64,000 nucleotides of DNA, taken from the IMG/VR virus record IMGVR_UViG_3300050821_002957, positions 62,001 through 126,000 of that record; one strand, written 5' to 3'. Positions within the stretch are counted from its first letter, which is position 1. Every line of letters begins with the position of its first letter. This document shows positions 1 to 64,000 of this stretch, in pieces. The notes under the pieces are model-generated. The model was not told the DNA's origin. It saw nothing but the letters and a program-made list of their open reading frames with translations, and made no database searches. A program made the position numbers and the translations under genes.

Positions 1-1
1 G

Positions 2-145
2 GGCGCAGCGTATGACGGTGGCGTCAATGTGTGGGTGAAAGATTTCGGCCAGTCCATGCAGCGCAAAGAGGCATTTGCTTATGCCTTCGCCGACGTGTTG
101 AACAAAGCTGGAATCAAGGCTTACGCCCAAAGTCGGATGGACTAA
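2..145 (+). CDS. C-terminal part of a conserved T4-like phage hypothetical protein (5' truncated)
   Basis: Manual translation of frame 2: GAAYDGGVNVWVKDFGQSMQRKEAFAYAFADVLNKAGIKAYAQSRMD*; abuts the next ATG at 147. Confidence 0.65.
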   Translation, partial: GAAYDGGVNVWVKDFGQSMQRKEAFAYAFADVLNKAGIKAYAQSRMD

Positions 146-146
146 T

Positions 147-680
147 ATGGACCTCGAAAAAGCATTCTTTGCCATTCAAGATCAACTTCGTATCGCCGAG
201 ATGGAATACACCAAAACTCAACTTGGTCTCCGTCAAGAGGTTGAACGAAACATCAATCGCTTCATGGCTACTCTTGACATCACGAAAACTGTCGCCGATC
301 TACGTGAGGCCCATGTCAAAGCGGGAAAACTCATGATTGAAGAGAAGGAACGCAAAGCACAGGCCGGGGAAAATGCACCGTACCCAATCGGCACCAAAAT
401 GAAATGCACGAAACTAGTTCGTCGTCATGGTCGTTATCGTGGCGACGAAACTACGATCTACGGCGTCGTCGAAGGCGTGACTCGTGATACAGTTTTGCCT
501 ATGACAATGGGATGCCGGTCGTGGCGTAAACCAGCCATCGGCAGCTACATCGTTCGTATTCTGAAAGCTGATGGGACACCTGGGAAAAATTTTGAAGAAC
601 TTTATGATCGCTGGACTCCGATGGACGAAACCATCCAGCGCAACGTGCCGGTTCTTCAAGTCACAGAGGAAATGCTTTAA
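147..680 (+). CDS. hypothetical protein (N-terminal coiled coil)
   Basis: 177-aa ORF tightly packed in the early gene run. Confidence 0.75.
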   Translation: MDLEKAFFAIQDQLRIAEMEYTKTQLGLRQEVERNINRFMATLDITKTVADLREAHVKAGKLMIEEKERKAQAGENAPYPIGTKMKCTKLVRRHGRYRGDETTIYGVVEGVTRDTVLPMTMGCRSWRKPAIGSYIVRILKADGTPGKNFEELYDRWTPMDETIQRNVPVLQVTEEML

Positions 681-682
681 CT

Positions 683-889
683 ATGACACCAGCACTTACC
701 GAATACCTTAAGACCGATTATCTGACCATTCTCGATCATCCGGCGCTTTCTCTCGACATGAAAGTCGGCTACCTGATGGCCGTCGTCAACATCGATCCGG
801 CTGCACACGGAGCGTCTCATCTACCTTTACGGGAACTTGCAAAGGCTATGAGAACGTTCGTCAGTGCATACACGACAGGAAGCTGGTAA
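683..889 (+). CDS. hypothetical protein
   Basis: 68-aa ORF with tight spacing to neighbours. Confidence 0.65.
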   Translation: MTPALTEYLKTDYLTILDHPALSLDMKVGYLMAVVNIDPAAHGASHLPLRELAKAMRTFVSAYTTGSW

Positions 890-890
890 A

Positions 891-1127
891 ATGCTACTTC
901 ATTCCGAATTACAAGGCACACACGACGCCTACGGCCCAGCCATGACGATTCAGGAAATGCTTGACCTCCTGAGATCAATTCCACGGCAGGCTCGTCAAAA
1001 TTACTTGTCGATGGTGGACAAAGATGGTAACATTGTCGATGTCACCGGGCTGCATTTTGCCCAGAGCGACCAAGCAGAGAAGTGGGAATTCAAAGTTTAC
1101 GTCGTGACATCAAACAGCAAGGAATGA
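891..1127 (+). CDS. hypothetical protein
   Basis: ATG at 891 just after the previous stop. Confidence 0.65.
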   Translation: MLLHSELQGTHDAYGPAMTIQEMLDLLRSIPRQARQNYLSMVDKDGNIVDVTGLHFAQSDQAEKWEFKVYVVTSNSKE

Positions 1128-1128
1128 C

Positions 1129-1602
1129 ATGAAAAAATTATCCAAAGTCCATCTGAACAATCGAGACATCGTTACGGCAGCATTGCGTGAAACCTTACAG
1201 ACGTTCACTGAGGCGGTCGGTGAATACAATACAGAAGAGCAAGAGGCATTTGAGGTTCTTCAGACTGCCATCACTGCCTACAATGAACGCATGGTCGAAG
1301 CCTGGGAAAAGGTCGAAACAGCACAGACGGCGCACAACGAATCGATAGACGCCGCCAATGAGTGGATGGGCCAGATTGTTTCAGACATCGACGAATACAT
1401 GTCGGGCAAGTCTGAAAAATGGCAAGACGGTGACGCAGCACAGGCGTACTCTGAATGGAAAGCTGCGTTTGAAGAAGACCTCGAACAAGAAGACATGGAA
1501 CAACCGGAACAAATCGAAATCGAACAACCGGATGAACTCTCTCTTAACAGCGACGAAGATCCGGCTGATAAACTGGAACAACTACCCGAAGAATTGGGAT
1601 GA
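1129..1602 (+). CDS. acidic helical hypothetical protein
   Basis: 157 aa, E/D-rich, AAGGA Shine-Dalgarno. Confidence 0.75.
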   Translation: MKKLSKVHLNNRDIVTAALRETLQTFTEAVGEYNTEEQEAFEVLQTAITAYNERMVEAWEKVETAQTAHNESIDAANEWMGQIVSDIDEYMSGKSEKWQDGDAAQAYSEWKAAFEEDLEQEDMEQPEQIEIEQPDELSLNSDEDPADKLEQLPEELG

Positions 1603-1772
1603 TCTTTCAGAAGAGAAAAGACGGTCTGATTGAAGCCATCATTGCCTGGAAGAGCTATATTGTCGTTGGATATGGCTCTTCGGAAGAAAAGGCAGCGCTT
1701 AATGCATACCGAGCGATTTGCAACTCCATACTTGATTGACAAAAATCCAATCAATGCGACACTAAATACGCA

Positions 1773-2273
1773 TTGGTGGATGATCGCATACGTCAAAAAC
1801 TCGCTAATCTAGTTCGTCTGGCGAAGCGACCCGGTAACCCTCATGAGGGCGAAGCCGCTCGACTTGCTGCTATTCGACTGTCTCTGAAATATGGGATAGC
1901 GTGTGAATTTACTGCAAGCGGTACAAATCATACCAGTACTCGACCCACAGCGAGTGCGCCGCCGCAAAGTTCGACACAGGAGACCCCTGTTTCTGACGAT
2001 GTGATCTTCTACCAATGGATCAAAGCTCTAGCCAAACTTGGTTGGGGAATCCACGACTGCATCGACACCAAAATTGGACGCCAGATAAAATTCCGCAAAG
2101 CTGGTTACAATTCTGAATTACGAGTCACACAGAGGGCCAAGGGCAACGGTCAAGACTTTGAGGCCGAGCACATTAAACGTCCTGATTCAATCAATGGCGA
2201 GGATGTTTCCTTTTGCATTTTTATGACGATCCATCTTGGCGAACTCATCCGGCATATTTCATACACTAAATAG
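1773..2273 (+). CDS. protein with DUF2786-like N-terminus
   Basis: RIRQKLANLVRLAKRPGNPHEGEAARLAAIRL resembles the DUF2786 motif; CTAAATA upstream. Confidence 0.6.
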   Translation: MVDDRIRQKLANLVRLAKRPGNPHEGEAARLAAIRLSLKYGIACEFTASGTNHTSTRPTASAPPQSSTQETPVSDDVIFYQWIKALAKLGWGIHDCIDTKIGRQIKFRKAGYNSELRVTQRAKGNGQDFEAEHIKRPDSINGEDVSFCIFMTIHLGELIRHISYTK

Positions 2274-2277
2274 CATC

Positions 2278-2538
2278 ATGAAATCCAAGTCTCTAATCCT
2301 TTGGGCAGCGATCCTTTTCGCATTGGGGCGCATATTCATTACGCCTCGCCTGACGAACATTCCCACGGTGACGGGAACTTACGAATCACTGGCGCATTTG
2401 TTTGTTGGCTTTTTGATCCTCGTGCCCTTCTATGATCGTAAAGAAGAGCTTGGACCTTCCAAATTGTACGGTTGGATCGGCTGGGGACTAGCGAGCGGGG
2501 AAGCCGTCTGGTTTGCGGTACAAAAAATCCACGGATAA
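2278..2538 (+). CDS. small membrane protein (about 3 TM segments)
   Basis: Hydrophobic segments; ATG 5 nt after CTAAATA (2266-2272). Confidence 0.65.
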   Translation: MKSKSLILWAAILFALGRIFITPRLTNIPTVTGTYESLAHLFVGFLILVPFYDRKEELGPSKLYGWIGWGLASGEAVWFAVQKIHG

Positions 2539-2545
2539 ATAGGGC

Positions 2546-3058
2546 ATGAAACTGAGAGCCGTATTACCATTCTTGCTTTTACCCCTCCTTCTCGTATCAT
2601 CATCCCTATCTGTTGCTGATTCCGAAGCTGCCTCACCACAAGTCATTATGATGATGTATCATCGTGCGTATCCAAAGTACGTACCAGAACACATCACACC
2701 AGAATTTCTGAAAGAAAAACATGAATTAGAACAGGTCTACAAAAAGTGGGCTGTAATCTTTCATATGGAAGATTGGAATACAGAAGTGACGCCGGTCCCG
2801 CTTTCCTTCCTTAAAGAATTTTGTCCGTCTGAATGTTTTGCCGGAAGCAACTGGAACATCTATGACGAAAGCGGTGTAATGTTCATTCTCCAACGATCAG
2901 AATACACTAACGAAATGAAAAAGAGTTTGCGTCAGCGACATGTAAGTATCTGGTCTGATCAACGAAACAGCGTTCTTCATGAAATTCTTCACAATGTAAT
3001 TGAACATGGATACGAAGAAGCCGTAGTCAGCACACTTGCAAATTTGTTGAATCCCTGA
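2546..3058 (+). CDS. secreted protein with HExxH motif (putative zincin metallopeptidase)
   Basis: Signal peptide MKLRAVLPFLLLPLLLVSSSLSVA; LHEILH motif; ATAAATA promoter at 2535. Confidence 0.6.
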   Translation: MKLRAVLPFLLLPLLLVSSSLSVADSEAASPQVIMMMYHRAYPKYVPEHITPEFLKEKHELEQVYKKWAVIFHMEDWNTEVTPVPLSFLKEFCPSECFAGSNWNIYDESGVMFILQRSEYTNEMKKSLRQRHVSIWSDQRNSVLHEILHNVIEHGYEEAVVSTLANLLNP

Positions 3059-3070
3059 TAAGCTCGCTAA

Positions 3071-3895
3071 ATGGGCGTAGACGCACGTATTCTCCTTAAA
3101 ATCACCGATTCTGCCGCATGGCTCGATGCAGCACAACTTAGGAACATCTCAGCTAGGCTTACTGAGGCCATCGGCTACGACCACTTCTTCATCGATACAG
3201 ATGAAGATCGTCATGCAATTTCATTTGTAATCGACGAGAACAAAAAGTATCCCGCCGACTATGAACAGGAACCCGGCAAACCTTTCGATCCGACTGGTCC
3301 TGCGGTCTACGGACAAGATTCCAATGAAGAACCATATTTGATCGCCAAACCGAACGAACAATTTCTTGAAGTGCATCTATTCTCTCGATACTACGGTGAA
3401 GACTATGCTCGTGGGGATTGGCCGATGATCTACTTCACGCTGATGTGGTGCTTTCACAATATTCCTCATTGTGAAGTCTGGTACGGTGGTGATTCCAGCG
3501 GTTGTCTCATGGAACACATGACAGTGGAACGTATGGTCGAAGTGACAAAATTCTTTTTGACAACAGGCTACAAGACATATCGCACTTACGCCCGAGACCA
3601 TGAATACATCTGTGAATTTTGTAAGGTCATAGCTATTAGGTCTGGTGGCGGTGGTGGGACAGATTTTTATTCATGCGATTCCTGCGGCCAACATTGGAAC
3701 ATCGAACATGTAGGTGCATTCAAACGTTTGGTGACCCGGTTTGGAGATGAGCCGACCGACGACAAACACGACAACAAAATCCCGTCGTTTACGATGTCCC
3801 AACAAATGCGAGAAGGAAAACGCACACTCTATCCATTCGATGGCATTTTCCGCAAAAGATACGCTCCAAAGGTTGAAAAACAGACCGTTCAATAG
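3071..3895 (+). CDS. hypothetical protein with CxxC...CxxC zinc ribbon
   Basis: 274 aa; CEFC and CDSC motifs. Confidence 0.7.
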   Translation: MGVDARILLKITDSAAWLDAAQLRNISARLTEAIGYDHFFIDTDEDRHAISFVIDENKKYPADYEQEPGKPFDPTGPAVYGQDSNEEPYLIAKPNEQFLEVHLFSRYYGEDYARGDWPMIYFTLMWCFHNIPHCEVWYGGDSSGCLMEHMTVERMVEVTKFFLTTGYKTYRTYARDHEYICEFCKVIAIRSGGGGGTDFYSCDSCGQHWNIEHVGAFKRLVTRFGDEPTDDKHDNKIPSFTMSQQMREGKRTLYPFDGIFRKRYAPKVEKQTVQ

Positions 3896-3915
3896 CTCCT
3901 ATCTGATAGTGCCAC

Positions 3916-3951
3916 TTGACTTTAGCAGCAAAGTGTGGTAAGATGTATCTA
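3916..3951 (+). promoter_or_regulatory. sigma70-type promoter overlapped by an AGATGTATCTA box
   Basis: TTGACT-17-TAAGAT with TG extension; palindromic box at 3941-3951. Confidence 0.7.
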
Positions 3952-3976
3952 GTGGCGCATCTCAGAAAGGAGCAAT

Positions 3977-4477
3977 ATGCTGCTAAAAAATACATCCCAG
4001 TACAGTGATCAGATAGTACGGTTCATCGTCAAGCACGCCGCCAGCACTATCGATATAAGCAACGTTGCAATCAACGTCAAGAATTCTACTCATCGGTACG
4101 CTGGTCGAGCATTTCCGTACATTCCTTCTGAATCACCTTGGCGGGGAACTCCGAAGGCTCGATACCTGATCGTCTGTCGTGTCGGTGGGCCAAAATTATT
4201 CCCCTATCAATGCAAAGGATACCCCGGACGCAAAATTGAAAATGGTCGCTGGCCGACGCCTTTGCTCGCCGATTGGATGGAATGCATGGTCATGTTGGTT
4301 GCTCATGAACTTTTTCACATTCAGCAATTCCGTGTGAAAGCTCGATGCACCGAACTCGAAACTGAAGCCTTCGGAATGCGCCGCCTGGAAGCGTGGAGAG
4401 AGCTTGTCGCTGCTGGGAAGGTGCCGAGCCTGCCTCTTCAAACGAACGGCTGTAGCGTCTCAGAAGCGCAAGAATGA
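3977..4477 (+). CDS. putative zinc metallopeptidase (HExxH)
   Basis: AHELFH motif plus downstream ELETE; AAGGAG Shine-Dalgarno. Confidence 0.65.
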   Translation: MLLKNTSQYSDQIVRFIVKHAASTIDISNVAINVKNSTHRYAGRAFPYIPSESPWRGTPKARYLIVCRVGGPKLFPYQCKGYPGRKIENGRWPTPLLADWMECMVMLVAHELFHIQQFRVKARCTELETEAFGMRRLEAWRELVAAGKVPSLPLQTNGCSVSEAQE

Positions 4478-4628
4478 GGTATTGGCTGCGAAGCTCGAAC
4501 ATTGCCAAGCCATGCTCCAAAAGAACACGACCAAAATGAAACGTGCCGAGACCATCGTCAAAAAGTGGCGCACCAAAGTCCGATACTACGAAAAAAAGAT
4601 TGATACATCTATTGACATCTCGGTCTGA
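4404..4628 (+). CDS. basic coiled-coil segment, possibly the frameshifted C-terminus of 3977..4477
   Basis: Protein-like helix KLEHCQAMLQKNTTKMKRAETIVKKWRTKVRYYEKK in the +1 frame, with no convincing start. Confidence 0.4.
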   Translation: MSLLGRCRACLFKRTAVASQKRKNEVLAAKLEHCQAMLQKNTTKMKRAETIVKKWRTKVRYYEKKIDTSIDISV

Positions 4629-4647
4629 AGTTGCTATCATAGGTTTA
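4602..4647 (+). promoter_or_regulatory. sigma70-type promoter with GATACATCTA box; leaderless transcript
   Basis: GATACATCTA-TTGACA(4612)-17-TATCAT(4635)-7 nt-ATG(4648). Confidence 0.8.
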
Positions 4648-4767
4648 ATGAAACGCAACGGACACCAAATCAAAAAGATCGGTTACACTCGCAAGGGCTG
4701 GAGCAAAAACTATGCTATCCGTGCCGACCGCCGCAACGGGAAAGCCGCTGCCAAGGACACCAACTAA
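4648..4767 (+). CDS. 39-aa basic peptide
   Basis: MKRNGHQIKKIGYTRKGWSKNYAIRADRRNGKAAAKDTN; ATG at the predicted +1. Confidence 0.6.
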   Translation: MKRNGHQIKKIGYTRKGWSKNYAIRADRRNGKAAAKDTN

Positions 4768-4768
4768 C

Positions 4769-4957
4769 ATGAACAACTTCACCAAACCCTTCATTGTTTG
4801 GTCGATTGGTGATTTTGAAGGATGGATTCCGCAAGAATTCGAGTCCCAGGAAGCCATCGTCGAAGCGATCAAGAAGGGCGAAATCCGTGGTGAATACGCC
4901 GTAACTCGATTAATGCCGGTCAAGGTCACCGTCGATTTGCAAGACTGTGTACGATAA
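4769..4957 (+). CDS. hypothetical protein
   Basis: MNNFTKPF...; tight packing. Confidence 0.6.
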   Translation: MNNFTKPFIVWSIGDFEGWIPQEFESQEAIVEAIKKGEIRGEYAVTRLMPVKVTVDLQDCVR

Positions 4958-4967
4958 AGGAAAAACC

Positions 4968-5132
4968 ATGCAACCAACCATTCGTGAATCTCTTAAAAAC
5001 GCTTTGGAAGCCCTGAAATCCTCAGGCTTCCCTCCGGGCGGCGCAGTGTACGACGATCTGAACCAAGTTCTTCTCGATTTGGGCAACGAAGATATGTATG
5101 GGACGCTGCTTGAAGATCAGTTGACGGCATAA
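4968..5132 (+). CDS. hypothetical protein
   Basis: AAGGA Shine-Dalgarno; MQPTIRE... Confidence 0.6.
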   Translation: MQPTIRESLKNALEALKSSGFPPGGAVYDDLNQVLLDLGNEDMYGTLLEDQLTA

Positions 5133-5133
5133 A

Positions 5134-5183
5134 AGATACATCTACCCATTGACACCAAACAGAGAAATTGGTACACTTTACTC
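5134..5183 (+). promoter_or_regulatory. sigma70-type promoter with AGATACATCTA box; leaderless transcript
   Basis: AGATACATCTA(5134)...TTGACA(5149)-17-TACACT(5172)-6 nt-ATG(5184). Confidence 0.8.
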
Positions 5184-5429
5184 ATGGGACTTGGAAACAA
5201 CAGAGATTATGTCAAGAGCGAACGGAAGATCAAATGCCGTCTCGCTGTCCTCGCACAAAGAACAAAGGAATTGACGGACACTGGCATGGGCTATGGCACT
5301 GCGTTCCGGCAAGCATCCGCAGGACTCAATGCTGGTGAACTGGGAGACCGACTCAAAGCCTGGGTCGATCCGGTCCTAAAGCACAAACGTGAAATCCGTG
5401 CGGCACGAAAGGCGGCAGAAAATGACTAA
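5184..5429 (+). CDS. hypothetical protein
   Basis: 81-aa ORF starting at the promoter +1. Confidence 0.7.
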   Translation: MGLGNNRDYVKSERKIKCRLAVLAQRTKELTDTGMGYGTAFRQASAGLNAGELGDRLKAWVDPVLKHKREIRAARKAAEND

Positions 5430-5592
5430 GCTCCAACACGTTTCAATTTTGAAGAATGGTCTAAAACAATCCGTGATGACCGCCATCGAAGAAGCGGTTT
5501 TCAGCGGTCTCACACCAGAACAAGTCAGTGACGTTTTGACGGAACTGGGCTACGCTCCCAAACTGAATACGAACGAACTCCCGGCATACTAA
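5422..5592 (+). CDS. hypothetical protein
   Basis: Overlapping start MTKLQH... Confidence 0.6.
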   Translation: MTKLQHVSILKNGLKQSVMTAIEEAVFSGLTPEQVSDVLTELGYAPKLNTNELPAY

Positions 5593-5593
5593 C

Positions 5594-5785
5594 ATGAAAC
5601 AATTTCTCCATCTTTCTCTTTCCGGCGACGAAGTTGCTGCGCTCATCATGATCACGCATCAAGCCAGCCAGACAACCTTCATGGATGCTAAGACCCGAGC
5701 CGCCGTCCAACAACTAGGCCAAAAAATCTACAACAAGGCTGGAGTGGACGTAGACAGCACCGACTTACCACTGGGAGATTTTTAA
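5594..5785 (+). CDS. hypothetical protein
   Basis: 63-aa ORF, tight packing. Confidence 0.6.
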   Translation: MKQFLHLSLSGDEVAALIMITHQASQTTFMDAKTRAAVQQLGQKIYNKAGVDVDSTDLPLGDF

Positions 5786-6111
5786 TGAAAAAGTGTCTGA
5801 CCTGTGATCGCAAGCTGACGCCGCCGACAAGTGTGCCTCGATGGAACAGAGAAACACTGGCGGAATCAAGCCGCAAATTTTACGACGAACAAGTTGCCAC
5901 ACGCCAAACTGAAATCGCCGACGAAAAACTTGGTCTGTACGGCGAGAGTCAATTCTGCAACAAAGAATGTGCCGCTTTCTTCGGTCGCACTGCCGTCGCA
6001 ATTTTCGCTCACATGGACTTCATGCCGCCGACCTTTGCCGAGCGCATCACCATGATTCAGAAACTTGCGGAGCGCATGTTCACCTGGGTTCGAGAACGGA
6101 AGACCAAATGA
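5785..6111 (+). CDS. hypothetical zinc-finger protein
   Basis: CLTC...FCNKEC; TAATG coupling. Confidence 0.65.
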   Translation: MKKCLTCDRKLTPPTSVPRWNRETLAESSRKFYDEQVATRQTEIADEKLGLYGESQFCNKECAAFFGRTAVAIFAHMDFMPPTFAERITMIQKLAERMFTWVRERKTK

Positions 6112-6374
6112 CCCTCGCCGAAATAATGCCCTACGAATTCATTCGTGGTGAATACAACGATACACCTGCGTACTTGCTGAAAGACTGCCCGGTGAAGTCT
6201 GTTCACTGCATGGTCAAGGATGGTGAGCACTATAAGCGCTGGCCGGGACCGCACAAGAACGTTGTCACCTGGGTAGTGCTCGACAACGGCAAACTGGTAG
6301 GATGGAACGAAAACGTCGCTCGTGGCTGGAGCTTCCCGGTCCTTCCAGCACGACCGTGGTTGATCGAGGAATAA
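6108..6374 (+). CDS. conserved phage hypothetical protein
   Basis: ATGA overlap; WPGPHKNV..W.VL.NGK.VGWNEN..RGWSFPV motif. Confidence 0.65.
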   Translation: MTLAEIMPYEFIRGEYNDTPAYLLKDCPVKSVHCMVKDGEHYKRWPGPHKNVVTWVVLDNGKLVGWNENVARGWSFPVLPARPWLIEE

Positions 6375-6375
6375 A

Positions 6376-6603
6376 ATGGAACCAATCATCATCACTGGCA
6401 CTGTAGGAGACATCAGCACCGAAGATAGTGGCGCTGCGAAGATTGCCGATCTGGACGACGAAGAATCGACCGGCAGTCCTGAATTTTTCGTGCGCCTGCA
6501 AAGTTATAACGACAATTTTGATAGCACCGACAAGCAAATGCACCCGACGATGGATGCGCTGGCCGGAAAGAAAGTTCGCATCACCGTGGAGGTAATCGAA
6601 TGA
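6376..6603 (+). CDS. hypothetical protein
   Basis: GAGGA Shine-Dalgarno, 75 aa. Confidence 0.65.
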   Translation: MEPIIITGTVGDISTEDSGAAKIADLDDEESTGSPEFFVRLQSYNDNFDSTDKQMHPTMDALAGKKVRITVEVIE

Positions 6604-6776
6604 CCAAATTTTTTGTTATGTGGACCGGAGTGGTCGAAGTCGAAGCAGAGACACATAAAGACGCAGTTGCTTTGGTCAAGAATGATCCAGAGCGTGTGCT
6701 TCATGAAAGTCAATATGGTGCTTCAGATGGAATTACTAGTTACTCTGAGAAACCGGGGCCAATGGCATTCTCATGA
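6600..6776 (+). CDS. 58-aa hypothetical protein (below the ORF-track cutoff)
   Basis: MTKFFVMWTGVVEVEAETHKDAVALVK...; ATGA overlaps at both ends; GGAGG Shine-Dalgarno. Confidence 0.6.
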   Translation: MTKFFVMWTGVVEVEAETHKDAVALVKNDPERVLHESQYGASDGITSYSEKPGPMAFS

Positions 6777-6994
6777 AACTCGTCCAAAAAATGCACAAAG
6801 GCGAAATTTGCTGGTTCGCCATATTCGACAACTATCCTAGATGCAATTCTTGGCTTATCGGACGAGTCTGGAAGATGCCAACTGTAGCCGATGCTATGCG
6901 AATTGTGAACGCTTGGAAAATTCTGGTGATCGATGGACGCCCGTATTACTTCGACAAATGGCGTACAAACACCCGGAAAGCATACGGCACATAA
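6773..6994 (+). CDS. hypothetical protein
   Basis: 73 aa, last gene of the + strand run. Confidence 0.55.
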   Translation: MKLVQKMHKGEICWFAIFDNYPRCNSWLIGRVWKMPTVADAMRIVNAWKILVIDGRPYYFDKWRTNTRKAYGT

Positions 6995-7020
6995 AACGCT
7001 CCCAGGACATTTCGACATAG

Positions 7021-7054
7021 AAAAGGCCCATCGGTGTCATCCGGTGGGCCAAAA
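7021..7054 (-). terminator. intrinsic terminator between converging transcription units
   Basis: GGCCCACCGG/CCGATGGGCC stem followed by TTTT on the minus strand. Confidence 0.75.
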
Positions 7055-7087
7055 TCGTTTATAGAGCGTTTCTGAGCGAAGAAAAGG

Positions 7088-9538
7088 CTACTTGGTGAAG
7101 TCTGAGAGCTTCATGTTGTCGCCCTGATCCTTCACAAATGGCTTCTTTGCTGCCCCACCATGCTTTGGACAGTTGCCGCCACCCGTTCTGTAAAGACATT
7201 TCTTGTCGCCGCAATACAAATGTGGATTCTTTTCTTTGTTGAGTCGAACTTTCATTGCTGTCGAGTCCCGACCGGCTTCAGCCAAGACAGCTTTGAGCAG
7301 ATTCATGTTCACTTCTTCGTAGTATGTTCCGCCCTGTGCGCCTCTGACTCGCTTCAATCCAAGGCTCGTCAGCGCATTATGTCTTGCTTTTGCATTTCCG
7401 GCACTCTTTTTACGAGATGCAATTTTGTTTAAGTGTTGATCAAGAGACTTAGCCGAGCTTCCTTCGTTCGGCGTCAAGCTCTTATTCGGACCACGATGTT
7501 TCCAGCTTCCTTCTGGTGAAAGATGAACTGACGATGTGTCCTTATGACGATATGTCGAATAGTGTTCTGGATCGCTACTGACGTGACTGTAACCATGCTT
7601 CTTCAAAACCTCATGATGTTGAGCATTGTACATCGCATGGTGTTCCATTTCCGATTCGTCAAACCGTTCTTTGTACTTCGCTGGTTTATCCTTTTTCGAC
7701 CGGATGACTTTCTTTGCAGGTGGCATTCCGACCGCAGCTTTTGATCTACGCTTCATGTCTTCCGGCGTATCTTTGATCGTCATCGTATTGCTTTTGAACT
7801 TGGCGAACTTATTCTTGCCTTCAGACACGTCACCTTTCCAGAAACCAGGATGATGTGTACCAACTTTCTTTTCGTACTTCTCTTGATCATCTGCATCGGT
7901 TGGATGAATTGCTGTTCCGAAAGATCCGTGCTTGACGTGGAGCTTCGATCCATCATGATGACGATATTCTGGTGTCTTATTTTCGTTCGATCCCATGTAC
8001 ATGTAATGCTTATCGTCCGAATCCTTTCTGATTAATGGATGCAAAATCGGCTTATCGACACTATGATCATAGTATCTGGTCTCATCGACTTTTTTGATCG
8101 ACCCCCAAGCAGCAGAGTCTTTCATCTTGGCTTTGTCGTTGTCGGCGAGGAGCTTCTTATCCGGGCACGGCATATCAACAGCGTGCATTCTTCCACAGGC
8201 TTCACACTTCTCTAGCTTGTTTGCTCTTTGGATGTCCTTCGAGTCAGCTTCTTTTAATTTTTCCCAACCAGTCTTCGCTTTTTTTCGTGCTTCCTGTCTA
8301 CGTTCGTTAGCTTTTTCAACATCATCGTCGGACCACATTTCTGGTGTGCTCTTACGATAAGAATCATACGGCGGATAACCAGTTTTGAGATGCCGTGTGC
8401 GCTCTTGCGTCTTGACATCCGGGTAACCTTCAGTGACAAGCTCATGATGCCATTCATGCCCACCATTTCCCTTTTGTGCAGCGGCTTGACGATTCAAATG
8501 ATCGACATAATCTTGTGGCTTCGGATACTTGTGCTGTACGTTTCCACCAAATTTTTTTGGGAGTTCATGGAAACGATCTTGGTGAGCAATGCTGTGCAAG
8601 TGATCGTTGGTAATGTCAGCAGTACGGCTCTTTCCAGTCGGAACGTGAGTAACTTTCATTTTACCAAGAACAGCCTTGTCATTACTTGTTGACTCCTTCA
8701 ATTCTGCCTTATGCATTTTTGCTTGCTTGTCGTGATGATTCCAACGATTTACGTTAGGTTGGAAATTGGAGCCTTTAGGTGGTTGCGGAGCAAATTCACT
8801 ACCTCTCGCTTTCAAATGAGCATTCATTGCCGAACGATGATCTTCTGGCTTGTTAGTTTTGTACGCCAGTCGAGTTGCTTTAGCTGCTAAAAGAGAATGT
8901 CCAGGATTTGCATCTGATCCAATCTCAATAGAGCCATTGCTAAATCCGCCACTTTCATTAACATTGTTCTCTGGGCCGAGCGCACGAGCAGTGTGAATCG
9001 ACTGAGGATGATCAGTAGTAGGATGACGGTCGCCGCAGACTGCACAGTGAGTGCTCTGATCTGCTTCTTCAACCTTTTTGACTCGACCACCACCATGACA
9101 AGTATGACAATCCGTAGCGTCATTCTTGCCTCTGAGTGAACCAACACCATGACACGTCGGACAAGGAGTGTATCCAGGTGCAGCCGTCCATGAATTGGTG
9201 TGCTTGCTGGCATCTTTCACCCATGCGGTAGCTTCTGACAAAACATTTTTTAACAGAACTTCGGTCTCTTCTCTAACAGTGTGAAAGCGAGTGTCATGAC
9301 CGGCTTTTTTCATAGCTGTCTTTGCTGCCTTTTCGGTCGCAGCATGAACGGTATCTACGTGTCTGTTGCTGGTCATGTCAATAACTCTCCACGGCTTCTT
9401 TGGCGTATTCTCTTTTTCATGCACATGAGTCACATCGCCATAGTCACCAGTAGCGTAGGCTGTATCGTTTTTGAAGCGATGAGCCATACTGGTCATTTGG
9501 GTGTCCGCTTGATTCTTGCGCTTTGAAGTATAGTTCAT
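7088..9538 (-). CDS. His/Lys-rich putative head-internal polyprotein
   Basis: 816 aa of short modules, several with CxxC, separated by (V/L)-x-E-(A/S/G/T) sites typical of T4-type prohead protease substrates. Confidence 0.6.
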   Translation of the reverse strand: MNYTSKRKNQADTQMTSMAHRFKNDTAYATGDYGDVTHVHEKENTPKKPWRVIDMTSNRHVDTVHAATEKAAKTAMKKAGHDTRFHTVREETEVLLKNVLSEATAWVKDASKHTNSWTAAPGYTPCPTCHGVGSLRGKNDATDCHTCHGGGRVKKVEEADQSTHCAVCGDRHPTTDHPQSIHTARALGPENNVNESGGFSNGSIEIGSDANPGHSLLAAKATRLAYKTNKPEDHRSAMNAHLKARGSEFAPQPPKGSNFQPNVNRWNHHDKQAKMHKAELKESTSNDKAVLGKMKVTHVPTGKSRTADITNDHLHSIAHQDRFHELPKKFGGNVQHKYPKPQDYVDHLNRQAAAQKGNGGHEWHHELVTEGYPDVKTQERTRHLKTGYPPYDSYRKSTPEMWSDDDVEKANERRQEARKKAKTGWEKLKEADSKDIQRANKLEKCEACGRMHAVDMPCPDKKLLADNDKAKMKDSAAWGSIKKVDETRYYDHSVDKPILHPLIRKDSDDKHYMYMGSNENKTPEYRHHDGSKLHVKHGSFGTAIHPTDADDQEKYEKKVGTHHPGFWKGDVSEGKNKFAKFKSNTMTIKDTPEDMKRRSKAAVGMPPAKKVIRSKKDKPAKYKERFDESEMEHHAMYNAQHHEVLKKHGYSHVSSDPEHYSTYRHKDTSSVHLSPEGSWKHRGPNKSLTPNEGSSAKSLDQHLNKIASRKKSAGNAKARHNALTSLGLKRVRGAQGGTYYEEVNMNLLKAVLAEAGRDSTAMKVRLNKEKNPHLYCGDKKCLYRTGGGNCPKHGGAAKKPFVKDQGDNMKLSDFTK

Positions 9539-11290
9539 TTACTTCTTCTTGCCCACCATGCCCACGTTCCACTTAACGTGTTGTTTGCATTTTTCATTCG
9601 GATGTTCAGCAGCAACCTTTCCACAATTGTTGCAAATTGGATCTTTGAGCTTCTTCTTTTGATCGGCTGTCAAACCTTCCGCCATCAACTTGGCGTACTC
9701 TTGTGAAATAGTTACCGACTCAGTTTTGACTCCACCCGGTTTGTCGCCCGGAAAGCCAGTTTTCTTTTTTGCTGCGGTATGCTTTACGTAATTCTTCTCG
9801 TCAACCAAACCAGGAGTGCCATGTTTGCCGCCCATATTGAGAACCCACCCGCCATGACTAGAACGCATGACAGCTTTGCCTCTTTGTGTTTGACCTTGAG
9901 GAGTTTTGATGTGAACTGTGTCACCGTGACCAATTTCATTAAAGGCTTCGACGATTTCTTCTTCGGCCATATCATTGTGCGAGTCTGGTCCACTGTAATG
10001 CTGACACATTGGGCTGTGCTTCTCATTATCATGGCAAGAGCTTACGCAATCTTTGGTTGGTTTGAATTTTCCAACAGCAAGTCCTTGAGAACGAGACGAC
10101 CGCATAAGTGCTGCTTTGTCGTCAGAAACGTCTTCTACGATTGCACTAACTTTTTTTTTAGGATCTACAGATTCCATAAGACCGGCCACTTCAGCACGGT
10201 GTTTGATGTAACCAGCAGCCGCAGCAATGATCGGATCGACTTCTTCATTCTGAGAAGCAGTATCGTTCATTCCCTTCATGCGATTATTGGCTTTTTGAAT
10301 TGCCTTTGGTCCCTTGTCTTCCGGGTCGGCCTGCATGTTTGAAAATGCATTCGCCGGATTGTACATAATTGCTGATGCATGTGAGATCACGTCCGCATCG
10401 CCACCAGGAGTCTGTGGATAAGCAGTAGGAATGTGAGCCTGTTGTGTCACACCGAAATCATCAGCTTCATTCTTTGATGTTGGGCACATGCACATCGAGC
10501 CATTGCAAGATTTCGGCATATTACCACTGGAGCCACCACATGTCGGGCAATAGCTGCATGGACAATTTTTTGTGGTACAAGTATTTTTTGCTTTCTCATC
10601 TTCAGTCATACCGACCATTGCATCATTGGCATCTTGAAAATTTGCAGCTTCACCCTCGTAGGTTGCGCCTTCTGGGTTATTTGCATAATCAGCTTGAGGA
10701 TTGTTGAATCCAATCTCACCTTCGCCCATAACACGCTTTATTTGTGCTTGTGCTCTACGACGCTTCGGGACAACTTTGTTTGCAACTTTGTTTACGACGC
10801 CCTTCATCTTATTCAAAATTTCGCCTTCATAAGTTGCGCCCTTTGGATTTTTTGCATAATCGGCTTCCGGGTCTTTGAATTCAATGTCGGTCTCACCCAT
10901 CATGTCAGGAGAGGAAGACTCTTCATCTTCACCAAGAGAATGATGATTCTTGGCTGCGCTCTTCATAGCCTTTGCGCCGTACTTTTCTACACCGACCTTG
11001 TGAGCGATGGCACCTGCGTAAGCAGCACTCTTTCCACCAGCTTCGAGCTTACCTACGAGCTTCTTGAAACCAATATGCTTCTCAGCTACGAAGACTTCTA
11101 CTAACTGTTTTGCCGTTTCAAACGCAATGCCCTGTGCAATACGAATGCCCATACGTTGCTGATTGTTATTGTACACCGATTCATAGATGTCGTTGACTTC
11201 CTTACGAACATCTTCAGGCAAAGAAGCGTAAGCCGGATATTTTGCAATGTCATTGGTCTCGACATCGTTCATGTTTCTAAAAAAGCTCAT
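9539..11290 (-). CDS. putative head-internal polyprotein or scaffold-like protein
   Basis: 583 aa with frequent hydrophobic-x-E sites; internal repeat GE.EI.F..P.ADYA.NP.GATYEGE; late promoter at 11321-11327. Confidence 0.6.
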   Translation of the reverse strand: MSFFRNMNDVETNDIAKYPAYASLPEDVRKEVNDIYESVYNNNQQRMGIRIAQGIAFETAKQLVEVFVAEKHIGFKKLVGKLEAGGKSAAYAGAIAHKVGVEKYGAKAMKSAAKNHHSLGEDEESSSPDMMGETDIEFKDPEADYAKNPKGATYEGEILNKMKGVVNKVANKVVPKRRRAQAQIKRVMGEGEIGFNNPQADYANNPEGATYEGEAANFQDANDAMVGMTEDEKAKNTCTTKNCPCSYCPTCGGSSGNMPKSCNGSMCMCPTSKNEADDFGVTQQAHIPTAYPQTPGGDADVISHASAIMYNPANAFSNMQADPEDKGPKAIQKANNRMKGMNDTASQNEEVDPIIAAAAGYIKHRAEVAGLMESVDPKKKVSAIVEDVSDDKAALMRSSRSQGLAVGKFKPTKDCVSSCHDNEKHSPMCQHYSGPDSHNDMAEEEIVEAFNEIGHGDTVHIKTPQGQTQRGKAVMRSSHGGWVLNMGGKHGTPGLVDEKNYVKHTAAKKKTGFPGDKPGGVKTESVTISQEYAKLMAEGLTADQKKKLKDPICNNCGKVAAEHPNEKCKQHVKWNVGMVGKKK

Positions 11291-11323
11291 TGTATAGGTC
11301 TCCCACGTAGGTGCTAGTCGTAT

Positions 11324-11914
11324 TTAGAGTTTTGACAACCTACAATGTCTGCTATTAAACATTTTTTCTTTTGTAGTTTCTGACAAAATTTTCCCTTTAT
11401 GAGCACGACCGATAGCTGCTTTGGCTTCATCTGAGTGCGAATAGGTCATTCCAACTGCGTACTGATTTCCTCTCATCTGTTCCCGTTTTCGTGCCCGACC
11501 TTCTTCAGTGAGCTTTGCTTGCTTTGCCCATTCAGCGGCCTGGAGTCTGGCCTCAGGATGTTTTTGAAAGTAAACCACCCTGCACTCTCGAAGTTTTTGT
11601 TTAGTCGCTTCAGAATGTTTGTGACCGTAACCTTCACCACCCGGCTTCATGTTATAGCCTGTTTCTATTGTGTTGAGTTTAACGATCCAATCTCGTTCTT
11701 TCTGATTGAGTGATTCTTTATCAGTAGCGACATCTATTGTTTCGATCAGAAAGACTTCAGAACCATATTTTCGGATCGCACGATGAATGGTAGTTTGAGA
11801 GCCTTTTCGTACTTCTGATTTATGTTGCTGAAATCGCTTCATTGCAGTAACCATCGTTTTGCCAACGTACTGCTTTCCATTGATTGTGTTTGTAAGAGTG
11901 TAAATAATCATCAC
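11324..11914 (-). CDS. GIY-YIG homing endonuclease with NUMOD3 motifs (Seg-like)
   Basis: IIYTLTNTINGKQYVGKT...RFQQH...E...N; HSEATKQK, HSDEAKAA and LSETTKEK repeats. Confidence 0.9.
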   Translation of the reverse strand: MMIIYTLTNTINGKQYVGKTMVTAMKRFQQHKSEVRKGSQTTIHRAIRKYGSEVFLIETIDVATDKESLNQKERDWIVKLNTIETGYNMKPGGEGYGHKHSEATKQKLRECRVVYFQKHPEARLQAAEWAKQAKLTEEGRARKREQMRGNQYAVGMTYSHSDEAKAAIGRAHKGKILSETTKEKMFNSRHCRLSKL

Positions 11915-11941
11915 TCTTATATAGGCTCAATGAAGAATTGA

Positions 11942-12685
11942 CTACCCCATGATAAAATCTATAGGCAATTGGAATTCGTCGTGAACTTGCTGTTCTAACT
12001 TTTCGATATTGTCGAGTGCTTTTTGGTAAATGTCGGCACCGTTTAAAGTTACACCACCGAGCAGGGCAACTCCTTGATATTTAATCAGGTTCTCACCCCA
12101 CTGACGCCGTAGCAATTCAGTCGTATAGGCCATCAGCCAACGATCTCGATAGACATCTGGGTAAACATCCGGGTCCAAAATTCTATAACATTCAATAATG
12201 TAGTAATCGCCGACAGAGACCGACGACCAATCCAACAGAATGCGAAGTTGCATCTGGTGACGAACAAACAAGATACCAGGGTCCGCATTGAACTCAAATT
12301 CCAAGAGTGCAAGATGCTTCTGCATGATGTCGTAGTGAATGATCGATGTACTCGTAAAAGTATACAAGTCATTCAAGCGCATCTGATATTGAACGTCGAA
12401 CAACCCGATGTTGCTGGCATTTGAATTTGCAGTCGGCAAAACACGAGTAACAGAGATGATCGGGGCCGGAATCGGAATGTACTCATTTGTAATATCCTGA
12501 GCCGTCATTTGATGGGCAAGATACACTCTTTCTACGCCGTCGAAGTGATAGTCTTGAAAGTAGAGAAAGGCATCATCTACACGGTCTTCAATTTGCCCTG
12601 GATCGAGGTTAATTTCGATTACAGGAGCACCAAGTCTACGTAAGCAATAGTCGATCAGTTCTTGTCGGTTTGTTGGTAACGCCAT
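11942..12685 (-). CDS. gp13: neck protein, T4 gp13 homologue
   Basis: LIDYCLRRLGAPVIEINLD..QIEDRVDDA..YFQDYHFDG; QWGENLIKY.GV.L.GGVTLNG. Confidence 0.92.
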   Translation of the reverse strand: MALPTNRQELIDYCLRRLGAPVIEINLDPGQIEDRVDDAFLYFQDYHFDGVERVYLAHQMTAQDITNEYIPIPAPIISVTRVLPTANSNASNIGLFDVQYQMRLNDLYTFTSTSIIHYDIMQKHLALLEFEFNADPGILFVRHQMQLRILLDWSSVSVGDYYIIECYRILDPDVYPDVYRDRWLMAYTTELLRRQWGENLIKYQGVALLGGVTLNGADIYQKALDNIEKLEQQVHDEFQLPIDFIMG

Positions 12686-12693
12686 ATCACTAT

Positions 12694-13779
12694 TTATTGC
12701 CAGCTTACTAAGGTAACAGAAGTAGACAAACCAGTTCCAGTATCAGGGCCAACAAAAAATCCTAACGTTGCAGGCATTCCAGTGTATGTGGTCCTAGCCA
12801 GTGTTCTGAAAGGTAGAAAAACCAAGCCATCCATTGAATAGGTGTATGTGATGTTTACACCATCGTCGGAAACTCTGAACCACATTATTGGCCCTACATA
12901 GTTACCGTTCGGAGCAGTTGCATCTAAACCACCCCAACTATTTGGACCACTCCAATGTTCTGTTGCTAACATATAATTGGTGGTTCCTTGATTCACCAAT
13001 CCCATGCTGAAAAATGCTCCCGTTGAATCTGAGACCATAATACCTAAATTAGACCAGGCTCCGTTCGATTGAGCTAACATGAAACCGGCTGTTCTTGTAT
13101 ATGGTGTAGACGGCAAAGGAATTGTAGCACCTACAATCATGTTACAAGATGATGCTGTTCCAGTCAGAGTCATAACTCCATTCGTCACCAAAGTTCCAGC
13201 ACCACCACAATTACCTGCCAAATTCAAAGGAGTCCACGAAAGGTTGCTAGGAAGAGTTACCGGAAAACCCAACACCCAATCTGCCCAAGTAAAACCATCG
13301 CATTCACTTACATCTGGTATATCAGTTGAATAATACAGAGCACCTGCGGAAGCACATGTAGGACGAGCAGAAAATGTTCCTCTAGTAGCACTGGAGCCTC
13401 CTCCACCACCACCGGAAGCATTGATCGTAATGCTCGCTAGACCACCGCTAAAAGATGGTGTAAGGGAAATACCAGAACCAGGAACTAAATTAAAAGTCGT
13501 AGCCGTACCCACAGCGGAACCATTACTCTGAATCGGCAAAGAACCAGGAGGCGTAGCAGTGATAATGGTCTGATTGTTTACAGAATCGTCGGTGCAAGTC
13601 GTGCCAGTGCTACAGTTCAACACAGGTCTTGGTGTTAACATGCTACCTGCATTCTTGATGATATAATATGCAGCCTGTGTGATCCCACTTCCTTTGACTT
13701 CAAGATTGACTGCCGCAATCAATACCATAATGCTAACGATGAATGCGATTGTATGTTTGATGTTGAACCGATTTTTCAT
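12694..13779 (-). CDS. fibre-like protein with N-terminal signal or TM segment and C-terminal beta-sandwich
   Basis: Hydrophobic N-terminus, Gly/Thr-rich linkers, lectin-like C-terminus. Confidence 0.6.
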   Translation of the reverse strand: MKNRFNIKHTIAFIVSIMVLIAAVNLEVKGSGITQAAYYIIKNAGSMLTPRPVLNCSTGTTCTDDSVNNQTIITATPPGSLPIQSNGSAVGTATTFNLVPGSGISLTPSFSGGLASITINASGGGGGGSSATRGTFSARPTCASAGALYYSTDIPDVSECDGFTWADWVLGFPVTLPSNLSWTPLNLAGNCGGAGTLVTNGVMTLTGTASSCNMIVGATIPLPSTPYTRTAGFMLAQSNGAWSNLGIMVSDSTGAFFSMGLVNQGTTNYMLATEHWSGPNSWGGLDATAPNGNYVGPIMWFRVSDDGVNITYTYSMDGLVFLPFRTLARTTYTGMPATLGFFVGPDTGTGLSTSVTLVSWQ

Positions 13780-13781
13780 AT

Positions 13782-15380
13782 TTAATGTGCTCCCATTCCG
13801 TACACTGCAACATATCCGCTGTTGGTGGTTACGAATATTTTACCATCGGCCACTAAAGGTGATACATATTTAGCCATGCTTCCTAACGCATCACCAACTA
13901 CATTAGTGCTGTTCCAATATTCCGACAACGTTACGGGATTATAAGCGTATAATACTCCCGACCGTATTGAACCGAATGCTCCTCCAGCGGTCGTGGCTAC
14001 AAACCACAATATTCCATTGAAGGCACCCATTGAAGAAATCGTCATAGCACTCGCACCAGGGAAAGAAAAATTCGTTCCTGAAATTGTAGGTGTGGTGTTA
14101 AATGTTGTTCCACTATACGTAAAAGCGTAGATTGGACCACCAGTGATTGGAAGGTACAAAGTATTCAAACCAAAAGCGCCGCCATAAGAGCCGGAAGAAC
14201 CTCCGTAAATATTATTACCTGTAGTCGTAAAATTCTGTAGCGGACACCCCGAAGAACCTTGCAAATGTCCCATACACGAAGTACTGACATTATACACACT
14301 AAAATCTTTACCAGCGATCTCTAATTGACCTCCAGGTAACAGCATAACTCGCCCTGAACTAAGGTCTGCATCCGAGCCATTTAAAGCTGCATAGTTAGCT
14401 GGAGTAAACCAATCCACAACAGCAAGTGTCGGACTCAACTTGACCACCGACTCACCATAATTGGTAGTACCATCATAGGTTCCGTTGCCAGTTGCTACGT
14501 ACAAATTCCCTGAGGCATCTACAGCAGGACCACCGCCAGCCATCCAAACCCCGCCGCCATAGCCATTAGGTGTAGAGCACCAAATACCAATTTGCGATAA
14601 ACTGGTAGTCGAATAACCCACTACCCATCCGTGATAAACACCATTGTCTTCTGGCATCCCAGCAAATGCTACATAAACATTTCCGTTAGCCAAAGTAATG
14701 GATGATCTACCGTTTGCAAGAAAGCTGTTTAACACTACATTAGATCCGCTTAGATCATCCCCGCCTCCGGGATTACCACCGCCTACTACCGTTCCTGACA
14801 CCACGATTGTATTTAAGAGTGTTCCAGTGGTCAAACTTAAAATTCTGATTTGCCACGAAGGTGAAGTAGCGTCTCCACATAACAAGTAAAGTTTTTGAGC
14901 TACAACATCTACTGCCGGGGTCGCAATACAACCTAAATGTCCTTGATAATAACCTTCAGATCCAGACGAACCTGGATATGAGGCAATAGAGTTTCCTATC
15001 ACATTGGTCCAAACAGATGTGAAACGATTGGCATCATAAGCATAGACCCGATTTTCAGCGGTAGCCACGATGATCAAATCTTGTTGACCAGAAGATGTAA
15101 CGACACCAGGGACAAACAAAGGCTGAGTCCATGCATCTCCAATTATTGGTAATGTAGTGAGTAGCCCAAAATGTCCTCCAGTGACATTCGCTGGAGTTAA
15201 CACAAATTCTAGATTATTCCAACTTCTTCTATTGGTGTCCCAATGCCCTGTAAGCATTGATATGGGGGCTTGAGGTACAGCCACCGGACTAAAGACATTT
15301 GATTGTGCCCCGAGAGGCAAACTATTTGAGTTGGAAAAAATAAGAAGAAAAACGATCCATTTAATAAGAGTACGTGACAA
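13782..15380 (-). CDS. secreted PQQ-like beta-propeller protein
   Basis: Signal peptide; [31 protein letters not shown]...L...DADL.S and P.VADGK.FV motifs. Confidence 0.75.
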
Positions 15381-16641
15381 TGCCGCCTCCTACTACTGCA
15401 CTTCCCAAGTTTACACACACAGCTTGACTAACTGGTGTCGGTTGTAATTGAAATGTGCTATCAATGGTGATACCGCCGAGGGGAGGCATTACACCTGTGA
15501 TGGATGTAGTGCCAGTACCACAATTAGACCCGGTTCCATATACAAGTTGGAAAGAAACTGCACTGGCAAAATTGATCATAATACCACAAATCGTAACTGG
15601 GTTACCTGTTGACACCGCAATAATCTGAGTCAAACCTGAAGCAGAAAGTGTAATCGGCGCACTGCTTGTACAAGTTACTCCACCGCCGCCAGCCCCTAAG
15701 CCAGCGATTACATCTTGAACATAGTGAGTCGTTGCAAAATTTGTCGAGTCATCGGAGTCCGAAGGATTTGGTCCAGAAACAGTCCCACTAAACTGACAGT
15801 TGTCATTCAGCGGACAAAGATTGCTACCTGTAGCGCCGACACCTTGAGTTGCTGCTGCTCCTAAACCTAGATTCGTTCTCGCTGTTGCAGCATTTGCCAA
15901 ATCCGAAAGATTGTTTGCTGCGGCTGCAAAATCGGTTGTAGGATGAGTTGCAATGGAACCAAGTCCCAGATTAGTTCTTGCCGTCGATGCTGATCCCAAA
16001 TCCGAAAGATTGTTGCTTGCCAAAAGACGAAGACCAAGAGCAGTTTGAAGATCAGTCTGTGAACCAATTGTTCCACCAATCGAACCCCAATTTGCACCAC
16101 CACCACCCCCGGCTGCACCCACCTGAGTAGCCGCTGTAACTCGACCGTCTAGACCAATCGTGATCTGTGGAATATGTGTAGAATCGCCATACGTGCCATT
16201 GGTGACACCACTGTTGGCAATCGTGGGATTAGGGTAGTTACCCGCCAACGATCCGCCTGCACTCGCTGTAGCACCGAGGAAGGCACTGGTGTTCTGAACT
16301 GCTGCCGATCCCAAACCTAAATTTGTTCTTGCCGTCGATGCTGATCCCAAATCCGAAAGATTATTACCTGCTACCAAGAAATAAGAAGCTGGATGAATCG
16401 CTGCTGTCCCGATTCCCAAATTAGCCAGAGTTGTAGAGACACTTGCTACGTCAGACAAATTGTTCGCAGGGTTCAACGGAGTGTATCCTAGGAGATTCTG
16501 TTTTAGGGCAATAGCATTGAAAGCCGCAGTGATGTTGCTGTTGACAGCCGAAGGAATATTCTTGATTGCAATGTTATTTGGAAGTGGTGTTTGTGCTGAA
16601 AGGGTAGCCACACAAAAAGCTAAGAGTAAGAGTTTTTTCAT
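15361..16641 (-). CDS. fibre-like protein with signal peptide and NNLSD...ARTNLGLG repeats
   Basis: Start [17 protein letters not shown] at 16641; four NNLSD repeats typical of phage tail fibres. Confidence 0.7.
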
Positions 16642-16931
16642 TAGAATTGATCCGCCGTCGCTGCTACTATGTTTGCAGCCAATTGTGCTTCGTCTGCCGT
16701 CATATTTAGTGACCGATACAGATACCATGTACCGTTGTAAAAATATCCAACCGATTGCGATCCTGACAAACTTACTGTGTCAGCAGGTGTTACGGTTTTC
16801 CATGCATTGTTATAAGCTGTTCCCGGATTTGAGTCGTTCCCATTGTAAGGATCGACGTAAAAATTATACGTCGTATTTACGGTGGCCTGTCCTGAGAACA
16901 CAGCCTTGACAGCATACAACGGTATAAACAT
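16641..16931 (-). CDS. small protein with YVDP..GND.N.G...AWKT motif
   Basis: Motif typical of the N-terminus of beta-helix (DUF1565-like) proteins. Confidence 0.55.
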
Positions 16932-16933
16932 GA

Positions 16934-17272
16934 TTACAGTGATCCGTAAATCGGAATGACTTGTGTCAAAGAACCTTGATCAACCGGAGAACCAGAAAGT
17001 CCCGATACCAACTTCAACCATCTCAGCTTGCCTACCGTGGCAATCATATTCGGCGGCAACATAGAAACCATGTACTGTGTATACGACGGAATCGTGATGT
17101 TAAGCTCATCTCCAGTGTCATCATAAACAGGGCCAAAATTTATACCATCGGTCGATGATTGGAACGCCAAGGTTGCCGATGTCCATCCTGTAATGAATTG
17201 AAATCCAATAATGGTGTTCCCTGTCAAAAACAACGAACTGGATATAGCTGTACCAGAGGTAAATGTCATCAT
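16934..17272 (-). CDS. small beta-rich virion-associated protein
   Basis: WTSATLAFQSSTDG..F..VYD motif; ATAAATA promoter upstream. Confidence 0.6.
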   Translation of the reverse strand: MMTFTSGTAISSSLFLTGNTIIGFQFITGWTSATLAFQSSTDGINFGPVYDDTGDELNITIPSYTQYMVSMLPPNMIATVGKLRWLKLVSGLSGSPVDQGSLTQVIPIYGSL

Positions 17273-17281
17273 AACCTGTAT

Positions 17282-17689
17282 TTATCTCACTGCAATTGTC
17301 TTTTGGTAGTTCTTTCCGTCAACCGTAGTCTGCCATCCAATATGATAAGCTACTGAACTAGTTTGAGCCTGGACGTATCCCAAAGTCACGGCTTCTGTGC
17401 GCCGACGAAAATAGACTAGTCGATATTTGGCGTCAGGGGGCAAGTCTTCTTTGTCATGAATCGTAAAAGCCAATCCATCAATCTCAAAATGTCCATCTCG
17501 AAGATCCACCGAGTAAGTGTGATTGGGGTCTACGATGCCAAAGACAATCACATCATCGATTCGCTGCATCACATCATAGAATGCAGATTTGTGTTCTTCC
17601 GAAGATGCGATCTGTGAAACATCCTCTGCCGTCTGTTGAAGCATCGTGCCATCACTGAAGTGGCATTCAAAAAGGTATCCTAATTCCAT
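17282..17689 (-). CDS. conserved phage hypothetical protein (possible fibre chaperone)
   Basis: VDLRDGHFEIDG...RLVYFRR...YHIGWQ motifs. Confidence 0.65.
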   Translation of the reverse strand: MELGYLFECHFSDGTMLQQTAEDVSQIASSEEHKSAFYDVMQRIDDVIVFGIVDPNHTYSVDLRDGHFEIDGLAFTIHDKEDLPPDAKYRLVYFRRRTEAVTLGYVQAQTSSVAYHIGWQTTVDGKNYQKTIAVR

Positions 17690-17698
17690 TGCTCATAT

Positions 17699-18796
17699 CT
17701 ATACGAGCGGATTTGGACCTCGAACCAAGAGAAGATTGTGAGCAAACTTAAACAAATGGCCCATCTGCCCGTTAGTAATGTCTCCTTGGAGCAATGCAAA
17801 GTAAATCATCGTTCCACGAATGTTTCCTATCAGACCACTGTCACCAATGAACTTTGGTAGAGCTTCTTCAGACAAATCATAAATGCCGACTTTTGTTGCA
17901 ACATTAGAATTAACCGAAAGACGAGTGTCTAGCTGCTGGTCGGTTGGGTTGTAACGTTGAACTACGACAAAGGGAACATTCACGGTTGGAAAAAATTTTC
18001 CGGTCCATGCTTCTACTTGAAGGTCAACTGCGAAGCCGATATCAGTGTTGTAACGTAGTTTGTAGTAACCATCTGTACCACCTTCACCCCAGACAGCAAT
18101 CACATCGTCAGAAGTATCCAATGTCTCTGGTTGAACAATTGCAAAGACCGTATACGTCGAAGTACTTGCCATGTGACCTGCAATCAAAGGTATGTTCGAC
18201 GATGTGATGTATTGTGATCCATCCAATCGTAATCCTAAATTCGTGTACACGCCTGGAGCCGACAACGTACCATCGATTCCATTGCCCGACAAATCTTTGA
18301 TCGTAGTTGGGTTAGAACCTTCATAAAATCCGTATTCGACCAGCAAATTTGGAAGATTAATGGTATAGGCAATGACAGCAGAACCTAGTTGTGTCTGTTG
18401 TGTCGTCACTTGAACAGTGCTATTGGCTAATTGGGTCTGTATCGTCGTATTGCGAACCGACGTGTTTCCGATTTGCGGTCTGACCGTCGTATTTTGAATA
18501 TCTGCTCCACCAACTTGTGAAGCATCAAAAGTTACTTGAAATCTGGAAATACCCGGCTGTGTTTGGGCTGTTGTATTTTGAATTGCAGCCCCGCCAGCCT
18601 GTTGCTTTGGATTGGTAGTCTGAATACGTGCCTTGCCGGTCTGACAGCGTTGTAGCCCCGTTCCAGGCCCAACACGGTCCTCTTCTCCTTGCATGGCGAC
18701 CAACAGTTCTCCGTTCGTCGAATCCAACCAACCTTGTTTCGTCAGTTCGGCTTCAGGATAGAACGTCGGTGGGGTGTCCAGAGTCCATAGAGGCAT
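17699..18796 (-). CDS. virion protein with 14-aa repeats and a LamG/ConA-like domain
   Basis: About 7 TTxQTQxGxAxIQ repeats followed by DLSGNG.DGTL; late promoter at 18803-18809. Confidence 0.65.
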   Translation of the reverse strand: MPLWTLDTPPTFYPEAELTKQGWLDSTNGELLVAMQGEEDRVGPGTGLQRCQTGKARIQTTNPKQQAGGAAIQNTTAQTQPGISRFQVTFDASQVGGADIQNTTVRPQIGNTSVRNTTIQTQLANSTVQVTTQQTQLGSAVIAYTINLPNLLVEYGFYEGSNPTTIKDLSGNGIDGTLSAPGVYTNLGLRLDGSQYITSSNIPLIAGHMASTSTYTVFAIVQPETLDTSDDVIAVWGEGGTDGYYKLRYNTDIGFAVDLQVEAWTGKFFPTVNVPFVVVQRYNPTDQQLDTRLSVNSNVATKVGIYDLSEEALPKFIGDSGLIGNIRGTMIYFALLQGDITNGQMGHLFKFAHNLLLVRGPNPLV

Positions 18797-18918
18797 TTGC
18801 AGTATTTAGAGTCAAACCCAATCAACTCTGCACGCATCAAAAAGTCTTCAAAACTAATTTGTAATCATCAAGATGCAGCGACCGAACATTGCACGAAGAG
18901 AAATTTTAAACAGAACAC

Positions 18919-18947
18919 TTGACAGTATTTTAGGAATGTGAGACACT
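18919..18947 (+). promoter_or_regulatory. sigma70-type promoter for the inverted gene
   Basis: TTGACA-17-GACACT with TG extension. Confidence 0.55.
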
Positions 18948-18985
18948 CGTGATTGTCGGACACATTCTGACACACAAAGGACAAA

Positions 18986-20005
18986 ATGACGCTTATTACT
19001 GATATTGATCTCGCTCAACGGGCAACGCACAGTAAAATCACCGTACATAAAGGATCAACCGAAAACATCCTTCGCACAATGCCCAAACAACGGGACTTCC
19101 GTATCAATAGCTGTCTCGAATTAAAAACAGCTATTGAACAAGGAACCTTCCGATACTTACCCGGACAAGCGATCCACTTCGATAATGAAGGCCATCTGCG
19201 TAACGGACAACATCGTCTTTTAGCGCTCTCTATGGCAGACGGTGGCGAATCCGAACCCTTCATTGAAGTTGACGTGATTTCGGGTGCCACAGAAGACGAG
19301 ATCGAAACCCTCGATCAAGGCGTCCCTCGAAACACCGCCGATGTATTGGCGATGGAATTAGCAAAACGTGGAATCATCATCGATGACCATCGAGTAATCA
19401 CGGCTACTGGTCGGTGTATGATGTTGTTCGATACATTAATGACCAATGACTCGAACACCGCCACTCGGATCGGTATTGAAGCAGCGATTGCTGGTAAAGG
19501 TTCAGCAGGCGTTACGAAAGATCAGGAACTTAACTACATTCGTGAACATCTCAACGAATTGATTCCTGCCGCAAAGTATGCTAACCGTGGCCGGGGCGAC
19601 CGCAAAGATGAAGAAGCCTCAAAAGTACCGTTAGCTCCCCGTATTGCTGGAATGGTGTATGTGTTACTTGCTCGCACCACAGATCAAACCAAAGCACTCG
19701 CATTCTTAGAATCACTGGCGACCGGCGAAAAACTAGAAAAGGGTTCTCCGGTTTTAGTTCTTCGCAACCGCCTGAAGGATAATCCGCCGAAGCCTCGTGA
19801 AACTGCATTACTTACGCTGAAGGCGTGGAATCAATTCTGCGAGGGGAAGGTTGTTGGGCAGACTAAATTGGCAGCAGAAGAGACTGTCGAAATCACCAAC
19901 ATGCCGCAAACGCCTGCGACCAATATTCAGATCGTTTATTCCAGCAGTAAGACCAAAAAAGCACTCCGGGAAAAGCTCAACTCACAAATCGCAGTGAGTG
20001 CCTAA
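18986..20005 (+). CDS. DGQHR/ParB-Srx-like domain protein
   Basis: IHFDNEGHLRNGQHRLLA and D.G.PR...D motifs. Confidence 0.65.
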   Translation: MTLITDIDLAQRATHSKITVHKGSTENILRTMPKQRDFRINSCLELKTAIEQGTFRYLPGQAIHFDNEGHLRNGQHRLLALSMADGGESEPFIEVDVISGATEDEIETLDQGVPRNTADVLAMELAKRGIIIDDHRVITATGRCMMLFDTLMTNDSNTATRIGIEAAIAGKGSAGVTKDQELNYIREHLNELIPAAKYANRGRGDRKDEEASKVPLAPRIAGMVYVLLARTTDQTKALAFLESLATGEKLEKGSPVLVLRNRLKDNPPKPRETALLTLKAWNQFCEGKVVGQTKLAAEETVEITNMPQTPATNIQIVYSSSKTKKALREKLNSQIAVSA

Positions 20006-20015
20006 ATTACAACGC

Positions 20016-20049
20016 AAAAGAGCGCCGGGACCGAAATCCAAGCGCTCCT
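20016..20049 (-). terminator. intrinsic terminator
   Basis: GAGCGCTTGGA/TCCCGGCGCTC stem plus TTTT on the minus strand. Confidence 0.55.
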
Positions 20050-20063
20050 CTGATACCTTTTTG

Positions 20064-20624
20064 TTAGTTCTCGTCGTATTGTAATGTTACGGTGATGCTT
20101 GCCATGTCGCCTGCGGACGCTGAAGAAGTCGTCTGAAGCTGCGTTGCGAGATATTGAGTGAAACCACCACCAGATGCCAATGTTGCTCCCGGCGATGCGT
20201 TTGAAGGATCTGCTGCAAACTGAACCGTCTGACCTGAACCAATTGCAACTGCGGTCGTAAAGTTGACCGTCAAAGATGCGTTCGTTGTTGTGGACGGCGT
20301 TGCGTATGTGCTGGTGACTACACCCATCAAGGTCAAACCAGTTGCCAAAGATCCCGAAGGAGCAGTGTGTGCCGACCACTTTCCGTTCAAAATTTCATTG
20401 TACGAACCAGAGAACTGACCGTATTGATACTTCGTGAACGAGTTGTTGCCTGCGACGATAGGAGATGCCGAATAAAGCGTTCCACCTGAGCTAGTCTTTG
20501 CGTCATCAGTATTTTTCCATGATACGTCGGTCGGAGGAGTCGATAACTGTGAACGAGTAGTTCCGTGTGCTGGAGAGCCTGTTGCTGCTCCGTTATCTTC
20601 GCACCAATTGAATGTTGCTGCCAA
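20064..20624 (-). CDS. Thr/Ser/Gly-rich beta-sandwich virion protein (TTG start)
   Basis: 186 aa; AAGGA Shine-Dalgarno; late promoter near 20683. Confidence 0.65.
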   Translation of the reverse strand: MAATFNWCEDNGAATGSPAHGTTRSQLSTPPTDVSWKNTDDAKTSSGGTLYSASPIVAGNNSFTKYQYGQFSGSYNEILNGKWSAHTAPSGSLATGLTLMGVVTSTYATPSTTTNASLTVNFTTAVAIGSGQTVQFAADPSNASPGATLASGGGFTQYLATQLQTTSSASAGDMASITVTLQYDEN

Positions 20625-20685
20625 TGTAGTTTTCCTTACTCTCAGTTAAAGAGAGATTTTGAATTGCATTGTATTGCTAAGATAT

Positions 20686-21078
20686 TTAGATACCACCAAA
20701 GTCGTCAGGAACGTATGGTGTGATGAGTGTGGTATCGGGTCTAGACGTTACGGCAGGGTTGACAGTGACAATTCCTTCAAAAATTTTGGTGATCATTCCA
20801 CTTCCAGTGTTGGTAACGATCAAATCATAGACCCATCGTGTAGAATTCAATCCCATTGTCTGGGCATGTGACAACGTAAGGGTTATGACACCAGCAGTTG
20901 CATTGGTGACTGTCGCTGTAACTGCTACTGCATAGTTTGAACCATATGACAGACGAATCAAACAGGTGGCAGTGTATCCAGTGAGATTCAAAACCGACCC
21001 ATCGGGGTTAGTCACAGGAGGCAACACGGCTACAAAATCGGAACCTTGATCAATATACAAGTCTAGTGATAGAGCCAT
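20686..21078 (-). CDS. virion structural protein (Ig-like, T4-like cyanophage type)
   Basis: IDQGSDF...NLTGYT...YD...KIFEG.VTV.P motif. Confidence 0.8.
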   Translation of the reverse strand: MALSLDLYIDQGSDFVAVLPPVTNPDGSVLNLTGYTATCLIRLSYGSNYAVAVTATVTNATAGVITLTLSHAQTMGLNSTRWVYDLIVTNTGSGMITKIFEGIVTVNPAVTSRPDTTLITPYVPDDFGGI

Positions 21079-21100
21079 GTTGCCTCAATTGTGAGTTAAT

Positions 21101-21637
21101 TTACTTCTTCAAAGCGACGGCGGCGGCGAGTGTCTGAGCAGTCTTCGTCTTGATTTTCTTCAACATCGCTTTGTCAGCCCTGCCCATAGCCATCTTAGGA
21201 GATACGTGCGGAGCCAATTTTGCTAACGACGTAACCGAAGACGAATTGAGTTGAGAGATAAAGATATTGATTGCTGCTGTAACTGCCTGGATTGCTGCAA
21301 GGACTGTCGGTGCATTTGATCCAAATGCAGGTGCCGCAACCTGAGCGAAAGCTGACGTAATGACAGCGATCTTTTCAGCATTGGTATCCTTGGAATCTAG
21401 TTCAGTGGTGGATGTATTGACTGCCGTTGCTACGCTTGTTGCATAGGTGGAGACAAGATTTGCTGTTGCCTGATCGAGCTTACCTGTTGCTACGAGAGCC
21501 TGAGTAACCACGACTGCAACCGAAGCTGCATCCGACACAGCGTTAAGTGCTACTACCAAATTCGACGCTGGTGTTCCGCATCCAACCGATGCCAGACCCA
21601 TCACACACGCCATAAAAACTGCTAAAATGGACTTCAT
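21101..21637 (-). CDS. predicted lipoprotein
   Basis: MKSILAVFMACVMGLASVGC lipobox-like signal; Ala-rich helices. Confidence 0.65.
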   Translation of the reverse strand: MKSILAVFMACVMGLASVGCGTPASNLVVALNAVSDAASVAVVVTQALVATGKLDQATANLVSTYATSVATAVNTSTTELDSKDTNAEKIAVITSAFAQVAAPAFGSNAPTVLAAIQAVTAAINIFISQLNSSSVTSLAKLAPHVSPKMAMGRADKAMLKKIKTKTAQTLAAAVALKK

Positions 21638-21688
21638 TTGTTTTTCCTCTTTTGTGAAGGACTGCCCTCACGTCAGAAGTATATAGCC

Positions 21689-22255
21689 CTACTTCTTGGT
21701 CTTGCTTTTTGTCTTCTTAACTACTTTCTTCTTAGCGGGTTTCTTCTTTGCCGGTTTTTCCAAGTTCTTCTTGGTAGTTGGTTTTTTGGATAGATTTTTC
21801 GCTACTGCGACAACAAGCGGATCTTTTTTCCTTGGTGCTGAAATTTTTGAGCTTAATTTCTCATGTTCGCTCTCTTTGGACAATTCCTTCACAGTAGCAA
21901 GCAACAGAGGATCGGTAGTTTCGACTTCTTCTGGCTTCACTTCCGGTTTGTTCAAAAAAATATCAATGGAAGGCGGCGGGTCGGCTAGAGGTTCGACCTG
22001 TGGTTTGTCCGGTACATTGGCAAACATTTCTTCGACAGCACGGTCAATAGGCCCAGTGTAAGCAGATTCTTCATCGCAACAACGTGGATATAAAATAGCT
22101 GGATTAGGAATGGTGAATGTAGGCGGTGCTGGCTTCACTTCTTCTTCGGTCTTGAGTTCTTTGGCTGCGTTCAATAAATCTGCGGTTGTGCCTTCAAAGA
22201 CCACCGACGCTTCTTTCTTCTTCCAACCAAACCAATCTAAAATTTTGTCAAACAT
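21689..22255 (-). CDS. hypothetical protein with histone-like Lys-rich tail
   Basis: C-terminus KPAKKKPAKKKVVKKTKSKTKK. Confidence 0.65.
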   Translation of the reverse strand: MFDKILDWFGWKKKEASVVFEGTTADLLNAAKELKTEEEVKPAPPTFTIPNPAILYPRCCDEESAYTGPIDRAVEEMFANVPDKPQVEPLADPPPSIDIFLNKPEVKPEEVETTDPLLLATVKELSKESEHEKLSSKISAPRKKDPLVVAVAKNLSKKPTTKKNLEKPAKKKPAKKKVVKKTKSKTKK

Positions 22256-22266
22256 AATATCCTGAT

Positions 22267-22584
22267 TTACGATTCTTCGTAACCGTAAGCTATTGCATTG
22301 ACGCCCGTCGCAGTGCTGAACACATAAATGAACTGTCCTTCATTAAGCACCAATCCAGAGCGTTCGTAAGTCTCATACGGATAGATCGTATAATTGTAAG
22401 CGATGTATTGACCGTTTGAAACTGATGTCGATGTGGTCAGAGCGATGTTCACCTGGACCGGACTTGAAGTGCGGTTGACCATTGAGACTGAGAATGATGC
22501 AACCATTCCCGATGGGCAGGCATAAAGCTGCTCGTTTGTTGATGCATTTGGGATGTCGAGTGTTCCGAGAATTCCTGTAGCCAT
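22267..22584 (-). CDS. small virion structural protein
   Basis: LY.CP...NR...ERSGLVL..GQ...YGYEE motif typical of T4-like tail accessory proteins. Confidence 0.7.
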   Translation of the reverse strand: MATGILGTLDIPNASTNEQLYACPSGMVASFSVSMVNRTSSPVQVNIALTTSTSVSNGQYIAYNYTIYPYETYERSGLVLNEGQFIYVFSTATGVNAIAYGYEES

Positions 22585-22593
22585 ATTTTCCTC

Positions 22594-22881
22594 TTAATAC
22601 AAAATAGTCATCGAGCCTGCAAATCGCATACGACCCTTTGTCGTTCCAAGCCCACCACCAGTAACCGTCACAACACCAGATTCATTGATCGTGATGTCGC
22701 CAGAAGCAGTGACATTGGCATAGTTTGTACCGTTGAACACCAAAATTTGTCCTGGTGACGGACTGGAAGATGAAAGCAAGGTTCCAGCCGATCCTAACGT
22801 GTTTACCACGTCGATCATATCGTTGTCTTTTTGGACCCATTGATCGAAGGTGTCAGTTATTAGAATCTGTGGTATCGGCAT
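22594..22881 (-). CDS. small virion protein
   Basis: TDTFDQW..K.N N-terminal motif common in T4-like fibre proteins. Confidence 0.65.
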   Translation of the reverse strand: MPIPQILITDTFDQWVQKDNDMIDVVNTLGSAGTLLSSSSPSPGQILVFNGTNYANVTASGDITINESGVVTVTGGGLGTTKGRMRFAGSMTILY

Positions 22882-23137
22882 TCTTCTCCTCCAGCAATTT
22901 ATAAACTAGCTTCTTTAATTCCGCTACGTCTGTTCGCAAACTATTTAGTTCTCTATCCTTTGCACGCTGGTCTGCGAGCTTCTTCATCGCATTGTCATGT
23001 GCTCTCTGTGATTTTCTCAGAGCACCGACATTCGTATTAATCACGCCCATACTGAACGTGTCACGCACCAAAGAATTGTTACCATTGATGTTCAAGTACT
23101 TTGGAATAGATGACTTAGGTATTGGTCTTTTACTCAT
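22853..23137 (-). CDS. conserved small protein typically found downstream of DUF4815
   Basis: LVRD..S..VINTN motif plus C-terminal coiled coil. Confidence 0.7.
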   Translation of the reverse strand: MSKRPIPKSSIPKYLNINGNNSLVRDTFSMGVINTNVGALRKSQRAHDNAMKKLADQRAKDRELNSLRTDVAELKKLVYKLLEEKNADTTDSNN

Positions 23138-26100
23138 GAATTTAGGGCAATTCCCTGGAAGTCTTGCATGGTCGGCGGCTGCGAAGAGTTTCCACCACGC
23201 ATTACCAACTTTACCGAAAATGCTGTGAACGAACCAATGTCATTCGCCGAGAAGCTATAGTCTTTGTATTCATCCGGGTTTGACGAGAAGCCTTGGTCAA
23301 CGGTATCGTCAACTGCAATGGCTGTCCACAAAATCGAATCGAATTGCTGTGTACTGTTCGTCGGTAATACTCGATAGTAACAATCGACGAAAGATCCCGG
23401 TGGACGATTGATTGCAAATAGAATGTGCAAACTGTTTGCCGGATTTGCAAGATTAAACTGTCTTGTGATGTAACGAGATGCTGTCGTACAACCATCTGGA
23501 CCACTTTCTGCAACGTAACGATTGTACTGAATAAGCGTCACGTTTGCTTGATTGGTTGCCGGAACGAATGGCTGAGAGACCCCAGTGTTGCAAGTCAAAG
23601 AATTCGGTCCTACAGCTAAGACCAAAACGGGATTGCTGAATGGATAAGGATTTGATGTTGCACCGTCGATCTCCATTACATATCCAGGTTTAAATCCGCT
23701 AAAGTCAAGAACAGAAGACGGATTGGTGATTGTGTTCACATATTGGAAATTGTTGACCGTACCGATTGCAGGTCCAGGAGGCGTCGAATCTGCTCCTGAA
23801 ATTGCTTCCGATACAATAAAGTTTCCAGTTACATTTGACAAGGTTAGGTTTACCGAGTCCCATGCAACAACAGTTCCTTGTGCGCCGCTCGTCTGGCCGG
23901 TGACTGTATCATTCAAAACGAACGGACCACCTGTGACAGCGATAACCTGAACAATGACTTGACTATTGAAGACAAAATAATCTCCAGAGGTCGATGTCAA
24001 TGTCGCACCAGCATCTAATGCCTTAATCGTTCTATTTGCAAATGTTGGATCATCAAGACGAGTGTTTACCAAAATGATCGATGTACGACCAAGGTCAATC
24101 TGTGGCGTCAAATTTTCTGTCGTCGTAGACATGGTTGCTTGCAATTTGAAAGAACGACGATCATAGACTGATGCACCGACAATGCTGGTAGCCTCATTGA
24201 TATCGCTGGCTACCATTCGAGGAGTCAAAAACTCATTGGTAGTATTGATCGGAACCGGCACCCAAGAAGGATCTTGCAAGTATGGTTCCTGTGACGTATA
24301 AGAATTGTTATCTGGTGACTTACCAGAAATACCTTCAAAGGCCCAAGCAATATCAGTTCCGCTTACTGTCAACGTATTTGCAATGATGTCCAAGGCGTCA
24401 TACTGAATGTTCTTGGTTGCAACAATTCCTTCCGGTCCAACACGACCTGTCCCGCTTGCTGCCGTTCCTGCTACTGTAATTGTGTAGTCATCCAAAGTTA
24501 CGTTGTCAATCGAAAATGTTCCATTTAATTGAACATCAGTCAAACCATTATAAGTTCCCGGAGGAATGTTCGAGAGAGTTACGACACTATTGACATTTTC
24601 GCCCTTTGGCATTCCATGATTTGGATGAAGCACACGAACAATGTTTTGTCCCGTTGCAGTCTGAAGCGGCAACGATCCCAATGTGTCTGGTTGTACAGAT
24701 GAATTAGTAAAGTACACTTCACCGTCCACAGTTGGATCGAACTGTGCCTGATAGCAAGTGAACTTCATATTCTGTGTCGGATCAGCAACCCATGTCGAAG
24801 CGTTCTGCGATTTAAAAATGCTTCCAAGATACGGAGGCGTGCTTACAATATTGGTCGAGCCGATGATTGTGTCACCTAAAACTGCGGTGTAGACATTATA
24901 CTGAATCGAATTTGCAATCAAGACAATAGCATACTCTGTACCATCATTCAAATAGATCGGAGTATCGAAGACGAATTGTGTCGGCACCGAAGCATCTTGC
25001 GAAGTGTTAATTACAGCGTTAGTGTATGGCGACGGATAGTCAAGCACACCAGAAGAATTGATTGCACTCAAAATCGGATTATTTGGATAGAGTGTTTTCT
25101 GAGAATATGGAACAACATCCTGTGATGGATAACCATTGACCATACTACGAATTTGCATCGTGACGGGAACTGACGGATCAGCCGACTGGAAGTAAACATC
25201 GACCGCAGTCAAGAATAGACCGCCAGCCGACTTAACCAAGAACGACTGAGCAAGCGGATCAACCCACAATGTCAAGTCAACTACTTCAGGACTACCACTT
25301 GTTTGTGCAACCGCAGTCTGTTGTGATGTTGTCGTCGTCGAACCGAGATTCTGAGTGACAATCTGTGACTGGCTGACCTGTTGTGTCTGAATTTGTGGTG
25401 TGGCAATCGACGTAATGGTTTCTTGGTTCTGATCAACAATACCAGACGCATTGTAAGTAGCATCACCGTATGTCGAAGCAGTTGCAGCATTCGTCAAACT
25501 TGAGGTTAAACGGAACACACGAGCACCGACACGAAATTCATTTGCAGTATTGCACGGAATTTCAAAGAATAAAGTTATGCTTCCGGTTGCATCGGTGACC
25601 AAAGGATCATTCAAAGCACCAACCAAAAGTGTAGCTGTCTGATCAGTATCGGTAGGATCTTCAGATACACCTTCGTCAATGTTGTCTTGAGGGCTATAAT
25701 CTCCACCCCATGTAATCGTTATCGTTTCCCAATCTGCTGTTGACGGTGCATTTGGTGTGATTTGAGGATCAAGATAAGGACGACAGAAAGCCGACACCAA
25801 TGTTCCATCAAAGAATGGATACAAAGTTGTACTTGGCTTAAAGTGCGTACCAATAACTTTGATACGGCGACTTCTAATGTAAGGAGTCAGGCTGACATTA
25901 ACGACAGAATTGTTGACTGTCTGAGTAATATTAGCCGTGACCATCGTCTGAATACCAGTACGAGTTTGGCTGATTTGCTGTGACGTGCTGACCGTTGTGT
26001 TCGTTGTTGTCGTAGACGATGTAGAAGCGCCTGGACCCTGAACAGTATAAGGAACCTGGACAGAGTTTTGACCATTCCATTCAGGACTCGTCGAATATGG

Positions 26101-29100
26101 AGAACCATTGATGTAAATGACGGTGTGTGAATACTCGTCTCCTTCGCTCGAACCGGCGTTTGCTGTGTTGTTCGTATAGGTCCAGCTACCAGGAGTTGCG
26201 ATAAGATTTGCAATGACATCCTGAGGATTCGTGCTACCACTACCAGCAGTTGATGATGGTGTTGAAGAGGTCGATACCGTAGATGATGTGGTGCTTACAG
26301 GCGTACCGACCCAATTAGTCTGCCAGTCACCCCAAGTTACTCCGCTCCATTGATTGACGTACTGATAACCATCCATTGCCGAGTTATCTGTCAAATTAAT
26401 AACTGGACGTTGGACCGTAGAATACCATGTATCAGTCGGCGGAACTAACGAAACACTGCCATAATACGTGAAAACGGCGAATGGATTGATATTGATTGTG
26501 TCGGTAGCAAAGCCTTGCGTAATTGCCGGGATTTGAGTGTACGGCAAAACGCAGATGTTGTCTCGAACCACATATCCCGACGAACCTGTTGCATAAAAAT
26601 CAAGGTTGTTAGAATTTTGAATAAAGGTTGGACGTAAAGTTCCCGAACCAGGATCTACAGAACATGCAAAGTCAGGATCAAAAACATCTCCGACACCCAT
26701 GCCTTGGAAATTGTCTACGACGAATCCATTTTGGAAACGATCCAATCCAGTTGCCGTGTTTGTTACGGTATAATTGGCTGCGCTTGTCTCAAGTTGGTTT
26801 AAACTGACATAGTATTCAAGGTTAGCAATACGCTGTTCGAGCTTACCAATGTCCTGCATAGTGTATGAAGGGTTATTGGTCGTAATCCAAGAAAGGTCTG
26901 TTGTAGAAAGTGTGTACGGATTAAGAGTAATCGTGTACAACATCATACCATCGAGAGGATCTGCTGGCGGTAGAGGAGCCAACGCCGGGGTTCCTGTGAT
27001 GTCATCAAAATTGCCGTATCTATCGACGTAAATTTTATCGATACGTCCGAGATAGTATTGGAAATCAGCAATGATATTATTCGATGTCTGGAGAGGAGCC
27101 GAATAGCTTCCGCCCGTTCCAGAGAATCCCAGTCCATCATCTTCGAGGCGAGGACGGAAATCCATACAGTCACGAAGGACCATAAAACTTCCATTAGAGG
27201 CCGGATAAACAGGGATATTGTTATAAGAAACTTGGTTAGTGTAGCTATCGACCGAGAAGTAGTCACCAGATCCCGAGTGGGCAAAGTATTTGAACGAAAT
27301 CAAAACACGGCCACCTGGATTCGGTGCTCCCGGTGAAAGGATTATTCGACCGATGTCATAGTAATAGTCACGTTGACCACCATCCAAGACATAACGACCG
27401 CTAATGTCCATGTCGCTTGTAGTTGCATCAACACCAGGATCTCCTGAGTCATAAACATTTAAAAGCGAATACACATCACCTTTTGAAAGTGACATGATCG
27501 GAGTTGGATTTGGAAATGCAATTGTTGCTGTGGTTAGAGCCTTGAGTTTCTCTTGTGCTCCCGTCTTGTAAAGTGTAGCCATCAACTTTACAGTCGTTCC
27601 GGTAATACCACCCAAGATTCCAGCATTGAAAATTGTAAACGTAAGCTGAGTGCCTGCTGGACTTCCGCCGAAATTCCCCGAGTTGATGTACTGGTCAAGA
27701 TCAATGATCTTACCAATCTGTCCCGAGTTGGAACATGCTACGATGACAGCCATATAATCAATGTTGTTATATGGTGCAAATGTTGCTGTTGGTGAAGTGT
27801 TGAAGATGTACTGTCCAGAACTGTTGCTGGTTGCAATGAAGGTCTGACGAACATAGTAATTGGTTCGGCAAGTAGTGTCAGATGCACGAATGGTCGAAAC
27901 CAATTGGATCGGCATTTGATAGACCAACAGAGCTAATGACGAATTGAAAATTTGACGACGATTAGCTAAAGTTCCTGTTGTAGAACTTGGTGCCGTGAAC
28001 TGACCGCTCGACAAAATTTGAAGTGCGTTTGTATTGTTTGGTTCAGTGATGATGATATTGTTAATTGCATCGTACTCATCCAGAATTTCAGTTCCGATTC
28101 CACTTGGGCCGGTAATCGTTGCACCTGGAACTAGACCTGTACCGTTGATGTTTGTTGCATCGAACATGGTGCAAACGTCACCCCAGCACGCTAGACCATT
28201 GTTATTGTTGTGTGAGGAATCGTTTACTAAGTAGAACGAACGAACGTTATCGATGTTCACACCAGGGTTCAAATTGATGTCAAAAATGAACAGCTTAAAC
28301 AGAGCACTTGGATCACCAGCATTAAGTCCACTGTAGTATTCCATTGCATGAATTCTGGCTGTTCCTAATCCGTTCGTAGCAAGATCAAAAGAACCATTGC
28401 TCTTCCGATTTGAAAAATTGATTGTCAAAAAGTTTTTCGGAACGCTAGAATCCGGCAATGGGAAATTTGAAATGTTCTTGACCAGAAGATAATTTCCAAT
28501 GGGCGCTGCAACCTGAGCACTTACTGCCTGGGCTGTCGTTCTTGCCTTAGCAACTGTCACAAATTGGGTGGACAAAGTGTCGATACGATAACCATCTACA
28601 TATGCACGACCAGACTCCATTCCGACAGCCAACTTCGTAATGTCTCCGATTCCAAACGGTGGTGGAGGATAAACTCCGTTGTTAACCATCGTCGGATCAG
28701 ACACAATGTACGTTGTAGTCGTGTCAGGAACTTTGTTTGCTGCAAAAGGATTGTCAATAACTGCTATCTTCGTTGCTCCAGTGTATCCAGTGATGGTGAA
28801 ATTTTGTCCTGCACCTGTGCCATTGGAAAGGTAGATTTGATTATTGACATAAGCACCATCGACGGCTGAGGCTGATGTCGCCAACATGATAGATGCTGGT
28901 GCTGCCGGTCCAGGATTAGATCCTACAGCTTGCGTTGCACCGGCCACCTGTCCTTCAGTTACAAAGGATGTGTCTAAGTGTTCACGCACATTGATTTGGA
29001 AATTACGAACTGCAAAGTCACCTGCGCTGTCGGCAACATATCCGGCAAGCTCTTGAGCAATAACACTGTAAGTATCAGTCTTTACCTGAGTCTGAGTAAT

Positions 29101-29919
29101 GCTGTTCAAAAGACGAACAAGCTCGATGAAATTTGGATTTGTCGGTGGATTTAATGTCACCGAAGCAGAAACCGGAACGCTGGTCAAAATCAAATCAATT
29201 TTGTAACGATCCGCACCAGGAGCCGCATAATTTGGGCTACCGGCTGCATTGTCCAAAAGAGAAGAATCTGATGCCGATGTCACAATACTTTCGACAATCT
29301 GCAAACCTACTGCACAAGAAACAAGATTGCTGTACTTGTTCAAAAGAATATACTGTGCTTCTACACGAACAAAATAGCCCCAAATGTAGTAGACACCTTC
29401 GTCAATTTGAGCCGAAATACAAAGACCTGTTCCGTTCGATGCCTGAACTGTTGCCAATCCAGTGGTCGATCCTTGCAATGTCAAAACTTCGCCGCCAGCA
29501 AACACTTCTGCGCCTGCTATTCCAGTATTCAAATACTTTACAAATAGCGTCGGATTGTCTGAGTTGACAGCCGGGGTAGAATATACAACTTGTGCCTGAA
29601 GACCTGTGGTTTGTCCGACGACGATTTGACCTGTAAAAAGTGCAAGATTGACTGGAATCGGGTTTGGCCCAAGCATTCCATAAGTCGGATTCAAAATGAC
29701 ATAAGCAGTCATTGGATCAGTTGCAATCTGACCAGGGAGAACCATTGATCCATTTTGATAGATGGAATCGCCAAGATTTTTGATTTGTTGCTGGAGGATA
29801 CTTTGTTCGGTCGTAAGTTCACGAGCCTGGACAGCTACCGCAGGCTTGAACAGCACTCGGTAGAAATGCTTCGTATCGCTGAAGTCATCATTGTACGGCG
29901 AAATATTGAAATTTAACAT
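23134..29919 (-). CDS. large virion structural protein, DUF4815/VrlC-like
   Basis: 2261 aa; PY.DDF...FYRVLFKP..AVQARELT, APGADRYKI, LEQRI.NLEYY.SL, DRF.NGFVVDNF, NINPFAV, DPLAQSF. Confidence 0.9.
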   Translation of the reverse strand: MLNFNISPYNDDFSDTKHFYRVLFKPAVAVQARELTTEQSILQQQIKNLGDSIYQNGSMVLPGQIATDPMTAYVILNPTYGMLGPNPIPVNLALFTGQIVVGQTTGLQAQVVYSTPAVNSDNPTLFVKYLNTGIAGAEVFAGGEVLTLQGSTTGLATVQASNGTGLCISAQIDEGVYYIWGYFVRVEAQYILLNKYSNLVSCAVGLQIVESIVTSASDSSLLDNAAGSPNYAAPGADRYKIDLILTSVPVSASVTLNPPTNPNFIELVRLLNSITQTQVKTDTYSVIAQELAGYVADSAGDFAVRNFQINVREHLDTSFVTEGQVAGATQAVGSNPGPAAPASIMLATSASAVDGAYVNNQIYLSNGTGAGQNFTITGYTGATKIAVIDNPFAANKVPDTTTTYIVSDPTMVNNGVYPPPPFGIGDITKLAVGMESGRAYVDGYRIDTLSTQFVTVAKARTTAQAVSAQVAAPIGNYLLVKNISNFPLPDSSVPKNFLTINFSNRKSNGSFDLATNGLGTARIHAMEYYSGLNAGDPSALFKLFIFDINLNPGVNIDNVRSFYLVNDSSHNNNNGLACWGDVCTMFDATNINGTGLVPGATITGPSGIGTEILDEYDAINNIIITEPNNTNALQILSSGQFTAPSSTTGTLANRRQIFNSSLALLVYQMPIQLVSTIRASDTTCRTNYYVRQTFIATSNSSGQYIFNTSPTATFAPYNNIDYMAVIVACSNSGQIGKIIDLDQYINSGNFGGSPAGTQLTFTIFNAGILGGITGTTVKLMATLYKTGAQEKLKALTTATIAFPNPTPIMSLSKGDVYSLLNVYDSGDPGVDATTSDMDISGRYVLDGGQRDYYYDIGRIILSPGAPNPGGRVLISFKYFAHSGSGDYFSVDSYTNQVSYNNIPVYPASNGSFMVLRDCMDFRPRLEDDGLGFSGTGGSYSAPLQTSNNIIADFQYYLGRIDKIYVDRYGNFDDITGTPALAPLPPADPLDGMMLYTITLNPYTLSTTDLSWITTNNPSYTMQDIGKLEQRIANLEYYVSLNQLETSAANYTVTNTATGLDRFQNGFVVDNFQGMGVGDVFDPDFACSVDPGSGTLRPTFIQNSNNLDFYATGSSGYVVRDNICVLPYTQIPAITQGFATDTININPFAVFTYYGSVSLVPPTDTWYSTVQRPVINLTDNSAMDGYQYVNQWSGVTWGDWQTNWVGTPVSTTSSTVSTSSTPSSTAGSGSTNPQDVIANLIATPGSWTYTNNTANAGSSEGDEYSHTVIYINGSPYSTSPEWNGQNSVQVPYTVQGPGASTSSTTTTNTTVSTSQQISQTRTGIQTMVTANITQTVNNSVVNVSLTPYIRSRRIKVIGTHFKPSTTLYPFFDGTLVSAFCRPYLDPQITPNAPSTADWETITITWGGDYSPQDNIDEGVSEDPTDTDQTATLLVGALNDPLVTDATGSITLFFEIPCNTANEFRVGARVFRLTSSLTNAATASTYGDATYNASGIVDQNQETITSIATPQIQTQQVSQSQIVTQNLGSTTTTSQQTAVAQTSGSPEVVDLTLWVDPLAQSFLVKSAGGLFLTAVDVYFQSADPSVPVTMQIRSMVNGYPSQDVVPYSQKTLYPNNPILSAINSSGVLDYPSPYTNAVINTSQDASVPTQFVFDTPIYLNDGTEYAIVLIANSIQYNVYTAVLGDTIIGSTNIVSTPPYLGSIFKSQNASTWVADPTQNMKFTCYQAQFDPTVDGEVYFTNSSVQPDTLGSLPLQTATGQNIVRVLHPNHGMPKGENVNSVVTLSNIPPGTYNGLTDVQLNGTFSIDNVTLDDYTITVAGTAASGTGRVGPEGIVATKNIQYDALDIIANTLTVSGTDIAWAFEGISGKSPDNNSYTSQEPYLQDPSWVPVPINTTNEFLTPRMVASDINEATSIVGASVYDRRSFKLQATMSTTTENLTPQIDLGRTSIILVNTRLDDPTFANRTIKALDAGATLTSTSGDYFVFNSQVIVQVIAVTGGPFVLNDTVTGQTSGAQGTVVAWDSVNLTLSNVTGNFIVSEAISGADSTPPGPAIGTVNNFQYVNTITNPSSVLDFSGFKPGYVMEIDGATSNPYPFSNPVLVLAVGPNSLTCNTGVSQPFVPATNQANVTLIQYNRYVAESGPDGCTTASRYITRQFNLANPANSLHILFAINRPPGSFVDCYYRVLPTNSTQQFDSILWTAIAVDDTVDQGFSSNPDEYKDYSFSANDIGSFTAFSVKLVMRGGNSSQPPTMQDFQGIALNS

Positions 29920-29962
29920 GGGTACTCAGTCGGTATTTAGGCTGCTTGAAAACGCCTGTCAA

Positions 29963-31519
29963 TCAGAACTGGATCAAAATTTTGGAATCCTCAATCTGAT
30001 CACTTGCACGCTCTACTGGACGACGATTTTCAAGATAAAGAATTTTACCAGAATACGGTAAAATATCCGGCTTGATGATACTTGCAATCGTAAAGACACT
30101 AGTATTATCTGGCGGTGTAGTCCAAGTCGTGCTTACCGTTGCTGTACGACTGATGCCCACATAAGCTGAAATAAGTCTCGTTTGACCACTACCTGTTCCT
30201 GCTGTAATCTTAATGGTCTGTCCGTTATAAAAACTATTGACACTCGATGCGCCAGCCGGAAACACAATGGTTGTTCCTGTGCCACTCGACGCTGTTGCTG
30301 CATAAGTCGAAAGAACACCTGTTGCATCTGCTCCAATAACCGTTTCGCCCGGTATAAAGGTTCCAAGACACTGAACCAGACGAAGAGTTTTTGCCGCAGG
30401 CCCATCAGGTACAACAGTAGTTGGGGTCCAATCAAGAACCACACCAGTCGCTCCACTAGTGCTGCCAGTCACAATTTCGTCAGGATTGAAAATGGTTCCA
30501 CTGACTGAACTAAAATTGAGTCGAACAGCCTGATCATAATCGGTAGCTGTTGCTGGATCGCCGCTGCCATCATTCAAAATTGGATTTGACAACAAACCAA
30601 GTACACGATAGTCGTTCGATACCGTAAAGTTTCCGTTTTCGTCATAGATCAACTGAACGTCAACTAACACATTGAAACCACCAAGCTCAGTGACCGGATC
30701 TGATCCATGACCACCAAAAGGACTGATTGTTGCCGTCGCCGTCGCACCGTTGGAAGACACACCACCATTCGTAATCGCTACGTTTGCATAGGTGTAACCG
30801 GAACCTGTTGCCGTCATATTGATGCCTGTCACGTTGCCGCCTGCAATTGTTGCTGTGGCCGTTGCACCAGTTCCATCTCCAGTAATCGTGATCGTCGGCA
30901 CCTGAGTGTACGATGTGCCTGCTGTTACGATATTGATTCGATCAACTGTTCCGGGAACTGCTGCCGTCTGGACTTGCCATTGAGACGATCCATCATTTGA
31001 TGCCAAAGTTGAAACCGGAATCCAATTGGTCGTGACGAAACTTACTACATCGGCTGAGTTGACCGTGTACATGTACTTCCACTGATAGCCATCTGCGCTC
31101 GTAACCACACTTGTCGAAGTTCCTGATGGTTGGACCGTCGAAGGCACTCCATTATTGTTGTTCAGACACTTATAAACCTGCAAATTGGTGTTGGTTACAT
31201 AAAATGGCGGATTTGGAGAAGCTGGATCGAACAAATCGATGGTATTGTCGTATTGTGAATAAGTCGTGTTGACCACCCAGGTATTTCTTGGAATAGCCAA
31301 ACTCACATTGTTTGCTGTGATGTTTTTAAGAGACAACATATTTCTATATGCTGTCGAAAGGTTTAACTCACAATCAATCGGTGACGGCGGCGAGTTATCA
31401 TCAACCCACGGCAATGTGCCAGCGATAAAAAGGTACATGTACTCACCTGACGTGGCAAAGCTGTCTTCAAACTGTGAAGCGGCGTAAATTCGGCAATTGG
31501 TTGTGACTATAGCAGCCAT
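29963..31519 (-). CDS. gp8: baseplate wedge subunit gp8
   Basis: VYKCLNNN...STVQP, DGYQWKYMY, GHGSDPV.ELG, YSG.ILYLENR.P..R..DQ.ED. Confidence 0.9.
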   Translation of the reverse strand: MAAIVTTNCRIYAASQFEDSFATSGEYMYLFIAGTLPWVDDNSPPSPIDCELNLSTAYRNMLSLKNITANNVSLAIPRNTWVVNTTYSQYDNTIDLFDPASPNPPFYVTNTNLQVYKCLNNNNGVPSTVQPSGTSTSVVTSADGYQWKYMYTVNSADVVSFVTTNWIPVSTLASNDGSSQWQVQTAAVPGTVDRINIVTAGTSYTQVPTITITGDGTGATATATIAGGNVTGINMTATGSGYTYANVAITNGGVSSNGATATATISPFGGHGSDPVTELGGFNVLVDVQLIYDENGNFTVSNDYRVLGLLSNPILNDGSGDPATATDYDQAVRLNFSSVSGTIFNPDEIVTGSTSGATGVVLDWTPTTVVPDGPAAKTLRLVQCLGTFIPGETVIGADATGVLSTYAATASSGTGTTIVFPAGASSVNSFYNGQTIKITAGTGSGQTRLISAYVGISRTATVSTTWTTPPDNTSVFTIASIIKPDILPYSGKILYLENRRPVERASDQIEDSKILIQF

Positions 31520-31546
31520 TTTTATTCTCCGTTCCTATTTAGTAAG

Positions 31547-34500
31547 CTAGGAAATGTGTGATACGCCTAAAATTGTCCGAGGCGTCGTGATCTGAATTCT
31601 TGAAACTCCGAGTTGGATCTGCAAATCCGTCGTTCGGATATCTGCACTACCTGCAATGGTCTTCGGTCCAGTTGTCACCTGAAGACGAGCAACACCGCTT
31701 TGTGTCTTGGCGGTTAAGATTGTGATTCTTGCTGTACCACTTTGTGTCTGAGTTGTTGCCGCAGTGATCAACGAGAGACCAATCATAGTTCTCTCATTAC
31801 CAGCAATCTGAATACGAGCCTTACCCAACTGTGTCAAGAACTCTGTCTTGTAGATGTCGGCGCTGCCCATGATATTATGAGCGTTATTGGAAACTGTGAT
31901 TCTTGTTACGCCGCTTTGAGTTTTGAGCGTCGTATTGCGGATTGCTGTATTTCCGATTTGTGTTCTATCTGTCGTATTGCGAAGGTTTGCCAATCCGGTA
32001 ATGACATGAGGCGTTGTGATCTGAAGACGAGACAAACCAGTAAGGGTCTGTGTTGCTCCATGTTGAATGTTTGCTGCACCAATCTGAGTTTGAACTGTTG
32101 TAACTTGAAGACGAGTCAAACCAGTAATAGTGTGTAATTCAGCACCACGTTGAATACGAGCTACACCATTCTGAGTCTTGAGACGAGTAAGTTTGAGGTA
32201 AGCGCCACCAAGCTGAGTCTGTTGTGTTGTTCTTCTGATTGCAGCGGAACCCTGTTGTGTCTGGGAAACTGTTCCAGCATTGAGGTTAACGCCACGCTCA
32301 TTGAACAATTCAACACTAAGCTGGTTATAAATGGTGTCTAGTTCATAATCAAACAAGGCACGATCATAAAAGAGCGCATAGGCCAAATATCCATCAAAAT
32401 AGCCCATTGTCGTCGGACTTGCAGATACTTCGGTCTGACCAAATTTACTTGAACCAAAAGTCGAATTTTTAAACAATGCAGCATTCTGAGCCACCGGAAC
32501 AAATTCTACCGAAGGCTGACCAAAATACCATCCATCTGAATTTGTAGTTGGATTGATCGGATAGGTAGAAAATGTCGCCGAAATACTATCTGTCGTCTGA
32601 AGAGTCTGAACCGTTTCGACGTTACCAGTGATAATCCCGTCATTGAAGCGCAAAGCCGCCATGAAGAAGTTTCCACTTCCGATGGATGCTGGTGGGAAAT
32701 TAACGGTTTCTTCTACGCCGTCATATCGTGCTCGGAAAGAGACTGCGCCGCCTGTTCTTAGATCGATTGCAAATCCGTTATTACCGGAATCTGGAATCAT
32801 GCCAACCAAAGTGGTGTTTTGGCTGACATCATTAGCACTGGCAATGACTACGACAGTGCATTCTTTCAAATTGACAGGAACACCAGTTGCATTTACAATT
32901 TCGCTGTTGGTCGCATTAAGATGGACACCCTGACTTACAAAGGTTCCATCGTTAGACTCAGACAGAATACTTGTACCTAAAGTGCCATCATACGGCTCAG
33001 TACCGGAATAATTTGGGCTAACATTATAGACGATTTGCGGATTGATACCTTCCAAAAACGAATAGATGACTTGATTTCCAACGGCTGGAATGGATTGTTG
33101 GTTATTAGTGATCAACAACGAACTGTCTATACAAATGTTCGAGCGAATGCTACGTGGGTCAGTGAGCACGTCGCCAATCACAAGATTTGCGAACATACTT
33201 AACTGTGTATTACCATAACCACCAAGACTTCCGGCCCAGTAATTTTGATTTGGCGATGGGTAAGTCTCGTTGAATCCTTCGTAAGGAGGGAATCCTATGA
33301 AACGAAATTGAGAAAGCGTACCAAGATTCGGACCAAGAACACCAACTTCAGTGAGTGAGTTACCATTTGTGATCACCACGTAGGCGTCTGCATTGATCTT
33401 CGTGCGGCGTTCTGGGAAATTGATGATCGAGCCAATGACTACGTTCTGAAAATTACTGATTTGCGTATTACCAGGACCATTAGTGCTCCAGTAGTTTTGG
33501 TTCGGAAATGGATAAATCCGATTGAACGTATAGTTTGGTGGGAATGCATAGAACTTCATTGCATCCAAATCTTTGTTTCGAGCACCTACCACACAAGGAG
33601 TCAGAGTGTTGAATTGCAGCGTGAACGTATTGTCTACTTCAAGGGATAGATCAAAAAATTTAACTCCAATAAGAAGAGTAAAGACACGAACAAGCTCCAA
33701 AAAATTGGTTTCTGGCTCATTGAACGAAACAACGGTTCCGAACATTTTAAGCCCAGCCGGATGCAACAACGTTTTTACGATGTCACGGTACTTGTCGATA
33801 GTCTCACCAACTCGCAAGTCATATGAAAAATCTTGCCAGTAAAACGAATCTTGAATGATCTTATTTGAGCTTGCAAAGCTGTCCGTTGTGGTCGGTGCAT
33901 CTCCAATTCCACCTGCTTTGCCCGGAAGCCACATTCCTGCGGTATTAGCAGTAATTCCCAACATCGGAGGTAAGACTGCGCCGGAACCTTCTGCTGTATG
34001 AATGGTCACCGTTGGATTGGTCAAGAAACCCAAACCAAAATTTGTAATTGCAATCGATTGAATTCCGCCCTTTACGTGAGTGATCGAATATTCAGTAGTG
34101 CCATCCGGGATTACCGTCCAGGCCGTAGCGACCGTAGCTACCTTAGTTGTGCCATTGTACGAGACGATTGTATTGCGTTGGCCTTGACCTGTGCCGCCAA
34201 TCAAATCGATTTCATCGCCTGCAAAAAAATTGTCTTGAGTAGGTGAATTGGCCGACAACAAAATTTGTGTTGCGTTTAAAAGATCACCACTGGAAAAATC
34301 TGAGTGTACATCCGAAAAATAATAAAGACCAGGGATACAAACACCATCCGTCTGTGGATCGGGATTTGTGTTCACAGTATCATCTGGACCAAAATATGGT
34401 TCCAAATAAAATGTCGTCGGAGGAGGCTGGCAACCACCGACATAGATCGTCTGAAAAATTGACGTAATGACAGCCGTCGCCGGGGCCAGTTCTCCACCAC

Positions 34501-35578
34501 CACTGATCGTGATAGTTTCGCCTACCTGATAGTTTTCCCCTGGCGTGTTAATTAGAAGCTGCTGGAGCAATTGATAAGCCTGCTCCCACTGAACGTCCGT
34601 CGATGGCTCTTCAAGGTCTTGTACGTCGCCTAAATCGCTTTGCGGGGGTGGTGCGACAGGATAGGAAATCTTGACTTGTTCTGGAAGATTTGTATTTGGA
34701 TCGATCTGAAATGTGCCATTGACGCTCGAAAGGGTCAATTCAGTAATCGTTCCCCCAGCGACATATTGTTGTGTTGCAGATTCGACACTTGCAGTTGCGC
34801 CCGAATAGACACCAACCAATTGACGATTTACGTATCCGAATGTATCCGTCGTTGTCGTGGTCTTCATGATGGTCTGAACGTACCAAACTCCATCAGAAGC
34901 CCGGAACAAGTCAACCTTTGGATAGTAAAACTCCATCTCCTGGTTGAAAAGAATACGGAACAAGAAACGGAAAGAATTTTCAGTGCCTCGTGCTTGATAA
35001 AAATCTTTAATGTGTTTCAGGATGTTTCGTTTGTCAGCCAGGATGTTACCTGGAATCTCGTACATGAAATCATCACGGAAGTAGTCGATAAACCGATCAA
35101 TTGTGGTGTCAATGTCTCGGTACTGAAGCAAAGTTCGAGGATAGAGAGCATCACGAATCGAAATCCTGGTGTTCGGCAACGGAATAAACGAAGAGTCCCA
35201 GGCATCGACCGTCGCAATCATAGTGACAGGATCGTATGCAGTAATTTTTCTGGTGTAACCTTTCGTCGGGCCGTTGGTACAGACTACATGCATTCCTACA
35301 TAAGCGTCGATTTTCGTAGAAGGTGCATTCAAAGCGATATTTGATGAAACCTCTAGCGGAATAGGATTCAAAGTTACAGACGTAAGCGTGGCATCAATAA
35401 TTTTGCAGGCGTATGCTTCTTCACCATTCTTTTCCAACCATTCATAATATGCTTTCAAAAACGCAATGAACGTAGGATCAGCATCACGAACAAAGTCAGG
35501 AAGCTGTGTCTCGATGATTTGTGAGATCGTTCTTTGCGGATTAGGAAGACTCAGTGGGAGCGAAGGAATTGTTGGCAT
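31547..35578 (-). CDS. gp7: baseplate wedge initiator gp7 with LamG-like domain and C-terminal 14-aa repeats
   Basis: QLPDFVR...FI.FLKAYYEWLE, KDFY.ARGT..S..FLFRILF, IQDS.YWQDFSY, LLHPAG.K.FG. Confidence 0.88.
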   Translation of the reverse strand: MPTIPSLPLSLPNPQRTISQIIETQLPDFVRDADPTFIAFLKAYYEWLEKNGEEAYACKIIDATLTSVTLNPIPLEVSSNIALNAPSTKIDAYVGMHVVCTNGPTKGYTRKITAYDPVTMIATVDAWDSSFIPLPNTRISIRDALYPRTLLQYRDIDTTIDRFIDYFRDDFMYEIPGNILADKRNILKHIKDFYQARGTENSFRFLFRILFNQEMEFYYPKVDLFRASDGVWYVQTIMKTTTTTDTFGYVNRQLVGVYSGATASVESATQQYVAGGTITELTLSSVNGTFQIDPNTNLPEQVKISYPVAPPPQSDLGDVQDLEEPSTDVQWEQAYQLLQQLLINTPGENYQVGETITISGGGELAPATAVITSIFQTIYVGGCQPPPTTFYLEPYFGPDDTVNTNPDPQTDGVCIPGLYYFSDVHSDFSSGDLLNATQILLSANSPTQDNFFAGDEIDLIGGTGQGQRNTIVSYNGTTKVATVATAWTVIPDGTTEYSITHVKGGIQSIAITNFGLGFLTNPTVTIHTAEGSGAVLPPMLGITANTAGMWLPGKAGGIGDAPTTTDSFASSNKIIQDSFYWQDFSYDLRVGETIDKYRDIVKTLLHPAGLKMFGTVVSFNEPETNFLELVRVFTLLIGVKFFDLSLEVDNTFTLQFNTLTPCVVGARNKDLDAMKFYAFPPNYTFNRIYPFPNQNYWSTNGPGNTQISNFQNVVIGSIINFPERRTKINADAYVVITNGNSLTEVGVLGPNLGTLSQFRFIGFPPYEGFNETYPSPNQNYWAGSLGGYGNTQLSMFANLVIGDVLTDPRSIRSNICIDSSLLITNNQQSIPAVGNQVIYSFLEGINPQIVYNVSPNYSGTEPYDGTLGTSILSESNDGTFVSQGVHLNATNSEIVNATGVPVNLKECTVVVIASANDVSQNTTLVGMIPDSGNNGFAIDLRTGGAVSFRARYDGVEETVNFPPASIGSGNFFMAALRFNDGIITGNVETVQTLQTTDSISATFSTYPINPTTNSDGWYFGQPSVEFVPVAQNAALFKNSTFGSSKFGQTEVSASPTTMGYFDGYLAYALFYDRALFDYELDTIYNQLSVELFNERGVNLNAGTVSQTQQGSAAIRRTTQQTQLGGAYLKLTRLKTQNGVARIQRGAELHTITGLTRLQVTTVQTQIGAANIQHGATQTLTGLSRLQITTPHVITGLANLRNTTDRTQIGNTAIRNTTLKTQSGVTRITVSNNAHNIMGSADIYKTEFLTQLGKARIQIAGNERTMIGLSLITAATTQTQSGTARITILTAKTQSGVARLQVTTGPKTIAGSADIRTTDLQIQLGVSRIQITTPRTILGVSHIS

Positions 35579-35586
35579 TGCTTACC

Positions 35587-37410
35587 TTACAAAACAGTGG
35601 TCGTCGGGACCGGAACAGCTACGACCGCAACATCTGTCGGCTGAATGAAGAGAATATTGTTGAGGCTTGGTGACACATCATTCAGTTGTGGAGTCATGAT
35701 CAAATTAATGTTTCCATTTGCGTTCGCCTGATACGGCATGAACGAAGTCAAATTTAGAACTCCATTCGTATAATCGACAGTCCCCACTTTTCTGACCGAA
35801 GTCGTCGCAATACCAATTCCTTGCTGAAACAAAAGTAAATTACCATTTCTGTCGTCATTGATATAGTATGTGTTTCCATTTTGATACGGAACCAAAAGCA
35901 ATGGATCTTGAACGACAACGAATGTACTTGAAGTCACCGATCCCGGCAGAATTGCATTGTAAGTTTGGAACGTATAGTTCGTCGCAACGTTCAATACTGG
36001 CTGAAACTGTTTGTACATTTGAATCGAAGTCTGGTTATTGGTAATGCTCGGATCGCTGTTGTCGATTGCCGCCAGGAGCTTCGAGTAACGAAATTCCAAA
36101 TTGAACTTATCCAGATCAGAGGTTGCATAGTTTACGATTGCATTGTACGCCCCGGTCTGAATGTCACCATCGGTCTTAAAAGTGTTCGCTGGGTTATACT
36201 TGACCGAACAATTTACGATAATGAACGTATAGTCAGGGTCAACAAACTCAGGAATTACGGAAACTATGTTGTATTGTCTGATGATATTATTGACGACCAA
36301 AGTCTTTGCTGCTTCAGTGATGACAAAACCATCTACTGGTTTGATCGAAATGAAAACTTTTCCATATTGTGGCGGAACTGCATCCTCGCCGCCCCACACC
36401 GTGCATGAGTCAGTATTTGTATATTGTTGAGTGATCGTCAGAATATAGTCAGACACCGTAACTGCTCGACCCTGCGCCTGATAGTTCTTGGGAGCCGTAA
36501 ATCGAATTTCATCGGTTGTCTCGGGATCTAATCCGCCAGCCGCAGGAATAAGCGTCGTAACTGTCGTGAGATTTTGTGGGTAACCTGCCAATGGTGCGGT
36601 CGGATAGAACGTCGTAGCACTATTTGCAACAGAACCATCTGACAAAATGTAATCGATGATGATAATGTTGCCGTCAACTAGAGCTTGACCAATGACACCA
36701 TCGCCAAAGACAAGTTCAAACTGCTGATTCTCAACTTCTTGTAAAAAGTAAGCCGTTGTTGTGCTGGTCAGCGTGATTAAGTCAGTCGCCAGAACAAAGG
36801 TCGTAAGCGTCGTGTCCGTCGTAGAATTTTGAACACGAACCGAAAGCGTAGAAGTATCGATACTCGGGTTCGGTAGAATAAATCTTTGGTTTGGAATCGA
36901 ATTGTCTACCGTGATTCTGAACGTATAAGCCAATCCTTCGATCAACGTAATATTTGGAAAATAATACTTGCCGCTGGAAAGTGTCGCTCCATAGGTCGCC
37001 GCCGCCACAAAATTGTAAGTCGTTCCGTCCACGTTTGCAGAAAATGGTGTGTTTTGCTCGATCACTGCGACCGGAGCCGAATTATTTGAAGTGATTGTTA
37101 CACTGATGTTCGCCTGGGCGCTGGTGACCGAACGTGGTGTATAGTTCAACATCTTCGCCAATGAGACAACCGAAGAGCGCAAATTGGCCGAATCCAAGAA
37201 CATTTCATTACCAATCATGTTCATGTAAAAGCCAAAGTAATGTGTATTGTACGTCAGGATGTCAAGAAGTACGGCAAGGCCAGATCCTTCAAAATCATAA
37301 TCTTTGAAGACTGCCTGACTACGAAGGTAATCTCGCAGCGACATCTTGATCGTGTCAAAATCAAGGTATCCAATATTCAGCTTTGAGGAAGTCGCAGGTG
37401 CATTAGGCAT
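35587..37410 (-). CDS. gp6: baseplate wedge subunit gp6
   Basis: LDFD.IK.SL..YL..Q..F.DYDFEGS, FLDSA.LRSSVVSLAK, Q.RAVT..DY, WGGED. Confidence 0.95.
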   Translation of the reverse strand: MPNAPATSSKLNIGYLDFDTIKMSLRDYLRSQAVFKDYDFEGSGLAVLLDILTYNTHYFGFYMNMIGNEMFLDSANLRSSVVSLAKMLNYTPRSVTSAQANISVTITSNNSAPVAVIEQNTPFSANVDGTTYNFVAAATYGATLSSGKYYFPNITLIEGLAYTFRITVDNSIPNQRFILPNPSIDTSTLSVRVQNSTTDTTLTTFVLATDLITLTSTTTAYFLQEVENQQFELVFGDGVIGQALVDGNIIIIDYILSDGSVANSATTFYPTAPLAGYPQNLTTVTTLIPAAGGLDPETTDEIRFTAPKNYQAQGRAVTVSDYILTITQQYTNTDSCTVWGGEDAVPPQYGKVFISIKPVDGFVITEAAKTLVVNNIIRQYNIVSVIPEFVDPDYTFIIVNCSVKYNPANTFKTDGDIQTGAYNAIVNYATSDLDKFNLEFRYSKLLAAIDNSDPSITNNQTSIQMYKQFQPVLNVATNYTFQTYNAILPGSVTSSTFVVVQDPLLLVPYQNGNTYYINDDRNGNLLLFQQGIGIATTSVRKVGTVDYTNGVLNLTSFMPYQANANGNINLIMTPQLNDVSPSLNNILFIQPTDVAVVAVPVPTTTVL

Positions 37411-37411
37411 G

Positions 37412-37825
37412 TTATCTCAATCTCTCAAGGAAAAAATCTACGGTCTGTAAGTCTCGAACATTCAACACATAAAATGTAATCGTTGCGTTGTATCCGTTGT
37501 TGTCCGGGTCCGCAACTACCGCAACCGTTTGCAGTTGGACTCGCTTCTCAAAATTTGTGATCACATTTTGTATTGAAGTTTTAATGCCCAATGCCGTGAT
37601 CGGACTGATGTTTTCAAACAAAAGTGCTGTCGCATTGCAGCCGATCTCTGGATGAAACGGGCGCTCATAGTTTTTTGTCAAAACTAGATTCACCACGGCT
37701 TGCTTCACAGCATCGGCATCGTACAGAATACCGATATCTTTTCGCACTGGATTGGCGATAAAGGAAAGGTTTAGATCAGAGTAACGATTGGTGATAGTCT
37801 GCGGCACAAGACTATTTAGTGCCAC
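37412..37825 (-). CDS. gp25: baseplate wedge subunit gp25 (true start may be GTG at 37807)
   Basis: YSDL.LSF..NP...AVKQAV.NLVLT..YERPFHP.IG...LLFE...FLERLR; late promoter at 37813-37819. Confidence 0.93.
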   Translation of the reverse strand: MALNSLVPQTITNRYSDLNLSFIANPVRKDIGILYDADAVKQAVVNLVLTKNYERPFHPEIGCNATALLFENISPITALGIKTSIQNVITNFEKRVQLQTVAVVADPDNNGYNATITFYVLNVRDLQTVDFFLERLR

Positions 37826-37840
37826 TGACTTGCGAGGATA

Positions 37841-38266
37841 TTAAGGCTTGTACTGTTCCAAAATGTTAGGAAGCCAGAACATGTTGTGTCTGTCCCGGAG
37901 TGGTAGCCATTTGTTCACTTTGTCGGTGGTGTTGTGATTACCTACATCCAATAGCGCCATTTTTTCAATACCAACATCAAGAAGGGCCACGGCGAGCACA
38001 CTTACAGGAACGTCGTTTGGATTTGCGTACTTTTCTTCAAACGGAGTTGCCATCAACCGTCGAAAGTATATGCCGATCTTACCAGAATAAAGATCCTGAT
38101 CGAACTTTAGACATTCCATTAGCAATTTGTACGGTGGGGAATTACGTGCGGCCAGAATAAAATTTCTAGTTCCGGCAACCACTTCAATCTCGACCGCAAA
38201 CTGAACTGTAGTAAGCTCTTTGATCGCTGCTCTCAGCTTCTCGTCGTACTCATCGGTGGGTAACAT
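37841..38266 (-). CDS. hypothetical protein
   Basis: ORF MLPTDEYDE... Confidence 0.6.
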   Translation of the reverse strand: MLPTDEYDEKLRAAIKELTTVQFAVEIEVVAGTRNFILAARNSPPYKLLMECLKFDQDLYSGKIGIYFRRLMATPFEEKYANPNDVPVSVLAVALLDVGIEKMALLDVGNHNTTDKVNKWLPLRDRHNMFWLPNILEQYKP

Positions 38267-38615
38267 GATGTACCAGGGCAACGATGAACCCAATCACCGC
38301 TGCTGTCGTCAAAACTTTTGCGATCCGAACGCTCACGTCGCCATCCCGGTAGAAAAATCCGATGTCCGACACACGTAAGTACAAACCAGTCGCTTGATAG
38401 AACACAAATCGAAATACTCGAAATGGTATGCAGACAATCCACCAAATGATCCGAAACGGAAGTGTCACGAGAAACCAGAGCACTTCCATCATATGGCTAC
38501 CACACCACCAAAGACCAATCAACAAGATCGCAGCAAGCTCAAAAACAAATTTGAGGTTGAAAAGAATGACCAATCCAATGATAACAGCAATGATGACAGA
38601 TATCGTAAGCAGCAT
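38250..38615 (-). CDS. hydrophobic membrane protein
   Basis: Several TM-like segments. Confidence 0.6.
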   Translation of the reverse strand: MLLTISVIIAVIIGLVILFNLKFVFELAAILLIGLWWCGSHMMEVLWFLVTLPFRIIWWIVCIPFRVFRFVFYQATGLYLRVSDIGFFYRDGDVSVRIAKVLTTAAVIGFIVALVHHVTHR

Positions 38616-38633
38616 GTTAACAATTATATCAGA

Positions 38634-40220
38634 TCAACAATCGCTTTGGTTTGGACAGGTCGTCGGATTCACATCAGGCTGCGTTTCCTTCACCGGCTCT
38701 GGACCAGTTTCGTTTCTGGTTTCGATGATGCCAGTCGGGTCCGGGAAGGGAGGAATGACCGGCGCTGAAGGCGATCCAGGAGAAGATGGACTGCTCGGAC
38801 TGTGTGGCGAACCTGGATGCGGACTACCAGATGGAGTCACAATTGCATTTGCTAACCACGTCCATCCACCAGCACCACCAACAATAGCCGAAGCGGTCAC
38901 ACCAAACTGACCTCCCGCCGAAGATTCAATTTCACCATCGGCATTCATTTCAATCGTAGCGGCGCTTTCAGAATAGGAACCACCGATTTTCACATCGTAA
39001 CTGCCGCCAGCACTCAACGAATCAGAATCACCAATGTTCGTCGTTCTGGAATCGCCAATGTGCAACGTCTCTCCGTTACCAATTTTTGTAGTTCGACCAT
39101 CACCAATATTCACGGTCTCCCCGTTGCCGATATTTGTGGTCCGTCCTTCGCCCACGTCCAATTCTTCCGATTCAGCAATTCGGACGATACGCTTTCCACC
39201 GATATCAGTAAAATAATCACCACCGATCTTCTCAGTATAGTCGCCCTGGACATGGACATTCATATCACCATCGGCTTGAACATTGATGGTATCTTGGCAA
39301 TAAAAATTCACTTCACCACGTACTGTGACGTTCAGCGTATTTTGGTGCTGGATGTATGAATTCTCCATGTGAATTTCAAAAGTCTTCCCGACGATCTTCA
39401 TTCCAAAATCGCCACTCAGACCAGGATTGTCTTCTTGTCCAGTTCCAATTTCGATGTACGTACCAGAACGATGATAGATGTGAATTCGTTCGGCATTCGG
39501 TGTATCGTCAACTTCCAAAATATGACCAGACTCCGATTCATAGACGTGATTGTACGGATAAGCAGAGTCGTACCCCGGCAATGGTTCGTTGAATTGTCGG
39601 CCAGGAGTCGTATGAGCAAATGCAATAGGAACACCAACTGCACGCTGTCTCTGTCGAACGCCAATGATCGTATCGCTAATATTTTCTGCTCGGGCGAGAC
39701 GGTTCACATCCGATTCGCCAATGATGCAACCCCAAGGATGAGTTTGGCGGGGATACAACGATGCCTGTGACTCGTTTGTGTTCTGTGCGCCGGTTCCGTC
39801 ATTCGGATAATAACGAATACGAGTCTTCCTTGGTGCATTTTGAAGATCGTGGAATGGTGTGGACGGATCGTAGAACCCAATGCAAGGTTGTGGCTGCTCT
39901 TCGGGAATGCCAGCAATGGTTCCAAGCACGACTGGATCTTGAGCACTTTCATTATCTTTGAAAAATCCCCAGACCCATGTTCCTTCTGCTGGTCCTGTCG
40001 GAGAGTGACCAAGGCCATTCATTGCCTGATTCCAAGTAATTGGCTGATAGACGTAAGCCCATTGCAATTCGCACGTCGGAATCAACTGCTTGTTTTCTGT
40101 ATGTGCTCCCAAAATGCGAACACGTAGCCGACCCAACATAACTGGATCATTACGATCTTCGACAACTCCCATCCACCAGTAGAAGGAGTCTTTGCCCATA
40201 AAATTCGGCTCTATCTTCAT
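38634..40220 (-). CDS. gp5: baseplate hub/spike gp5 (OB-fold plus beta-helix, no lysozyme domain)
   Basis: WWMGVVEDRNDP..LGRLRVRILG.H, EGTWVWGFF.D, YPYNHVYESESGH..E.DDTP..ERI..YHRSGT; 8-residue beta-helix repeats. Confidence 0.93.
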   Translation of the reverse strand: MKIEPNFMGKDSFYWWMGVVEDRNDPVMLGRLRVRILGAHTENKQLIPTCELQWAYVYQPITWNQAMNGLGHSPTGPAEGTWVWGFFKDNESAQDPVVLGTIAGIPEEQPQPCIGFYDPSTPFHDLQNAPRKTRIRYYPNDGTGAQNTNESQASLYPRQTHPWGCIIGESDVNRLARAENISDTIIGVRQRQRAVGVPIAFAHTTPGRQFNEPLPGYDSAYPYNHVYESESGHILEVDDTPNAERIHIYHRSGTYIEIGTGQEDNPGLSGDFGMKIVGKTFEIHMENSYIQHQNTLNVTVRGEVNFYCQDTINVQADGDMNVHVQGDYTEKIGGDYFTDIGGKRIVRIAESEELDVGEGRTTNIGNGETVNIGDGRTTKIGNGETLHIGDSRTTNIGDSDSLSAGGSYDVKIGGSYSESAATIEMNADGEIESSAGGQFGVTASAIVGGAGGWTWLANAIVTPSGSPHPGSPHSPSSPSSPGSPSAPVIPPFPDPTGIIETRNETGPEPVKETQPDVNPTTCPNQSDC

Positions 40221-40237
40221 GCACATATATAGTGGTG

Positions 40238-40780
40238 ATGCTTTACTACGTTTACGCTTACTACGATCCTATTACCAATTTGCCGTTCTACATCGGCAAA
40301 GGTCACGGCGCACGAGCGCACTCTCATTTGAGCGAATTAAAAACTACTACCAAAAACATTCGGAAATGGAACAAAATCAATTCTATCAGAAAACACGGCC
40401 ACGAACCTGAAGTAAGAATATTGAAAACTGATCTTACTGAAGACGCTGCATACGACCTTGAAGAAAAACTCATCCGTACCTGGGGTCGGAAACGAATTGA
40501 TCAGAATGGTGTGCTAACTAACATCTGCCTTGATGCTCGTCCACCAGGAAATCCTACAGCACATCTAGGAAAAAAACATTCGACGGCGACTAAGAAAGTA
40601 ATGGCAGAACGCAAAGCAAAAGATTGGCGCATCACTTCACCAGATGGCGTAGTGGAGACTATTACAAATCTTCGAGAATTTTGTCGTTCTCGACAATTGA
40701 ATCAGTCAACACTCGTCAAAATTGCTCACGGCCAGCAACAGAAATCCCACAAAGGATACTACTGCGAATTGGTCACGTAG
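40238..40780 (+). CDS. GIY-YIG-like homing endonuclease with NUMOD3 motif
   Basis: YYVYAY.DP....PFYIGKG...RA.SH...E..LI...G...G.LTN; HSTATKK. Confidence 0.85.
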   Translation: MLYYVYAYYDPITNLPFYIGKGHGARAHSHLSELKTTTKNIRKWNKINSIRKHGHEPEVRILKTDLTEDAAYDLEEKLIRTWGRKRIDQNGVLTNICLDARPPGNPTAHLGKKHSTATKKVMAERKAKDWRITSPDGVVETITNLREFCRSRQLNQSTLVKIAHGQQQKSHKGYYCELVT

Positions 40781-40823
40781 GATATCATCTCACTTTCATT
40801 TAGACCATACAATTTTGAAGAAC

Positions 40824-40859
40824 TTGACGAAAGATGCATCTTTGTGCTAGGGTCAGTTC
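40824..40859 (+). promoter_or_regulatory. sigma70-like promoter with AAGATGCATCTT palindrome in the spacer
   Basis: TTGACG-18-TAGGGT-6 nt-ATG. Confidence 0.55.
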
Positions 40860-41207
40860 ATGGACTTTCAAATTGAATTTCATGAAGCACCAAACGGAGA
40901 CCTTTTGTTGTCGGTCGATTCCAAAACACAAATGATGCTTCAGGTGATCAAAGGTATCGATCCAATTGCGTTCGCCACCAGCGTTACTCAATTTGACATC
41001 TTCGGTTGGTTCATTACAAATACTGAATATTCCTGGATTACACCGGAAGAGATCGACGCCTTTACCGATGCTCCGATTCTTGGTATCAAAGGATCGAACG
41101 AATATGGCGATGTGATCCGGGCCTGGGCGTTCATGGATTTTGAATCACGGTCACCCCAAGATGATTTGGCCGATAAAGGCCGGGTTCGATTTACTGGAAA
41201 CGACTAA
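40860..41207 (+). CDS. hypothetical protein
   Basis: 115 aa; TDAPILG...W.FMD motif. Confidence 0.7.
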   Translation: MDFQIEFHEAPNGDLLLSVDSKTQMMLQVIKGIDPIAFATSVTQFDIFGWFITNTEYSWITPEEIDAFTDAPILGIKGSNEYGDVIRAWAFMDFESRSPQDDLADKGRVRFTGND

Positions 41208-41209
41208 TT

Positions 41210-41256
41210 TAGATACATCTATTGACATTCGCACTCGATCCTGCTACTATGGATTC
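41210..41256 (+). promoter_or_regulatory. sigma70 promoter with TAGATACATCTA box; leaderless transcript
   Basis: TAGATACATCTA-TTGACA-17-TACTAT-6 nt-ATG. Confidence 0.85.
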
Positions 41257-41409
41257 ATGAGCAACGAACTAGACGATCTGATCCGGTTGAGTCCTGAAGA
41301 AGTCTACGGCGCAGAGCCAACCGAACTCGAAAAGGCCGAAATGTTCAATGCCGCAGAAGACATTCGCATCGAGCGCTACATGATTGAACGTCACCTGGGA
41401 GGCAAGTAA
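41257..41409 (+). CDS. 50-aa hypothetical protein
   Basis: MSNELDDLIRL... starting at the promoter +1. Confidence 0.65.
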   Translation: MSNELDDLIRLSPEEVYGAEPTELEKAEMFNAAEDIRIERYMIERHLGGK

Positions 41410-41715
41410 ATGCCAACCAAACACAAGCCTGACACCACGATTCCCTGCAACATCTGCAAAGGAACAAAGCGCAACGGCAACCATGAATGCGGGGCCTGCT
41501 TTGGCACTGGTCTTTCGACGGCATCTTACGATCAGCGCCGAAACGCCACCACGATTACGGTATGGGAAGGCGAAAAAATGCCCGATATGGAAGGGCTGGA
41601 AGTTCATTCTCGACGGGCAACCAATCGTACAAATGGCTCGACTGTGATGCCCAAAATTCAACACGGCGTCATCATGCTCATCTCCTGGACGAATAAGGAT
41701 TATCGAGGCGAATAA
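41410..41715 (+). CDS. protein with DnaJ-type CxxCxGxG zinc finger
   Basis: CNICKGT...CGACFGTG; GGAGG Shine-Dalgarno. Confidence 0.7.
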   Translation: MPTKHKPDTTIPCNICKGTKRNGNHECGACFGTGLSTASYDQRRNATTITVWEGEKMPDMEGLEVHSRRATNRTNGSTVMPKIQHGVIMLISWTNKDYRGE

Positions 41716-41717
41716 TT

Positions 41718-41764
41718 TAGATACATCTATTGACTTAAAGACCTGAAACTGGTATTCTTAACTC
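41718..41764 (+). promoter_or_regulatory. sigma70 promoter with TAGATACATCTA box; leaderless transcript
   Basis: TAGATACATCTA-TTGACT-17-TATTCT-6 nt-ATG. Confidence 0.85.
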
Positions 41765-42130
41765 ATGAACAGCGCACAACGAGATTGGATGATTCGGATG
41801 GAAGCGAATGTCGGAACGCTACGAGAACAGTATCACGGTGCCTCAGCATTTGATAATGAACTTCTCGCCGAAACGCTTCGCAAGGTTCGTGAAGCTGTGC
41901 GCCGCCTGAAGCTGAAAGTGGTCGATGAGGTACAAAATGCCATCGATAACGAATTCTGGGACGGCGAGGCCGATTCTCGTGTCGAATGGCTGGCCGAAGC
42001 TCTTCGCATCATCAGCATCTACACTGCGGAGCCGGATGACGACGGATTCAACGAAGAAGTAGAGTACGAACAGGAAATGGATCGCCGGTATCATTTACTT
42101 CATGGCGGCGACCCGGAGTGGGCACAATGA
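41765..42130 (+). CDS. hypothetical protein
   Basis: 121-aa ORF starting at the promoter +1. Confidence 0.7.
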   Translation: MNSAQRDWMIRMEANVGTLREQYHGASAFDNELLAETLRKVREAVRRLKLKVVDEVQNAIDNEFWDGEADSRVEWLAEALRIISIYTAEPDDDGFNEEVEYEQEMDRRYHLLHGGDPEWAQ

Positions 42131-42357
42131 CGGAACAAGAAACAGCCTTTGTCGAAATGGTCTCCAAGCACGATTTGACCTTCGACTACTCAGACGACTT
42201 TCGATGCTGGAAAGCTGGCAATGCTTCTCTGGCGGCGATCCACGAAGCTGCAAAATCGCTTCCTCGTGATTTCGTTGTTGAAACGTGGAATGCTGCCGTA
42301 GACAAGAAGATCGTCCCCGGTCGGCGTGAACAGTGGTATTGGAAGGAAACAGTATGA
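42127..42357 (+). CDS. conserved phage hypothetical protein
   Basis: HD..FDYSDD.R.W..G motif; ATGA overlap. Confidence 0.7.
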   Translation: MTEQETAFVEMVSKHDLTFDYSDDFRCWKAGNASLAAIHEAAKSLPRDFVVETWNAAVDKKIVPGRREQWYWKETV

Positions 42358-42644
42358 AAGCAATTCGATGTGACAGTGGAAACCCTTTTGAAGTCCTGCG
42401 GTCGTTTGTGACGAAAAATCCAGACTTCTTGCCGGTCTCGATGATCATGGACATTGGTTATGCTTCGACGCTGGTGACGATCAACAAACTAGAAGACATA
42501 GACGGGATTGAGGCGTTTCAACAAAAAATGCGTGAGACCGATCCAGTCAGAGATGCGCTGGGAATGGCGATGAAAGCGAGCCAGCCGAATACCGTGTACT
42601 CTTCCGATTTGAAACTCTTGGTGAAGAACGGGAAGTTCGTATGA
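42354..42644 (+). CDS. hypothetical protein
   Basis: ATGA overlap; AAGGA Shine-Dalgarno. Confidence 0.6.
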   Translation: MKAIRCDSGNPFEVLRSFVTKNPDFLPVSMIMDIGYASTLVTINKLEDIDGIEAFQQKMRETDPVRDALGMAMKASQPNTVYSSDLKLLVKNGKFV

Positions 42645-42749
42645 CCTGTTCCAAAAACTTCAAGAAGGTGCGTTGGTCGAACGTATTTGTTGACACAAGA
42701 CCTCGGCCTACCTGTGTACGTATTGATCGGTGTCGCCGCAGGATACGTT

Positions 42750-43346
42750 CTAATCGAATTTCTTGATCGTTAAAGGCGGATCGGACGCAGCAAGAGGCAT
42801 TGTCTGCCAGCTACCATTCGCATTTGTAATCATCAGAGGCGTAGCCGGAATGTTCACATAAGGTCCCAACTTCGTTCCATCGGCAAGCACAAGCTGGATC
42901 ATCTGAAGACCGGCGCAATTCCATCCCAGAGGGCCATCCACAATCGTAACCGTCAAAACATCGCCGACAGTATACCCAGATGCAAACGGCGCAGCCAACC
43001 CAGTTATGACCCCATTCGTGAAATAAACTGTGATGCTTCCTGCTGTACCAGTCCCGCCCGTAATCGTTATTTGTGGATTGACGTAGCTGGAGCCGCCCGA
43101 ACCGACAACCAGGGTCAACACTGAAGCAGACACCACCGACGCCGTAGCGCTCGCCCCAGTGCCAGCAGCAGGCTTTGTAACGCCACTTCCAACACACTGC
43201 CACCGTTGGACAGAAGCGATTGGCGAAACCATCAAATTTTTGACTTGTGATTGTCCGTCAGCCAACGTTTGTGCATTGCTTTGCTGAATGATGAGAACGA
43301 TTAATGCAAGAAAAAGAATCAACCATACAACTCTAAGTGTTTTCAT
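42750..43346 (-). CDS. secreted protein with virion-type GSGY module
   Basis: Signal peptide MKTLRVVWLILFLALIVLIIQQSNAQ; module shared with 43357..44229 and gp8. Confidence 0.65.
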   Translation of the reverse strand: MKTLRVVWLILFLALIVLIIQQSNAQTLADGQSQVKNLMVSPIASVQRWQCVGSGVTKPAAGTGASATASVVSASVLTLVVGSGGSSYVNPQITITGGTGTAGSITVYFTNGVITGLAAPFASGYTVGDVLTVTIVDGPLGWNCAGLQMIQLVLADGTKLGPYVNIPATPLMITNANGSWQTMPLAASDPPLTIKKFD

Positions 43347-43356
43347 GTCGTCTTTC

Positions 43357-44229
43357 CTAATAGAGATAAGCAACTGTGATGTAATCGTCCAAATTCCACG
43401 CTACAAGCGCCCCAGAAGCATCTTGATAGAGAACTGGGATAATGTAGCCAGTCGTCGTATTGAGCGTATAGTCGGGACCGAGACGCTGTAGAAGGCCATT
43501 CCGCCAGACCTGGACGTTGCGCCCCGGCTTCGGATACTTCCATGTCTGTGGAATGTCCGTGATCGTTACTGTCAGAACGTCGCCAATCGTGTAGCCAGTG
43601 GCATTGGGTGCATTAATCGCTGTGATGACCCCTCCAACGACAGTAGCAGTGACATTCCCAGGAGTGCCGGTGCCGCCAGTGATCGAGACCATCGGTAAAA
43701 CGTAGCCACTTCCACCGCTGACACTTGTGAACGACAATGACGTGAGTGTTGTTGTTCCAGGCGGATTAAAAACAACTCCCTGGAAAACGGCACCTGTCCC
43801 AAATGGACCGTTATTGACAACAGCAATTTGATTCACATACTGTGTCGGAAAAATCCCACGAAGCTGACCCCCAGAACATGCAGGCGAACATGATGCACCT
43901 GATGCAAATTCAATCCAGACACCTAGTGGAAAGGTCTGAACAGTGCCATCACTCATGAGCACTTGAACACCAACTGGAGTAGGAGCAGCACCACCAACAA
44001 CTGCCCGAGACACTTTGTTCTCAAACATTCGCATGAACCAATTTGGTTTTTGAACCTTGGCCGGTGCTGGCGGTGCGATTGGCGGCGGCGGTTCTTCAGA
44101 CGCAGCGACCACTAAGGGAAAGGGCGCTGTAATATTGCTTTTTTGTTTTGTCTGTTGTGCGCTCAGTGTAAGCGAAAGAATGGTCGCTGTGAGTCCTGTT
44201 GCTCGAAGTATGACTTTCATCAAAGACAT
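43357..44229 (-). CDS. secreted protein with virion-type modules
   Basis: Signal peptide; GGSGY module; C-terminal V.RNGLLQR.G.DYT motif typical of fibre proteins. Confidence 0.65.
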   Translation of the reverse strand: MSLMKVILRATGLTATILSLTLSAQQTKQKSNITAPFPLVVAASEEPPPPIAPPAPAKVQKPNWFMRMFENKVSRAVVGGAAPTPVGVQVLMSDGTVQTFPLGVWIEFASGASCSPACSGGQLRGIFPTQYVNQIAVVNNGPFGTGAVFQGVVFNPPGTTTLTSLSFTSVSGGSGYVLPMVSITGGTGTPGNVTATVVGGVITAINAPNATGYTIGDVLTVTITDIPQTWKYPKPGRNVQVWRNGLLQRLGPDYTLNTTTGYIIPVLYQDASGALVAWNLDDYITVAYLY

Positions 44230-44486
44230 TTAGTTCGTTCCTTTTCTGATGGCAAGGATTCCCGATTCTCCACCTTGCATTTCCCGCTGAGAGATTTTAC
44301 CCCTACTGGCCAACTCTTGACGGAGTGACATTAAGCTGCGGACGTGCTAATTTGTGGATCGTTTCTTACGCCCTGTGGATTCATGTATTATCCCACAGTC
44401 CGTGCCGAGTCAAGCTCGATCTTTGCACCACATCAGGCTTTCATCTTCGCATAGAGTGGGTTAAGGTGTCAAGGCTATATACTGCC

Positions 44487-44681
44487 ATGAAAAACCATCA
44501 TCACCAAACAATGCAACTCAGAGTATGGCTGGAGAAAATTCTAGGACCAACCGCAAGGGTTTCTGAATGCTCGGATCGTCGAGTAAGAGAACGGGCCTGG
44601 ACAGTCAAGAATTTTTATGGCAGTTCGATCTTGGAAAAATGGGGATACCCGCTTCCATTTGACGAACCGATTTTGAATTAG
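44487..44681 (+). CDS. hypothetical protein
   Basis: ATG 5 nt after CTATATA (late-type promoter variant). Confidence 0.5.
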   Translation: MKNHHHQTMQLRVWLEKILGPTARVSECSDRRVRERAWTVKNFYGSSILEKWGYPLPFDEPILN

Positions 44682-44687
44682 AAATTT

Positions 44688-44762
44688 TGGAGCGAAGAGT
44701 GGGAGTCGAACCCACCTACACTTGATTGGCAACCAAGGGCACAGCCGCTATACCATCCTCGC
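44688..44762 (-). tRNA. tRNA-Gly(GCC)
   Basis: Cloverleaf; anticodon loop TT-GCC-AA; U73; encoded CCA. Confidence 0.93.
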
Positions 44763-45128
44763 ATACCTACGCTTTCGACCTTTGCCTCTATTCAGGCTAC
44801 CATAAGTCGGCGTCAAACTATCACAACAAGGACAAAGCAATTCCAAATTTGACTCTGATGAATCTTCCGAATTGCCATCGATATGATTCACAACGAGAGG
44901 GATCTTCCCAGTCGTAGGATTCACTTCTGCCCACCCACACTTACAACATTTTGAGTCATACTTCTCGAACAAGTAGCGCCGCACATGAGCACTAATTTGT
45001 TCACTCACCATCGAGCCAGATTCCTCTCCCCGTTTCCACCTTGCGATGTACTCTGTGAATTGAAATCTCTGCTGACAGCGGTAGCTACAATAGACATCCG
45101 CTGCTCTTGTACAGGGCGTGCGTAGCAC
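44748..45128 (-). CDS. HNH endonuclease (start uncertain, possibly decaying)
   Basis: CCKCG...LVVNHIDGN..D....NL.LLCP.C; stop codon lies inside tRNA-Gly(GCC). Confidence 0.8.
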   Translation of the reverse strand: MLRTPCTRAADVYCSYRCQQRFQFTEYIARWKRGEESGSMVSEQISAHVRRYLFEKYDSKCCKCGWAEVNPTTGKIPLVVNHIDGNSEDSSESNLELLCPCCDSLTPTYGSLNRGKGRKRRYARMV

Positions 45129-45148
45129 CGTTTAAGACACGGCAAAAT

Positions 45149-45223
45149 TGGAGCGGGGTACGAGAGTCGAACTCGTCTACTCTTACTTGGAAGGCAAGGG
45201 CACAGCCGCTATACCAACCCCGC
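45149..45223 (-). tRNA. tRNA-Gly(TCC)
   Basis: Cloverleaf; loop CT-TCC-AA; CCA. Confidence 0.93.
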
Positions 45224-45231
45224 AATAAAAT

Positions 45232-45534
45232 CTATTTAGCACTGGACAAAACGACCGGCATCAAAGAGATTTGCCGCCAGATCGCAAGGATATTCCAGGC
45301 GACCAACACTAGAAATGCAATGTTGATCTTGGTCAGCTTGTTTCCTCGAAGATACCAGACGGTTCCGAAGACGATCCCAAACACTTTTACGAGAGCCAAA
45401 CTGACGACCGGCGAGAACAAATGCAAAAGCATACGAACAGCCGGGTTACCTTCTTGGACGCCAATTGCAAGAAAAAGCAGAGTGGAAGCGATGTCTGCCA
45501 CCTGGAGAATCACGAAGAGCGTCAAGCTGTTCAT
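45232..45534 (-). CDS. small membrane protein (DUF5658-like)
   Basis: AD..ST......G..EGNP motif; leaderless from TTGACA-17-TACTAT (45570-45542). Confidence 0.7.
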   Translation of the reverse strand: MNSLTLFVILQVADIASTLLFLAIGVQEGNPAVRMLLHLFSPVVSLALVKVFGIVFGTVWYLRGNKLTKINIAFLVLVAWNILAIWRQISLMPVVLSSAK

Positions 45535-45574
45535 GAGGACCATAGTACCAAAACAAAGGGTCTATGTCAAGAGC

Positions 45575-45790
45575 CTACTTGATCCATCGAGCGGCTGGCT
45601 TTGGATGGGAATCCCGATATTGTCTGCGCCACTCAGCTTCATCTGCATCCGTCGCTGGCTTCATGACAACGTTTGTGCATCCGCAGACGTTCAGAAAACA
45701 TCCGCCAGCGATCAACGTCTTTCGAGCTTCGTCCAGCGAATGGATCAAATCTGGCTGATCACGTCCAGAAACTTCAATCAAAAATTTCAT
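45575..45790 (-). CDS. hypothetical protein
   Basis: MKFLIEVSG...; ATGA overlap. Confidence 0.55.
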   Translation of the reverse strand: MKFLIEVSGRDQPDLIHSLDEARKTLIAGGCFLNVCGCTNVVMKPATDADEAEWRRQYRDSHPKPAARWIK

Positions 45791-45987
45791 GGCTCTCGCT
45801 TTCGCAAACCCAATGTGAGAAAATGTCCCAGGCCAACCCACATGACTTTCGAGTAGTGAGCGTATCCCTTTGCATGAGTCCCCATGATCAAGTTCGTCAA
45901 AAAAGGGAGAACGAGCATGACCCCAAGAAATGCGAAGACCCAATACAAAATATGATAAAGTAGTAGGCCGAAGCCGATCTGAAGCAT
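45787..45987 (-). CDS. small membrane protein
   Basis: Hydrophobic 66 aa; GGAG Shine-Dalgarno. Confidence 0.55.
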   Translation of the reverse strand: MLQIGFGLLLYHILYWVFAFLGVMLVLPFLTNLIMGTHAKGYAHYSKVMWVGLGHFLTLGLRKREP

Positions 45988-46014
45988 AATAATCTCCAGT
46001 CCAAGAATACCTTA

Positions 46015-47004
46015 CTACTCACCGATTGTCAAGCATTTTTGCGCCGTGATGGAATTGAACGAAGCGGCTTTCTTCACGATGTATGTACCCTGCTCGGTAA
46101 CAATTTTTCCGGTCTTCTTGTTGGCCGTCTTGATGTAGCCGTAGTCGTGATACGTGCTGCCGAATTCCTTGAAGCGCAATTCGTACTGAACACGGAACGG
46201 GTCCAAGTAATCAGCGATAACATACTTCAATAGTTCATTGCCTTCTGCATCAAACACGTCCCAACGAACATGATTGTACATCGTGACGTTTAAAATGTCC
46301 TTGAACTTTTGCGGCGGTTCGTTAAACAGATTGACTTCTTTCACCACCGTCTTCACAATATCAATAGTAATGATGTCAAGAGCCGCCAAGTATTCGACCA
46401 CTTCGGTGCGAAAATCCTGGTTCTCTAACATGTCATCGACCACTTCACCGATCACTGGGATTCCAAGATTTGCAAATTTCTTCAAATAATGGATGCGGCT
46501 TGGCCGGTCGATCAGTGCCTCGGAGACATTCATCGTGTTGGCTGTGAGAACGAACAGACGCCTGGAAGGTGCATTCAGTGCTCCATCCATGATTGCCAGC
46601 AATGCATCAGACTTTCCAAAAATTTTCTCGTACTCATCGATCATCACAACGACTTCCTGATCGATGTAACTGAGGAAGTTGATCAGATCCGCACCTTTGT
46701 TGTAGTCCTGCGCCACCAAGATTACAGGTAGCTTGGAGTAGTTGCAAATCTGTTCGGCTTGGACGGTCTTGCCAGTTCCCTTGAGGCCGCACAACATCAC
46801 ACCAAGATTTCCCGTCTTGGCTTTGAACGATTTGATGACTCGATCAGGAAACCCATCACTACCGTAGAGCTTGTACGGAAAGACAAATTCTTCCTTCATC
46901 CTATCGAGATACATTGATCCAAAAGGACCGTATTCCAGAGTGTAGACGCCTACCGGCAATCTCTCTAGCTCTTCGCTCTTTTCAAAAAACCATTTTGTGA
47001 CCAC
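46015..47004 (-). CDS. AAA+ ATPase
   Basis: Walker A GLKGTGKT; Walker B VMIDEYE; sensor 1 LTAN; DRPSRI arginine finger. Confidence 0.9.
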   Translation of the reverse strand: MVTKWFFEKSEELERLPVGVYTLEYGPFGSMYLDRMKEEFVFPYKLYGSDGFPDRVIKSFKAKTGNLGVMLCGLKGTGKTVQAEQICNYSKLPVILVAQDYNKGADLINFLSYIDQEVVVMIDEYEKIFGKSDALLAIMDGALNAPSRRLFVLTANTMNVSEALIDRPSRIHYLKKFANLGIPVIGEVVDDMLENQDFRTEVVEYLAALDIITIDIVKTVVKEVNLFNEPPQKFKDILNVTMYNHVRWDVFDAEGNELLKYVIADYLDPFRVQYELRFKEFGSTYHDYGYIKTANKKTGKIVTEQGTYIVKKAASFNSITAQKCLTIGE

Positions 47005-47021
47005 ATGTGTTCTATTCTCTC

Positions 47022-47471
47022 TTATTTTCCGGCGTTGTCAAGCAACTCTCGGATTTTTTCTGGCACAAGTTTCGGGTCCAATACTATCATCCGGCTAGGA
47101 AACTGAAGAGTCCCCTTTCGCAGGAGTGACGGTTCGTCATCTGGTGACCAATTATCGTTCATTTCTACGCCCTGTACTGAGATTCGATAGTCGGCAGTAT
47201 CATAGTCTTCGTAAACGTTTTCTTGAGTGACAGGATCACGCCCTTTCCATCGCCGTGAGGTTTTTGGTATGACCTTAAGTGCCAGCACCTTGCCTAACTG
47301 GAGAGCGGCACACCGTCCTAGAGCGTGTCCATAGACGATGATTGAACCAATCTCAACCTTCTGCCCGATCTTATCGAAAACATCCGGTGCCTCCTTTTCC
47401 GGCTTGATTTCGTCTACTTCCTTGGCTGTAATCTCTAAAATTTTGTGGACTTTCCGATGGTCGAGTTTCAT
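47022..47471 (-). CDS. hypothetical protein (SH3/YopX-like)
   Basis: D..GQ.VE.G..IVY motif. Confidence 0.65.
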   Translation of the reverse strand: MKLDHRKVHKILEITAKEVDEIKPEKEAPDVFDKIGQKVEIGSIIVYGHALGRCAALQLGKVLALKVIPKTSRRWKGRDPVTQENVYEDYDTADYRISVQGVEMNDNWSPDDEPSLLRKGTLQFPSRMIVLDPKLVPEKIRELLDNAGK

Positions 47472-47827
47472 ACTCTTTTCCGCACTACAATGACGTTAAT
47501 ATCTGCTGCCATTGACTTTGGATCATTCATCTTCGGAATGTCAGCGACTTCTTTGTACCGACCCAGGATCTCACCGTCGTCGGTAATCACGATGTAATCC
47601 TGTTCCCATCCCAAGTCTTTAATAACCGCCTGGAGAGCAAACGACAGCGTGAATGGATCGACACCCATAAACTTACGAGAGATTTCTTTGACGTTAGCTT
47701 CATGGACATCATCGTCCACAAACCATCGGATAATCTTCTCGTATGCTTCTTGAATCTGCTTGTATTCGGTCTCTTCATCGACCTTTTTGAGCTTGGTGAA
47801 AAAGTGGTCAATTTGATCTTGGGTCAT
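47468..47827 (-). CDS. hypothetical protein
   Basis: Leaderless ATG 6 nt after extended -10 TGG-TACAAT. Confidence 0.65.
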   Translation of the reverse strand: MTQDQIDHFFTKLKKVDEETEYKQIQEAYEKIIRWFVDDDVHEANVKEISRKFMGVDPFTLSFALQAVIKDLGWEQDYIVITDDGEILGRYKEVADIPKMNDPKSMAADINVIVVRKRV

Positions 47828-47845
47828 CAATTTATTGTACCACAA

Positions 47846-47882
47846 AATACAAAACGGGATGGTTCCGACACCATCCCGTTCG
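47846..47882 (-). terminator. intrinsic terminator after the MVP gene
   Basis: AACGGGATGGT/ACCATCCCGTT stem followed by TTGTATTT. Confidence 0.8.
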
Positions 47883-47906
47883 ATCAAACCAGAACGAAGA
47901 AAGGAA

Positions 47907-50495
47907 CTACTTCGATACTGCTTTGACTTTGCTGAGGTTCGCAATGTTGGAAACCATGCCTTCGAGAGGGGTTCCAGCGAACATCTGAGTGAGCGTACCG
48001 GAGAGGCTTTCGCCACGAACGATGGACAACGGAGCCAGATGCTCTGCAATCTTCTCGAACATGCCTTCTTGTGCCATTCCGACCAGAGCTTCGACCAGCG
48101 CCGGTTGCACAGACTTCATGCGTACATCGCTTGCCTTGGCTTCTTCGACCAAGAGACTGATCTTACGATCCAGTTCTTGTTGAGCGACCGCCTGCTTGTG
48201 TTCGTCAGCAGCTTTGGTCGTTTCCAGATACAACGCCTGTGTTATTTTGGCGATTTCGGCTGCATCTTGCTCGCCCTTCTTGCGGAGAACAGAAGCAGCA
48301 TTTTCAGCTTCGATTTGTGCCCGATTGTTAGTAGCAGAACGAGCAACAGCATCAGCAGCGATCTTATCTTTCATCTCTGCTGTGATTGAATATTCCGTTT
48401 CAATCTGGCGTTGAACATTCTCTTTGCCCTTGACGAGCGTGAGTTTGTTTTGAGTACGTTCAAGTTCGATGGCTTCCGAAAGAATGTCTTGGCGAGACTT
48501 GGAAAGCATGTTCGCCACTTCATTGTCTCTGACCGTAATCGTGATCAATTCCAAATCGTAGACAGTCATGCCGTTTTCGGAGAAGTGCTTGAGAGGCCGT
48601 TCGCTGGTGGTTGCCTTCGTGCCCAGGACAGTATCCCGCAGAATGTTCGCTGCGTTGCTGTAAAATTCCTGGACGCCGATGTTGCGAACAGCATTGCCAA
48701 TCAGAGAGCGAAGATGATCAACCATGTACTGGACATAATTGTCAACAGAGAACCACTTGTTCTTGTCGGCTTCGTCGAACCGCACAAGATACTTAACCTG
48801 GATATCGACATTCACCAAATCCTGAGTCTTCAGGCTGATAATGTCGGACACCGGATTCGAGATGTAACGCAGATACGCCGTAGGCATACGAGTGTCATTG
48901 TTCTTCGGCTTGCCCTTCGACAAAGACAGACGTTCCAGACCTTCGTCGTATTGCAGAAGAACAGTCTGTGGACCAACGACAGTGCGCCGGTCACCTTTGC
49001 TGTTTACGACTTGAACTGCAAAACCAGACCACGGTGAAATACGAACTGCACCGTCGTACTTGGTGTTGAGCGTAATGGTGCGTGGTGGCGTGTACTTCGT
49101 ACCACGATTCATCACATCGCCAGCGAGACCCTTACCAACAGCTTCACGAACCGGATCGGAATACGAAGCTGCCATGAACGACCGAGTAGACATACGTGTG
49201 TCTTCCAAGGCCGATTCCAGGCCACGATAACTAGCCGCCGCAGGAGCAGCGCCGCCAGCATTGCCGTAGAAATTACCAGGATTAGCGTCACGAAGTTCAC
49301 GATTGATGTCCAGAACTTCTGCATTGCCAGGATAGTACAGTTCACATTCGCTGTCGCTTAACGCACGACGAACTACAACTTCCTTACGAGGGTCGGGCAA
49401 GAACATTCTCGGCCCTTCGACAAGGTTTACTTCGCCGGTCTCACGATTCAGAACATAACGACCTTCACCGGCAGGAATTGCAACGGCGAATGACTTTGCG
49501 AAACCGCCGTACATAATCGTCGAATGCTCTTCACGAGGATAATAAATCGGTTGATCTTCGCCCGTAATGAAAAGTTCTTGACCAGCGGTGTACTTCGTTC
49601 CGCCTGTCACGGTGCCGTCTTCATTGGTCACGCCGCCTTCGACATAATCGGCAATGACTTTGATGTGCATACCAGTGGTCGGCTGCAATTCTTCCGCACG
49701 AAATTTGCGAGCGCCGTCTTTGGTATAGAATTGCTGAGTGGGAGTCGGGAAAACTACATCGGGACCGATCTTGTATTCCTTGTTCCCGCTTTCACCCAAC
49801 AAGATAGCGTATTCAAGGCGTTCGAGCGTCACAGCATCACGAATGTACTTGCTGTTTTCGTCGGTTAGAACTTCGACGCCGGTAGGAGGGATATAAAAGG
49901 CAACGGCAGTTCCCTTGATAACCAAGAGTTGCCCGGTTACCAGAGTGTCTTTGTTGATGCCCAAGACATTGGTGGTTTCGACGTTTGTAGTCGTATCGTC
50001 AGTGGTTGCGCCCTTGACGACAGACTTGTCCCAATTTGCTTTTGCAGCTTCGTCGTCATAGACCCTAACCATCAAATACTGATTACTGCGAAGATGGTGG
50101 CCTTTGATGACAGTTGCGACTTGACCCGGCCACAGTGCGAACGACTTCGGCCCAGGAAGGTTTTCAATTTGGCCCATCTTGAGCGAGCCAACGGTCATTG
50201 TTTCGGTCTTGCCTGCTTCTGGCTGCTTACCAGTGGATGCAGGGTTTTCCAGAACCACATAACTGCCCTTCGGGACCAGAATGTCGGTTTGGATTGCGGT
50301 TGCTTGGTCTCGTGCGGGAACGAATTTCTTTGAATCCGCATTGTACGTTACGAGTTGATCGGTGTTGCTGAGTGACGACTTGTACGGCCCACAGTACGTG
50401 TTAATGTTGCCCTTGGTATTGTCTTGGACATACGCAAACACGCCTGGAGGAAGCACTAACTCAGTATCACGACCTTGCTTATAGTCTTCTGCCAT
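47907..50495 (-). CDS. major vault protein (MVP) homologue, full length
   Basis: Vault repeats (LPPGVFAYVQDNTKG...GP; IPAGEGRYVLNRETGEV..V.GP; AVQV......RTVVGP..V.L...E....LSLS.GKPK); shoulder (D.I..KT.D...FSV.NYV......RS.I..AV......EF..N...I.R..V.G, F.ENGM.V); long cap helix. Confidence 0.85.
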   Translation of the reverse strand: MAEDYKQGRDTELVLPPGVFAYVQDNTKGNINTYCGPYKSSLSNTDQLVTYNADSKKFVPARDQATAIQTDILVPKGSYVVLENPASTGKQPEAGKTETMTVGSLKMGQIENLPGPKSFALWPGQVATVIKGHHLRSNQYLMVRVYDDEAAKANWDKSVVKGATTDDTTTNVETTNVLGINKDTLVTGQLLVIKGTAVAFYIPPTGVEVLTDENSKYIRDAVTLERLEYAILLGESGNKEYKIGPDVVFPTPTQQFYTKDGARKFRAEELQPTTGMHIKVIADYVEGGVTNEDGTVTGGTKYTAGQELFITGEDQPIYYPREEHSTIMYGGFAKSFAVAIPAGEGRYVLNRETGEVNLVEGPRMFLPDPRKEVVVRRALSDSECELYYPGNAEVLDINRELRDANPGNFYGNAGGAAPAAASYRGLESALEDTRMSTRSFMAASYSDPVREAVGKGLAGDVMNRGTKYTPPRTITLNTKYDGAVRISPWSGFAVQVVNSKGDRRTVVGPQTVLLQYDEGLERLSLSKGKPKNNDTRMPTAYLRYISNPVSDIISLKTQDLVNVDIQVKYLVRFDEADKNKWFSVDNYVQYMVDHLRSLIGNAVRNIGVQEFYSNAANILRDTVLGTKATTSERPLKHFSENGMTVYDLELITITVRDNEVANMLSKSRQDILSEAIELERTQNKLTLVKGKENVQRQIETEYSITAEMKDKIAADAVARSATNNRAQIEAENAASVLRKKGEQDAAEIAKITQALYLETTKAADEHKQAVAQQELDRKISLLVEEAKASDVRMKSVQPALVEALVGMAQEGMFEKIAEHLAPLSIVRGESLSGTLTQMFAGTPLEGMVSNIANLSKVKAVSK

Positions 50496-50538
50496 AGTTG
50501 CTTTCCTTTTGAACAGCTTGAAAATCGGCTGCTCCCCA

Positions 50539-50568
50539 ACTATAGCTCTTCATCCAAAAAAATGTCAA
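50539..50568 (-). promoter_or_regulatory. sigma70 promoter of the MVP gene
   Basis: TTGACA-18-TATAGT; AAAGGA Shine-Dalgarno before the ATG. Confidence 0.75.
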
Positions 50569-50631
50569 CTGAAATTTTTCGCTAAATGCAAGATTCTAAT
50601 GATACATCTAGATTATTAGATGCAACTAATT

Positions 50632-50778
50632 ATGAACATCACCGATCTGCACTTTGAGATCGGGACGCAGCGAAACGTGCATGGCAGGTTCTTCGACGGT
50701 ATAGTGATCGTCATCCTCTGTGGTACTTTGGATCTGTACCGCAAGTACTATAATCGCATCCTTCGGGAGTACCTGTAA
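50632..50778 (+). CDS. 48-aa hypothetical protein divergent from MVP
   Basis: MNITDLHFEIG...; preceded by GATACATCTA and TAGATGCAACTA boxes. Confidence 0.4.
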   Translation: MNITDLHFEIGTQRNVHGRFFDGIVIVILCGTLDLYRKYYNRILREYL

Positions 50779-50927
50779 CTCTTTTCTAAGTTGAGCTACG
50801 GTCATTTCCTAATTGTTTTTAAACTCCGGTCGATGAGACTATTTAGTTATGCATACCGAATATTGCGACAACGGACACCTTTGTGTATTCCAAGAAGACG
50901 GAGCGCCGGTAATGATTTTAGAAAAAC

Positions 50928-51293
50928 CTATAGATTTTCTAATGTTATTAGGGGTGGATCAAGCAATTTGCACCGACTCGTATCCACCAGAAACTCTTGT
51001 TCTTTCGGAGCACCGTTCAATTCCAAAAGAGTGTCCAGACGAGAAAAGTCCGTCCAAATCTCACCAGGATATGACGGGTGAAGCGGAATCGTAATACCCT
51101 GTTGCTTTAGACAATCCAGATACGTGTAGCCACCAACGAACGTGTGCCAATAGACGCCTCGCCTCGGATCTTTGATGATGAGATAACAATCTTCGTCTGT
51201 CTCGCCATATCCAATGCAGCGACCCAAATCAAAACCCATCAAAATTGGTTCGTTGAAATGGAGCTTGGCTTCGTCATGAAGATTCTGTTGCAT
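50928..51293 (-). CDS. conserved phage hypothetical protein
   Basis: RCIGYGE...DCYLI...WHT.VGG motif. Confidence 0.65.
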   Translation of the reverse strand: MQQNLHDEAKLHFNEPILMGFDLGRCIGYGETDEDCYLIIKDPRRGVYWHTFVGGYTYLDCLKQQGITIPLHPSYPGEIWTDFSRLDTLLELNGAPKEQEFLVDTSRCKLLDPPLITLENL

Positions 51294-51634
51294 TAGCAGT
51301 TTCCGTGCGGCTGATCATCATCTAGTGAAGGCGACAACCAATCAAAAACGTATCGTACAAAATCGTCGGCGCTGTGTGTATCGTTCTTTTGGTCGTATGC
51401 TTCACTCAACTGAATCAACTGAGGGACTGAAATGTATTGTTGCATTTGACCTCTTTACTTATGATCGTCTACAAACATATTCAAAACTTTACTGTACGCC
51501 GGGAGTGTTATTTGATACCACTTGTCCCGATGGTATTGTGAGAGGTTCGACCAACCCGGAGCGTCCTGTGCAAACGTGTTCCGATGTTCCTCGTATGTCA
51601 ATTCGGCATAAGTGTAATCCTTGTCCATAAAATT

Positions 51635-51722
51635 TGGCGGAAGGAGAGGGAGTCGAACCCTCAAGCCCTTTCGGAACGACTCTTTTCGAGAGAGTCCCCG
51701 TCACCCATCGGTGTGCCCTTCC
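51635..51722 (-). tRNA. tRNA-Ser(CGA)
   Basis: ACTCT-CT-CGA-AA-AGAGT; long V-arm; G73; CCA. Confidence 0.9.
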
Positions 51723-51724
51723 AT

Positions 51725-52165
51725 TTAAAAAATTCCTAAAACCTTCTGGCGCTTTGCTGGTGCTTGGGACGGATTTTCCAATTTCTTCTTTGCTTCGGCC
51801 TGCCCTTTTTGAAGTCGATCAAGAGCCGCTTTGGTCTCTTGAAATTTTAACTCAGCATCGTCCATGCGCTTTTGTAGCTCATCTCGTGTCGCCTCGTGCT
51901 GACCAATGATCACATCACGATTTGTATTTCCTTCCTTGATCAAAGTTTCACGAGTTTTTTCCATCTCTACCTGGACAACTTTCGGAATCGATTTAATACT
52001 TCGATCCATGTCATCCGCAGCCACGAACAGCGAAATAACAAGAAAAACAACAATGAAAATCAGAACCGATGCCATTACTGCCGGGATTACATAAAGATAA
52101 CGCCCAATCAGATCATCGATACTAACAACAAGATTTCTCCAGACATTCAATAGCCAGCTTCTCAT
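51725..52165 (-). CDS. TM plus coiled-coil protein with late promoter
   Basis: CTAAATA then ATG at 52165; one TM segment then a coiled coil. Confidence 0.6.
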   Translation of the reverse strand: MRSWLLNVWRNLVVSIDDLIGRYLYVIPAVMASVLIFIVVFLVISLFVAADDMDRSIKSIPKVVQVEMEKTRETLIKEGNTNRDVIIGQHEATRDELQKRMDDAELKFQETKAALDRLQKGQAEAKKKLENPSQAPAKRQKVLGIF

Positions 52166-52173
52166 GTACCTAT

Positions 52174-52458
52174 TTAGTGTTTGAGAATCCAATAATGGTT
52201 ACACCAACCGTGAAGATATGACCGACGAGGCTCAGGGGCGTAGCTGTAATGAGCATCACTCCATCCGACCTTCATATACCGATTGGCAAGCTCGGCCTTG
52301 TCGTTTGTTTTGAGACCGTCACCAACTTGCTTATTGAGAAGAATAGAAATGCTACCACTGCCACCAGAATAATCCAATAAATAAGCATCGATGAAATGTT
52401 CCAAATCATCGACCAATTTTTTGTTGTACTTCGGAACGCTTTCAGGACTTGTTGCCAT
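52174..52458 (-). CDS. hypothetical protein
   Basis: 94-aa ORF in the tRNA-interspersed operon. Confidence 0.6.
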   Translation of the reverse strand: MATSPESVPKYNKKLVDDLEHFIDAYLLDYSGGSGSISILLNKQVGDGLKTNDKAELANRYMKVGWSDAHYSYAPEPRRSYLHGWCNHYWILKH

Positions 52459-52783
52459 CTACCACCCACTTCCCCGGCTGATACGAATTCTTTGATTTCG
52501 GATCAATGAAAACGATGTTGACTCGCTTCGCATTCGAGCCGCTGCCACAAAGCACATACTTTACGCCTTTGGAGTCGATCTTCATGCGAAATCCACTATG
52601 CGATTTTTGCAAAGAGCGCAGTCGAGCGTGCTTACCTTTACATCGGTTTTCATAGTATTCCATCACAATCTCTGCTGCCCAACCAGATGCTTTCGACGAA
52701 CCACAACTGATTTCCAGCGGACTTTCGCAGTCAATCTCCCAGCCGTCTTTCTCGAACATCTTGAGGGCTTCAGATGACATCAT
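52442..52783 (-). CDS. hypothetical protein
   Basis: GWEI.CESPLEI...S.ASG.AA motif. Confidence 0.65.
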   Translation of the reverse strand: MMSSEALKMFEKDGWEIDCESPLEISCGSSKASGWAAEIVMEYYENRCKGKHARLRSLQKSHSGFRMKIDSKGVKYVLCGSGSNAKRVNIVFIDPKSKNSYQPGKWVVDGNKS

Positions 52784-53013
52784 AGGTATTGACTCATTAT
52801 GTCCACGCCGTCAGCAATGAGGCGCATACCATCATCAATATGCTCGACCGCATCGTCCATCGAATTTAGAATGTCTTCCAAATCGGAAACCAGCGCCCGG
52901 AGCTTGTCACAATCATCTGTCAACTTGACCTTCATTTTTTCGATAGCTTCAAGTTGCTTCAATATTTTACTGCGTTGCTTTGCAGTCATCTTCGGCAAAC
53001 GCTCGATTCGCAT
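52780..53013 (-). CDS. coiled-coil hypothetical protein
   Basis: AAGGA Shine-Dalgarno; MRIERLPK... Confidence 0.6.
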   Translation of the reverse strand: MRIERLPKMTAKQRSKILKQLEAIEKMKVKLTDDCDKLRALVSDLEDILNSMDDAVEHIDDGMRLIADGVDIMSQYL

Positions 53014-53027
53014 AATTTCCTTTATTT

Positions 53028-53118
53028 TGGCAGAGGGAGTCGGAATTGAACCCACGCATCCCTTTTGGAGATGGCCTCCCGCTTCCAACGGGGCACATTA
53101 CCACTCTGTCATCCCTCT
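53028..53118 (-). tRNA. tRNA-Ser(GGA)
   Basis: Loop TT-GGA-AG; long V-arm; G73; CCA. Confidence 0.88.
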
Positions 53119-53121
53119 GTA

Positions 53122-53322
53122 TTATACATCTTCATGGTTTACTGTCAACGTGCATGGAACCACTTTGCACTTCTTCCAACGATTTGCACATGCCGACGCC
53201 GTATTCTTCTTGGAAAAGATTTTGGCGTCTTCTAGCGGCACCATACGATAGCTACTACAATGAAGCCAACGATTCATACTATGGTTCCAGACGACGTAAA
53301 CTTGATGCTTGACGTTCTTCAT
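53122..53322 (-). CDS. hypothetical protein
   Basis: 66-aa ORF filling the inter-tRNA gap. Confidence 0.55.
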   Translation of the reverse strand: MKNVKHQVYVVWNHSMNRWLHCSSYRMVPLEDAKIFSKKNTASACANRWKKCKVVPCTLTVNHEDV

Positions 53323-53328
53323 AAATTT

Positions 53329-53419
53329 TGGCGGAAGGTGGAGGGATCGAACCTCCGCATCCTTTTTGGGGCTGGCCTCGGTTTAGCAAACCGGCACATT
53401 GCCACTCTGTCAACCTTCC
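53329..53419 (-). tRNA. tRNA-Ser(GCT)
   Basis: Loop TT-GCT-AA; long V-arm; G73; CCA. Confidence 0.92.
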
Positions 53420-53425
53420 GTATTT

Positions 53426-53743
53426 TCAATCAAATTCTTTGTTCACAGAATACATGAACTCTAAAAAATCGGCCCAATTCATCTTGATCGACAACTTTGA
53501 TTCATCGACCCATTGAGCATGTCTACTACCTTTCTTCAACAGGTACATCCATTGTGATCCCAGAATACCCATGTCGTTCGGTTCAACTTCTACCGCCCAT
53601 CCATGCAGAATACACCACCTGTACACACGAAGAAAAATATCTTCATGCCTAGACAATGCAAATTTGAACGACGAAAGGAACGCCCAGGCCCTTCCGATGC
53701 TCGTAAACAAGACCGCCGCCAAAAATGCAAGTGCGTACATCAA
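53426..53743 (-). CDS. hypothetical protein with hydrophobic N-terminus
   Basis: 105 aa, overlapping start. Confidence 0.55.
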   Translation of the reverse strand: MMYALAFLAAVLFTSIGRAWAFLSSFKFALSRHEDIFLRVYRWCILHGWAVEVEPNDMGILGSQWMYLLKKGSRHAQWVDESKLSIKMNWADFLEFMYSVNKEFD

Positions 53744-53961
53744 ATGTCTGATGCCTTTCGTTGAGTCAAATAGTTCCGCTCGTGCTCTTTCAAATAAGCA
53801 CCGTCGATACGATTTGCAAAGACCGACTTTACTTGCCAGCCATCTTCATCCTTGAGACGCAAGTATTTATCGAGAACAGCGAACTGCTCGGGAATCCACG
53901 CAATCTGTGAGATCGTCCCCTTGGTCATCGTACATTGTCTAAAAAATTGTTGCTGTGCCAT
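53740..53961 (-). CDS. hypothetical protein
   Basis: QC...K.....AWIP..FA...R.ASDI motif; TGATG coupling. Confidence 0.6.
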   Translation of the reverse strand: MAQQQFFRQCTMTKGTISQIAWIPEQFAVLDKYLRLKDEDGWQVKSVFANRIDGAYLKEHERNYLTQRKASDI

Positions 53962-54146
53962 CACACTTTCACCAAACTTTCCAGCACCCAACCCCGAATG
54001 CCATTTAATCGTGCCTCGTAGATAGGAGCATAACCGGGTAACAAAGGTTCAGCATTGTTACGAAAAACTTGTCCCGGCTCTAGAAACACTTCTTTACTGT
54101 CTACGATTGTACCATCCCAATCTGTGTAAACTTCTTCAAGCCTCAT
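53961..54146 (-). CDS. hypothetical protein
   Basis: 61 aa, coupled to neighbours. Confidence 0.55.
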   Translation of the reverse strand: MRLEEVYTDWDGTIVDSKEVFLEPGQVFRNNAEPLLPGYAPIYEARLNGIRGWVLESLVKV

Positions 54147-54543
54147 TTAGAACCTTTAAATTCTTGTGATACGTCATGTGCTGATGAGCCTTTTCGGTTC
54201 CTTCAATCGGCCAACCACTTCCTACTTCAGTCGCCCAGCCAGGAGGACAAATCCACTTGTTACAATGTTCATCAAAGAACCAACCTTCCTTAAGCAATTC
54301 TTCGGCCATACGCTGCTCACTCAACTGTTTCTTCCAGGAGTCCACAAGCGCCATATGCTTCCGAATCCAACGCATGAAAAAGATGCCCTTGTCTTCAGCA
54401 CGAAAAATTCCTGTGCCGGTATCAGAAGCGGCGACCGGGAATTCAAATCCGTCTGCCGTCTTGTACCACAGTTCTCCCTCTCGGAAATACTGGAATGTCA
54501 CGTTCTGTTGGACTCTCTCTTTCAATGTCATATTCACTCCCAC
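54136..54543 (-). CDS. conserved phage hypothetical protein
   Basis: V.F.Y.R.G.LWY.T..GF.FPV...D.G...F...DK...FMRWIRK motif. Confidence 0.7.
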   Translation of the reverse strand: MGVNMTLKERVQQNVTFQYFREGELWYKTADGFEFPVAASDTGTGIFRAEDKGIFFMRWIRKHMALVDSWKKQLSEQRMAEELLKEGWFFDEHCNKWICPPGWATEVGSGWPIEGTEKAHQHMTYHKNLKVLNEA

Positions 54544-55178
54544 ATAATGCCACCACCATTCAGGTAGATGTCCGTATAAACTTCTTGTTCTTTCGCTCGC
54601 AACGCCTCGTCAAAATCTCTGGCGATCTGTTCCTTTATTTCTTTCTCTGCCTGCTTTCGTGTCTCAATCTCCAAAGCGATCCTCTTAAATGTTTCAAACT
54701 CGCTCTGCTGAAGCTCCGACTTACTCATCGGTGGACTCGGCTTCCGGTTCCCAATTTCAATGGCGATCTTCCGTAACGATTCAAATTCGCTCCGCTTCAT
54801 TCTCATGGTCGGAGTAATTTGGATGATTTCGTCGGGATCTTCAAGCTCTATCGCCACCACACGGAAAATTTCTTCTCGTTTCAAATTCTCCAGCATCTCA
54901 ACGAATTCTGCGTGCTCTCCAGCTTTCCTGCCGCATGTCGCACACAATCTAGTGTCTAAGCTAGGGAAAGATGACTGATCGTCATAATCAAGAAGTAGAC
55001 AATCACAGGCTTTCATTCTAGCCTCCTTTATTTCCACTTCGGTGTTCATCGGAGTCGCCAAACAAATTCCACGATGATGACATTGATCCCAGGTCGGGCA
55101 ATTTACCTGTCCCTTTGCGTCGATACAATACTTTCTCAATTGTTTTCCTTTTACATCTGGAACAACGGAGTCACCCAA
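54534..55178 (-). CDS. hypothetical protein (start uncertain)
   Basis: Internal repeat SEFESLRKIAIEI / SEFETFKRIALEI. Confidence 0.55.
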   Translation of the reverse strand: MGDSVVPDVKGKQLRKYCIDAKGQVNCPTWDQCHHRGICLATPMNTEVEIKEARMKACDCLLLDYDDQSSFPSLDTRLCATCGRKAGEHAEFVEMLENLKREEIFRVVAIELEDPDEIIQITPTMRMKRSEFESLRKIAIEIGNRKPSPPMSKSELQQSEFETFKRIALEIETRKQAEKEIKEQIARDFDEALRAKEQEVYTDIYLNGGGIMWE

Positions 55179-55525
55179 CGTTCAACCTGATACCTAGCAA
55201 AAACTACTGCACCGATCACTCTAATATTCGTCTGTGATTTTTCTTGAACTTCTCTACCATATTGTCTCATCGATCCGCCCGTTGTCCAGACATCATCGAC
55301 AATCAGTACAGTACTACTTCCCGGCGTCCAATATTTTTGCATTTTCTCGGCCAACTTCAACCCACCCCTCGGGACACCTTCACAGTAACCAAATGGATCT
55401 AGCTTCTGAAACAACAGGTACGCAATACACGTCCAATCATCGTCAGTTAGCGCATCACATTCAATTTTGTACGACGCTTCCATGCCACTTGTCAGCCGAA
55501 AACTTCCCATCTGAAAAAGATTCAT
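55151..55525 (-). CDS. type I phosphoribosyltransferase (orotate PRTase-like)
   Basis: G.F.L.SG; GVPRGG; PRPP loop VLIVDDVWTTGGSM. Confidence 0.85.
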   Translation of the reverse strand: MNLFQMGSFRLTSGMEASYKIECDALTDDDWTCIAYLLFQKLDPFGYCEGVPRGGLKLAEKMQKYWTPGSSTVLIVDDVWTTGGSMRQYGREVQEKSQTNIRVIGAVVFARYQVERWVTPLFQM

Positions 55526-55619
55526 CTCACCTTCTCCACGGCTTCGGCGCAATGATGATCAACACCAAAAGTATCGTCCAGAAAAACAACAAAATTGCAT
55601 CATCTTCTCTCATAAATTT

Positions 55620-55704
55620 TGGTAGCCAAGGACGGACTCGAACCGTCACGTCTTTCGACAACGCATTTTAAGTGCGCCGGGTCTGCCAGTTCCCCCACTC
55701 GGCC
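55620..55704 (-). tRNA. tRNA-Leu(TAA)
   Basis: GCGCA-CT-TAA-AA-TGCGT; V-arm; A73; CCA. Confidence 0.92.
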
Positions 55705-55707
55705 ATG

Positions 55708-55920
55708 TTATTTGATGATCTCGAATGGTGACAATTTATCCATTCGTGGACCCATCAAATTCTTTTGCATCCATTCGGGATCAGCAGCCATTTTCATTTC
55801 GACCAACTGATACACACGAAGCGCACTGATGATCACACGTTGCGGCGACAATTCTTTATCAACCGCCAGACCCATCAACACGCCAGCTTCACGCTCTTCA
55901 AAATCAACTGTGACTTTCAT
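55708..55920 (-). CDS. small RHH-like protein
   Basis: MKVTVDF...LA....SP..VI..AL pattern. Confidence 0.5.
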   Translation of the reverse strand: MKVTVDFEEREAGVLMGLAVDKELSPQRVIISALRVYQLVEMKMAADPEWMQKNLMGPRMDKLSPFEIIK

Positions 55921-55926
55921 AAAATT

Positions 55927-56012
55927 TGGTGGGCAAGGTGGGAGTCGAACCCACATGTCCTTACGGACGGTGGCTTTTGAGGCCACTGCGTCTGCCATTC
56001 CGCCACTCGCCC
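55927..56012 (-). tRNA. tRNA-Leu(CAA)
   Basis: GTGGC-CT-CAA-AA-GCCAC; A73; CCA. Confidence 0.93.
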
Positions 56013-56329
56013 AAACTTTTTAGTGCTCGTCGGTACGCACAGCAGCTACAACTTTCACTGCTACGCTTTCCCAGGCGGCTTTGTTTTGATCCGACAGTCT
56101 TAACCACGGACAGGTCAATCCCACGCCTGCTGCAAATGCGTCATATGCGATTTCACCCAAAGTTTTCATACATCATCTCCTGGATCAAATCTAACACATC
56201 CACAGCCATCAATCAAGCAGGGAAGATCGCACGAGCCACACATACAACACATTCGATGCTCGTCATTCCGATGTCCACACCGAACGCACAACAGCGCCCA
56301 ATATTCTTCAACCGTTTCCCACTCAGGCA

Positions 56330-56521
56330 TTATCCTTTCCGTATGCTAAAGTACCCAGGACCAAATTTTCCATTCAACACGTCAAGAATTTCATTCAACG
56401 AAACCGGCTTCCCTCGAAAATCATGACGCTCACAACTACATCCAAAGCAACAAGAAAATCCATTGCCGGGATAATCGTTTAGATGTATTTCCTTCGTCCT
56501 GTCAAATACTATTGCTTGCAT
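56330..56521 (-). CDS. hypothetical protein
   Basis: GAGGA Shine-Dalgarno, 63 aa. Confidence 0.55.
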   Translation of the reverse strand: MQAIVFDRTKEIHLNDYPGNGFSCCFGCSCERHDFRGKPVSLNEILDVLNGKFGPGYFSIRKG

Positions 56522-56539
56522 ACTTCCTCTTCAAAATTT

Positions 56540-56623
56540 TGGTGGCCCCGGAGAGATTCGCACTCTCACGTCTTTCGACACTGGTTTCTAAGACCAGCGG
56601 GTCTGCTGTTCCCCCACAGGGCC
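56540..56623 (-). tRNA. tRNA-Leu(TAG)
   Basis: CTGGT-CT-TAG-AA-ACCAG; atypical T-loop TGCGAAT; CCA. Confidence 0.9.
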
Positions 56624-56630
56624 AAAATCA

Positions 56631-56936
56631 TTAATCGTAGCTCGAAAAATCTACTCGAAGCCTCTCGAACTCGATATCCTGCCACTTCAAATTCGACAAA
56701 TCCGTCATAGATTCACCGAAGCTCACATCACAATTACATGAGCATCCACCTGAGTGGCACGAAAAAACCATTCCTTCAGCATCTACACCAATGCCTTCAT
56801 AGCAATGGTGGCCGTAACCCTCGTCCCAATTGTTGATCTCTTCTACGATGACCAACTCTTTTTCAGAACCATGATCAATAAAGGTGCTCTTCGGCAACTT
56901 GCCATAGTTCTTCTTCACATACGTCTGTATCGTCAT
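56631..56936 (-). CDS. hypothetical protein
   Basis: GAGG Shine-Dalgarno; GCSC motif. Confidence 0.55.
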   Translation of the reverse strand: MTIQTYVKKNYGKLPKSTFIDHGSEKELVIVEEINNWDEGYGHHCYEGIGVDAEGMVFSCHSGGCSCNCDVSFGESMTDLSNLKWQDIEFERLRVDFSSYD

Positions 56937-57693
56937 ATTCGTCTGCCTCCGAATCGTCAAATAGCTTTTCGTGTACTTCACCCAACTTTCTCTCCAATGC
57001 CGCTTCAGACCGGAGCCAACGAGTTTTTACTCCATGACAATTTGAACAGCGAATCCTAAGATTCTCAAGTTCATTATTCATAGGATTACTATCAATATGA
57101 TCCAACTCAAGCGGAGCCGGATATCCTCTCCAGTCACTAATTCCACAATCCTCACATTTTCTTTGCTTGATACCTTCTTGTATCAAACGTTCTCGCAAAG
57201 CCGCTGAACTTATTGTGGAACCAATACACAAATATTCTGTAATTGCTTTTCGTTTATACGGCGGTTTCTCAATAAAATGAGAATGTTCTACCCCCAGTTC
57301 TATAACTCTACGACGCAATTTGTTAAAATTGTTATTTCCTGGCTGGATCTTAACCAACGTACACAATTCTAACCATGTCTGTGATGCAGCTACCAATGGA
57401 ACCAAATATTCCTTTGTATATTTTCTCTTCGCACCCAGTGACTTAATAAGCGCCGCATCTAGATGTTCAAAAGAAATCCCAAAAAATTTAGCACGCCCTC
57501 GAAGATAGGTATACCGAGAACCACACACCTGCACTCCCAAAACTAAGCAAACTTCACGCCACGTTTGATTGCCAGAAATTGCTCTACTCAATTCATCAAA
57601 AGAATATTTACGATTACGTGTGTGGTAACATGGTTGACACGTTTTCGCTTTTCCTGTTGATATGATCCTCCCACAATGCTGACATGTATTCAT
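56875..57693 (-). CDS. HNH homing endonuclease with tandem N-terminal DNA-binding repeats
   Basis: CEDCG..DW.G....LELDHID.N..NN.LENL...C.NCH; two KY(S/T)...L...QTW.E.C repeats. Confidence 0.88.
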   Translation of the reverse strand: MNTCQHCGRIISTGKAKTCQPCYHTRNRKYSFDELSRAISGNQTWREVCLVLGVQVCGSRYTYLRGRAKFFGISFEHLDAALIKSLGAKRKYTKEYLVPLVAASQTWLELCTLVKIQPGNNNFNKLRRRVIELGVEHSHFIEKPPYKRKAITEYLCIGSTISSAALRERLIQEGIKQRKCEDCGISDWRGYPAPLELDHIDSNPMNNELENLRIRCSNCHGVKTRWLRSEAALERKLGEVHEKLFDDSEADEYDDTDVCEEELWQVAEEHLY

Positions 57694-57729
57694 ATCAGCA
57701 TTTAGACACCTAATTTCAGATGTCAAATA

Positions 57730-57815
57730 TGGTCGCCGAGGACGGATTTGAACCGTCACGTCCTTGCGGACACTAGGCCCTCAACCTAGCGTGTCTGCCG
57801 TTTCACCACTCGGCG
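57730..57815 (-). tRNA. tRNA-Leu(GAG)
   Basis: CTAGG-TT-GAG-GG-CCTAG; A73; CCA. Confidence 0.93.
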
Positions 57816-57850
57816 AAAAATGTGCGGGAGCAATGGCTCAACCGCTAATG

Positions 57851-57926
57851 TCAGGAAGGTGAGATTTGAACTCACGAATTTCTCCAATCCGAATGGAGTG
57901 GGGCAACCAGACTCCCCTTCTTCCTG
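57851..57926 (-). tRNA. tRNA-Pro(CGG) with A37, A8 and no encoded CCA
   Basis: CTCCA-TT-CGG-AT-TGGAG; C1-G72; A73. Confidence 0.82.
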
Positions 57927-57930
57927 AAAA

Positions 57931-58021
57931 TGGACCTGAGCATGGGCGGTGCTGTCCTAAGACCCACCATGATTCTCCAGCACCGTGTTTGCTGGCGGCA
58001 TTCCTTTATGCCTACATCAGG
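57931..58021 (-). ncRNA. tRNA-like RNA with expanded T-loop and CCA end
   Basis: Acceptor CCTGA(T)G/CTCAGG-T-CCA; D-arm GGCAT/ATGCC; arm CCAGCA/TGCTGG; T-stem CATGG/CCATG enclosing 21 nt. Confidence 0.7.
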
Positions 58022-58106
58022 ATTTAACTCGGAATGTTGGTAGACCGTTCGGGTAGAAATCTATCCCAACGACGGTCCCTTACTGATTTCATAACCAACA
58101 TAAAAA

Positions 58107-58198
58107 TGGCAGAGGGTAGAATAATCGAAATCCCATCCGGCTCATCACCGGAGCGACGGTTTTCAAGACCGTTGGCACACCAAGCGCCCGTACCCTCT
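58107..58198 (-). tRNA. tRNA-Ser(TGA), can fold as an 8/4 acceptor/T-stem tRNA
   Basis: ACGGT-CT-TGA-AA-ACCGT; AGAGGGTA/TACCCTCT; GGAT/ATTC; G73; CCA. Confidence 0.85.
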
Positions 58199-58205
58199 AA
58201 ACTCG

Positions 58206-58367
58206 TTAAATGTCGTATGCACAACTGCGTTCACAATCAGGACAACAATTACACATCGTCACAGAGTTGGGATGAATTTCTTCGTCAAATGGGCAGGGAT
58301 GTAACTCGACTGTACCCTCATGACCACACCCACTCGGATGCGTACAATAATAATTGTTATCAGTCAT
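58206..58367 (-). CDS. Cys-rich small protein (start approximate)
   Basis: AAGGAAG Shine-Dalgarno; HPCPFDEEI....CNCC.DC...CA.DI motif. Confidence 0.6.
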   Translation of the reverse strand: MTDNNYYCTHPSGCGHEGTVELHPCPFDEEIHPNSVTMCNCCPDCERSCAYDI

Positions 58368-58386
58368 ACAACTTCCTTTCAAACTT

Positions 58387-58463
58387 TGGTTGCCAGGATG
58401 GGACTCTCCCTTACGGGCCGACGATCTCAACGTTGTGCGTCTGCCAAATTCCGCCACCCGGCA
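58387..58463 (-). pseudogene. tRNA-Leu(GAG)-like gene lacking the 5' half of the T-arm
   Basis: Intact acceptor, D, anticodon and V arms and CCA; the V-arm is followed directly by AGAGTCCCAT with no GGTTC. Confidence 0.7.
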
Positions 58464-58469
58464 ATAAAC

Positions 58470-58848
58470 TTGTGGGAGCTTTTCACTCCACTCGACTATT
58501 CTGACACATCAGTACAGCTACCCTGCTTACGGTCGTTACTCTGAGCCGCCGTAAGAACAAATTTAAATGAGTACGAACAAATAATCGAATAGTCGGATTA
58601 ATACCGCTGCGTCTACCATTCCGCCAACACTCGAAAATTCTGCTTTCGCATGTCGAGTGCCCTGGACTTGAACCAGGACGCCCCAGAGGGACGGCGGTGC
58701 CTGATAACCAACTACCTACGGCTCGTACTCAAACTCATTGGCTTCGGGTAATGACGACATAAATGCAGTCTTCGCCTCTCTTCGATCCCATCAGAGTTAT
58801 CCTGATGAAATGCCTCACGCCGCTTATTAGACGGCCTACATCAAACTG
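58470..58848 (-). ncRNA. structured RNA containing a circularly permuted tRNA-Leu (core 58601-58704)
   Basis: 3' half (anticodon 3' strand, V-arm, T-arm, acceptor, A73) precedes the 5' half (acceptor, D-arm, anticodon 5' strand); the flanks base-pair. Confidence 0.8.
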
Positions 58849-58850
58849 TG

Positions 58851-58931
58851 TAGCCAAGGAGGGACTCGAACCCTCAACCCTTGCGGGAACCGCTTCTGAG
58901 ACGGCTGCGTATGCCATTCCGCCACTCGGCT
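58851..58931 (-). tRNA. tRNA-Leu(CAG) with A37 and no encoded CCA
   Basis: GCCGT-CT-CAG-AA-GCGGT; V-arm; A73. Confidence 0.9.
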
Positions 58932-59097
58932 AAAATGAAGGTTGCCCAGTCCACAATACAGGTCATACCTACAATCCCTCTAGCTTCGATAAGCGGAGCA
59001 CACTTCGCTCGACGCTTGATGTCAGCCTACTTCGATTCGCACGAAGAACCCCTGAATCCAAATCAGGAAGGATACTCTTTCCCCATAGACTGAAACT

Positions 59098-59173
59098 TGG
59101 TCAGCGTGCTCAGATTTGAACTGAGAATTTACCGCCCCAAACGGCAAGTGATACCAGATTTCACCACACACTG
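59098..59173 (-). tRNA. tRNA-Pro(TGG)
   Basis: TGCCG-TT-TGG-GG-CGGTA; C1-G72; A73; CCA. Confidence 0.92.
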
Positions 59174-59267
59174 GAATTTGTTCATGGTGTACGCTGTCAC
59201 TACAGACACACACGAAACGATATTTTTACTGTTTTGATTTAGCTGTCTCGAAGCAACTCAGGGAGAG

Positions 59268-59363
59268 TTACGACAGCAAACTAGGTAGGCTCGACGGGGA
59301 CAACGGCAAACCTACCACAGTAAGTGGCGATGAGCTTGGCGTTGATAAGAGTACGTTTTTCAT
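59268..59363 (-). CDS. 31-aa Leu/Ser/Pro-rich leader peptide of the tRNA operon
   Basis: MKNVLLSTPSSSPLTVVGLPLSPSSLPSLLS*; GGGA Shine-Dalgarno; first element after the promoter. Confidence 0.7.
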   Translation of the reverse strand: MKNVLLSTPSSSPLTVVGLPLSPSSLPSLLS

Positions 59364-59400
59364 TTTCTTGTTTCCCAGTCGATCTTTAATGATCTGACAC

Positions 59401-59434
59401 TATTTATACTAGCAGTCTTTTGGAATCCTGTCAA
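59401..59434 (-). promoter_or_regulatory. overlapping sigma70 and T4-late promoters of the tRNA operon
   Basis: TTGACA(59434-59429)-17-TAGTAT(59411-59406), overlapping TATAAATA(59408-59401). Confidence 0.8.
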
Positions 59435-59667
59435 GAGGTCTTTTCAGAATTCTTTTTCATAGCATTGAGAATTCGCTGGCGCACCATTCTCATAGAGCCG
59501 TGCCCGAACCCACACGCCCAGTCGGTGTACTTCTGGCCGCATTGGGAGCAAAAGTTTCGCATCGCACGCTCCATCTCTTCGACGGTCAAATCACCTTGGT
59601 ATTCGGCGGCTTGTTCCAATTCGGCGCAGTTGGTCGTAAAATCAAAACTGGTCTTCTCTTCGGTCAT
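59431..59667 (-). CDS. hypothetical zinc-binding protein
   Basis: CSQC......ACG..H; GGAG Shine-Dalgarno. Confidence 0.6.
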   Translation of the reverse strand: MTEEKTSFDFTTNCAELEQAAEYQGDLTVEEMERAMRNFCSQCGQKYTDWACGFGHGSMRMVRQRILNAMKKNSEKTS

Positions 59668-59954
59668 TTTGTTGCGACTCCTGGAGGAAATTTACAATCT
59701 TTGAGCTTAACACCAAACAGGTCACGAATAGGCACGCCACCTTTTGCTGTACACGTCTTGATCTCTTCTTCAAAATGCTGCCGGTACAGGTCGGCCTCGA
59801 TGTCATGCTTGCTGGTAGAAGGATGATTACTGAGAAGATTCACCAAAGCAAAAACCAGAACAACGACACAACAAATTACCAGACCGGACCATCCAATGAT
59901 GCGAACGTTTCTTATGTCTTGTTCTGTGAAAGGCGATCCAGCCATCAGTCCCAC
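59664..59954 (-). CDS. single-TM membrane protein
   Basis: TM segment plus C..KGG.P motif. Confidence 0.6.
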   Translation of the reverse strand: MGLMAGSPFTEQDIRNVRIIGWSGLVICCVVVLVFALVNLLSNHPSTSKHDIEADLYRQHFEEEIKTCTAKGGVPIRDLFGVKLKDCKFPPGVATK

Positions 59955-60244
59955 ACCATAGAAACCAAAAAGACCGCCCAGGCAATCAACGCAAAAACTT
60001 GAATGCCACCACCGATCCAGACGCCAGCACCGAAGACCAAAAACTTTTCGATGAAGTTGGATGGATCAAGAATTTTATAGACGATCAACCAGATCCAAGT
60101 AGGAACTAATGCAAGTACCAATGTACCAAGAGTCCAAAGCCATTGTTCCAATCTCTTTTTGAGAGACGGTCCACGACGAGGGCTAATGGTAACATACTGA
60201 CGATTTAATTGTGGCATTATCTCTTCCTGAATAAAAATACGCAT
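59945..60244 (-). CDS. membrane protein
   Basis: Several hydrophobic segments. Confidence 0.6.
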   Translation of the reverse strand: MRIFIQEEIMPQLNRQYVTISPRRGPSLKKRLEQWLWTLGTLVLALVPTWIWLIVYKILDPSNFIEKFLVFGAGVWIGGGIQVFALIAWAVFLVSMVWD

Positions 60245-60347
60245 AGACCGTCATACAAAAATGGGAAGCACCGTCGAGAAGAACGGATGATCGAATTGCC
60301 AATCAACCTTTACATGTTCCCAATGACGAAGTGCTTCCCACATAAAA

Positions 60348-61013
60348 CTACTTTCGGCTGCTGCGAGACGAACTGGATGAGGCAGGCGATCTCGACGGTG
60401 ATGGTGTCGATGGGCTGCGTGTCATACCGCCACTTTGAGAGCCAAGCTGCGGCTTGCCAGTCGGCTGCGATGACGCAGGACCACGAGTCATTCCACCGGC
60501 TTGAGAACCGAACTGAGGCTTTGTGGTCGTGTTGTTCACCGTGGTGTTATTCACGACTGTCGCAGGACCACGAGTCATTCCACCGGCTTGCTGTCCGAAT
60601 TGGGGTTTGCCGTCTTTCACAGGCGCAGTGTACAGAGGCTTGGAAGGCGCATTCGCAACGACCACCGTGCGCTGTGCAGGCGGAACGATGCGATCATGCT
60701 GGTAATTGTTAACGATGGTTGTGCGATATGTGGTCGAAGTGTGGAACACGCCGCCGACATAGTAACCAGGAACGCCACCGTACATCACCGAGGGATAGAA
60801 GACGTGGCCGGGACCGTAGTAACCGTTGACGCCATTCAGAATCGCCGCCGTCAAAATTGCATCGGCGATCACGTTGTCGGGATTGTAACCGGGATCGTAG
60901 ACCGGAGCACCTTGTCCTTGTGCGACCGGCTGTTGAACGTAAGTCGTGCAGGCGGTGCTCAGAAACACAAGCGCCATGAGTGTTGCGATAGCGAATTTGT
61001 TTGTGGAGGTCAT
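60348..61013 (-). CDS. predicted lipoprotein with KPQFGxQAGGMTR repeats
   Basis: Lipobox-like LSTAC; three repeats; Ser-rich tail; AAGGA Shine-Dalgarno. Confidence 0.7.
   Translation of the reverse strand: MTSTNKFAIATLMALVFLSTACTTYVQQPVAQGQGAPVYDPGYNPDNVIADAILTAAILNGVNGYYGPGHVFYPSVMYGGVPGYYVGGVFHTSTTYRTTIVNNYQHDRIVPPAQRTVVVANAPSKPLYTAPVKDGKPQFGQQAGGMTRGPATVVNNTTVNNTTTKPQFGSQAGGMTRGPASSQPTGKPQLGSQSGGMTRSPSTPSPSRSPASSSSSRSSRK
60474..60590. repeat. 30-bp perfect direct repeat within the lipoprotein gene
   Basis: CGCAGGACCACGAGTCATTCCACCGGCTTG at 60474 and 60561. Confidence 0.85.
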
Positions 61014-61052
61014 GTGTTTTCCTTGATCGGAGATTTCGGAATGACGAAGCCG

Positions 61053-61550
61053 TTAGGCCGTCGCCACTTGCTGCTGCGGAGCCAGGGCATCCAAAGCGTC
61101 ATATGCTTGACTGGCCTTTTCGAGGATGTACTTGCGGGTTTCGCCTTGCGGATCGGTGCTCAACCGCAATTCCACGCCGATGCCTTCGTCGAAGTTGGTT
61201 GCGAGATCGGCCCATTCGATGGAGTCGGTCGGAATGGCTTGGCCGTCGATGGTAACGATGCTGGAGACCTCTTCGCCGGGAAGCAGGAGGGATACGGGAT
61301 TCACGGAAGCGCCATTCACGGTCACGACGATCTTGCTGGGAGCGTTCGGCTTGGGTGCTGGAACGAAGCCCTGAAGCTCCTCATAGACACGAGCAGCAGC
61401 TTGGCCGTCAAAATCGAAAGTGTCGGTCAGAGCGAGAATGGCGACACGGACGATGGATTCATTTGGATTCTTCGGATCGGGCGGTGTGGTGACGGACTTG
61501 ATCTGATTTGCAGGCAGAATCAAATTTTCGAGTCGGAAAAATTCTAGCAT
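61053..61550 (-). CDS. hypothetical protein
   Basis: 165 aa; AAGGA Shine-Dalgarno; TTGACA promoter near 61615. Confidence 0.7.
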   Translation of the reverse strand: MLEFFRLENLILPANQIKSVTTPPDPKNPNESIVRVAILALTDTFDFDGQAAARVYEELQGFVPAPKPNAPSKIVVTVNGASVNPVSLLLPGEEVSSIVTIDGQAIPTDSIEWADLATNFDEGIGVELRLSTDPQGETRKYILEKASQAYDALDALAPQQQVATA

Positions 61551-61812
61551 TGTGTTCCTTTTGTTTTTGAAGTTCGGTCACCAACATCTTTACATAATTT
61601 CAAAAACTTTGTCAAGTACTTTCGTGAAGGCCGACCAGAAATCAATGATCGGGTATTACGTTTTACGCCATACGACCCTTGCGGGGATACACAATACACG
61701 TTACACAATACGCAATACGGTCATATGTTCGAGTATGTAATTTGTCACGCTTGGTTTACGTCGTAGCATCACTTCGACGGATCGTTCGCCTTTAAGCCCG
61801 ACCTCCACGAAA

Positions 61813-61992
61813 CTACTCTAGCACACCTTTTTCGTTCTGTCTAGCGTCCCGTTCAGCGGCAATGGATTCCGATGTCGCTCCACAAGTCGGGCATGGTTTT
61901 CCGACGACGGTCTTACGAATTCCTTCTTTGTGCTTCGGGCACGTCCAGCGGCGGCGATGCACTCCATTTCTCCAGTGTCTATTTTGGCTCAT
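61813..61992 (-). CDS. 59-aa zinc-finger peptide (below the ORF-track cutoff)
   Basis: MSQNRHW...CPKH...CPTCG; ATGA overlap with the endonuclease stop. Confidence 0.5.
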   Translation of the reverse strand: MSQNRHWRNGVHRRRWTCPKHKEGIRKTVVGKPCPTCGATSESIAAERDARQNEKGVLE

Positions 61993-62459
61993 GATTGTTG
62001 TTTCTCCAAATACAATATTGCTTCTTTTAAAATCTTGGGATCATCTTGAACATTCCCCAACAATACATTACATGTTAGACACAAAATCCCTCTGACCTTG
62101 TTAGTTACGTGAGAATGATCCACATTAGGAATCGTTTTCCTAGTGACTCGATCCAATACCACCTTACAAATTGCACAGCAGCCACCTTGTTCTGCAAATA
62201 TCAAATCGAAAGTTTCTGGTGTAATTCCATACTTATGCATTCGTCTAGATTTTGGACCGTTTACCTTACGCCAATGTGCAAGGTAACTTTTATGTCTAGG
62301 CGTTTGTTTCGTTGCTCGTCGGCACGCCACACACTTTTTTGTGCTTACATATCGAGTTGTGGCACCACACTTCACACACGCATGTCCATCAAACGTTTCT
62401 AGTGGTTTTTTCGGTCTGTATTGTTTACACGGTTTGTATTCTTTCATTTTTTTCTTCAA
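61989..62459 (-). CDS. Endonuclease VII-family (His-Me finger) homing-type endonuclease
   Basis: KYGIT...F......QGGCCAIC...VDHSH.T.KVRGILC..CN..LG...D. Confidence 0.88.
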   Translation of the reverse strand: MKKKMKEYKPCKQYRPKKPLETFDGHACVKCGATTRYVSTKKCVACRRATKQTPRHKSYLAHWRKVNGPKSRRMHKYGITPETFDLIFAEQGGCCAICKVVLDRVTRKTIPNVDHSHVTNKVRGILCLTCNVLLGNVQDDPKILKEAILYLEKQQS

Positions 62460-63594
62460 GCAAACTGTCGAACCTAGGACCGCCCTCCACTAAATGAGCC
62501 ACGTATCCAGCGTCTTCGGGACCGATCTTTTTTGGTCGAATCGCAAACAGCACTGCCGGATGATAAACTGTCGTCGGCACCAACGGTATAGAAGATGGCA
62601 TCGAAATTCCAGTTTCAGCCTTCACATTCAAATTGTAAAAAGCATCGAACACAATGAAGACCGGCCATTGCGTATCGGTACGAACGACGGCACGCATTTT
62701 CACTTTTTTCAATGCATCTTCCAATTTCAAAGGGTCCAAAGTCCGATGCTGCCCCAAGTGCAACATGACGATCTTGATGTCTGAATCACCCTTTGTCGAA
62801 TGAGTCTGCAAGAATTTATACACCGACTGTGACAACTTCCCGGCTGGCGACGAATTGAACAATTTTTCCGCTGTCTGATACGCCCATCCAACGGCTTTCG
62901 CTACGGTTCCATGTGTCGGACTTTCGGTGATCAATTTCATGTACCGATCTTCATTGGTCTTGGTCGCCAGGGGAAGCATCAGGCCGACATCCTTCGACTT
63001 AGTTCGTTCGTTGTATCCTTCATTGAACAGGCGTAAAACCGAAGACCAAGAATTACCGCCAACTTGTCCCAGTGTCTTTCCTGATTTCTTGGCACCGGCT
63101 TTCAATGAAATTTTCTCGAAGATGTACTTGTCAGTTTTTACGGTAATATCGGCTTTGGTTCCAGTGTTGTTTGAAATTCCATCAACATCAATCTCAAGTT
63201 TGTTGTCGATGTTGTTCTGATACATCGCTTCGGCCAGAGCTTCAATACGAGGAGAGTTGACATAAGAAGCAGCAGCATCACCGACACGAGCCAGGAGTTT
63301 CAGGTCCAATGCTCTTAAGTCGGCCATCATGCGTTTACCAAGATTCAGCAGGAAGACGATTTTGTCTTTAGCTGTACCGCCCATGTCCATTTTAACTTGA
63401 GACTTGGTGCTGCCTTTTGGTGTGAGAGGAGCCTTCTGCATGACCTTCAGAGCTTTCATGACATCTGAAGACGTGACTTTGCCGATTTGACCGTTTGGCT
63501 TACGGAGAATGAGTTTGGCTACGATGGCGGCACCAAGCACACCTTCTGCTAGATTGCCTTCGTTGACTACTTTGTCTTTTTGTTTGAGTGCCAC
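62425..63594 (-). CDS. late protein with putative PD-(D/E)xK-like fold
   Basis: GN.AEG..GAA, TKADI and ISLK motifs; late promoter CTAAATA at 63606-63600; N-terminal VNE|G site. Confidence 0.6.
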   Translation of the reverse strand: MALKQKDKVVNEGNLAEGVLGAAIVAKLILRKPNGQIGKVTSSDVMKALKVMQKAPLTPKGSTKSQVKMDMGGTAKDKIVFLLNLGKRMMADLRALDLKLLARVGDAAASYVNSPRIEALAEAMYQNNIDNKLEIDVDGISNNTGTKADITVKTDKYIFEKISLKAGAKKSGKTLGQVGGNSWSSVLRLFNEGYNERTKSKDVGLMLPLATKTNEDRYMKLITESPTHGTVAKAVGWAYQTAEKLFNSSPAGKLSQSVYKFLQTHSTKGDSDIKIVMLHLGQHRTLDPLKLEDALKKVKMRAVVRTDTQWPVFIVFDAFYNLNVKAETGISMPSSIPLVPTTVYHPAVLFAIRPKKIGPEDAGYVAHLVEGGPRFDSLLEEKNERIQTV

Positions 63595-63598
63595 ACGC

Positions 63599-64000
63599 CT
63601 ATTTAGAAAGAGCGTGTACTACTTTCTGAGGATTGACGTGATACCAACCGGAACAATGCAGACAGTTGATTTCGCCGACTTTGAGTCCTTTGTCAGTCTT
63701 AAAAATGTCAATGACGTAGCTGTCAGTAGCGAAGGGGAACTTTTCTACCATGCGTTGGGCGTAGCTGGTGACGTACCAATTCTCGTCGGCATTGGAATAC
63801 TGAATGTCACCATTGCGGACGTATTGGGAAGCTGAGACTACTTCACCGTTAATGACCCAGACTCGCCATTCATCAGTGATCGTTTTGACCGGCGCAGTGA
63901 CGAACAGAGAATCGCCATTGATCGGATGCCAGTCGTGATGATGTGGATTAGAATCGTTTTCTCGATCTTCTGTAAAACCACGAACCCAATCCGGCCATGC
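63599..64000 (-). CDS. ATP-grasp protein, DUF4343/R2K-like (start outside the window)
   Basis: Manual translation: EWRVWVINGEVVSASQY...YVIDIFKTDKGLKVGEINCLHCSGWY. Confidence 0.75.
   Translation of the reverse strand, partial: AWPDWVRGFTEDRENDSNPHHHDWHPINGDSLFVTAPVKTITDEWRVWVINGEVVSASQYVRNGDIQYSNADENWYVTSYAQRMVEKFPFATDSYVIDIFKTDKGLKVGEINCLHCSGWYHVNPQKVVHALSK

Follow-up and report, generated by a model that had tools for sequence, protein, structure and literature searches.

A 91-nt element on the minus strand of a soil phage genome (positions 57931-58021 of the window) was identified as a CCA-ended tRNA-like gene in which a hairpin takes the place of the T-loop. The window is the whole 64,000-nt stretch of DNA analysed here, corresponding to bases 62001-126000 of a 405,631-bp soil virus record that is rated complete. 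There is no doubt that the element departs from the canonical tRNA, and it is almost certain not to decode. Our preferred reading, to which we assign a probability of roughly 0.45, is that it is a lineage-specific, non-decoding tRNA derivative, co-transcribed with its neighbours and probably cut by RNase P, for which any function is hypothetical. To our knowledge, an elbow-less, CCA-encoding tRNA look-alike has not been described in a phage array, and a literature search returned nothing similar to the element.

The genome carries 44 tRNA genes, 39 of them with an encoded CCA, and a permuted tmRNA. No tRNA-Phe was called by ARAGORN in this otherwise near-complete set. The element shares the minus strand with 14 array tRNAs. 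Upstream of it, tRNA-Ser(UGA) (58107-58198, minus strand) is followed by a conserved hairpin and then by the element itself; on the other side, tRNA-Pro(CGG) (57850-57926, minus strand) begins 4 nt past the CCA of the element. Promoter-like and terminator-like sites were sought around the element and none was found, so that it should belong to the array transcript. An HNH endonuclease gene is located 170 nt downstream. Two accepted tRNAs of the phage, the second copy of tRNA-Pro(UGG) (window 59021-59092) and a tRNA-Val(GAC) (genome 251505-251580), have the T-loop UGCGAAU, with G replacing the universal U55. Many tRNA 3' flanks genome-wide consist of an A/U-rich stretch followed by ATG (for example, CCA followed by AAATTTATGA), which suggests that small reading frames may begin right at tRNA 3' ends.

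The element is the reverse complement of the window interval and is read from 58021 to 57931; RNA position p corresponds to window coordinate 58022-p. The 5' strand of the acceptor, CCUGAUG (58015..58021), pairs through positions 1-5 with 83-87 and through G7 with C82, leaving U6 bulged. U8 and A9 follow. The D-arm (57997..58012) has a 5-bp stem, GGCAU/AUGCC (10-14 with 21-25), closing the loop AAAGGA, in which the GG is kept; position 14 in the sequence is U rather than A. The anticodon-like arm (57977..57995) comprises a 6-bp stem (27-32 with 40-45) and the 7-nt loop AACACGG, or alternatively a 5-bp stem and a 9-nt loop, and position 33 is A instead of U. After a 5-nt variable loop (AGAAU), the T-stem and its extension (57941..57971) are formed by five pairs, CAUGG/CCAUG (51-55 with 77-81), enclosing 21 nt in which UGG/CCG and GUC/GAC contribute six further base pairs around a UUAG loop. 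These 21 nt form a hairpin without the UUCRA motif, and the consensus of a 7-nt T-loop (T54-Psi55-C56 and A58, docking on G18-G19) is missing. The 3' end (57931..57940) supplies the acceptor strand CUCAGG, the discriminator U88 and the encoded CCA.

All 28 pairs were checked by script; each is Watson–Crick or G–U, and the sole irregularity is one bulge. The earlier note had described this anatomy from the sequence, and every pair that it named was confirmed, although it had left the strand unsaid. A four-stem cloverleaf with a 3' NCCA was found, the acceptor having six pairs plus the bulged U. U8, G18-G19, A21, the 5-nt variable loop and NCCA are retained as tRNA landmarks. The proposed structure has a calculated energy of -29.2 kcal/mol, and a cloverleaf with three arms is likewise the minimum-free-energy fold (-31.0 kcal/mol). 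The folding stability is ordinary (z = -1.14 relative to dinucleotide shuffles), but the shape is rare: a minimum-free-energy fold of cloverleaf type, defined as a terminal stem of 5 bp or more, a 3' tail of 4-6 nt and exactly three branches, was obtained for 11 of 3000 dinucleotide shuffles (0.4%), five of which were equally stable. Given this rarity, together with U8, the GG of the D-loop, the 5-nt variable loop, NCCA, the shared strand and the tRNA-like spacing, we take the element to be tRNA-derived and not accidental.

The element was uncalled by ARAGORN at default settings, at thresholds of 60-90% and with the intron option; the mitochondrial mode gave a call on the opposite strand only. 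The Rfam tRNA model RF00005, searched over 1.3 kb, did not match the element even at E ≤ 10. The absence of a T-loop, A33, U14, the 6-bp anticodon stem and the bulged acceptor account for this rejection. The canonical anticodon loop (7 nt, with U33, a purine at 37 and a 5-bp stem) is not present, and the T-loop, U33 and A14 are lost among the features used in decoding, in addition to the bulge in the acceptor. An unusual decoding tRNA, such as a tRNA-Val(CAC) or one with an expanded 9-nt loop whose aberrant T-arm is tolerated, is very improbable in view of these losses and of the rejection by both ARAGORN and Rfam. Such a tRNA would agree with the central position of CAC in the 7-nt loop, with the presence of C-first anticodons in most codon boxes of the genome, those for Val, Ala and Gly having none, and with the odd T-loop UGCGAAU of some accepted tRNAs. 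However, GUG is already read by two tRNA-Val(UAC) genes and a 118-kb related record lacks an orthologous tRNA-Val(CAC). As no tRNA-Val(CAC) is present in that record, a decayed copy of one was also rejected as the source. A loop complementary to AACACGG was sought elsewhere in the array and none was found.

A parent was sought among the 44 tRNAs of the phage, and the best global alignments fell inside the range given by shuffles. With a covariance model built on the element (R2), the phage's own tRNAs scored 7-17 bits and no isotype was favoured (Asn, Gln and Ile at 12-17, Pro below 8). In an arm-wise comparison, the top ranks went to a single Pro tRNA and some Gly tRNAs from the relatives, at only about 2 SD. 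The Pro preference arises because Pro and Gly tRNAs are nearly the sole class-I tRNAs in those loci, and the phage's own Pro tRNAs score low. As no parent can be recognised, the element is not a recent copy of another tRNA gene. The earlier note reasoned that intact stems argue against random decay, and this retains some force, although the element is a single sequence and so offers no covariation.

Pseudo-tRNAs and chimeras provide one standard of comparison, being likewise tRNA-derived, negative in tRNA finders and located in a scrambled array near homing endonuclease genes. A chimeric pseudo-tRNA is present in the same array, 370 nt upstream of the element (58387-58462, minus strand). Its 5' two-thirds resemble the tRNA-Leu(GAG) of relatives and its 3' end a tRNA-Leu(CAG), with 79% and 85% identity across the two portions; half of the T-arm is missing, the anticodon stem contains a mismatch and the sequence ends in ACCA. 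The chimera thus has recognisable parents and a truncated T-arm, whereas the element has no parent that can be recognised and its stems are intact. The label pseudo-tRNA fits the lost features of the element but not its intact stems. Nematode and arachnid mitochondrial tRNAs without a T-arm work without a canonical elbow; in these a short unpaired loop replaces the T-arm and dedicated EF-Tu variants are needed. In the element, by contrast, the helix is lengthened, and U33 is lacking as well.

Relatives were located using a major-vault-like protein encoded 7.4 kb from the element as an anchor. This 862-aa protein (47907-50495, minus strand) contains shoulder and repeat domains of the major vault protein type. 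Its homologues in metagenomes number in the thousands, and it shares 37-39% identity with proteins from uncultured huge phages (LR756500, LR756501 and LR756503; genomes of 462 kb and 735 kb). The tRNA array lies immediately upstream of the gene in all relatives. Among 5.8 billion clusters, the nearest homologue of the anchor reaches 75% identity, so that close relatives are missing from the available sampling. The arrays of eight relatives (L003, L005, L006, L007, L014, L015, L016 and L017) were searched, five of which (L005, L006, L014, L015 and L017) include the Pro/Leu part. Gene order within the array differs among all relatives, and its Pro genes are duplicated or moved.

No match to the element was found by blastn in any of the eight arrays or in two whole records of relatives. 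R2 was run with filters on and off and, over the same arrays and records, returned ordinary class-I tRNAs only (9-17 bits). Exact searches of IMG/VR with a 21-mer from the T-hairpin and a 19-mer from the anticodon arm retrieved nothing beyond a fragment of this phage, and blastn of the hairpin plus the element against GenBank phages gave no match. A search of 185,579 prokaryote genomes with an 18-mer taken from the D-arm gave six matches, which were dismissed as chance because they had no cloverleaf and one lay inside an open reading frame. The earlier note had named a lack of structurally conserved homologues as a result that would count against its proposal; the searches of the eight arrays, the two records, IMG/VR and GenBank phages found none, and with relatives as distant as these that outcome counts so provisionally. 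At the anchor, identity to the nearest relative sampled is only 75%, which makes absence from the relatives weak evidence.

The long hairpin between tRNA-Ser(UGA) and the element (58034-58101, minus strand) directly follows the tRNA and lies outside the element. It is 82% identical to L006 1734-1801 and is also present in L017 (2408-2474), and its outer stem shows compensatory changes among relatives. A short frame in the hairpin has the conserved start MKSV[KR]DRRWDR, the frame being lost past a 2-nt indel. A 19-mer from the hairpin matched, in JGI metagenomes, the same phage and otherwise chance sequences only. In both L006 and L017, a small HNH gene comes after the hairpin, and the element is missing. 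Against this background, the element could be a chance fold in a spacer or the leftover of an HNH cassette that stands behind the same hairpin in relatives. We consider this improbable: the occurrence of the cloverleaf in just 0.4% of shuffles, together with U8, GG, NCCA, the strand and the 4-nt spacing, speaks against it, while the z-score of only -1.14 and the small HNH gene at the element's place in L006 and L017 are in its favour. An alignment that includes the end of the hairpin also beats shuffles (p of about 0.02). Once the hairpin end is removed, however, 1162 and 1539 of 2000 shuffles do equally well, and a remnant of the HNH gene was rejected.

Under the preferred reading, a non-decoding tRNA derivative, the element would be transcribed with its neighbours as part of a polycistronic minus-strand array. 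The stack of acceptor and T-stem together with the CCA would allow RNase P and 3' trimming to release an RNA of about 91 nt. As a rod-like helix replaces the T-loop, the elbow between D-loop and T-loop should be unable to form, so that EF-Tu and the ribosome would accept the RNA poorly. It would most probably have arisen within this lineage as a by-product of array-shuffling recombination, being either a tRNA that came from an unsampled source and was then disabled or one that was remodelled in place. It may persist as a harmless processed spacer RNA and not as an essential part. A derivative or by-product is favoured because the element is absent from every relative, nearby conserved RNAs are retained there and the region is scrambled. 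Three other non-tRNA RNAs of these arrays, in contrast to the element, are conserved among relatives. Counter to a derivative, what stands in for the T-loop is an orderly 6-bp continuation of the helix capped by a tetraloop and not a random insert. Intact stems without a parent are also hard to reconcile with neutral decay or a young duplicate, as a relic should have broken stems and a duplicate a visible parent.

A soil metatranscriptome contains an exact 188-nt contig over 57896-58083, which extends from the hairpin across the element and on into tRNA-Pro. The contig is compatible with read-through RNA or carried-over DNA and gives no ends; both fit because a control stretch of the phage (30000-35900) is covered equally patchily in the metatranscriptome, at about 15% against 25%.

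The first of the conserved RNAs is a permuted tRNA-Leu-like RNA located 550 nt upstream of the element (58568-58731, minus strand), with homologues at L015 5174-5327, L017 1837-1987 and L014 1933-2092. In these four sequences, from the phage and three relatives, 14 of 41 pairs covary. The first half consists of a strand of the outer helix, the 3' strand of the anticodon stem, the variable arm, the T-arm and the 3' strand of the acceptor; the second half comprises a linker, the 5' strand of the acceptor, the D-arm, the 5' strand of the anticodon stem and the other strand of the outer helix. This architecture is that of a YrlA-type Y RNA. RNAs of this type are Ro60/Rsr-bound tRNA mimics that are processed by tRNA enzymes and do not decode; they are circularly permuted, end at the anticodon side, where the two ends make up the stem bound by Ro60, have nearly invariant T and D arms and carry GNCGAAN0-1G in a 5' strand (Chen et al., 2014; PMC4201824). 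A GCCGUAG block in the permuted RNA is a near match to this motif, and no Rfam family matched the RNA.

Outside the window, the phage encodes a 621-aa Ro60/Rsr orthologue (minus strand, G000:C1:296382-298247 of the genome; locus L025, 829-2694) in which both TROVE (E = 3e-40) and Ro60 vWA (E = 2e-57) domains were identified. The gene adjoins tRNA-Ile. RtcB was not found. The encoded Ro60 is a likely partner of the YrlA-like RNA, though their genes are 176 kb apart. The element differs from YrlA in being unpermuted and in having lost the T-loop, and GNCGAAN0-1G is absent from its 91 nt.

A second conserved RNA, of about 108 nt, was found in five relatives (L006 1313-1420, L017 1995-2102, L005 3323-3431, L014 2100-2208 and L015 4494-4604). 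It has a 7-bp acceptor-like stem followed by A and CCA, lies immediately upstream of tRNA-Leu(GAG/AAG) and shows seven covarying pairs; it has no Rfam match. A covariance model built from the five sequences (R1) matched neither the element, with filters off, nor any other place in the phage genome, and homology of the element to this RNA is unsupported by R1. A hairpin GUCUUAGG(G)AC common to the element and the 108-nt RNA can be read from the sequences, without statistical support.

Several further sequences of these arrays were noted. L006 (1020-1190) and L005 (2325-2460) share a conserved tRNA-like stretch of about 160 nt between tRNA-Leu(CAG) and tRNA-Ser(UGA); its T-arm is canonical, and it contains large inserts. 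In L015 (5329-5416), just upstream of tRNA-Pro(CGG), there is a tRNA-Leu-like gene whose anticodon loop is 8 nt long (CUAAAGAA) and which is uncalled by ARAGORN. A cysteine-rich frame of 53 aa (window 58206-58367, minus strand) lies between the pseudo-tRNA and tRNA-Ser(UGA); no Pfam match was obtained when it was scanned within the longer frame 58206-58457, and a similar small cysteine-rich frame is present in L015 near 5060-5165. With the chimeric pseudo-tRNA on one side and the conserved RNAs on the other, the arrays yield both junk and functional-looking tRNA-like RNAs.

As the arrays carry functional-looking non-tRNA RNAs, there is precedent for function. The element might be a functional tRNA mimic, that is, a structurally maintained, CCA-ended, elbow-less RNA that undergoes tRNA-like processing and acts off the ribosome. 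It might serve as a decoy or sponge for host tRNA-cleaving defence nucleases or for CCA-adding and repair enzymes, as a ligand of the Ro60 particle of the phage itself or as an aminoacyl carrier. We hold such a mimic to be a tentative possibility, rated as it is because all stems are intact despite the lack of a recognisable parent. The retention of U8, G18-G19, A21, the 5-nt variable loop and NCCA is consistent with it, as is the presence in this phage of a Ro60 orthologue and, in the array, of a conserved YrlA-like tRNA mimic. The CCA-ended RNA that relatives have upstream of tRNA-Leu(GAG/AAG) is missing here, where the element lies upstream of the Pro-CGG and Leu-GAG genes, and the statistically unsupported GUCUUAGG(G)AC hairpin occurs in both RNAs. 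On the other hand, no homologue and hence no covariation was found, R1 does not match the element, the YrlA-type Ro60-binding motif and the permuted topology are both lacking, the folding energy is unremarkable and a specific expression signal is absent from the soil metatranscriptome. A more specific form, in which a maintained, lineage-specific elbow-less mimic is cut by RNase P, acts as an off-ribosome decoy or sponge and may replace the 108-nt RNA of relatives, is unlikely.

The T4 species 1 and 2 RNAs, of which the earlier note was reminded, are alike in position within a tRNA cluster, but covariance models gave no sign of homology. The genes rnaC and rnaD of T4 specify small stable non-decoding RNAs inside the phage tRNA cluster, adjoining tRNA genes; tRNA-Arg stands immediately upstream of them, and the cluster also includes a homing endonuclease gene. 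R2, run unfiltered on the T4 tRNA region, returned T4 tRNAs only and nothing at rnaC or rnaD, and R1 did not match either gene. The RNA from rnaC keeps a canonical T-arm, with long hairpins replacing the rest, which is the opposite of the element. In addition, rnaC and rnaD as annotated have no terminal CCA, whereas the element is CCA-ended.

Annotation of tRNA clusters in huge phages usually relies on tRNA finders alone, and the window holds several tRNA-shaped genes that the finders miss. As things stand, the element is an oddity of a single lineage, and the YrlA-like RNA in a Ro60-encoding phage and the covarying 108-nt CCA-ended RNA of the relatives are the firmer leads. If functional, the element would represent a new design of tRNA mimic in which the acceptor, D-arm and anticodon arm are kept and the elbow is removed, and it would be relevant to how phages handle tRNA-targeting host defences and RNA quality control.

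Follow-up and report, generated by a model that had tools for sequence, protein, structure and literature searches.

In YrlA RNAs (Rfam RF02553), the arms of a tRNA-like module follow the order V-T-AS-D, the acceptor stem is closed, the variable loops are often long and class II-like, and the anticodon stem runs on into the Ro60-binding stem (PMC4201824; bioRxiv 10.1101/312249). It has been proposed that these RNAs arose from dimeric tRNA transcripts (bioRxiv 10.1101/312249). In vivo, RNase P cleaves the YrlA RNA of M. smegmatis, whose acceptor stem is 7 bp long, and CCA is added; the YrlA RNA of S. Typhimurium is not cleaved (PMC4201824). Complexes of Ro60, Y RNA, and PNPase are described from Deinococcus, Salmonella, and phiLo (PMC4201824; PMC12135203); in the last of these, a Thermus phage, the phage-encoded Ro60 associates in vitro with Y-like RNAs of the phage and with PNPase of the host (PMC12135203).

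Permuted tRNA genes (Cyanidioschyzon, some green algae, Thermofilum; PMC3978253, PMC3218864) likewise put the 3' half first and join the acceptor ends by a short spacer, but they contain a bulge-helix-bulge, are circularised by splicing endonuclease and ligase, and give decoding tRNAs, of which there is no sign at the locus described here. In the two-piece (permuted) tmRNA, the T-arm and the acceptor 3' strand also come before the acceptor 5' strand; our element differs in having no tag reading frame, pseudoknots, or Ala identity. A two-piece tmRNA was rejected, as ARAGORN and Rfam find none and there is no tag frame.

The locus lies in a 64,000-nt stretch of IMG/VR virus record IMGVR_UViG_3300050821_002957, hereafter “the window.” An earlier note, made from the letters alone, had read its minus strand as a circularly permuted tRNA-Leu embedded in a structured RNA of ~390 nt, and had offered three explanations: a spliced permuted tRNA, a Y-RNA-like tRNA mimic, or a chargeable Leu tRNA without an anticodon loop. 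Our reading, to which we give a probability of about 0.8, is that positions 58728-58567 (minus strand) encode a non-coding Y RNA of the YrlA type, of the bacterial and phage kind and 162 nt long. On this reading it is a new, somewhat atypical member of the YrlA family and not a new kind of tRNA gene. This assignment is carried by the fold, by membership of the family according to an independently trained model, by covariation of the family in every helix, by the linkage of the family to Ro60, and by paralogues in the same phage. The model, R1, was trained on 29 Ro60-adjacent phage Y RNAs, none from the window phage and none with a Leu-type D-arm. The parts of the element are as follows, listed for the minus strand.

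58567..58728, minus: whole Y RNA (YrlA type), 162 nt; full-length R1 match, MFE fold z -2.99
58721..58728, minus: 5' strand of the basal stem, GUACGAGC, with its partner at 58571-58578; helix 1 of R1, all pairs standard
58716..58724, minus: putative Ro60-binding motif GAGCCGUAG on the 5' strand; the near-invariant G.G(C/U)CG of Ro60-adjacent Y RNAs
58703..58716, minus: 5' strand of the inner rod, GGUAGUUGG, pairing with CCGACUAUU (58596-58588) and leading into the conserved GGUUAUC (58709-58703)
58694..58698, minus: 3' strand of the anticodon-type stem, ACCGC, with its partner GCGGU at 58603-58607; five perfect pairs
58679..58693, minus: variable-arm hairpin of class II type, CGUCCC-UCU-GGGGCG; from the MFE fold, V position as in YrlA (PMC4201824)
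58661..58677, minus: T-arm, CCUGG-UUCAAGU-CCAGG; from the MFE fold and the R1 alignment
58627..58660, minus: closed 7-bp acceptor stem, whole unit including the linker; from reading and the MFE fold
58660-58654, minus: acceptor 3' strand GCACUCG, pairing with CGAGUGU
58653, minus: A73, read from the sequence
58652-58634, minus: 19-nt linker with a UGC-GAAA-GCA hairpin, closing the acceptor stem; from the MFE fold
58633-58627, minus: acceptor 5' strand CGAGUGU, pairing with GCACUCG
58608..58626, minus: U8-G9, Leu-type D-arm GCGG-AAUGGUAG-ACGC (58624-58609), and A26; from reading and the R1 alignment
58567..58607, minus: 3' strands GCGGU, UAAUCC (58600-58595, conserved), CCGACUAUU, and AUUUGUUCGUAC, the last closing the basal stem; from R1
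58716-58708/58596-58588 and 58731-58721/58578-58568, minus: rod pairs; from the MFE fold

All of the listed helices are recovered by unconstrained MFE folding (181 nt: -65 kcal/mol, z -4.68, with 0 of 200 shuffles as stable). The coordinates and pairings proposed earlier for the permuted arms and the rod are correct throughout. The extent of ~390 nt is not supported: structure does not exceed expectation in the 5' flank (58729-58849; z +0.13) and exceeds it only marginally in the 3' flank (z -2.4), and the R1 match covers 58728-58567 only. Similarly, a 9-nt complement at 58501-58493, from which a switch had been suggested, does exist, but the switch is unsupported, with about 0.3 such matches expected by chance in the flanks (an estimate).

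The order of V, T-arm, closed acceptor stem-loop, and D-arm is that of YrlA, and the ends of the element pair into a stem in place of the anticodon loop, again as in YrlA. Further features in common with YrlA are a G.CG-type motif on the 5' strand and a UA-containing junction (GGUUAUC); YrlA RNAs, too, are known from both phages and bacteria, frequently as tandem copies beside tRNAs. There are differences as well. The D-arm is of the tRNA-Leu type (UGGCGGAAUGGUAGACGC), in place of the Rfam consensus GUAGCUCA..GGUAGAGC; the anticodon-type stem keeps all 5 bp, an insertion with respect to the R1 consensus, and the acceptor stem all 7 bp, together with A73; the element goes undetected by the Rfam model; and it stands within the Leu block of a tRNA array, no Ro60 gene having been found across the ~83 kb examined. 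The Yrl1 and Yrl2 RNAs of phiLo with its phiRo60, and the Y RNAs of mycobacteriophages such as Bxz1, are phage-encoded Y-like RNAs, as here, for which binding to phage Ro60 and, in phiLo, to host PNPase is known or predicted; they lie directly upstream of a phage Ro60 gene, whereas our element has no Ro60 gene in the span searched.

By its letters, the tRNA-like domain is of class II, tRNA-Leu type. The nucleotides of the tRNA tertiary pairs U8/A14, A15/U48, G18G19, and T54/A58 are legible, and U 58678 could, as we read the sequence, form a Levitt pair with A15 of the D-loop. The acceptor stem of 7 bp carries A73 and a U at -1, and A73 is followed by CAU, not CCA; here the element departs from the M. 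smegmatis YrlA in encoding no CCA. Positions 58626-58603, which take in the D-arm and one strand of the anticodon-type stem, are identical at 21 of 24 nucleotides to positions 8-31 of the adjoining tRNA-Leu(CAG). The element has the look of a recent chimera, a Y-RNA stem joined to tRNA-Leu sequence, an appearance that fits the published idea of an origin of YrlA RNAs from dimeric tRNA transcripts.

In the stem, GAGCCGUAG deviates at one place from the motif GNCGAAN0-1G (Chen et al. 2014, PMC4201824). The literal motif is absent from the element, which reads GCCGUAG (58722-58716) with U for the A of the motif, and the variant GGGUCGUAG also occurs in two Ro60-adjacent RNAs, L240 and L241. The consensus of phage Y RNAs consists of G.G(C/U)CG, GGUUA(U/C)C 8-12 nt on, and UAAACC past the D-arm; the element has GAGCCG, GGUUAUC, and UAAUCC in register. 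The junction in the rod is a 9 x 6 nt internal loop built from family-conserved Y-RNA motifs, and GGUUA is invariant in alignment A3.

The family itself was defined from its neighbours. In the control, mycobacteriophage Bxz1, a match to Rfam YrlA (RF02553) stands directly upstream of the Ro60 gene gp220 (32.5 bits, E 1.6e-4). A Ro60-seeded scan of IMG/VR found Ro60 orthologues on at least 186 viral contigs, and neighbours were studied for the best 80. In these loci, tandem RNAs adjoin the Ro60 genes on the same strand, just upstream, and share a consensus of G.G(C/U)CG, GGUUA(U/C)C, a V hairpin, a T-arm, a closed acceptor, a D-arm (of various tRNA types), UAAACCC, and a closing strand. In the 29 RNAs used for R1, compensatory changes occur in 25 of 30 consensus pairs (MAFFT and RNAalifold), a result that precedes any model fitting.

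Run over the window, R1 gave a single full-length match, 58728-58567, spanning model positions 1-135 (46.8 bits, E 3.7e-10, the E-values of R1 being rough owing to a shortened calibration). The remaining matches in the 64 kb are bare tRNA T-arms at no more than 13.3 bits. Every pair of R1 helices 1 and 2 is standard in the element. Over 41 sources, R1 found 96 matches at E<=1e-5, and those in Ro60 loci nearly all share the strand of the Ro60 gene and form arrays immediately upstream of it. Among relatives with a Leu-type module, one (L240:3786-3916, 57.1 bits) lies just downstream of Ro60 and another (L058) ~3.8 kb upstream of it on the same strand; tblastn with Bxz1 gp220 places Ro60 beside three of the loci found by pattern, adjacent in L020, at ~3.8 kb in L058, and at 2.6 kb in L062, the last two on the same strand.

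In an alignment of 95 distinct matches, which is fitted to the model, 95.6% of cells pair, compared with 36-44% with slid partners; double changes occur in 29 of 30 pairs, and the covariation score is 0.673 against at most 0.122. Helix 1 has a compensatory change in 8 of its 8 pairs in these 95 sequences, and in the same model-fitted alignment so does every pair of the basal stem and rod. A lack of covariation in the flanking rod had been named beforehand as one observation that would refute the earlier reading; covariation is found both before and after model fitting.

R1 also matches beyond the window end, at window-equivalent 67.2-69.1 kb, which is 8.5-10.5 kb from the element. In this part of the same phage, three or more Y RNAs are clear (70-84 bits) and several others weaker, with three further tRNAs interleaved. 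The best scores are 84.3 bits (L002:6239-6384), 76.9 bits (L002:6099-6232), 70.2 bits (L002:5571-5725), and 31.8 bits (L002:4461-4597), followed by three weaker matches in L002 of 23.5-30.2 bits. When the window element is aligned with the four best of these, GAGCCG, GUU(A/C)UC, and AUUUGUUC are invariant in all five, and the tRNA-like domains differ, siblings with the same stem carrying other D-arm types. Rfam YrlA itself matches one sibling (L002:6256-6370) over model positions 1-114, the whole model, at 40 bits and E 4.3e-6, and a second sibling partially, at 27.7 bits. Compared with these, the window element is a divergent paralogue of bona fide YrlA-type RNAs. The R1 match and the paralogues together support the Y-RNA-like mimic of YrlA topology, the second of the three readings that had been offered.

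The source is a T4-like myovirus from soil, with gp5 and gp6 baseplate proteins, an MVP-like ORF, and an HNH endonuclease within the tRNA array. On the strand of the element, ARAGORN predicts 14 ordinary tRNAs from 44.6 to 59.2 kb and, at the locus of the element, neither a tRNA nor a tmRNA. Normal tRNA-Leu genes for UAA, CAA, UAG, GAG, and CAG, all five bacterial anticodons, are among its predictions. Within the Leu block, the tRNA-Leu(CAG) gene lies 120 nt upstream of the element, and a broken tRNA-Leu(GAG)-like sequence lies next to it at 58463-58390.

The locus is genuine and not an assembly artefact, a doubt raised at the outset: a 77.5-kb contig of the source soil run spans it with zero differences, and it is identical in two IMG/VR assemblies, on a 68.8-kb contig and on a 405,631-bp contig. 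A 404-kb ENA contig has identical neighbouring genes. By blastn, the only match among 50,697 phage records is to Tunturiibacter phage Tunturi_5, over 43 nt of the broken tRNA alongside; R1 has no match in that region of Tunturi_5. With the 389-aa neighbour protein as query, the same phage was the only match. The MVP-like protein finds two related phages, at 67-68% identity and with the same tRNA gene order; at the syntenic site these have no R1 match, only a 166-nt spacer. Such absence from relatives indicates that the window element is young or dispensable.

In one soil metatranscriptome, low-depth contigs cover 57896-58083, 58728-58967, and 59219-59507. The second runs from tRNA-Leu(CAG) into the spacer and ends at 58728, where the R1 match begins. 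Its end could mark a processing site, reflect a small structured RNA having been lost from the library, or be due to chance, the depth being ~5. No metatranscriptome contig lies over the Y RNA itself, and none gives joints or ends. Transcription of the region is weakly indicated, DNA carry-over being possible. A search for a promoter or terminator specific to the element gave neither, and the element is therefore probably transcribed as part of the array.

A partner gene was sought in the neighbourhood. With Bxz1 gp220 as query, tblastn finds no Ro60 gene across the window and L002, and the TROVE Pfam model has no match among 20 window ORFs or the gene lists covering window-equivalent 50-83.5 kb. 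Taken together, these searches found no Ro60/TROVE gene from window position 1 to window-equivalent ~83.5 kb of the 405,631-bp contig, that is, over 58 kb on one side and ~25 kb on the other. The arrangement used as a criterion by Chen et al. (2014), a Ro60 gene within ~4 kb on the same strand, is thus not seen here. Two Ro60-seeded IMG/VR scans (best 80 loci) do not list the 405-kb contig, nor do they list the proven Ro60 of L058. A comparable case is another huge-phage locus, L189, with a 6-kb array of Y RNAs and no Ro60 in the 11 kb examined. The Ro60 partner of the window element may be encoded far off in the phage or supplied by the host. In huge phages, then, Y RNAs can stand in arrays among tRNA genes, distant from any Ro60 gene.

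By analogy with these systems, we infer that the window element would bind Ro60, recruit an effector, undergo processing, and play a role during infection. Most likely it is transcribed with the tRNA array and then cut out along with it. By homology, the bulged basal stem with GAGCCGUAG would bind the ring of Ro60 (Rsr, a TROVE-domain protein), encoded elsewhere in the 405-kb genome or taken from the host. The anticodon-type stem continues into the Ro60 stem, replacing the anticodon loop, and the job of the L-shaped tRNA-like module would be to bring in a partner that binds tRNA or acts in RNA decay, for example PNPase.

To place the permuted module in a wider setting, IMG/VR was scanned with a pattern of a T-loop followed at a short distance by a Leu-type D-arm. 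Each junction was tested for complementarity between the 7 bases after the T-stem and the 7 before U8, and for an ARAGORN tRNA on either side. Among 225 distinct junctions, ordinary tandem tRNAs peak at 3-4/7 complementary, the chance level. Set apart from these is a class of 20 junctions (19 independent) in which all 7 positions are complementary and neither side bears an ARAGORN tRNA. Acceptor-closed permuted tRNA-like modules are therefore a recurrent feature of phage tRNA arrays, and most of the contigs concerned measure 100-400 kb. CCA directly after A73 is encoded in 5 of the 19 independent modules (L007, L039, L060, L061, and L189), and that of L189 is also a full-length Y RNA match (R1, 57.7 bits).

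These observations bear on what else the locus might be. A genuine circularly permuted tRNA-Leu gene, whose rod would be cut and whose ends would be joined to a 7-nt anticodon loop to give a decoding tRNA, would account for a 3' half placed before a 5' half, for complementary acceptor strands with a short spacer, and for cloverleaf stems that all pair; a 7-nt loop with CAG, UAG, or UAA can also be drawn. Indeed, a Leu anticodon had been reported in every register, but the conservation of GGUUAUC and UAAUCC explains this: the loop letters are those of the family motifs GGUUAUC and UAA(A/U)CC, not of an anticodon loop, and they are present in Y RNAs with non-Leu domains too. The rod has no bulge-helix-bulge (its internal loop is 9 x 6 nt), the five normal Leu isoacceptors leave no missing tRNA to be supplied, siblings with the same stem have other types of D-arm, and a search of the literature gave no case of a permuted tRNA gene from bacteria or phages. 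We consider a spliced permuted tRNA highly improbable. A tempting false lead, a permuted tRNA gene in a bacterial virus, is thereby removed, and the locus is now filed correctly. The position in the Leu block beside a broken tRNA-Leu(GAG)-like sequence, the 21/24 identity to tRNA-Leu(CAG), and the absence from the two related phages would also suit a decaying, functionless relic in which the 3' part of one tRNA-Leu gene is followed by the 5' part of its tandem neighbour. This too is very unlikely, as seven helices are all intact, the flanks are not tRNA halves but the Y-RNA basal module common to the paralogues 8.5-10.5 kb off, and an acceptor complementarity of 7/7 with no flanking tRNA marks a class apart from tandem tRNAs, which peak at 3-4/7.

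Other proposals concern what a Y RNA might do. TROVE proteins bind both Y RNAs and vault RNAs, and TEP1 is the TROVE protein of eukaryotic vaults. By analogy with vault RNA and TEP1, the element could be a partner or cargo RNA of a vault-like particle made from the MVP-like protein, the ORF of which (MVP_shoulder 6.9e-22, Vault_3) lies at 47907-50495, 8 kb off on the same strand. We give this hardly any credence: the two relatives keep the MVP-like gene (67-68% identity) with no Y RNA match within 10 kb, and no TROVE or TEP1-like gene was found nearby. RNase P might instead open the element at 58634/58633, after which trimming of the linker and addition of CCA would yield a two-piece, LeuRS-chargeable, anticodon-less mimic of Leu-tRNA, or a decoy of LeuRS or RNase P, possibly still bound to Ro60. 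The 7-bp acceptor stem, A73, and the U at -1 are compatible with this, as are the M. smegmatis precedent of an RNase P cut and CCA addition in vivo (PMC4201824) and the CCA-bearing Leu-type modules, one of them in a full-length Y RNA; the CAU after A73 in the window and the uncleaved YrlA of S. Typhimurium speak against it. We regard it as unlikely and, were it so, as an added property of the Y RNA, not an alternative identity. In charging it, LeuRS would rely on A73 and the Leu-type D-arm, with no need of an anticodon; LeuRS of E. coli requires A73 and the tertiary core, not the anticodon. It is a distinctly long shot that the phage makes an RNase P-opened, CCA-bearing, leucylated, and Ro60-tethered anticodon-less Leu-tRNA mimic; if it does, the leucylated mimic could supply a tRNA-dependent transferase, sequester LeuRS or RNase P, or divert defence nucleases that target tRNAs.

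The chargeable, anticodon-less Leu tRNA offered in the earlier note would be possible only secondarily, once RNase P has opened the acceptor stem (cf. M. smegmatis YrlA, PMC4201824).

A permuted group I intron was tried as well. Group I introns can be hosted by tRNA-Leu, but no register with a 7-nt loop satisfies the splice-site rules, a final U in the 5' exon and a final G in the intron, and the Y-RNA stem accounts fully for the flanks, so this candidate was rejected.

The Y RNA that we favour widens the known range of its family: phage Y RNAs can bear a class II, tRNA-Leu-type domain, seemingly a fresh borrowing from the adjoining tRNA gene. It also has a practical side. At the gathering score and at E<=10 alike, the sole Rfam match at the locus is the neighbouring tRNA-Leu(CAG), with none to the YrlA, tmRNA, or group I/II intron models; the Rfam comparison proposed earlier was thus silent on the element itself and positive for YrlA in its same-phage sibling. 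The gathering score of RF02553 is 69 bits, and the element falls below it, as do Bxz1 (32.5) and the sibling (40), which indicates that the cut-off is too strict for phage members. GOLLD (RF02032) and ROOL gave no match at E<=10 over 58250-59000; the same tool scores a true GOLLD in L061 at 188.5 bits. Annotation pipelines that rely on the Rfam YrlA model will overlook phage Y RNAs of this kind, and R1 detects them.

Leu-type permuted modules are acceptor-closed tRNA-like units in which the T-arm comes before a Leu-type D-arm. Of 19 independent examples, five (loci L189, L007, L039, L060, and L061 from viral contigs) encode CCA directly 3′ of A73; the chance of finding CCA at this position is 1/64 per module. 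The L189 module is also a full-length match to the Y RNA covariance model:

L189:6018-6166, minus strand, permuted module, full-length Y RNA match (57.7 bits)

This suggests that the design of some phage Y RNAs allows RNase P cleavage to leave a CCA end exposed. Another of the five modules lies in the variable linker of a different structured RNA:

L061:7545-8034, plus strand, GOLLD RNA (RF02032, 188.5 bits)

Here, the module runs from T-arm to acceptor 3′ strand, ACCA, a 9-nt loop, and acceptor 5′ strand, followed by a Leu-type D-arm and a complete anticodon arm (loop AUGAUAA); the break falls at the variable-loop position. Normal tRNAs have been reported embedded in published GOLLDs (PMC12990946); for a permuted tRNA-like module within a GOLLD, we found no report in the literature.

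Four loci carry permuted Leu-type modules of a second type:

L026:3021-3150, plus strand, second-type module
L033:7213-7340, plus strand, second-type module
L222:2718-2850, plus strand, second-type module
L057:7500-7640, plus strand, second-type module

These modules carry a short hairpin after the D-arm, at the position of the anticodon arm, with a GNRA, UNCG-type, or longer loop, and their exit helix occupies the variable-arm position. The T-arm (GCAGGUUCGA..CCUGC) is nearly identical in all four, there is covariation in the acceptor and closing stems, and ACU(A/G)AACCC is conserved upstream at three of the loci. R1, the covariance model derived from 29 Ro60-adjacent phage Y RNAs, aligns to the tRNA-like core only (model positions 44-107), and no Rfam family corresponds to these modules.

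The phage itself has further Y RNAs just beyond the end of the window, identified as covariance-model matches on a second contig locus:

L002:4461-6384 (window-equivalent about 67.2-69.1 kb), Y RNA array

Up to seven matches are present, with three tRNA genes interspersed among them; three of the matches are clear (70-84 bits), a fourth scores 31.8 bits, and the other three score 23-30. No Ro60 gene was found in the 64 kb downstream of this array, nor upstream of it over a distance of at least 14 kb.

For the Y RNA of the window, a soil metatranscriptome contig of 240 nt (depth 4.8) spans 58728-58967 and joins tRNA-Leu(CAG) to the spacer that follows it. Its end coincides exactly with the base at which the Y RNA model match begins; no RNA contig from that metatranscriptome covers the Y RNA itself. 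The syntenic spacer in a related phage and two neighbors within the window's tRNA array are as follows:

L402:2317-2484, plus strand, spacer syntenic to the window Y RNA
58390-58463, minus strand, broken tRNA-Leu(GAG)-like sequence
56875-57759, minus strand, HNH endonuclease ORF (phrog_10822, 1.4e-39)

The L402 spacer holds D-arm-like and T-arm-like segments ~90 nt apart and receives no tRNA call from ARAGORN; a tRNA that has been disrupted, or one that carries an intron, may lie here. The broken tRNA-Leu(GAG)-like sequence, called by neither ARAGORN nor Rfam, retains the acceptor 5′ strand, D-arm, anticodon arm (loop UUGAGAU), and V hairpin and lacks the 5′ half of the T-arm; its first 43 nt share 91% identity with a region of Tunturiibacter phage Tunturi_5 that carries no annotation. 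The HNH endonuclease ORF, probably a mobile element, is inserted between the array's tRNA-Leu(UAG) and tRNA-Leu(GAG).

The phage's gene content beyond the window, on the upstream side of the tRNA/Y RNA region (window-equivalent about 64-83 kb), includes genes for a translation initiation factor IF-3 homologue, an R2K-type ATP-grasp protein, endonuclease VII, thioredoxin, an ATP-dependent ligase (DNA_ligase_A_M), a 2OG-Fe(II) oxygenase, and ABC-transporter and OmpA-domain proteins. The window also contains an MVP-like gene:

47907-50495, minus strand, 862-aa ORF, Major Vault Protein domains (shoulder and repeat)

This ORF, which matches no PHROG family, adjoins an AAA ATPase (46015-47004) and is kept at 67-68% identity in L400 and L402, viral contigs with syntenic tRNA arrays.

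Follow-up and report, generated by a model that had tools for sequence, protein, structure and literature searches.

A conserved leader ORF ahead of Pro/Leu/Ser tRNA genes in large soil phages, a candidate sensor of Leu, Ser and Pro decoding

A short leader ORF precedes the Pro/Leu/Ser tRNA region of a 405-kb soil phage. We tentatively read this leader as a translated cis-regulatory element sensing Leu, Ser and Pro decoding, a reading that we favor while placing it somewhat short of probable. Because the ORF and the fold that overlaps it are both conserved in five related phages, the leader looks like a translated sensor placed before tRNAs. From the sequences compared, we read it as standing at the head of the Pro/Leu/Ser tRNAs in soil and peat phages of one family, with genomes of roughly 370 to 405 kb. 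Positions below are those of the window, the 64,000-nucleotide stretch of the phage that was analyzed. The module runs from a promoter through an ATG ORF led by a Shine-Dalgarno (SD) sequence to tRNA-Pro(UGG), which heads the tRNA region. L/S/P stands for Leu, Ser or Pro, and the features are as follows.

59406 to 59434, minus strand: near-consensus sigma-70-type promoter-like site, TTGACA-17 nt-TAGTAT with a TG extension
59364 to 59399, minus strand: 5' UTR, containing an SD-like GGGA (59376-59373) and a small GATC...GATC hairpin
59268 to 59363, minus strand: 31-codon leader ORF (MKNVLLSTPSSSPLTVVGLPLSPSSLPSLLS), 22 of 31 codons L/S/P
59326 to 59339, minus strand: Px 5' strand (CCAAGCTCATCGCC), upstream alternative partner of the strand 59319-59306
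59317 to 59323, minus strand: P1 5' strand (TTACTGT), codons 14 to 16
59284 to 59316, minus strand: P2 hairpin (GGTAGGTTTG / CGAGCCTACC), within the ORF
59293 to 59300, minus strand: anti-SD element (TCCCCGTC), inside the ORF and complementary to the SD region, from the RNAalifold consensus
59236 to 59281, minus strand: P3 hairpin across the stop codon, core GCTGTC / GACAGC, in 6 of 6 variants
59226 to 59232, minus strand: P1 3' strand (ACAGTAA), 36 nt past the stop codon
59181 to 59216, minus strand: P4 hairpin in the spacer, with no U tract after it, in the window and L012
59098 to 59173, minus strand: tRNA-Pro(UGG), first gene past the leader in 6 of 6 variants (ARAGORN, Rfam)
51635 to 59092, minus strand: remaining Pro/Leu/Ser tRNA region, with 11 more ARAGORN calls, ORFs and internal promoter-like sites
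Leader ORF in the relatives: L012, 13166-13261; L013, 13115-13219; L014, 13498-13605; L016, 524-628; L033, 3386-3484

The leader ORF starts with an ATG at 59363 and stops with a TAA at 59270-59268. The first-pass annotation had picked it out as a sampler of Leu, Ser and Pro codons missing from the ORF track, and its counts and codon sampling proved exact when we read the sequence again. There are 8 Leu, 9 Ser and 5 Pro codons, and the final 13 codons are exclusively L/S/P. All six types of Leu codon are present, together with five of six for Ser (TCT is missing) and three of four for Pro (CCC is missing). Among the 891 six-frame ORFs of at least 25 aa in the window, the leader ORF ranks first for its L+S+P fraction (0.71, with the runner-up at 0.59), about 5.6 standard deviations above the mean (0.25; standard deviation, 0.08). 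No Pfam profile matched the leader peptide, the best PHROG match was not significant (E = 0.17), and none of its Atlas neighbors was informative (scores no higher than 0.73). Three other ideas were considered and dropped: an alternative genetic code, for which the genome gives no call; an opposite-strand ORF, in which the reverse complements of L/S/P codons produce stops, as judged by inspection; and a decayed tRNA or tmRNA, since ARAGORN and Rfam made no tRNA, tRNA pseudogene or tmRNA call within 59174-59434.

The -35 box of the promoter shares nucleotides with the stop codon of the 78-aa gene upstream, and CTTGACA and TATAAATA show no changes across the aligned relatives. The SD of the leader is equal to or above that of the phage genes in strength: its duplex energy is -4.2 kcal/mol in the window, versus a median of -3.7 kcal/mol for the long ORFs of the window, and the relatives have GGGAG at -7.4 to -8.4 kcal/mol. 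Downstream, ARAGORN called 12 tRNAs between 59173 and 51635, each of them Pro, Leu or Ser, which upholds the earlier description of this array as restricted to these three. Rfam agreed with 11 of the 12; the second Pro(UGG), at 59092-59021, was called by ARAGORN only. The region is not compact, as it extends over 7.5 kb and holds about 15 ORFs between the tRNAs, including an HNH endonuclease gene. It also contains internal promoter-like sites, one of which, at 53148, is a perfect 12/12 match to the consensus. Therefore, the leader can govern the first part of the block at most. We checked 287 small ORFs upstream of the other tRNAs of the window and of the related loci and found none that was rich in cognate codons. 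The Glu/Gln/His, Met/Val and Gly tRNA blocks of these phages have no similar leader; a gene for a 103-aa membrane protein precedes the Gly tRNAs, and no ORF rich in Met codons lies in the Met leader.

The five diverged relatives (L012, L013, L014, L016 and L033) are syntenic and come from soil and peat metagenomes, so that the sample consists of six variants in two deep groups. What the comparison shows directly is that the ORF is conserved, together with its frame, composition, SD and helices. The promoter, SD, ATG and reading frame are retained in all five relatives. The first-pass annotation had named, as evidence against its proposal, related loci with the fold intact but the frame or the L/S/P bias gone; all five relatives keep both. 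L/S/P content is 0.69 to 0.74 across the six variants, each of which lies ahead of Pro/Leu/Ser tRNAs, and the ORF is 31 to 35 codons long. The neighboring proteins are merely 46 to 66% identical between variants, and their conserved four- and six-fold residues use the identical codon in just 30 to 46% of cases. Between pairs, nucleotide identity of the leader ORF is 0.63 to 0.96; in 13 of 15 pairs it is the most similar of the four module segments, and most pairs are less alike in the tRNA-Pro gene than in the ORF. Every indel within the ORF is a multiple of three, and the leader frame has no stops; each other frame has one or two. Ser positions are preserved through switches between the AGY and UCN codon boxes, and of the 35 aligned sense columns, 21 hold L/S/P in every variant. 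Phe is nearly missing from the leader ORFs, although TTY is one transition away from L/S/P codons. Synonymous sites are nearly as conserved as nonsynonymous sites, and RNA-level constraint alone could account for their conservation.

These observations support the view that the L/S/P character of the ORF is held by selection in six diverged phages. They also support the leader ORF as a real, conserved element that is tied physically and evolutionarily to the first tRNA of the Pro/Leu/Ser block. Judging by the pattern of conservation, the ORF is very probably translated. Five of the six variants include codons for all 11 isoacceptor classes, and the chance of such full coverage, given the peptide and phage codon usage, is 0.02 to 0.10 per variant. 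The expectation that codon content would track array content in related phages did not hold strictly. The L012 array has no Pro(CGG), Leu(CAG), Leu(UAA) or Ser(UGA), and the L012 ORF still has seven codons for these; the L033 ORF has no CTG, yet a Leu(CAG) tRNA is present in that phage.

Beyond these relatives, sequence searches returned little. Among 50,697 phage records, megablast and blastn with the region as query returned either no match or matches to tRNAs alone, and tblastn with the peptide of a relative returned none. The adjacent 78-aa protein has zero relatives among 5.8 billion proteins, and its weak relatives in IMG/VR (L003 to L005) are without tRNAs. In IMG/VR, two leader DNA patterns found the window's own phage only; a profile of the 389-aa protein found relatives at only 25 to 29%, without the leader element. 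A looser leader pattern had no match in GTDB genomes. Identical copies exist in IMG/VR (L001/L002 and L006 to L009), an ENA contig (L010) differs by one SNP in the upstream gene, and there was no variation in the leader within sequencing runs. We set aside L023, L031 and L032 as comparators, which have other synteny or no Pro/Leu/Ser block at the site, and discarded L020, a metagenome pattern match, as a chance match in high-GC DNA. Two soil metatranscriptome assemblies contain contigs from the leader (59219-59507 and 59102-59368), which carry no strand and possibly derive from DNA. The contig at 59102-59368 spans the ORF through to tRNA-Pro, and over the 5.5 kb compared, all 99%-identical RNA contigs fall within the leader/tRNA part. 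That the leader and tRNA-Pro share single RNA-library contigs is suggested by this, but weakly.

The minimum-energy fold of 59400-59174 is a three-way junction (-60.6 kcal/mol; z = -3.1; equaled by none of 200 shuffles), which matches the junction drawn in the first-pass annotation. All six variants have a helix of the P1 type, joining the middle of the ORF to the post-ORF strand, and members of the L013 group differ in it by compensatory changes; the P1 pairs that show such changes are GGTGGAGTTG:CAACTCCACC, GGTGGAATTG:CAATTCCACC and GGTGGTGTT:AACACCACC. P3 likewise shows compensatory changes (GCTGTC:GACAGC, GCTGTT:AACAGC and GCTATCC:GGATAGC). The P2 helix of the earlier junction is strong in the window (z = -3.8) and in L012 (z = -4.4); this part of the description did not extend to L013, L014 and L016, where P2 had no significance. 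P4 is missing from L013, L014 and L033. Two further pairings are predicted in all six variants: a Px-equivalent helix (-10.5 to -16.9 kcal/mol) and an SD:anti-SD duplex (-11.6 to -16.2 kcal/mol). In these predictions for six sequences, Px and P1 would compete for a single strand in each of the five relatives and for overlapping, adjoining strands in the window, and the SD:anti-SD duplex would compete with P2. A switch worked by a ribosome would be built from conserved helices with mutually exclusive partners, and the predicted pairings are in line with such a design. The RNAalifold consensus picks SD:anti-SD and the minimum-energy fold of the window picks the three-way junction, a difference that we read as competing folds and not as a refutation. 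Helix lengths differ between the two groups, and MAFFT could not bring the P1 and P3 3' strands of both into register. Since column-wise covariation was thus impossible across the two groups, the helices were listed sequence by sequence, and six variants from two deep groups yield only small covariation counts.

An intrinsic terminator, which the first-pass annotation had also failed to see, is lacking: there is no terminator-like site in the window leader and no U tract after any helix. None is conserved in the relatives, where a T-rich run follows P1 in L033 only. The post-ORF spacers have G-free runs of 11 to 32 nt within a strongly structured region. An Rfam search of 50500-60500 up to E = 1 gave tRNA-clan matches (tRNA and tRNA-Sec), one weak chance match and no T-box, and Rfam on the loci of the relatives gave tRNA matches only.

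Three other explanations bear on these data. It is extremely improbable that the ORF arose by chance in a spacer between genes and has no function. Short ORFs are indeed common locally, with 220 of at least 25 aa in the 14 kb around the leader, but this one is an extreme outlier in composition and keeps its frame in six lineages that have reached saturation at neutral sites. Conservation of the ORF effectively refutes the chance reading. A different possibility, which we consider rather unlikely, is that the leader is a structured 5' leader of a tRNA precursor serving processing, stability or Rho protection. Its translation would then be generic or incidental, with the ribosome contributing but sensing no particular amino acid, and the L/S/P bias would be a by-product of pyrimidine-rich helix strands. 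The recurring helices with compensatory changes, the strong conservation at synonymous sites and the RNA-library contig shared with tRNA-Pro all agree with this, as do the G-free runs of the spacer and an ORF that is C-rich and G-poor (C 0.26 to 0.32 and G 0.19 to 0.21 in the six variants) relative to the strand background (C 0.21 and G 0.26). However, a YYN pattern predicts about 12% Phe, which almost never appears in the L/S/P columns, and it would not recruit the AGY Ser codons that are used three times per ORF. A structured precursor also does not explain why frame, ATG, SD and indels of 3n are all retained or why other tRNA leaders of the same phages have no such element.

We regard it as unlikely that the ORF encodes a trans-acting micropeptide of 31 to 35 aa, rich in Ser, Pro and Leu and largely uncharged. 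The match to the tRNAs would then be coincidental, and the helices, chiefly SD:anti-SD and a start-region hairpin, would tune the amount of peptide. Ten codon columns are invariant and motifs such as SPSSS and a C-terminal LLS are retained, as a functional peptide would have it. In L012, L013, L014 and L033, the minimum-energy fold hides the SD and the start region, like those of tightly controlled small-protein genes, and the lack of a terminator and of similar leaders at the other tRNA blocks also agrees with this reading. However, L, S and P swap in many columns instead of a residue being fixed, and the peptide belongs to no Pfam or PHROG family and has no informative Atlas neighbor. A content of about 70% L/S/P at the head of the sole Pro/Leu/Ser block is an improbable coincidence, and P1 and P3 use post-stop sequence beside the tRNA that peptide synthesis does not require.

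If the leader is instead a translated sensor of decoding, the steps that we infer, translation, sensing and output, would run as follows. Host RNA polymerase would start transcription from the near-consensus promoter, and ribosomes would load at the SD in competition with the in-ORF anti-SD (CUCCC(G)). A ribosome would then decode 21 to 25 Leu/Ser/Pro codons, drawn from nearly all isoacceptor classes served by the downstream tRNAs. Its position would set the partner of a central strand (the P1 5' strand in the relatives; the overlapping, adjoining strand 59319-59306 in the window), either Px, upstream in the ORF, or P1, the G-poor post-ORF strand, and would also determine whether the P3 stop-codon hairpin forms. 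The fold of the final 40 to 95 nt ahead of tRNA-Pro would in turn set the synthesis, survival or processing of the tRNA precursor, with Rho loading on an exposed C-rich, G-poor strand or access of RNase E or RNase P as candidate outputs. The net effect would be to couple phage tRNA supply to the current Leu, Ser and Pro decoding capacity of the cell. Low decoding capacity could stem from codon-usage mismatch, starvation or tRNA-cleaving defense nucleases; the link between the leader and host anticodon nucleases put forward in the first-pass annotation is pure inference.

Leader-peptide attenuators of biosynthetic operons include trpL, hisL, leuL, thrL, ilvL and pheL, and multi-amino-acid leaders exist among them (thrL and ilvL). 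Like these, the present leader has a short SD-led 5' ORF rich in codons relevant to the downstream genes, and helices with alternative partners overlap that ORF (for attenuators of this kind, see also PMC3082878 and PMC4046918). Unlike them, it is phage-borne, has tRNAs and not enzymes downstream, and lacks a terminator hairpin with a U tract; about 70% of its ORF consists of regulatory codons, from about 11 isoacceptor classes and three amino acids, with no short run. Terminator-less leader peptides are also known, namely, tnaC (Rho-dependent) and mgtL and mgtP (proline-codon sensing), in which the position of the ribosome on a short ORF controls exposure of the downstream RNA without a classical terminator. 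The post-ORF strand here is G-poor and C/A-rich like rut sites, but the leader is far more structured than typical rut regions, and it would act on tRNA genes. T-box riboswitches bind uncharged tRNA directly, by means of a specifier codon and the conserved sequence that gives them their name, independently of translation, and control aminoacyl-tRNA synthetase and amino-acid genes. Like the sensor proposed here, they couple translation-supply genes to tRNA status; in contrast to them, the leader gave no T-box match in the Rfam search.

In the accessible text of PMC10264068, PMC11464382 and PMC11555353, phage tRNAs can substitute for host tRNAs cut by anticodon nucleases, and what this text describes is the tRNAs and no leader that regulates them. 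Placing a sensor of decoding capacity ahead of such tRNAs would fit the same logic. In the present data, nothing ties the leader to a defense system. We found no description in the literature of a translated sensor preceding tRNA genes. Phage tRNA genes are usually viewed as constitutively expressed supplements and, in more recent work, as substitutes for host tRNAs that defense nucleases destroy, and we know of essentially no account of how a phage sets its tRNA amount. Our proposal that one ORF samples about 11 Leu/Ser/Pro isoacceptors and feeds back onto the production or maturation of replacement tRNAs, without an intrinsic terminator, is possible but doubtful enough that we would not call it probable. 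Were it true, the leader might be the first attenuator-like leader peptide controlling tRNA genes, a priority that we hold just as provisionally. The phage is uncultured; nevertheless, an element of about 230 nt with a sigma-70-type promoter makes reporter-fusion testing feasible in a laboratory host. If the reading holds, leader-peptide switches that work without an intrinsic terminator, of which few are known, would gain another member. The leader-peptide principle, familiar from amino-acid biosynthetic operons, would then reach the tRNA pool as well, and a conserved, translated leader whose codons mirror the tRNAs downstream would give these phages a ready-made device for setting the amount of their tRNAs.

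The leader ORF of the window, a 31-codon frame rich in Leu, Ser and Pro codons (L/S/P), lies between a promoter and a block of tRNA genes. The following features define this region and the Gly tRNAs beyond it.

59667..59431, minus strand: 78-aa gene, whose 3' end falls within the -35 box of the promoter-like site
59434-59406, minus strand: promoter-like site, TTGACA-17 nt-TAGTAT with a TG extension
59363, minus strand: ATG, preceded by a GGGA Shine-Dalgarno-like (SD) element, about 35 nt 3' of the promoter
59363 to TAA at 59270-59268, minus strand: leader ORF, 31 codons
59173 (start), minus strand: tRNA-Pro(UGG), 94 nt 3' of the leader ORF
53121-53148, minus strand: perfect 12/12 sigma-70 consensus promoter, TTGACA-16 nt-TATAAT, immediately 5' of tRNA-Ser(GGA)
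45232-45570, minus strand: promoter-like TTGACA...TACTAT, then the gene of a predicted membrane protein of 103 aa, its stop directly adjoining tRNA-Gly(UCC)
45223 and 44762: two Gly tRNAs, beyond the Pro/Leu/Ser block
45128..44748, minus strand: HNH-type ORF between the two Gly tRNAs

The leader ORF contains 8 Leu, 9 Ser and 5 Pro codons, and its final 13 codons are exclusively L/S/P. The first-pass annotation had described the tRNAs from 59173 to 51635 as exactly Pro, Leu and Ser; this held for all 12 ARAGORN calls, 11 of which Rfam confirmed, and the remaining factual statements on the leader, fold and terminator were likewise correct on recheck. The call without a match to the Rfam tRNA model is a 72-nt "tRNA-Pro(UGG)" at 59021-59092 (minus strand). 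The relatives L014 and L033 carry a bona fide tRNA-Pro(CGG) at the corresponding site, and the window's call may be a degenerate tRNA. About 15 ORFs and internal promoter-like sites break up the region, and the perfect consensus promoter before tRNA-Ser(GGA) indicates that transcription also starts internally. The leader can directly reach only the first transcription unit. Strand skew is strong over the tRNA region (GC skew of -0.19 to -0.25 on the plus strand, 52000-58000), and the leader ORF opposes it, with C > G on the transcribed strand.

We compared the composition of the leader ORF with that of the 891 six-frame ORFs of at least 25 aa in the window. Its L+S+P fraction (0.71) was the highest; the runner-up reached 0.59, and the background had a mean of 0.25 (sd 0.08). 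With the peptide and the codon usage of the phage taken as given, the probability that all six Leu codons appear is 0.04, and the probability that every one of the 11 isoacceptor classes represented by the downstream tRNAs is covered is 0.05; these values are no more than suggestive. The strength of the observation is composition and position taken together.

The window derives from a 405,631-bp soil contig (IMGVR_UViG_3300050821_002957), and the copies found first all had an identical leader. A database protein search found no relatives of the adjacent 78-aa protein. For the 389-aa protein encoded at 62425..63594, we found 26 relatives at 28-68% identity, and through their contigs we reached syntenic loci in four diverged relatives. 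A search with a DNA pattern of the conserved core added one further variant, the L016 group of 5 peat-metagenome contigs. The leader ORFs are as follows.

L012:13166-13261: 31 codons, syntenic locus from a 370-kb contig
L013:13115-13219: 34 codons, syntenic locus from a 400-kb contig
L014:13498-13605: 35 codons, syntenic locus from a 72-kb contig
L016:524-628: 34 codons
L033:3386-3484: 32 codons, syntenic locus on an 8-kb contig

The syntenic loci share a gene order of 389-aa, about 165-aa, about 220-aa and small membrane protein genes leading into the Pro/Leu/Ser tRNA region. In all five relatives, the same kind of small ORF is flanked by a conserved promoter and tRNA-Pro(UGG), and its L/S/P content is 0.69-0.74 in every variant (the L013 peptide is MNTTFKLSPSSSLPSLSLVELPVLPSSLPSSLLS). 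In L016 (506-523) and L033 (about 18 nt before 3386), an extra in-frame ATG lies in or ahead of the SD, 18 nt 5' of the conserved one, and the predicted 5' UTR of these two variants is very short.

Several observations bear on translation. An ATG and an SD are present in 6/6 variants, with an SD duplex energy of -4.2 kcal/mol in the window versus a median of -3.7 for its long ORFs, and of -7.4 to -8.4 kcal/mol in L013, L014 and L016. No variant has a stop in the leader frame, whereas each of the other two frames has 1-2. Indels within the ORF are +3, +6, -3 and -3 nt, whereas those in the UTR and spacer are of arbitrary length. Serine is retained across codon-box switches (AGC to TCG or TCC, TCG to AGT) that require 2-3 substitutions. 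Among the aligned sense columns, 21 of 35 are restricted to L, S or P, with many swaps among the three; Phe could be reached from Leu and Ser codons by a single transition but is nearly missing from these columns. Each ORF also has three AGY codons, which are incompatible with a pyrimidine-rich pattern. Judged from these sequence comparisons, the leader frame is very probably translated, and a chance ORF is scarcely credible. We conclude that preservation concerns membership in the L/S/P class, and the identity of individual residues less.

Orthologous neighbour proteins are 46-66% identical among phages of the family, and their genes share the same codon at just 30-46% of conserved four- and six-fold degenerate residues. 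Thus, neutral sites are saturated. The leader ORF is nevertheless 63-96% identical in nucleotides between pairs of the six variants, and in 13/15 pairs it ranks first for conservation among the four segments compared (the 75 nt upstream, ORF, spacer and tRNA-Pro). In most pairs it exceeds the tRNA-Pro gene itself (window versus L012, ORF 0.89 and tRNA 0.62; L013 versus L014, 0.86 and 0.68). Between ORF and tRNA, spacer identity reaches only 33-75% and spacer length ranges from 40 to 94 nt; therefore, recent transfer of the whole module is ruled out as the explanation for this pattern. Synonymous positions of the ORF are far better conserved than those in neighbour genes, so a further constraint, on either RNA structure or codon identity, has to be at work.

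Folding of 59400-59174 reproduced the three-way junction drawn in the first-pass annotation (-60.6 kcal/mol, z = -3.1). We sought recurring helices through per-variant folding and duplex searches, and four elements recur. P3 is a hairpin spanning the stop codon. In the relatives that codon falls inside or next to the loop, and in the window inside the stem; the P3 strands differ among variants by compensatory changes. P1 pairs mid-ORF sequence with a G-poor strand 15-35 nt 3' of the stop. Since helices shift between the two deep groups formed by the six sequences, strands are listed per sequence in place of column-wise covariation statistics.

Helix strands of individual variants
P3 core, window: GCTGTC:GACAGC
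P3 core, L013 and L014: GCTGTT:AACAGC
P3 core, L033: GCTATCC:GGATAGC
P3 core, L012: G-U wobble
P1, window: TTACTGT:ACAGTAA
P1, L016: GGTGGAGTTG:CAACTCCACC
P1, L033: GGTGGAATTG:CAATTCCACC
P1, L014: GGTGGTGTT:AACACCACC

Px is an alternative pairing of P1's central strand with upstream ORF sequence, found at -10.5 to -16.9 kcal/mol in 6/6 variants. The window's Px strand (59319-59306) shares just three bases with its P1 strand (59323-59317) and is mostly the P2 strand. The fourth element pairs the SD, GGGA(G), with CUCCC(G) inside the ORF; it appears in the RNAalifold consensus and in the minimum-energy folds of L012, L013, L014 and L033. The P2 helix proposed earlier is strong in the window and L012 and in no other variant, and L013, L014 and L033 lack P4, a hairpin of the spacer. 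As modeled from these six sequences in two deep groups, the leader fold is conserved in outline with predicted mutually exclusive alternatives, the anatomy of a ribosome-operated switch.

Soil metatranscriptome contigs from two assemblies match 59219-59507 and 59102-59368 at 99-100% identity; they are strandless, and DNA carry-over is possible. The second connects the leader ORF to almost the entire tRNA-Pro. Within the 5.5 kb examined, further RNA contigs (58728-58967 and 57896-58083) likewise cover tRNA neighbourhoods, and none fall in the 2.5 kb of upstream protein genes. This distribution fits an abundant leader-tRNA precursor. Since one contig reaches about 70 nt beyond the promoter on its 5' side, upstream transcription may read through into the leader.

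How might the leader act? Ribosome progress along the Leu/Ser/Pro codons would select Px or P1 and an open or closed SD, and this choice would determine the fold of the 40-95 nt preceding tRNA-Pro. That fold may in turn govern elongation (e.g., Rho loading on the C/A-rich, G-poor strand) or RNase access, and hence tRNA yield. In a trp-like scheme, a stall in the first L/S/P run would free the central strand to pair with and hide the post-ORF strand, and with rapid decoding the ribosome would cover the central strand, leaving the post-ORF strand exposed. We hold this whole class of explanation, in which a translated leader sets fold and tRNA yield, at a little short of an even chance. A structured precursor leader whose translation is generic seems unlikely, if a serious contender, and a trans-acting micropeptide with regulated translation slightly less likely again.

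The first-pass annotation had proposed that stalling on a depleted Leu/Ser/Pro tRNA switches on replacement tRNAs, and had suggested looking in related phages for codon content that tracks the array. Codon content does not do so strictly: the L012 locus lacks Pro(CGG), Leu(CAG), Leu(UAA) and Ser(UGA) genes and its ORF retains 7 such codons, and the L033 ORF has lost CTG despite the presence of tRNA-Leu(CAG). We found no small ORF rich in the corresponding amino acids upstream of the Glu/Gln/His, Met/Val or Gly tRNA blocks (287 ORFs examined), and nothing tying the leader element to a defence system.

The tRNA genes of the family are grouped by amino acid in a conserved order: Glu/Gln/His, Met/Val, several protein genes and Pro/Leu/Ser, with Gly next in the window (window 44688-59173; L002:788-1541 on the same phage contig; L012, L013, L014, L031 and L035). 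Small ORFs and HNH endonuclease genes are intermingled with the blocks. About 9 kb upstream, outside the window, L002:496-787 holds a promoter-like site and a 265-nt leader before tRNA-Met; this leader has no Met-rich ORF and contains a T-arm-like GGTTCGATTCC motif, a tRNA-like remnant that is possibly a decayed or undetected tRNA. At the site of the window's tRNA-Leu(CAG), L012:13516-13598 is called as tRNA-Leu with anticodon CAA. Since L012 also has no Pro(CGG), Ser(UGA) or Leu(UAA), members of the family seem to have undergone anticodon shifts and to have lost tRNAs. The relatives' Pro/Leu/Ser blocks also yielded odd calls (L013:17225-17312, L013:16827-16902 and L033:4452-4547), among them an 88-nt "Asn(GTT)" and tRNAs whose "anticodons" have 2 or 4 bases; pseudogenes, or type II tRNAs in which the anticodon loop is unusual, could account for them. 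Further genes of the phage specify a protein of 862 aa carrying a major-vault-protein shoulder domain (47907-50495, minus strand) and, just outside the window, an IF3-like protein with IF3_N and IF3_C domains (L011:4653-5192, L012:8648-9187); genes for an R2K-type ATP-grasp protein, a DNA ligase and an endonuclease VII are also present.

The module would work in a manner like that of leader-peptide attenuators. However, these are defined by a terminator, and a hairpin-plus-U-tract terminator is found in none of the six variants, in line with the earlier remark that no U-rich intrinsic terminator is visible (59400-59174 in the window has no terminator-like site); moreover, the module's target is tRNA genes. 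Therefore, we do not file it in that family. It may be alike in principle to the terminator-less leader peptides tnaC, mgtL and mgtP. The module matches neither T-box nor any other Rfam family, the peptide has no Pfam or PHROG family, and in full-text literature searches we came across no account of a leader ORF preceding tRNA genes in phages. Recent papers that treat phage tRNAs as counter-defence deal, in the portions consulted, with the tRNAs themselves (PMC10264068, PMC11464382, PMC11555353). Being conserved, compact and open to direct testing, the leader module is of high interest.
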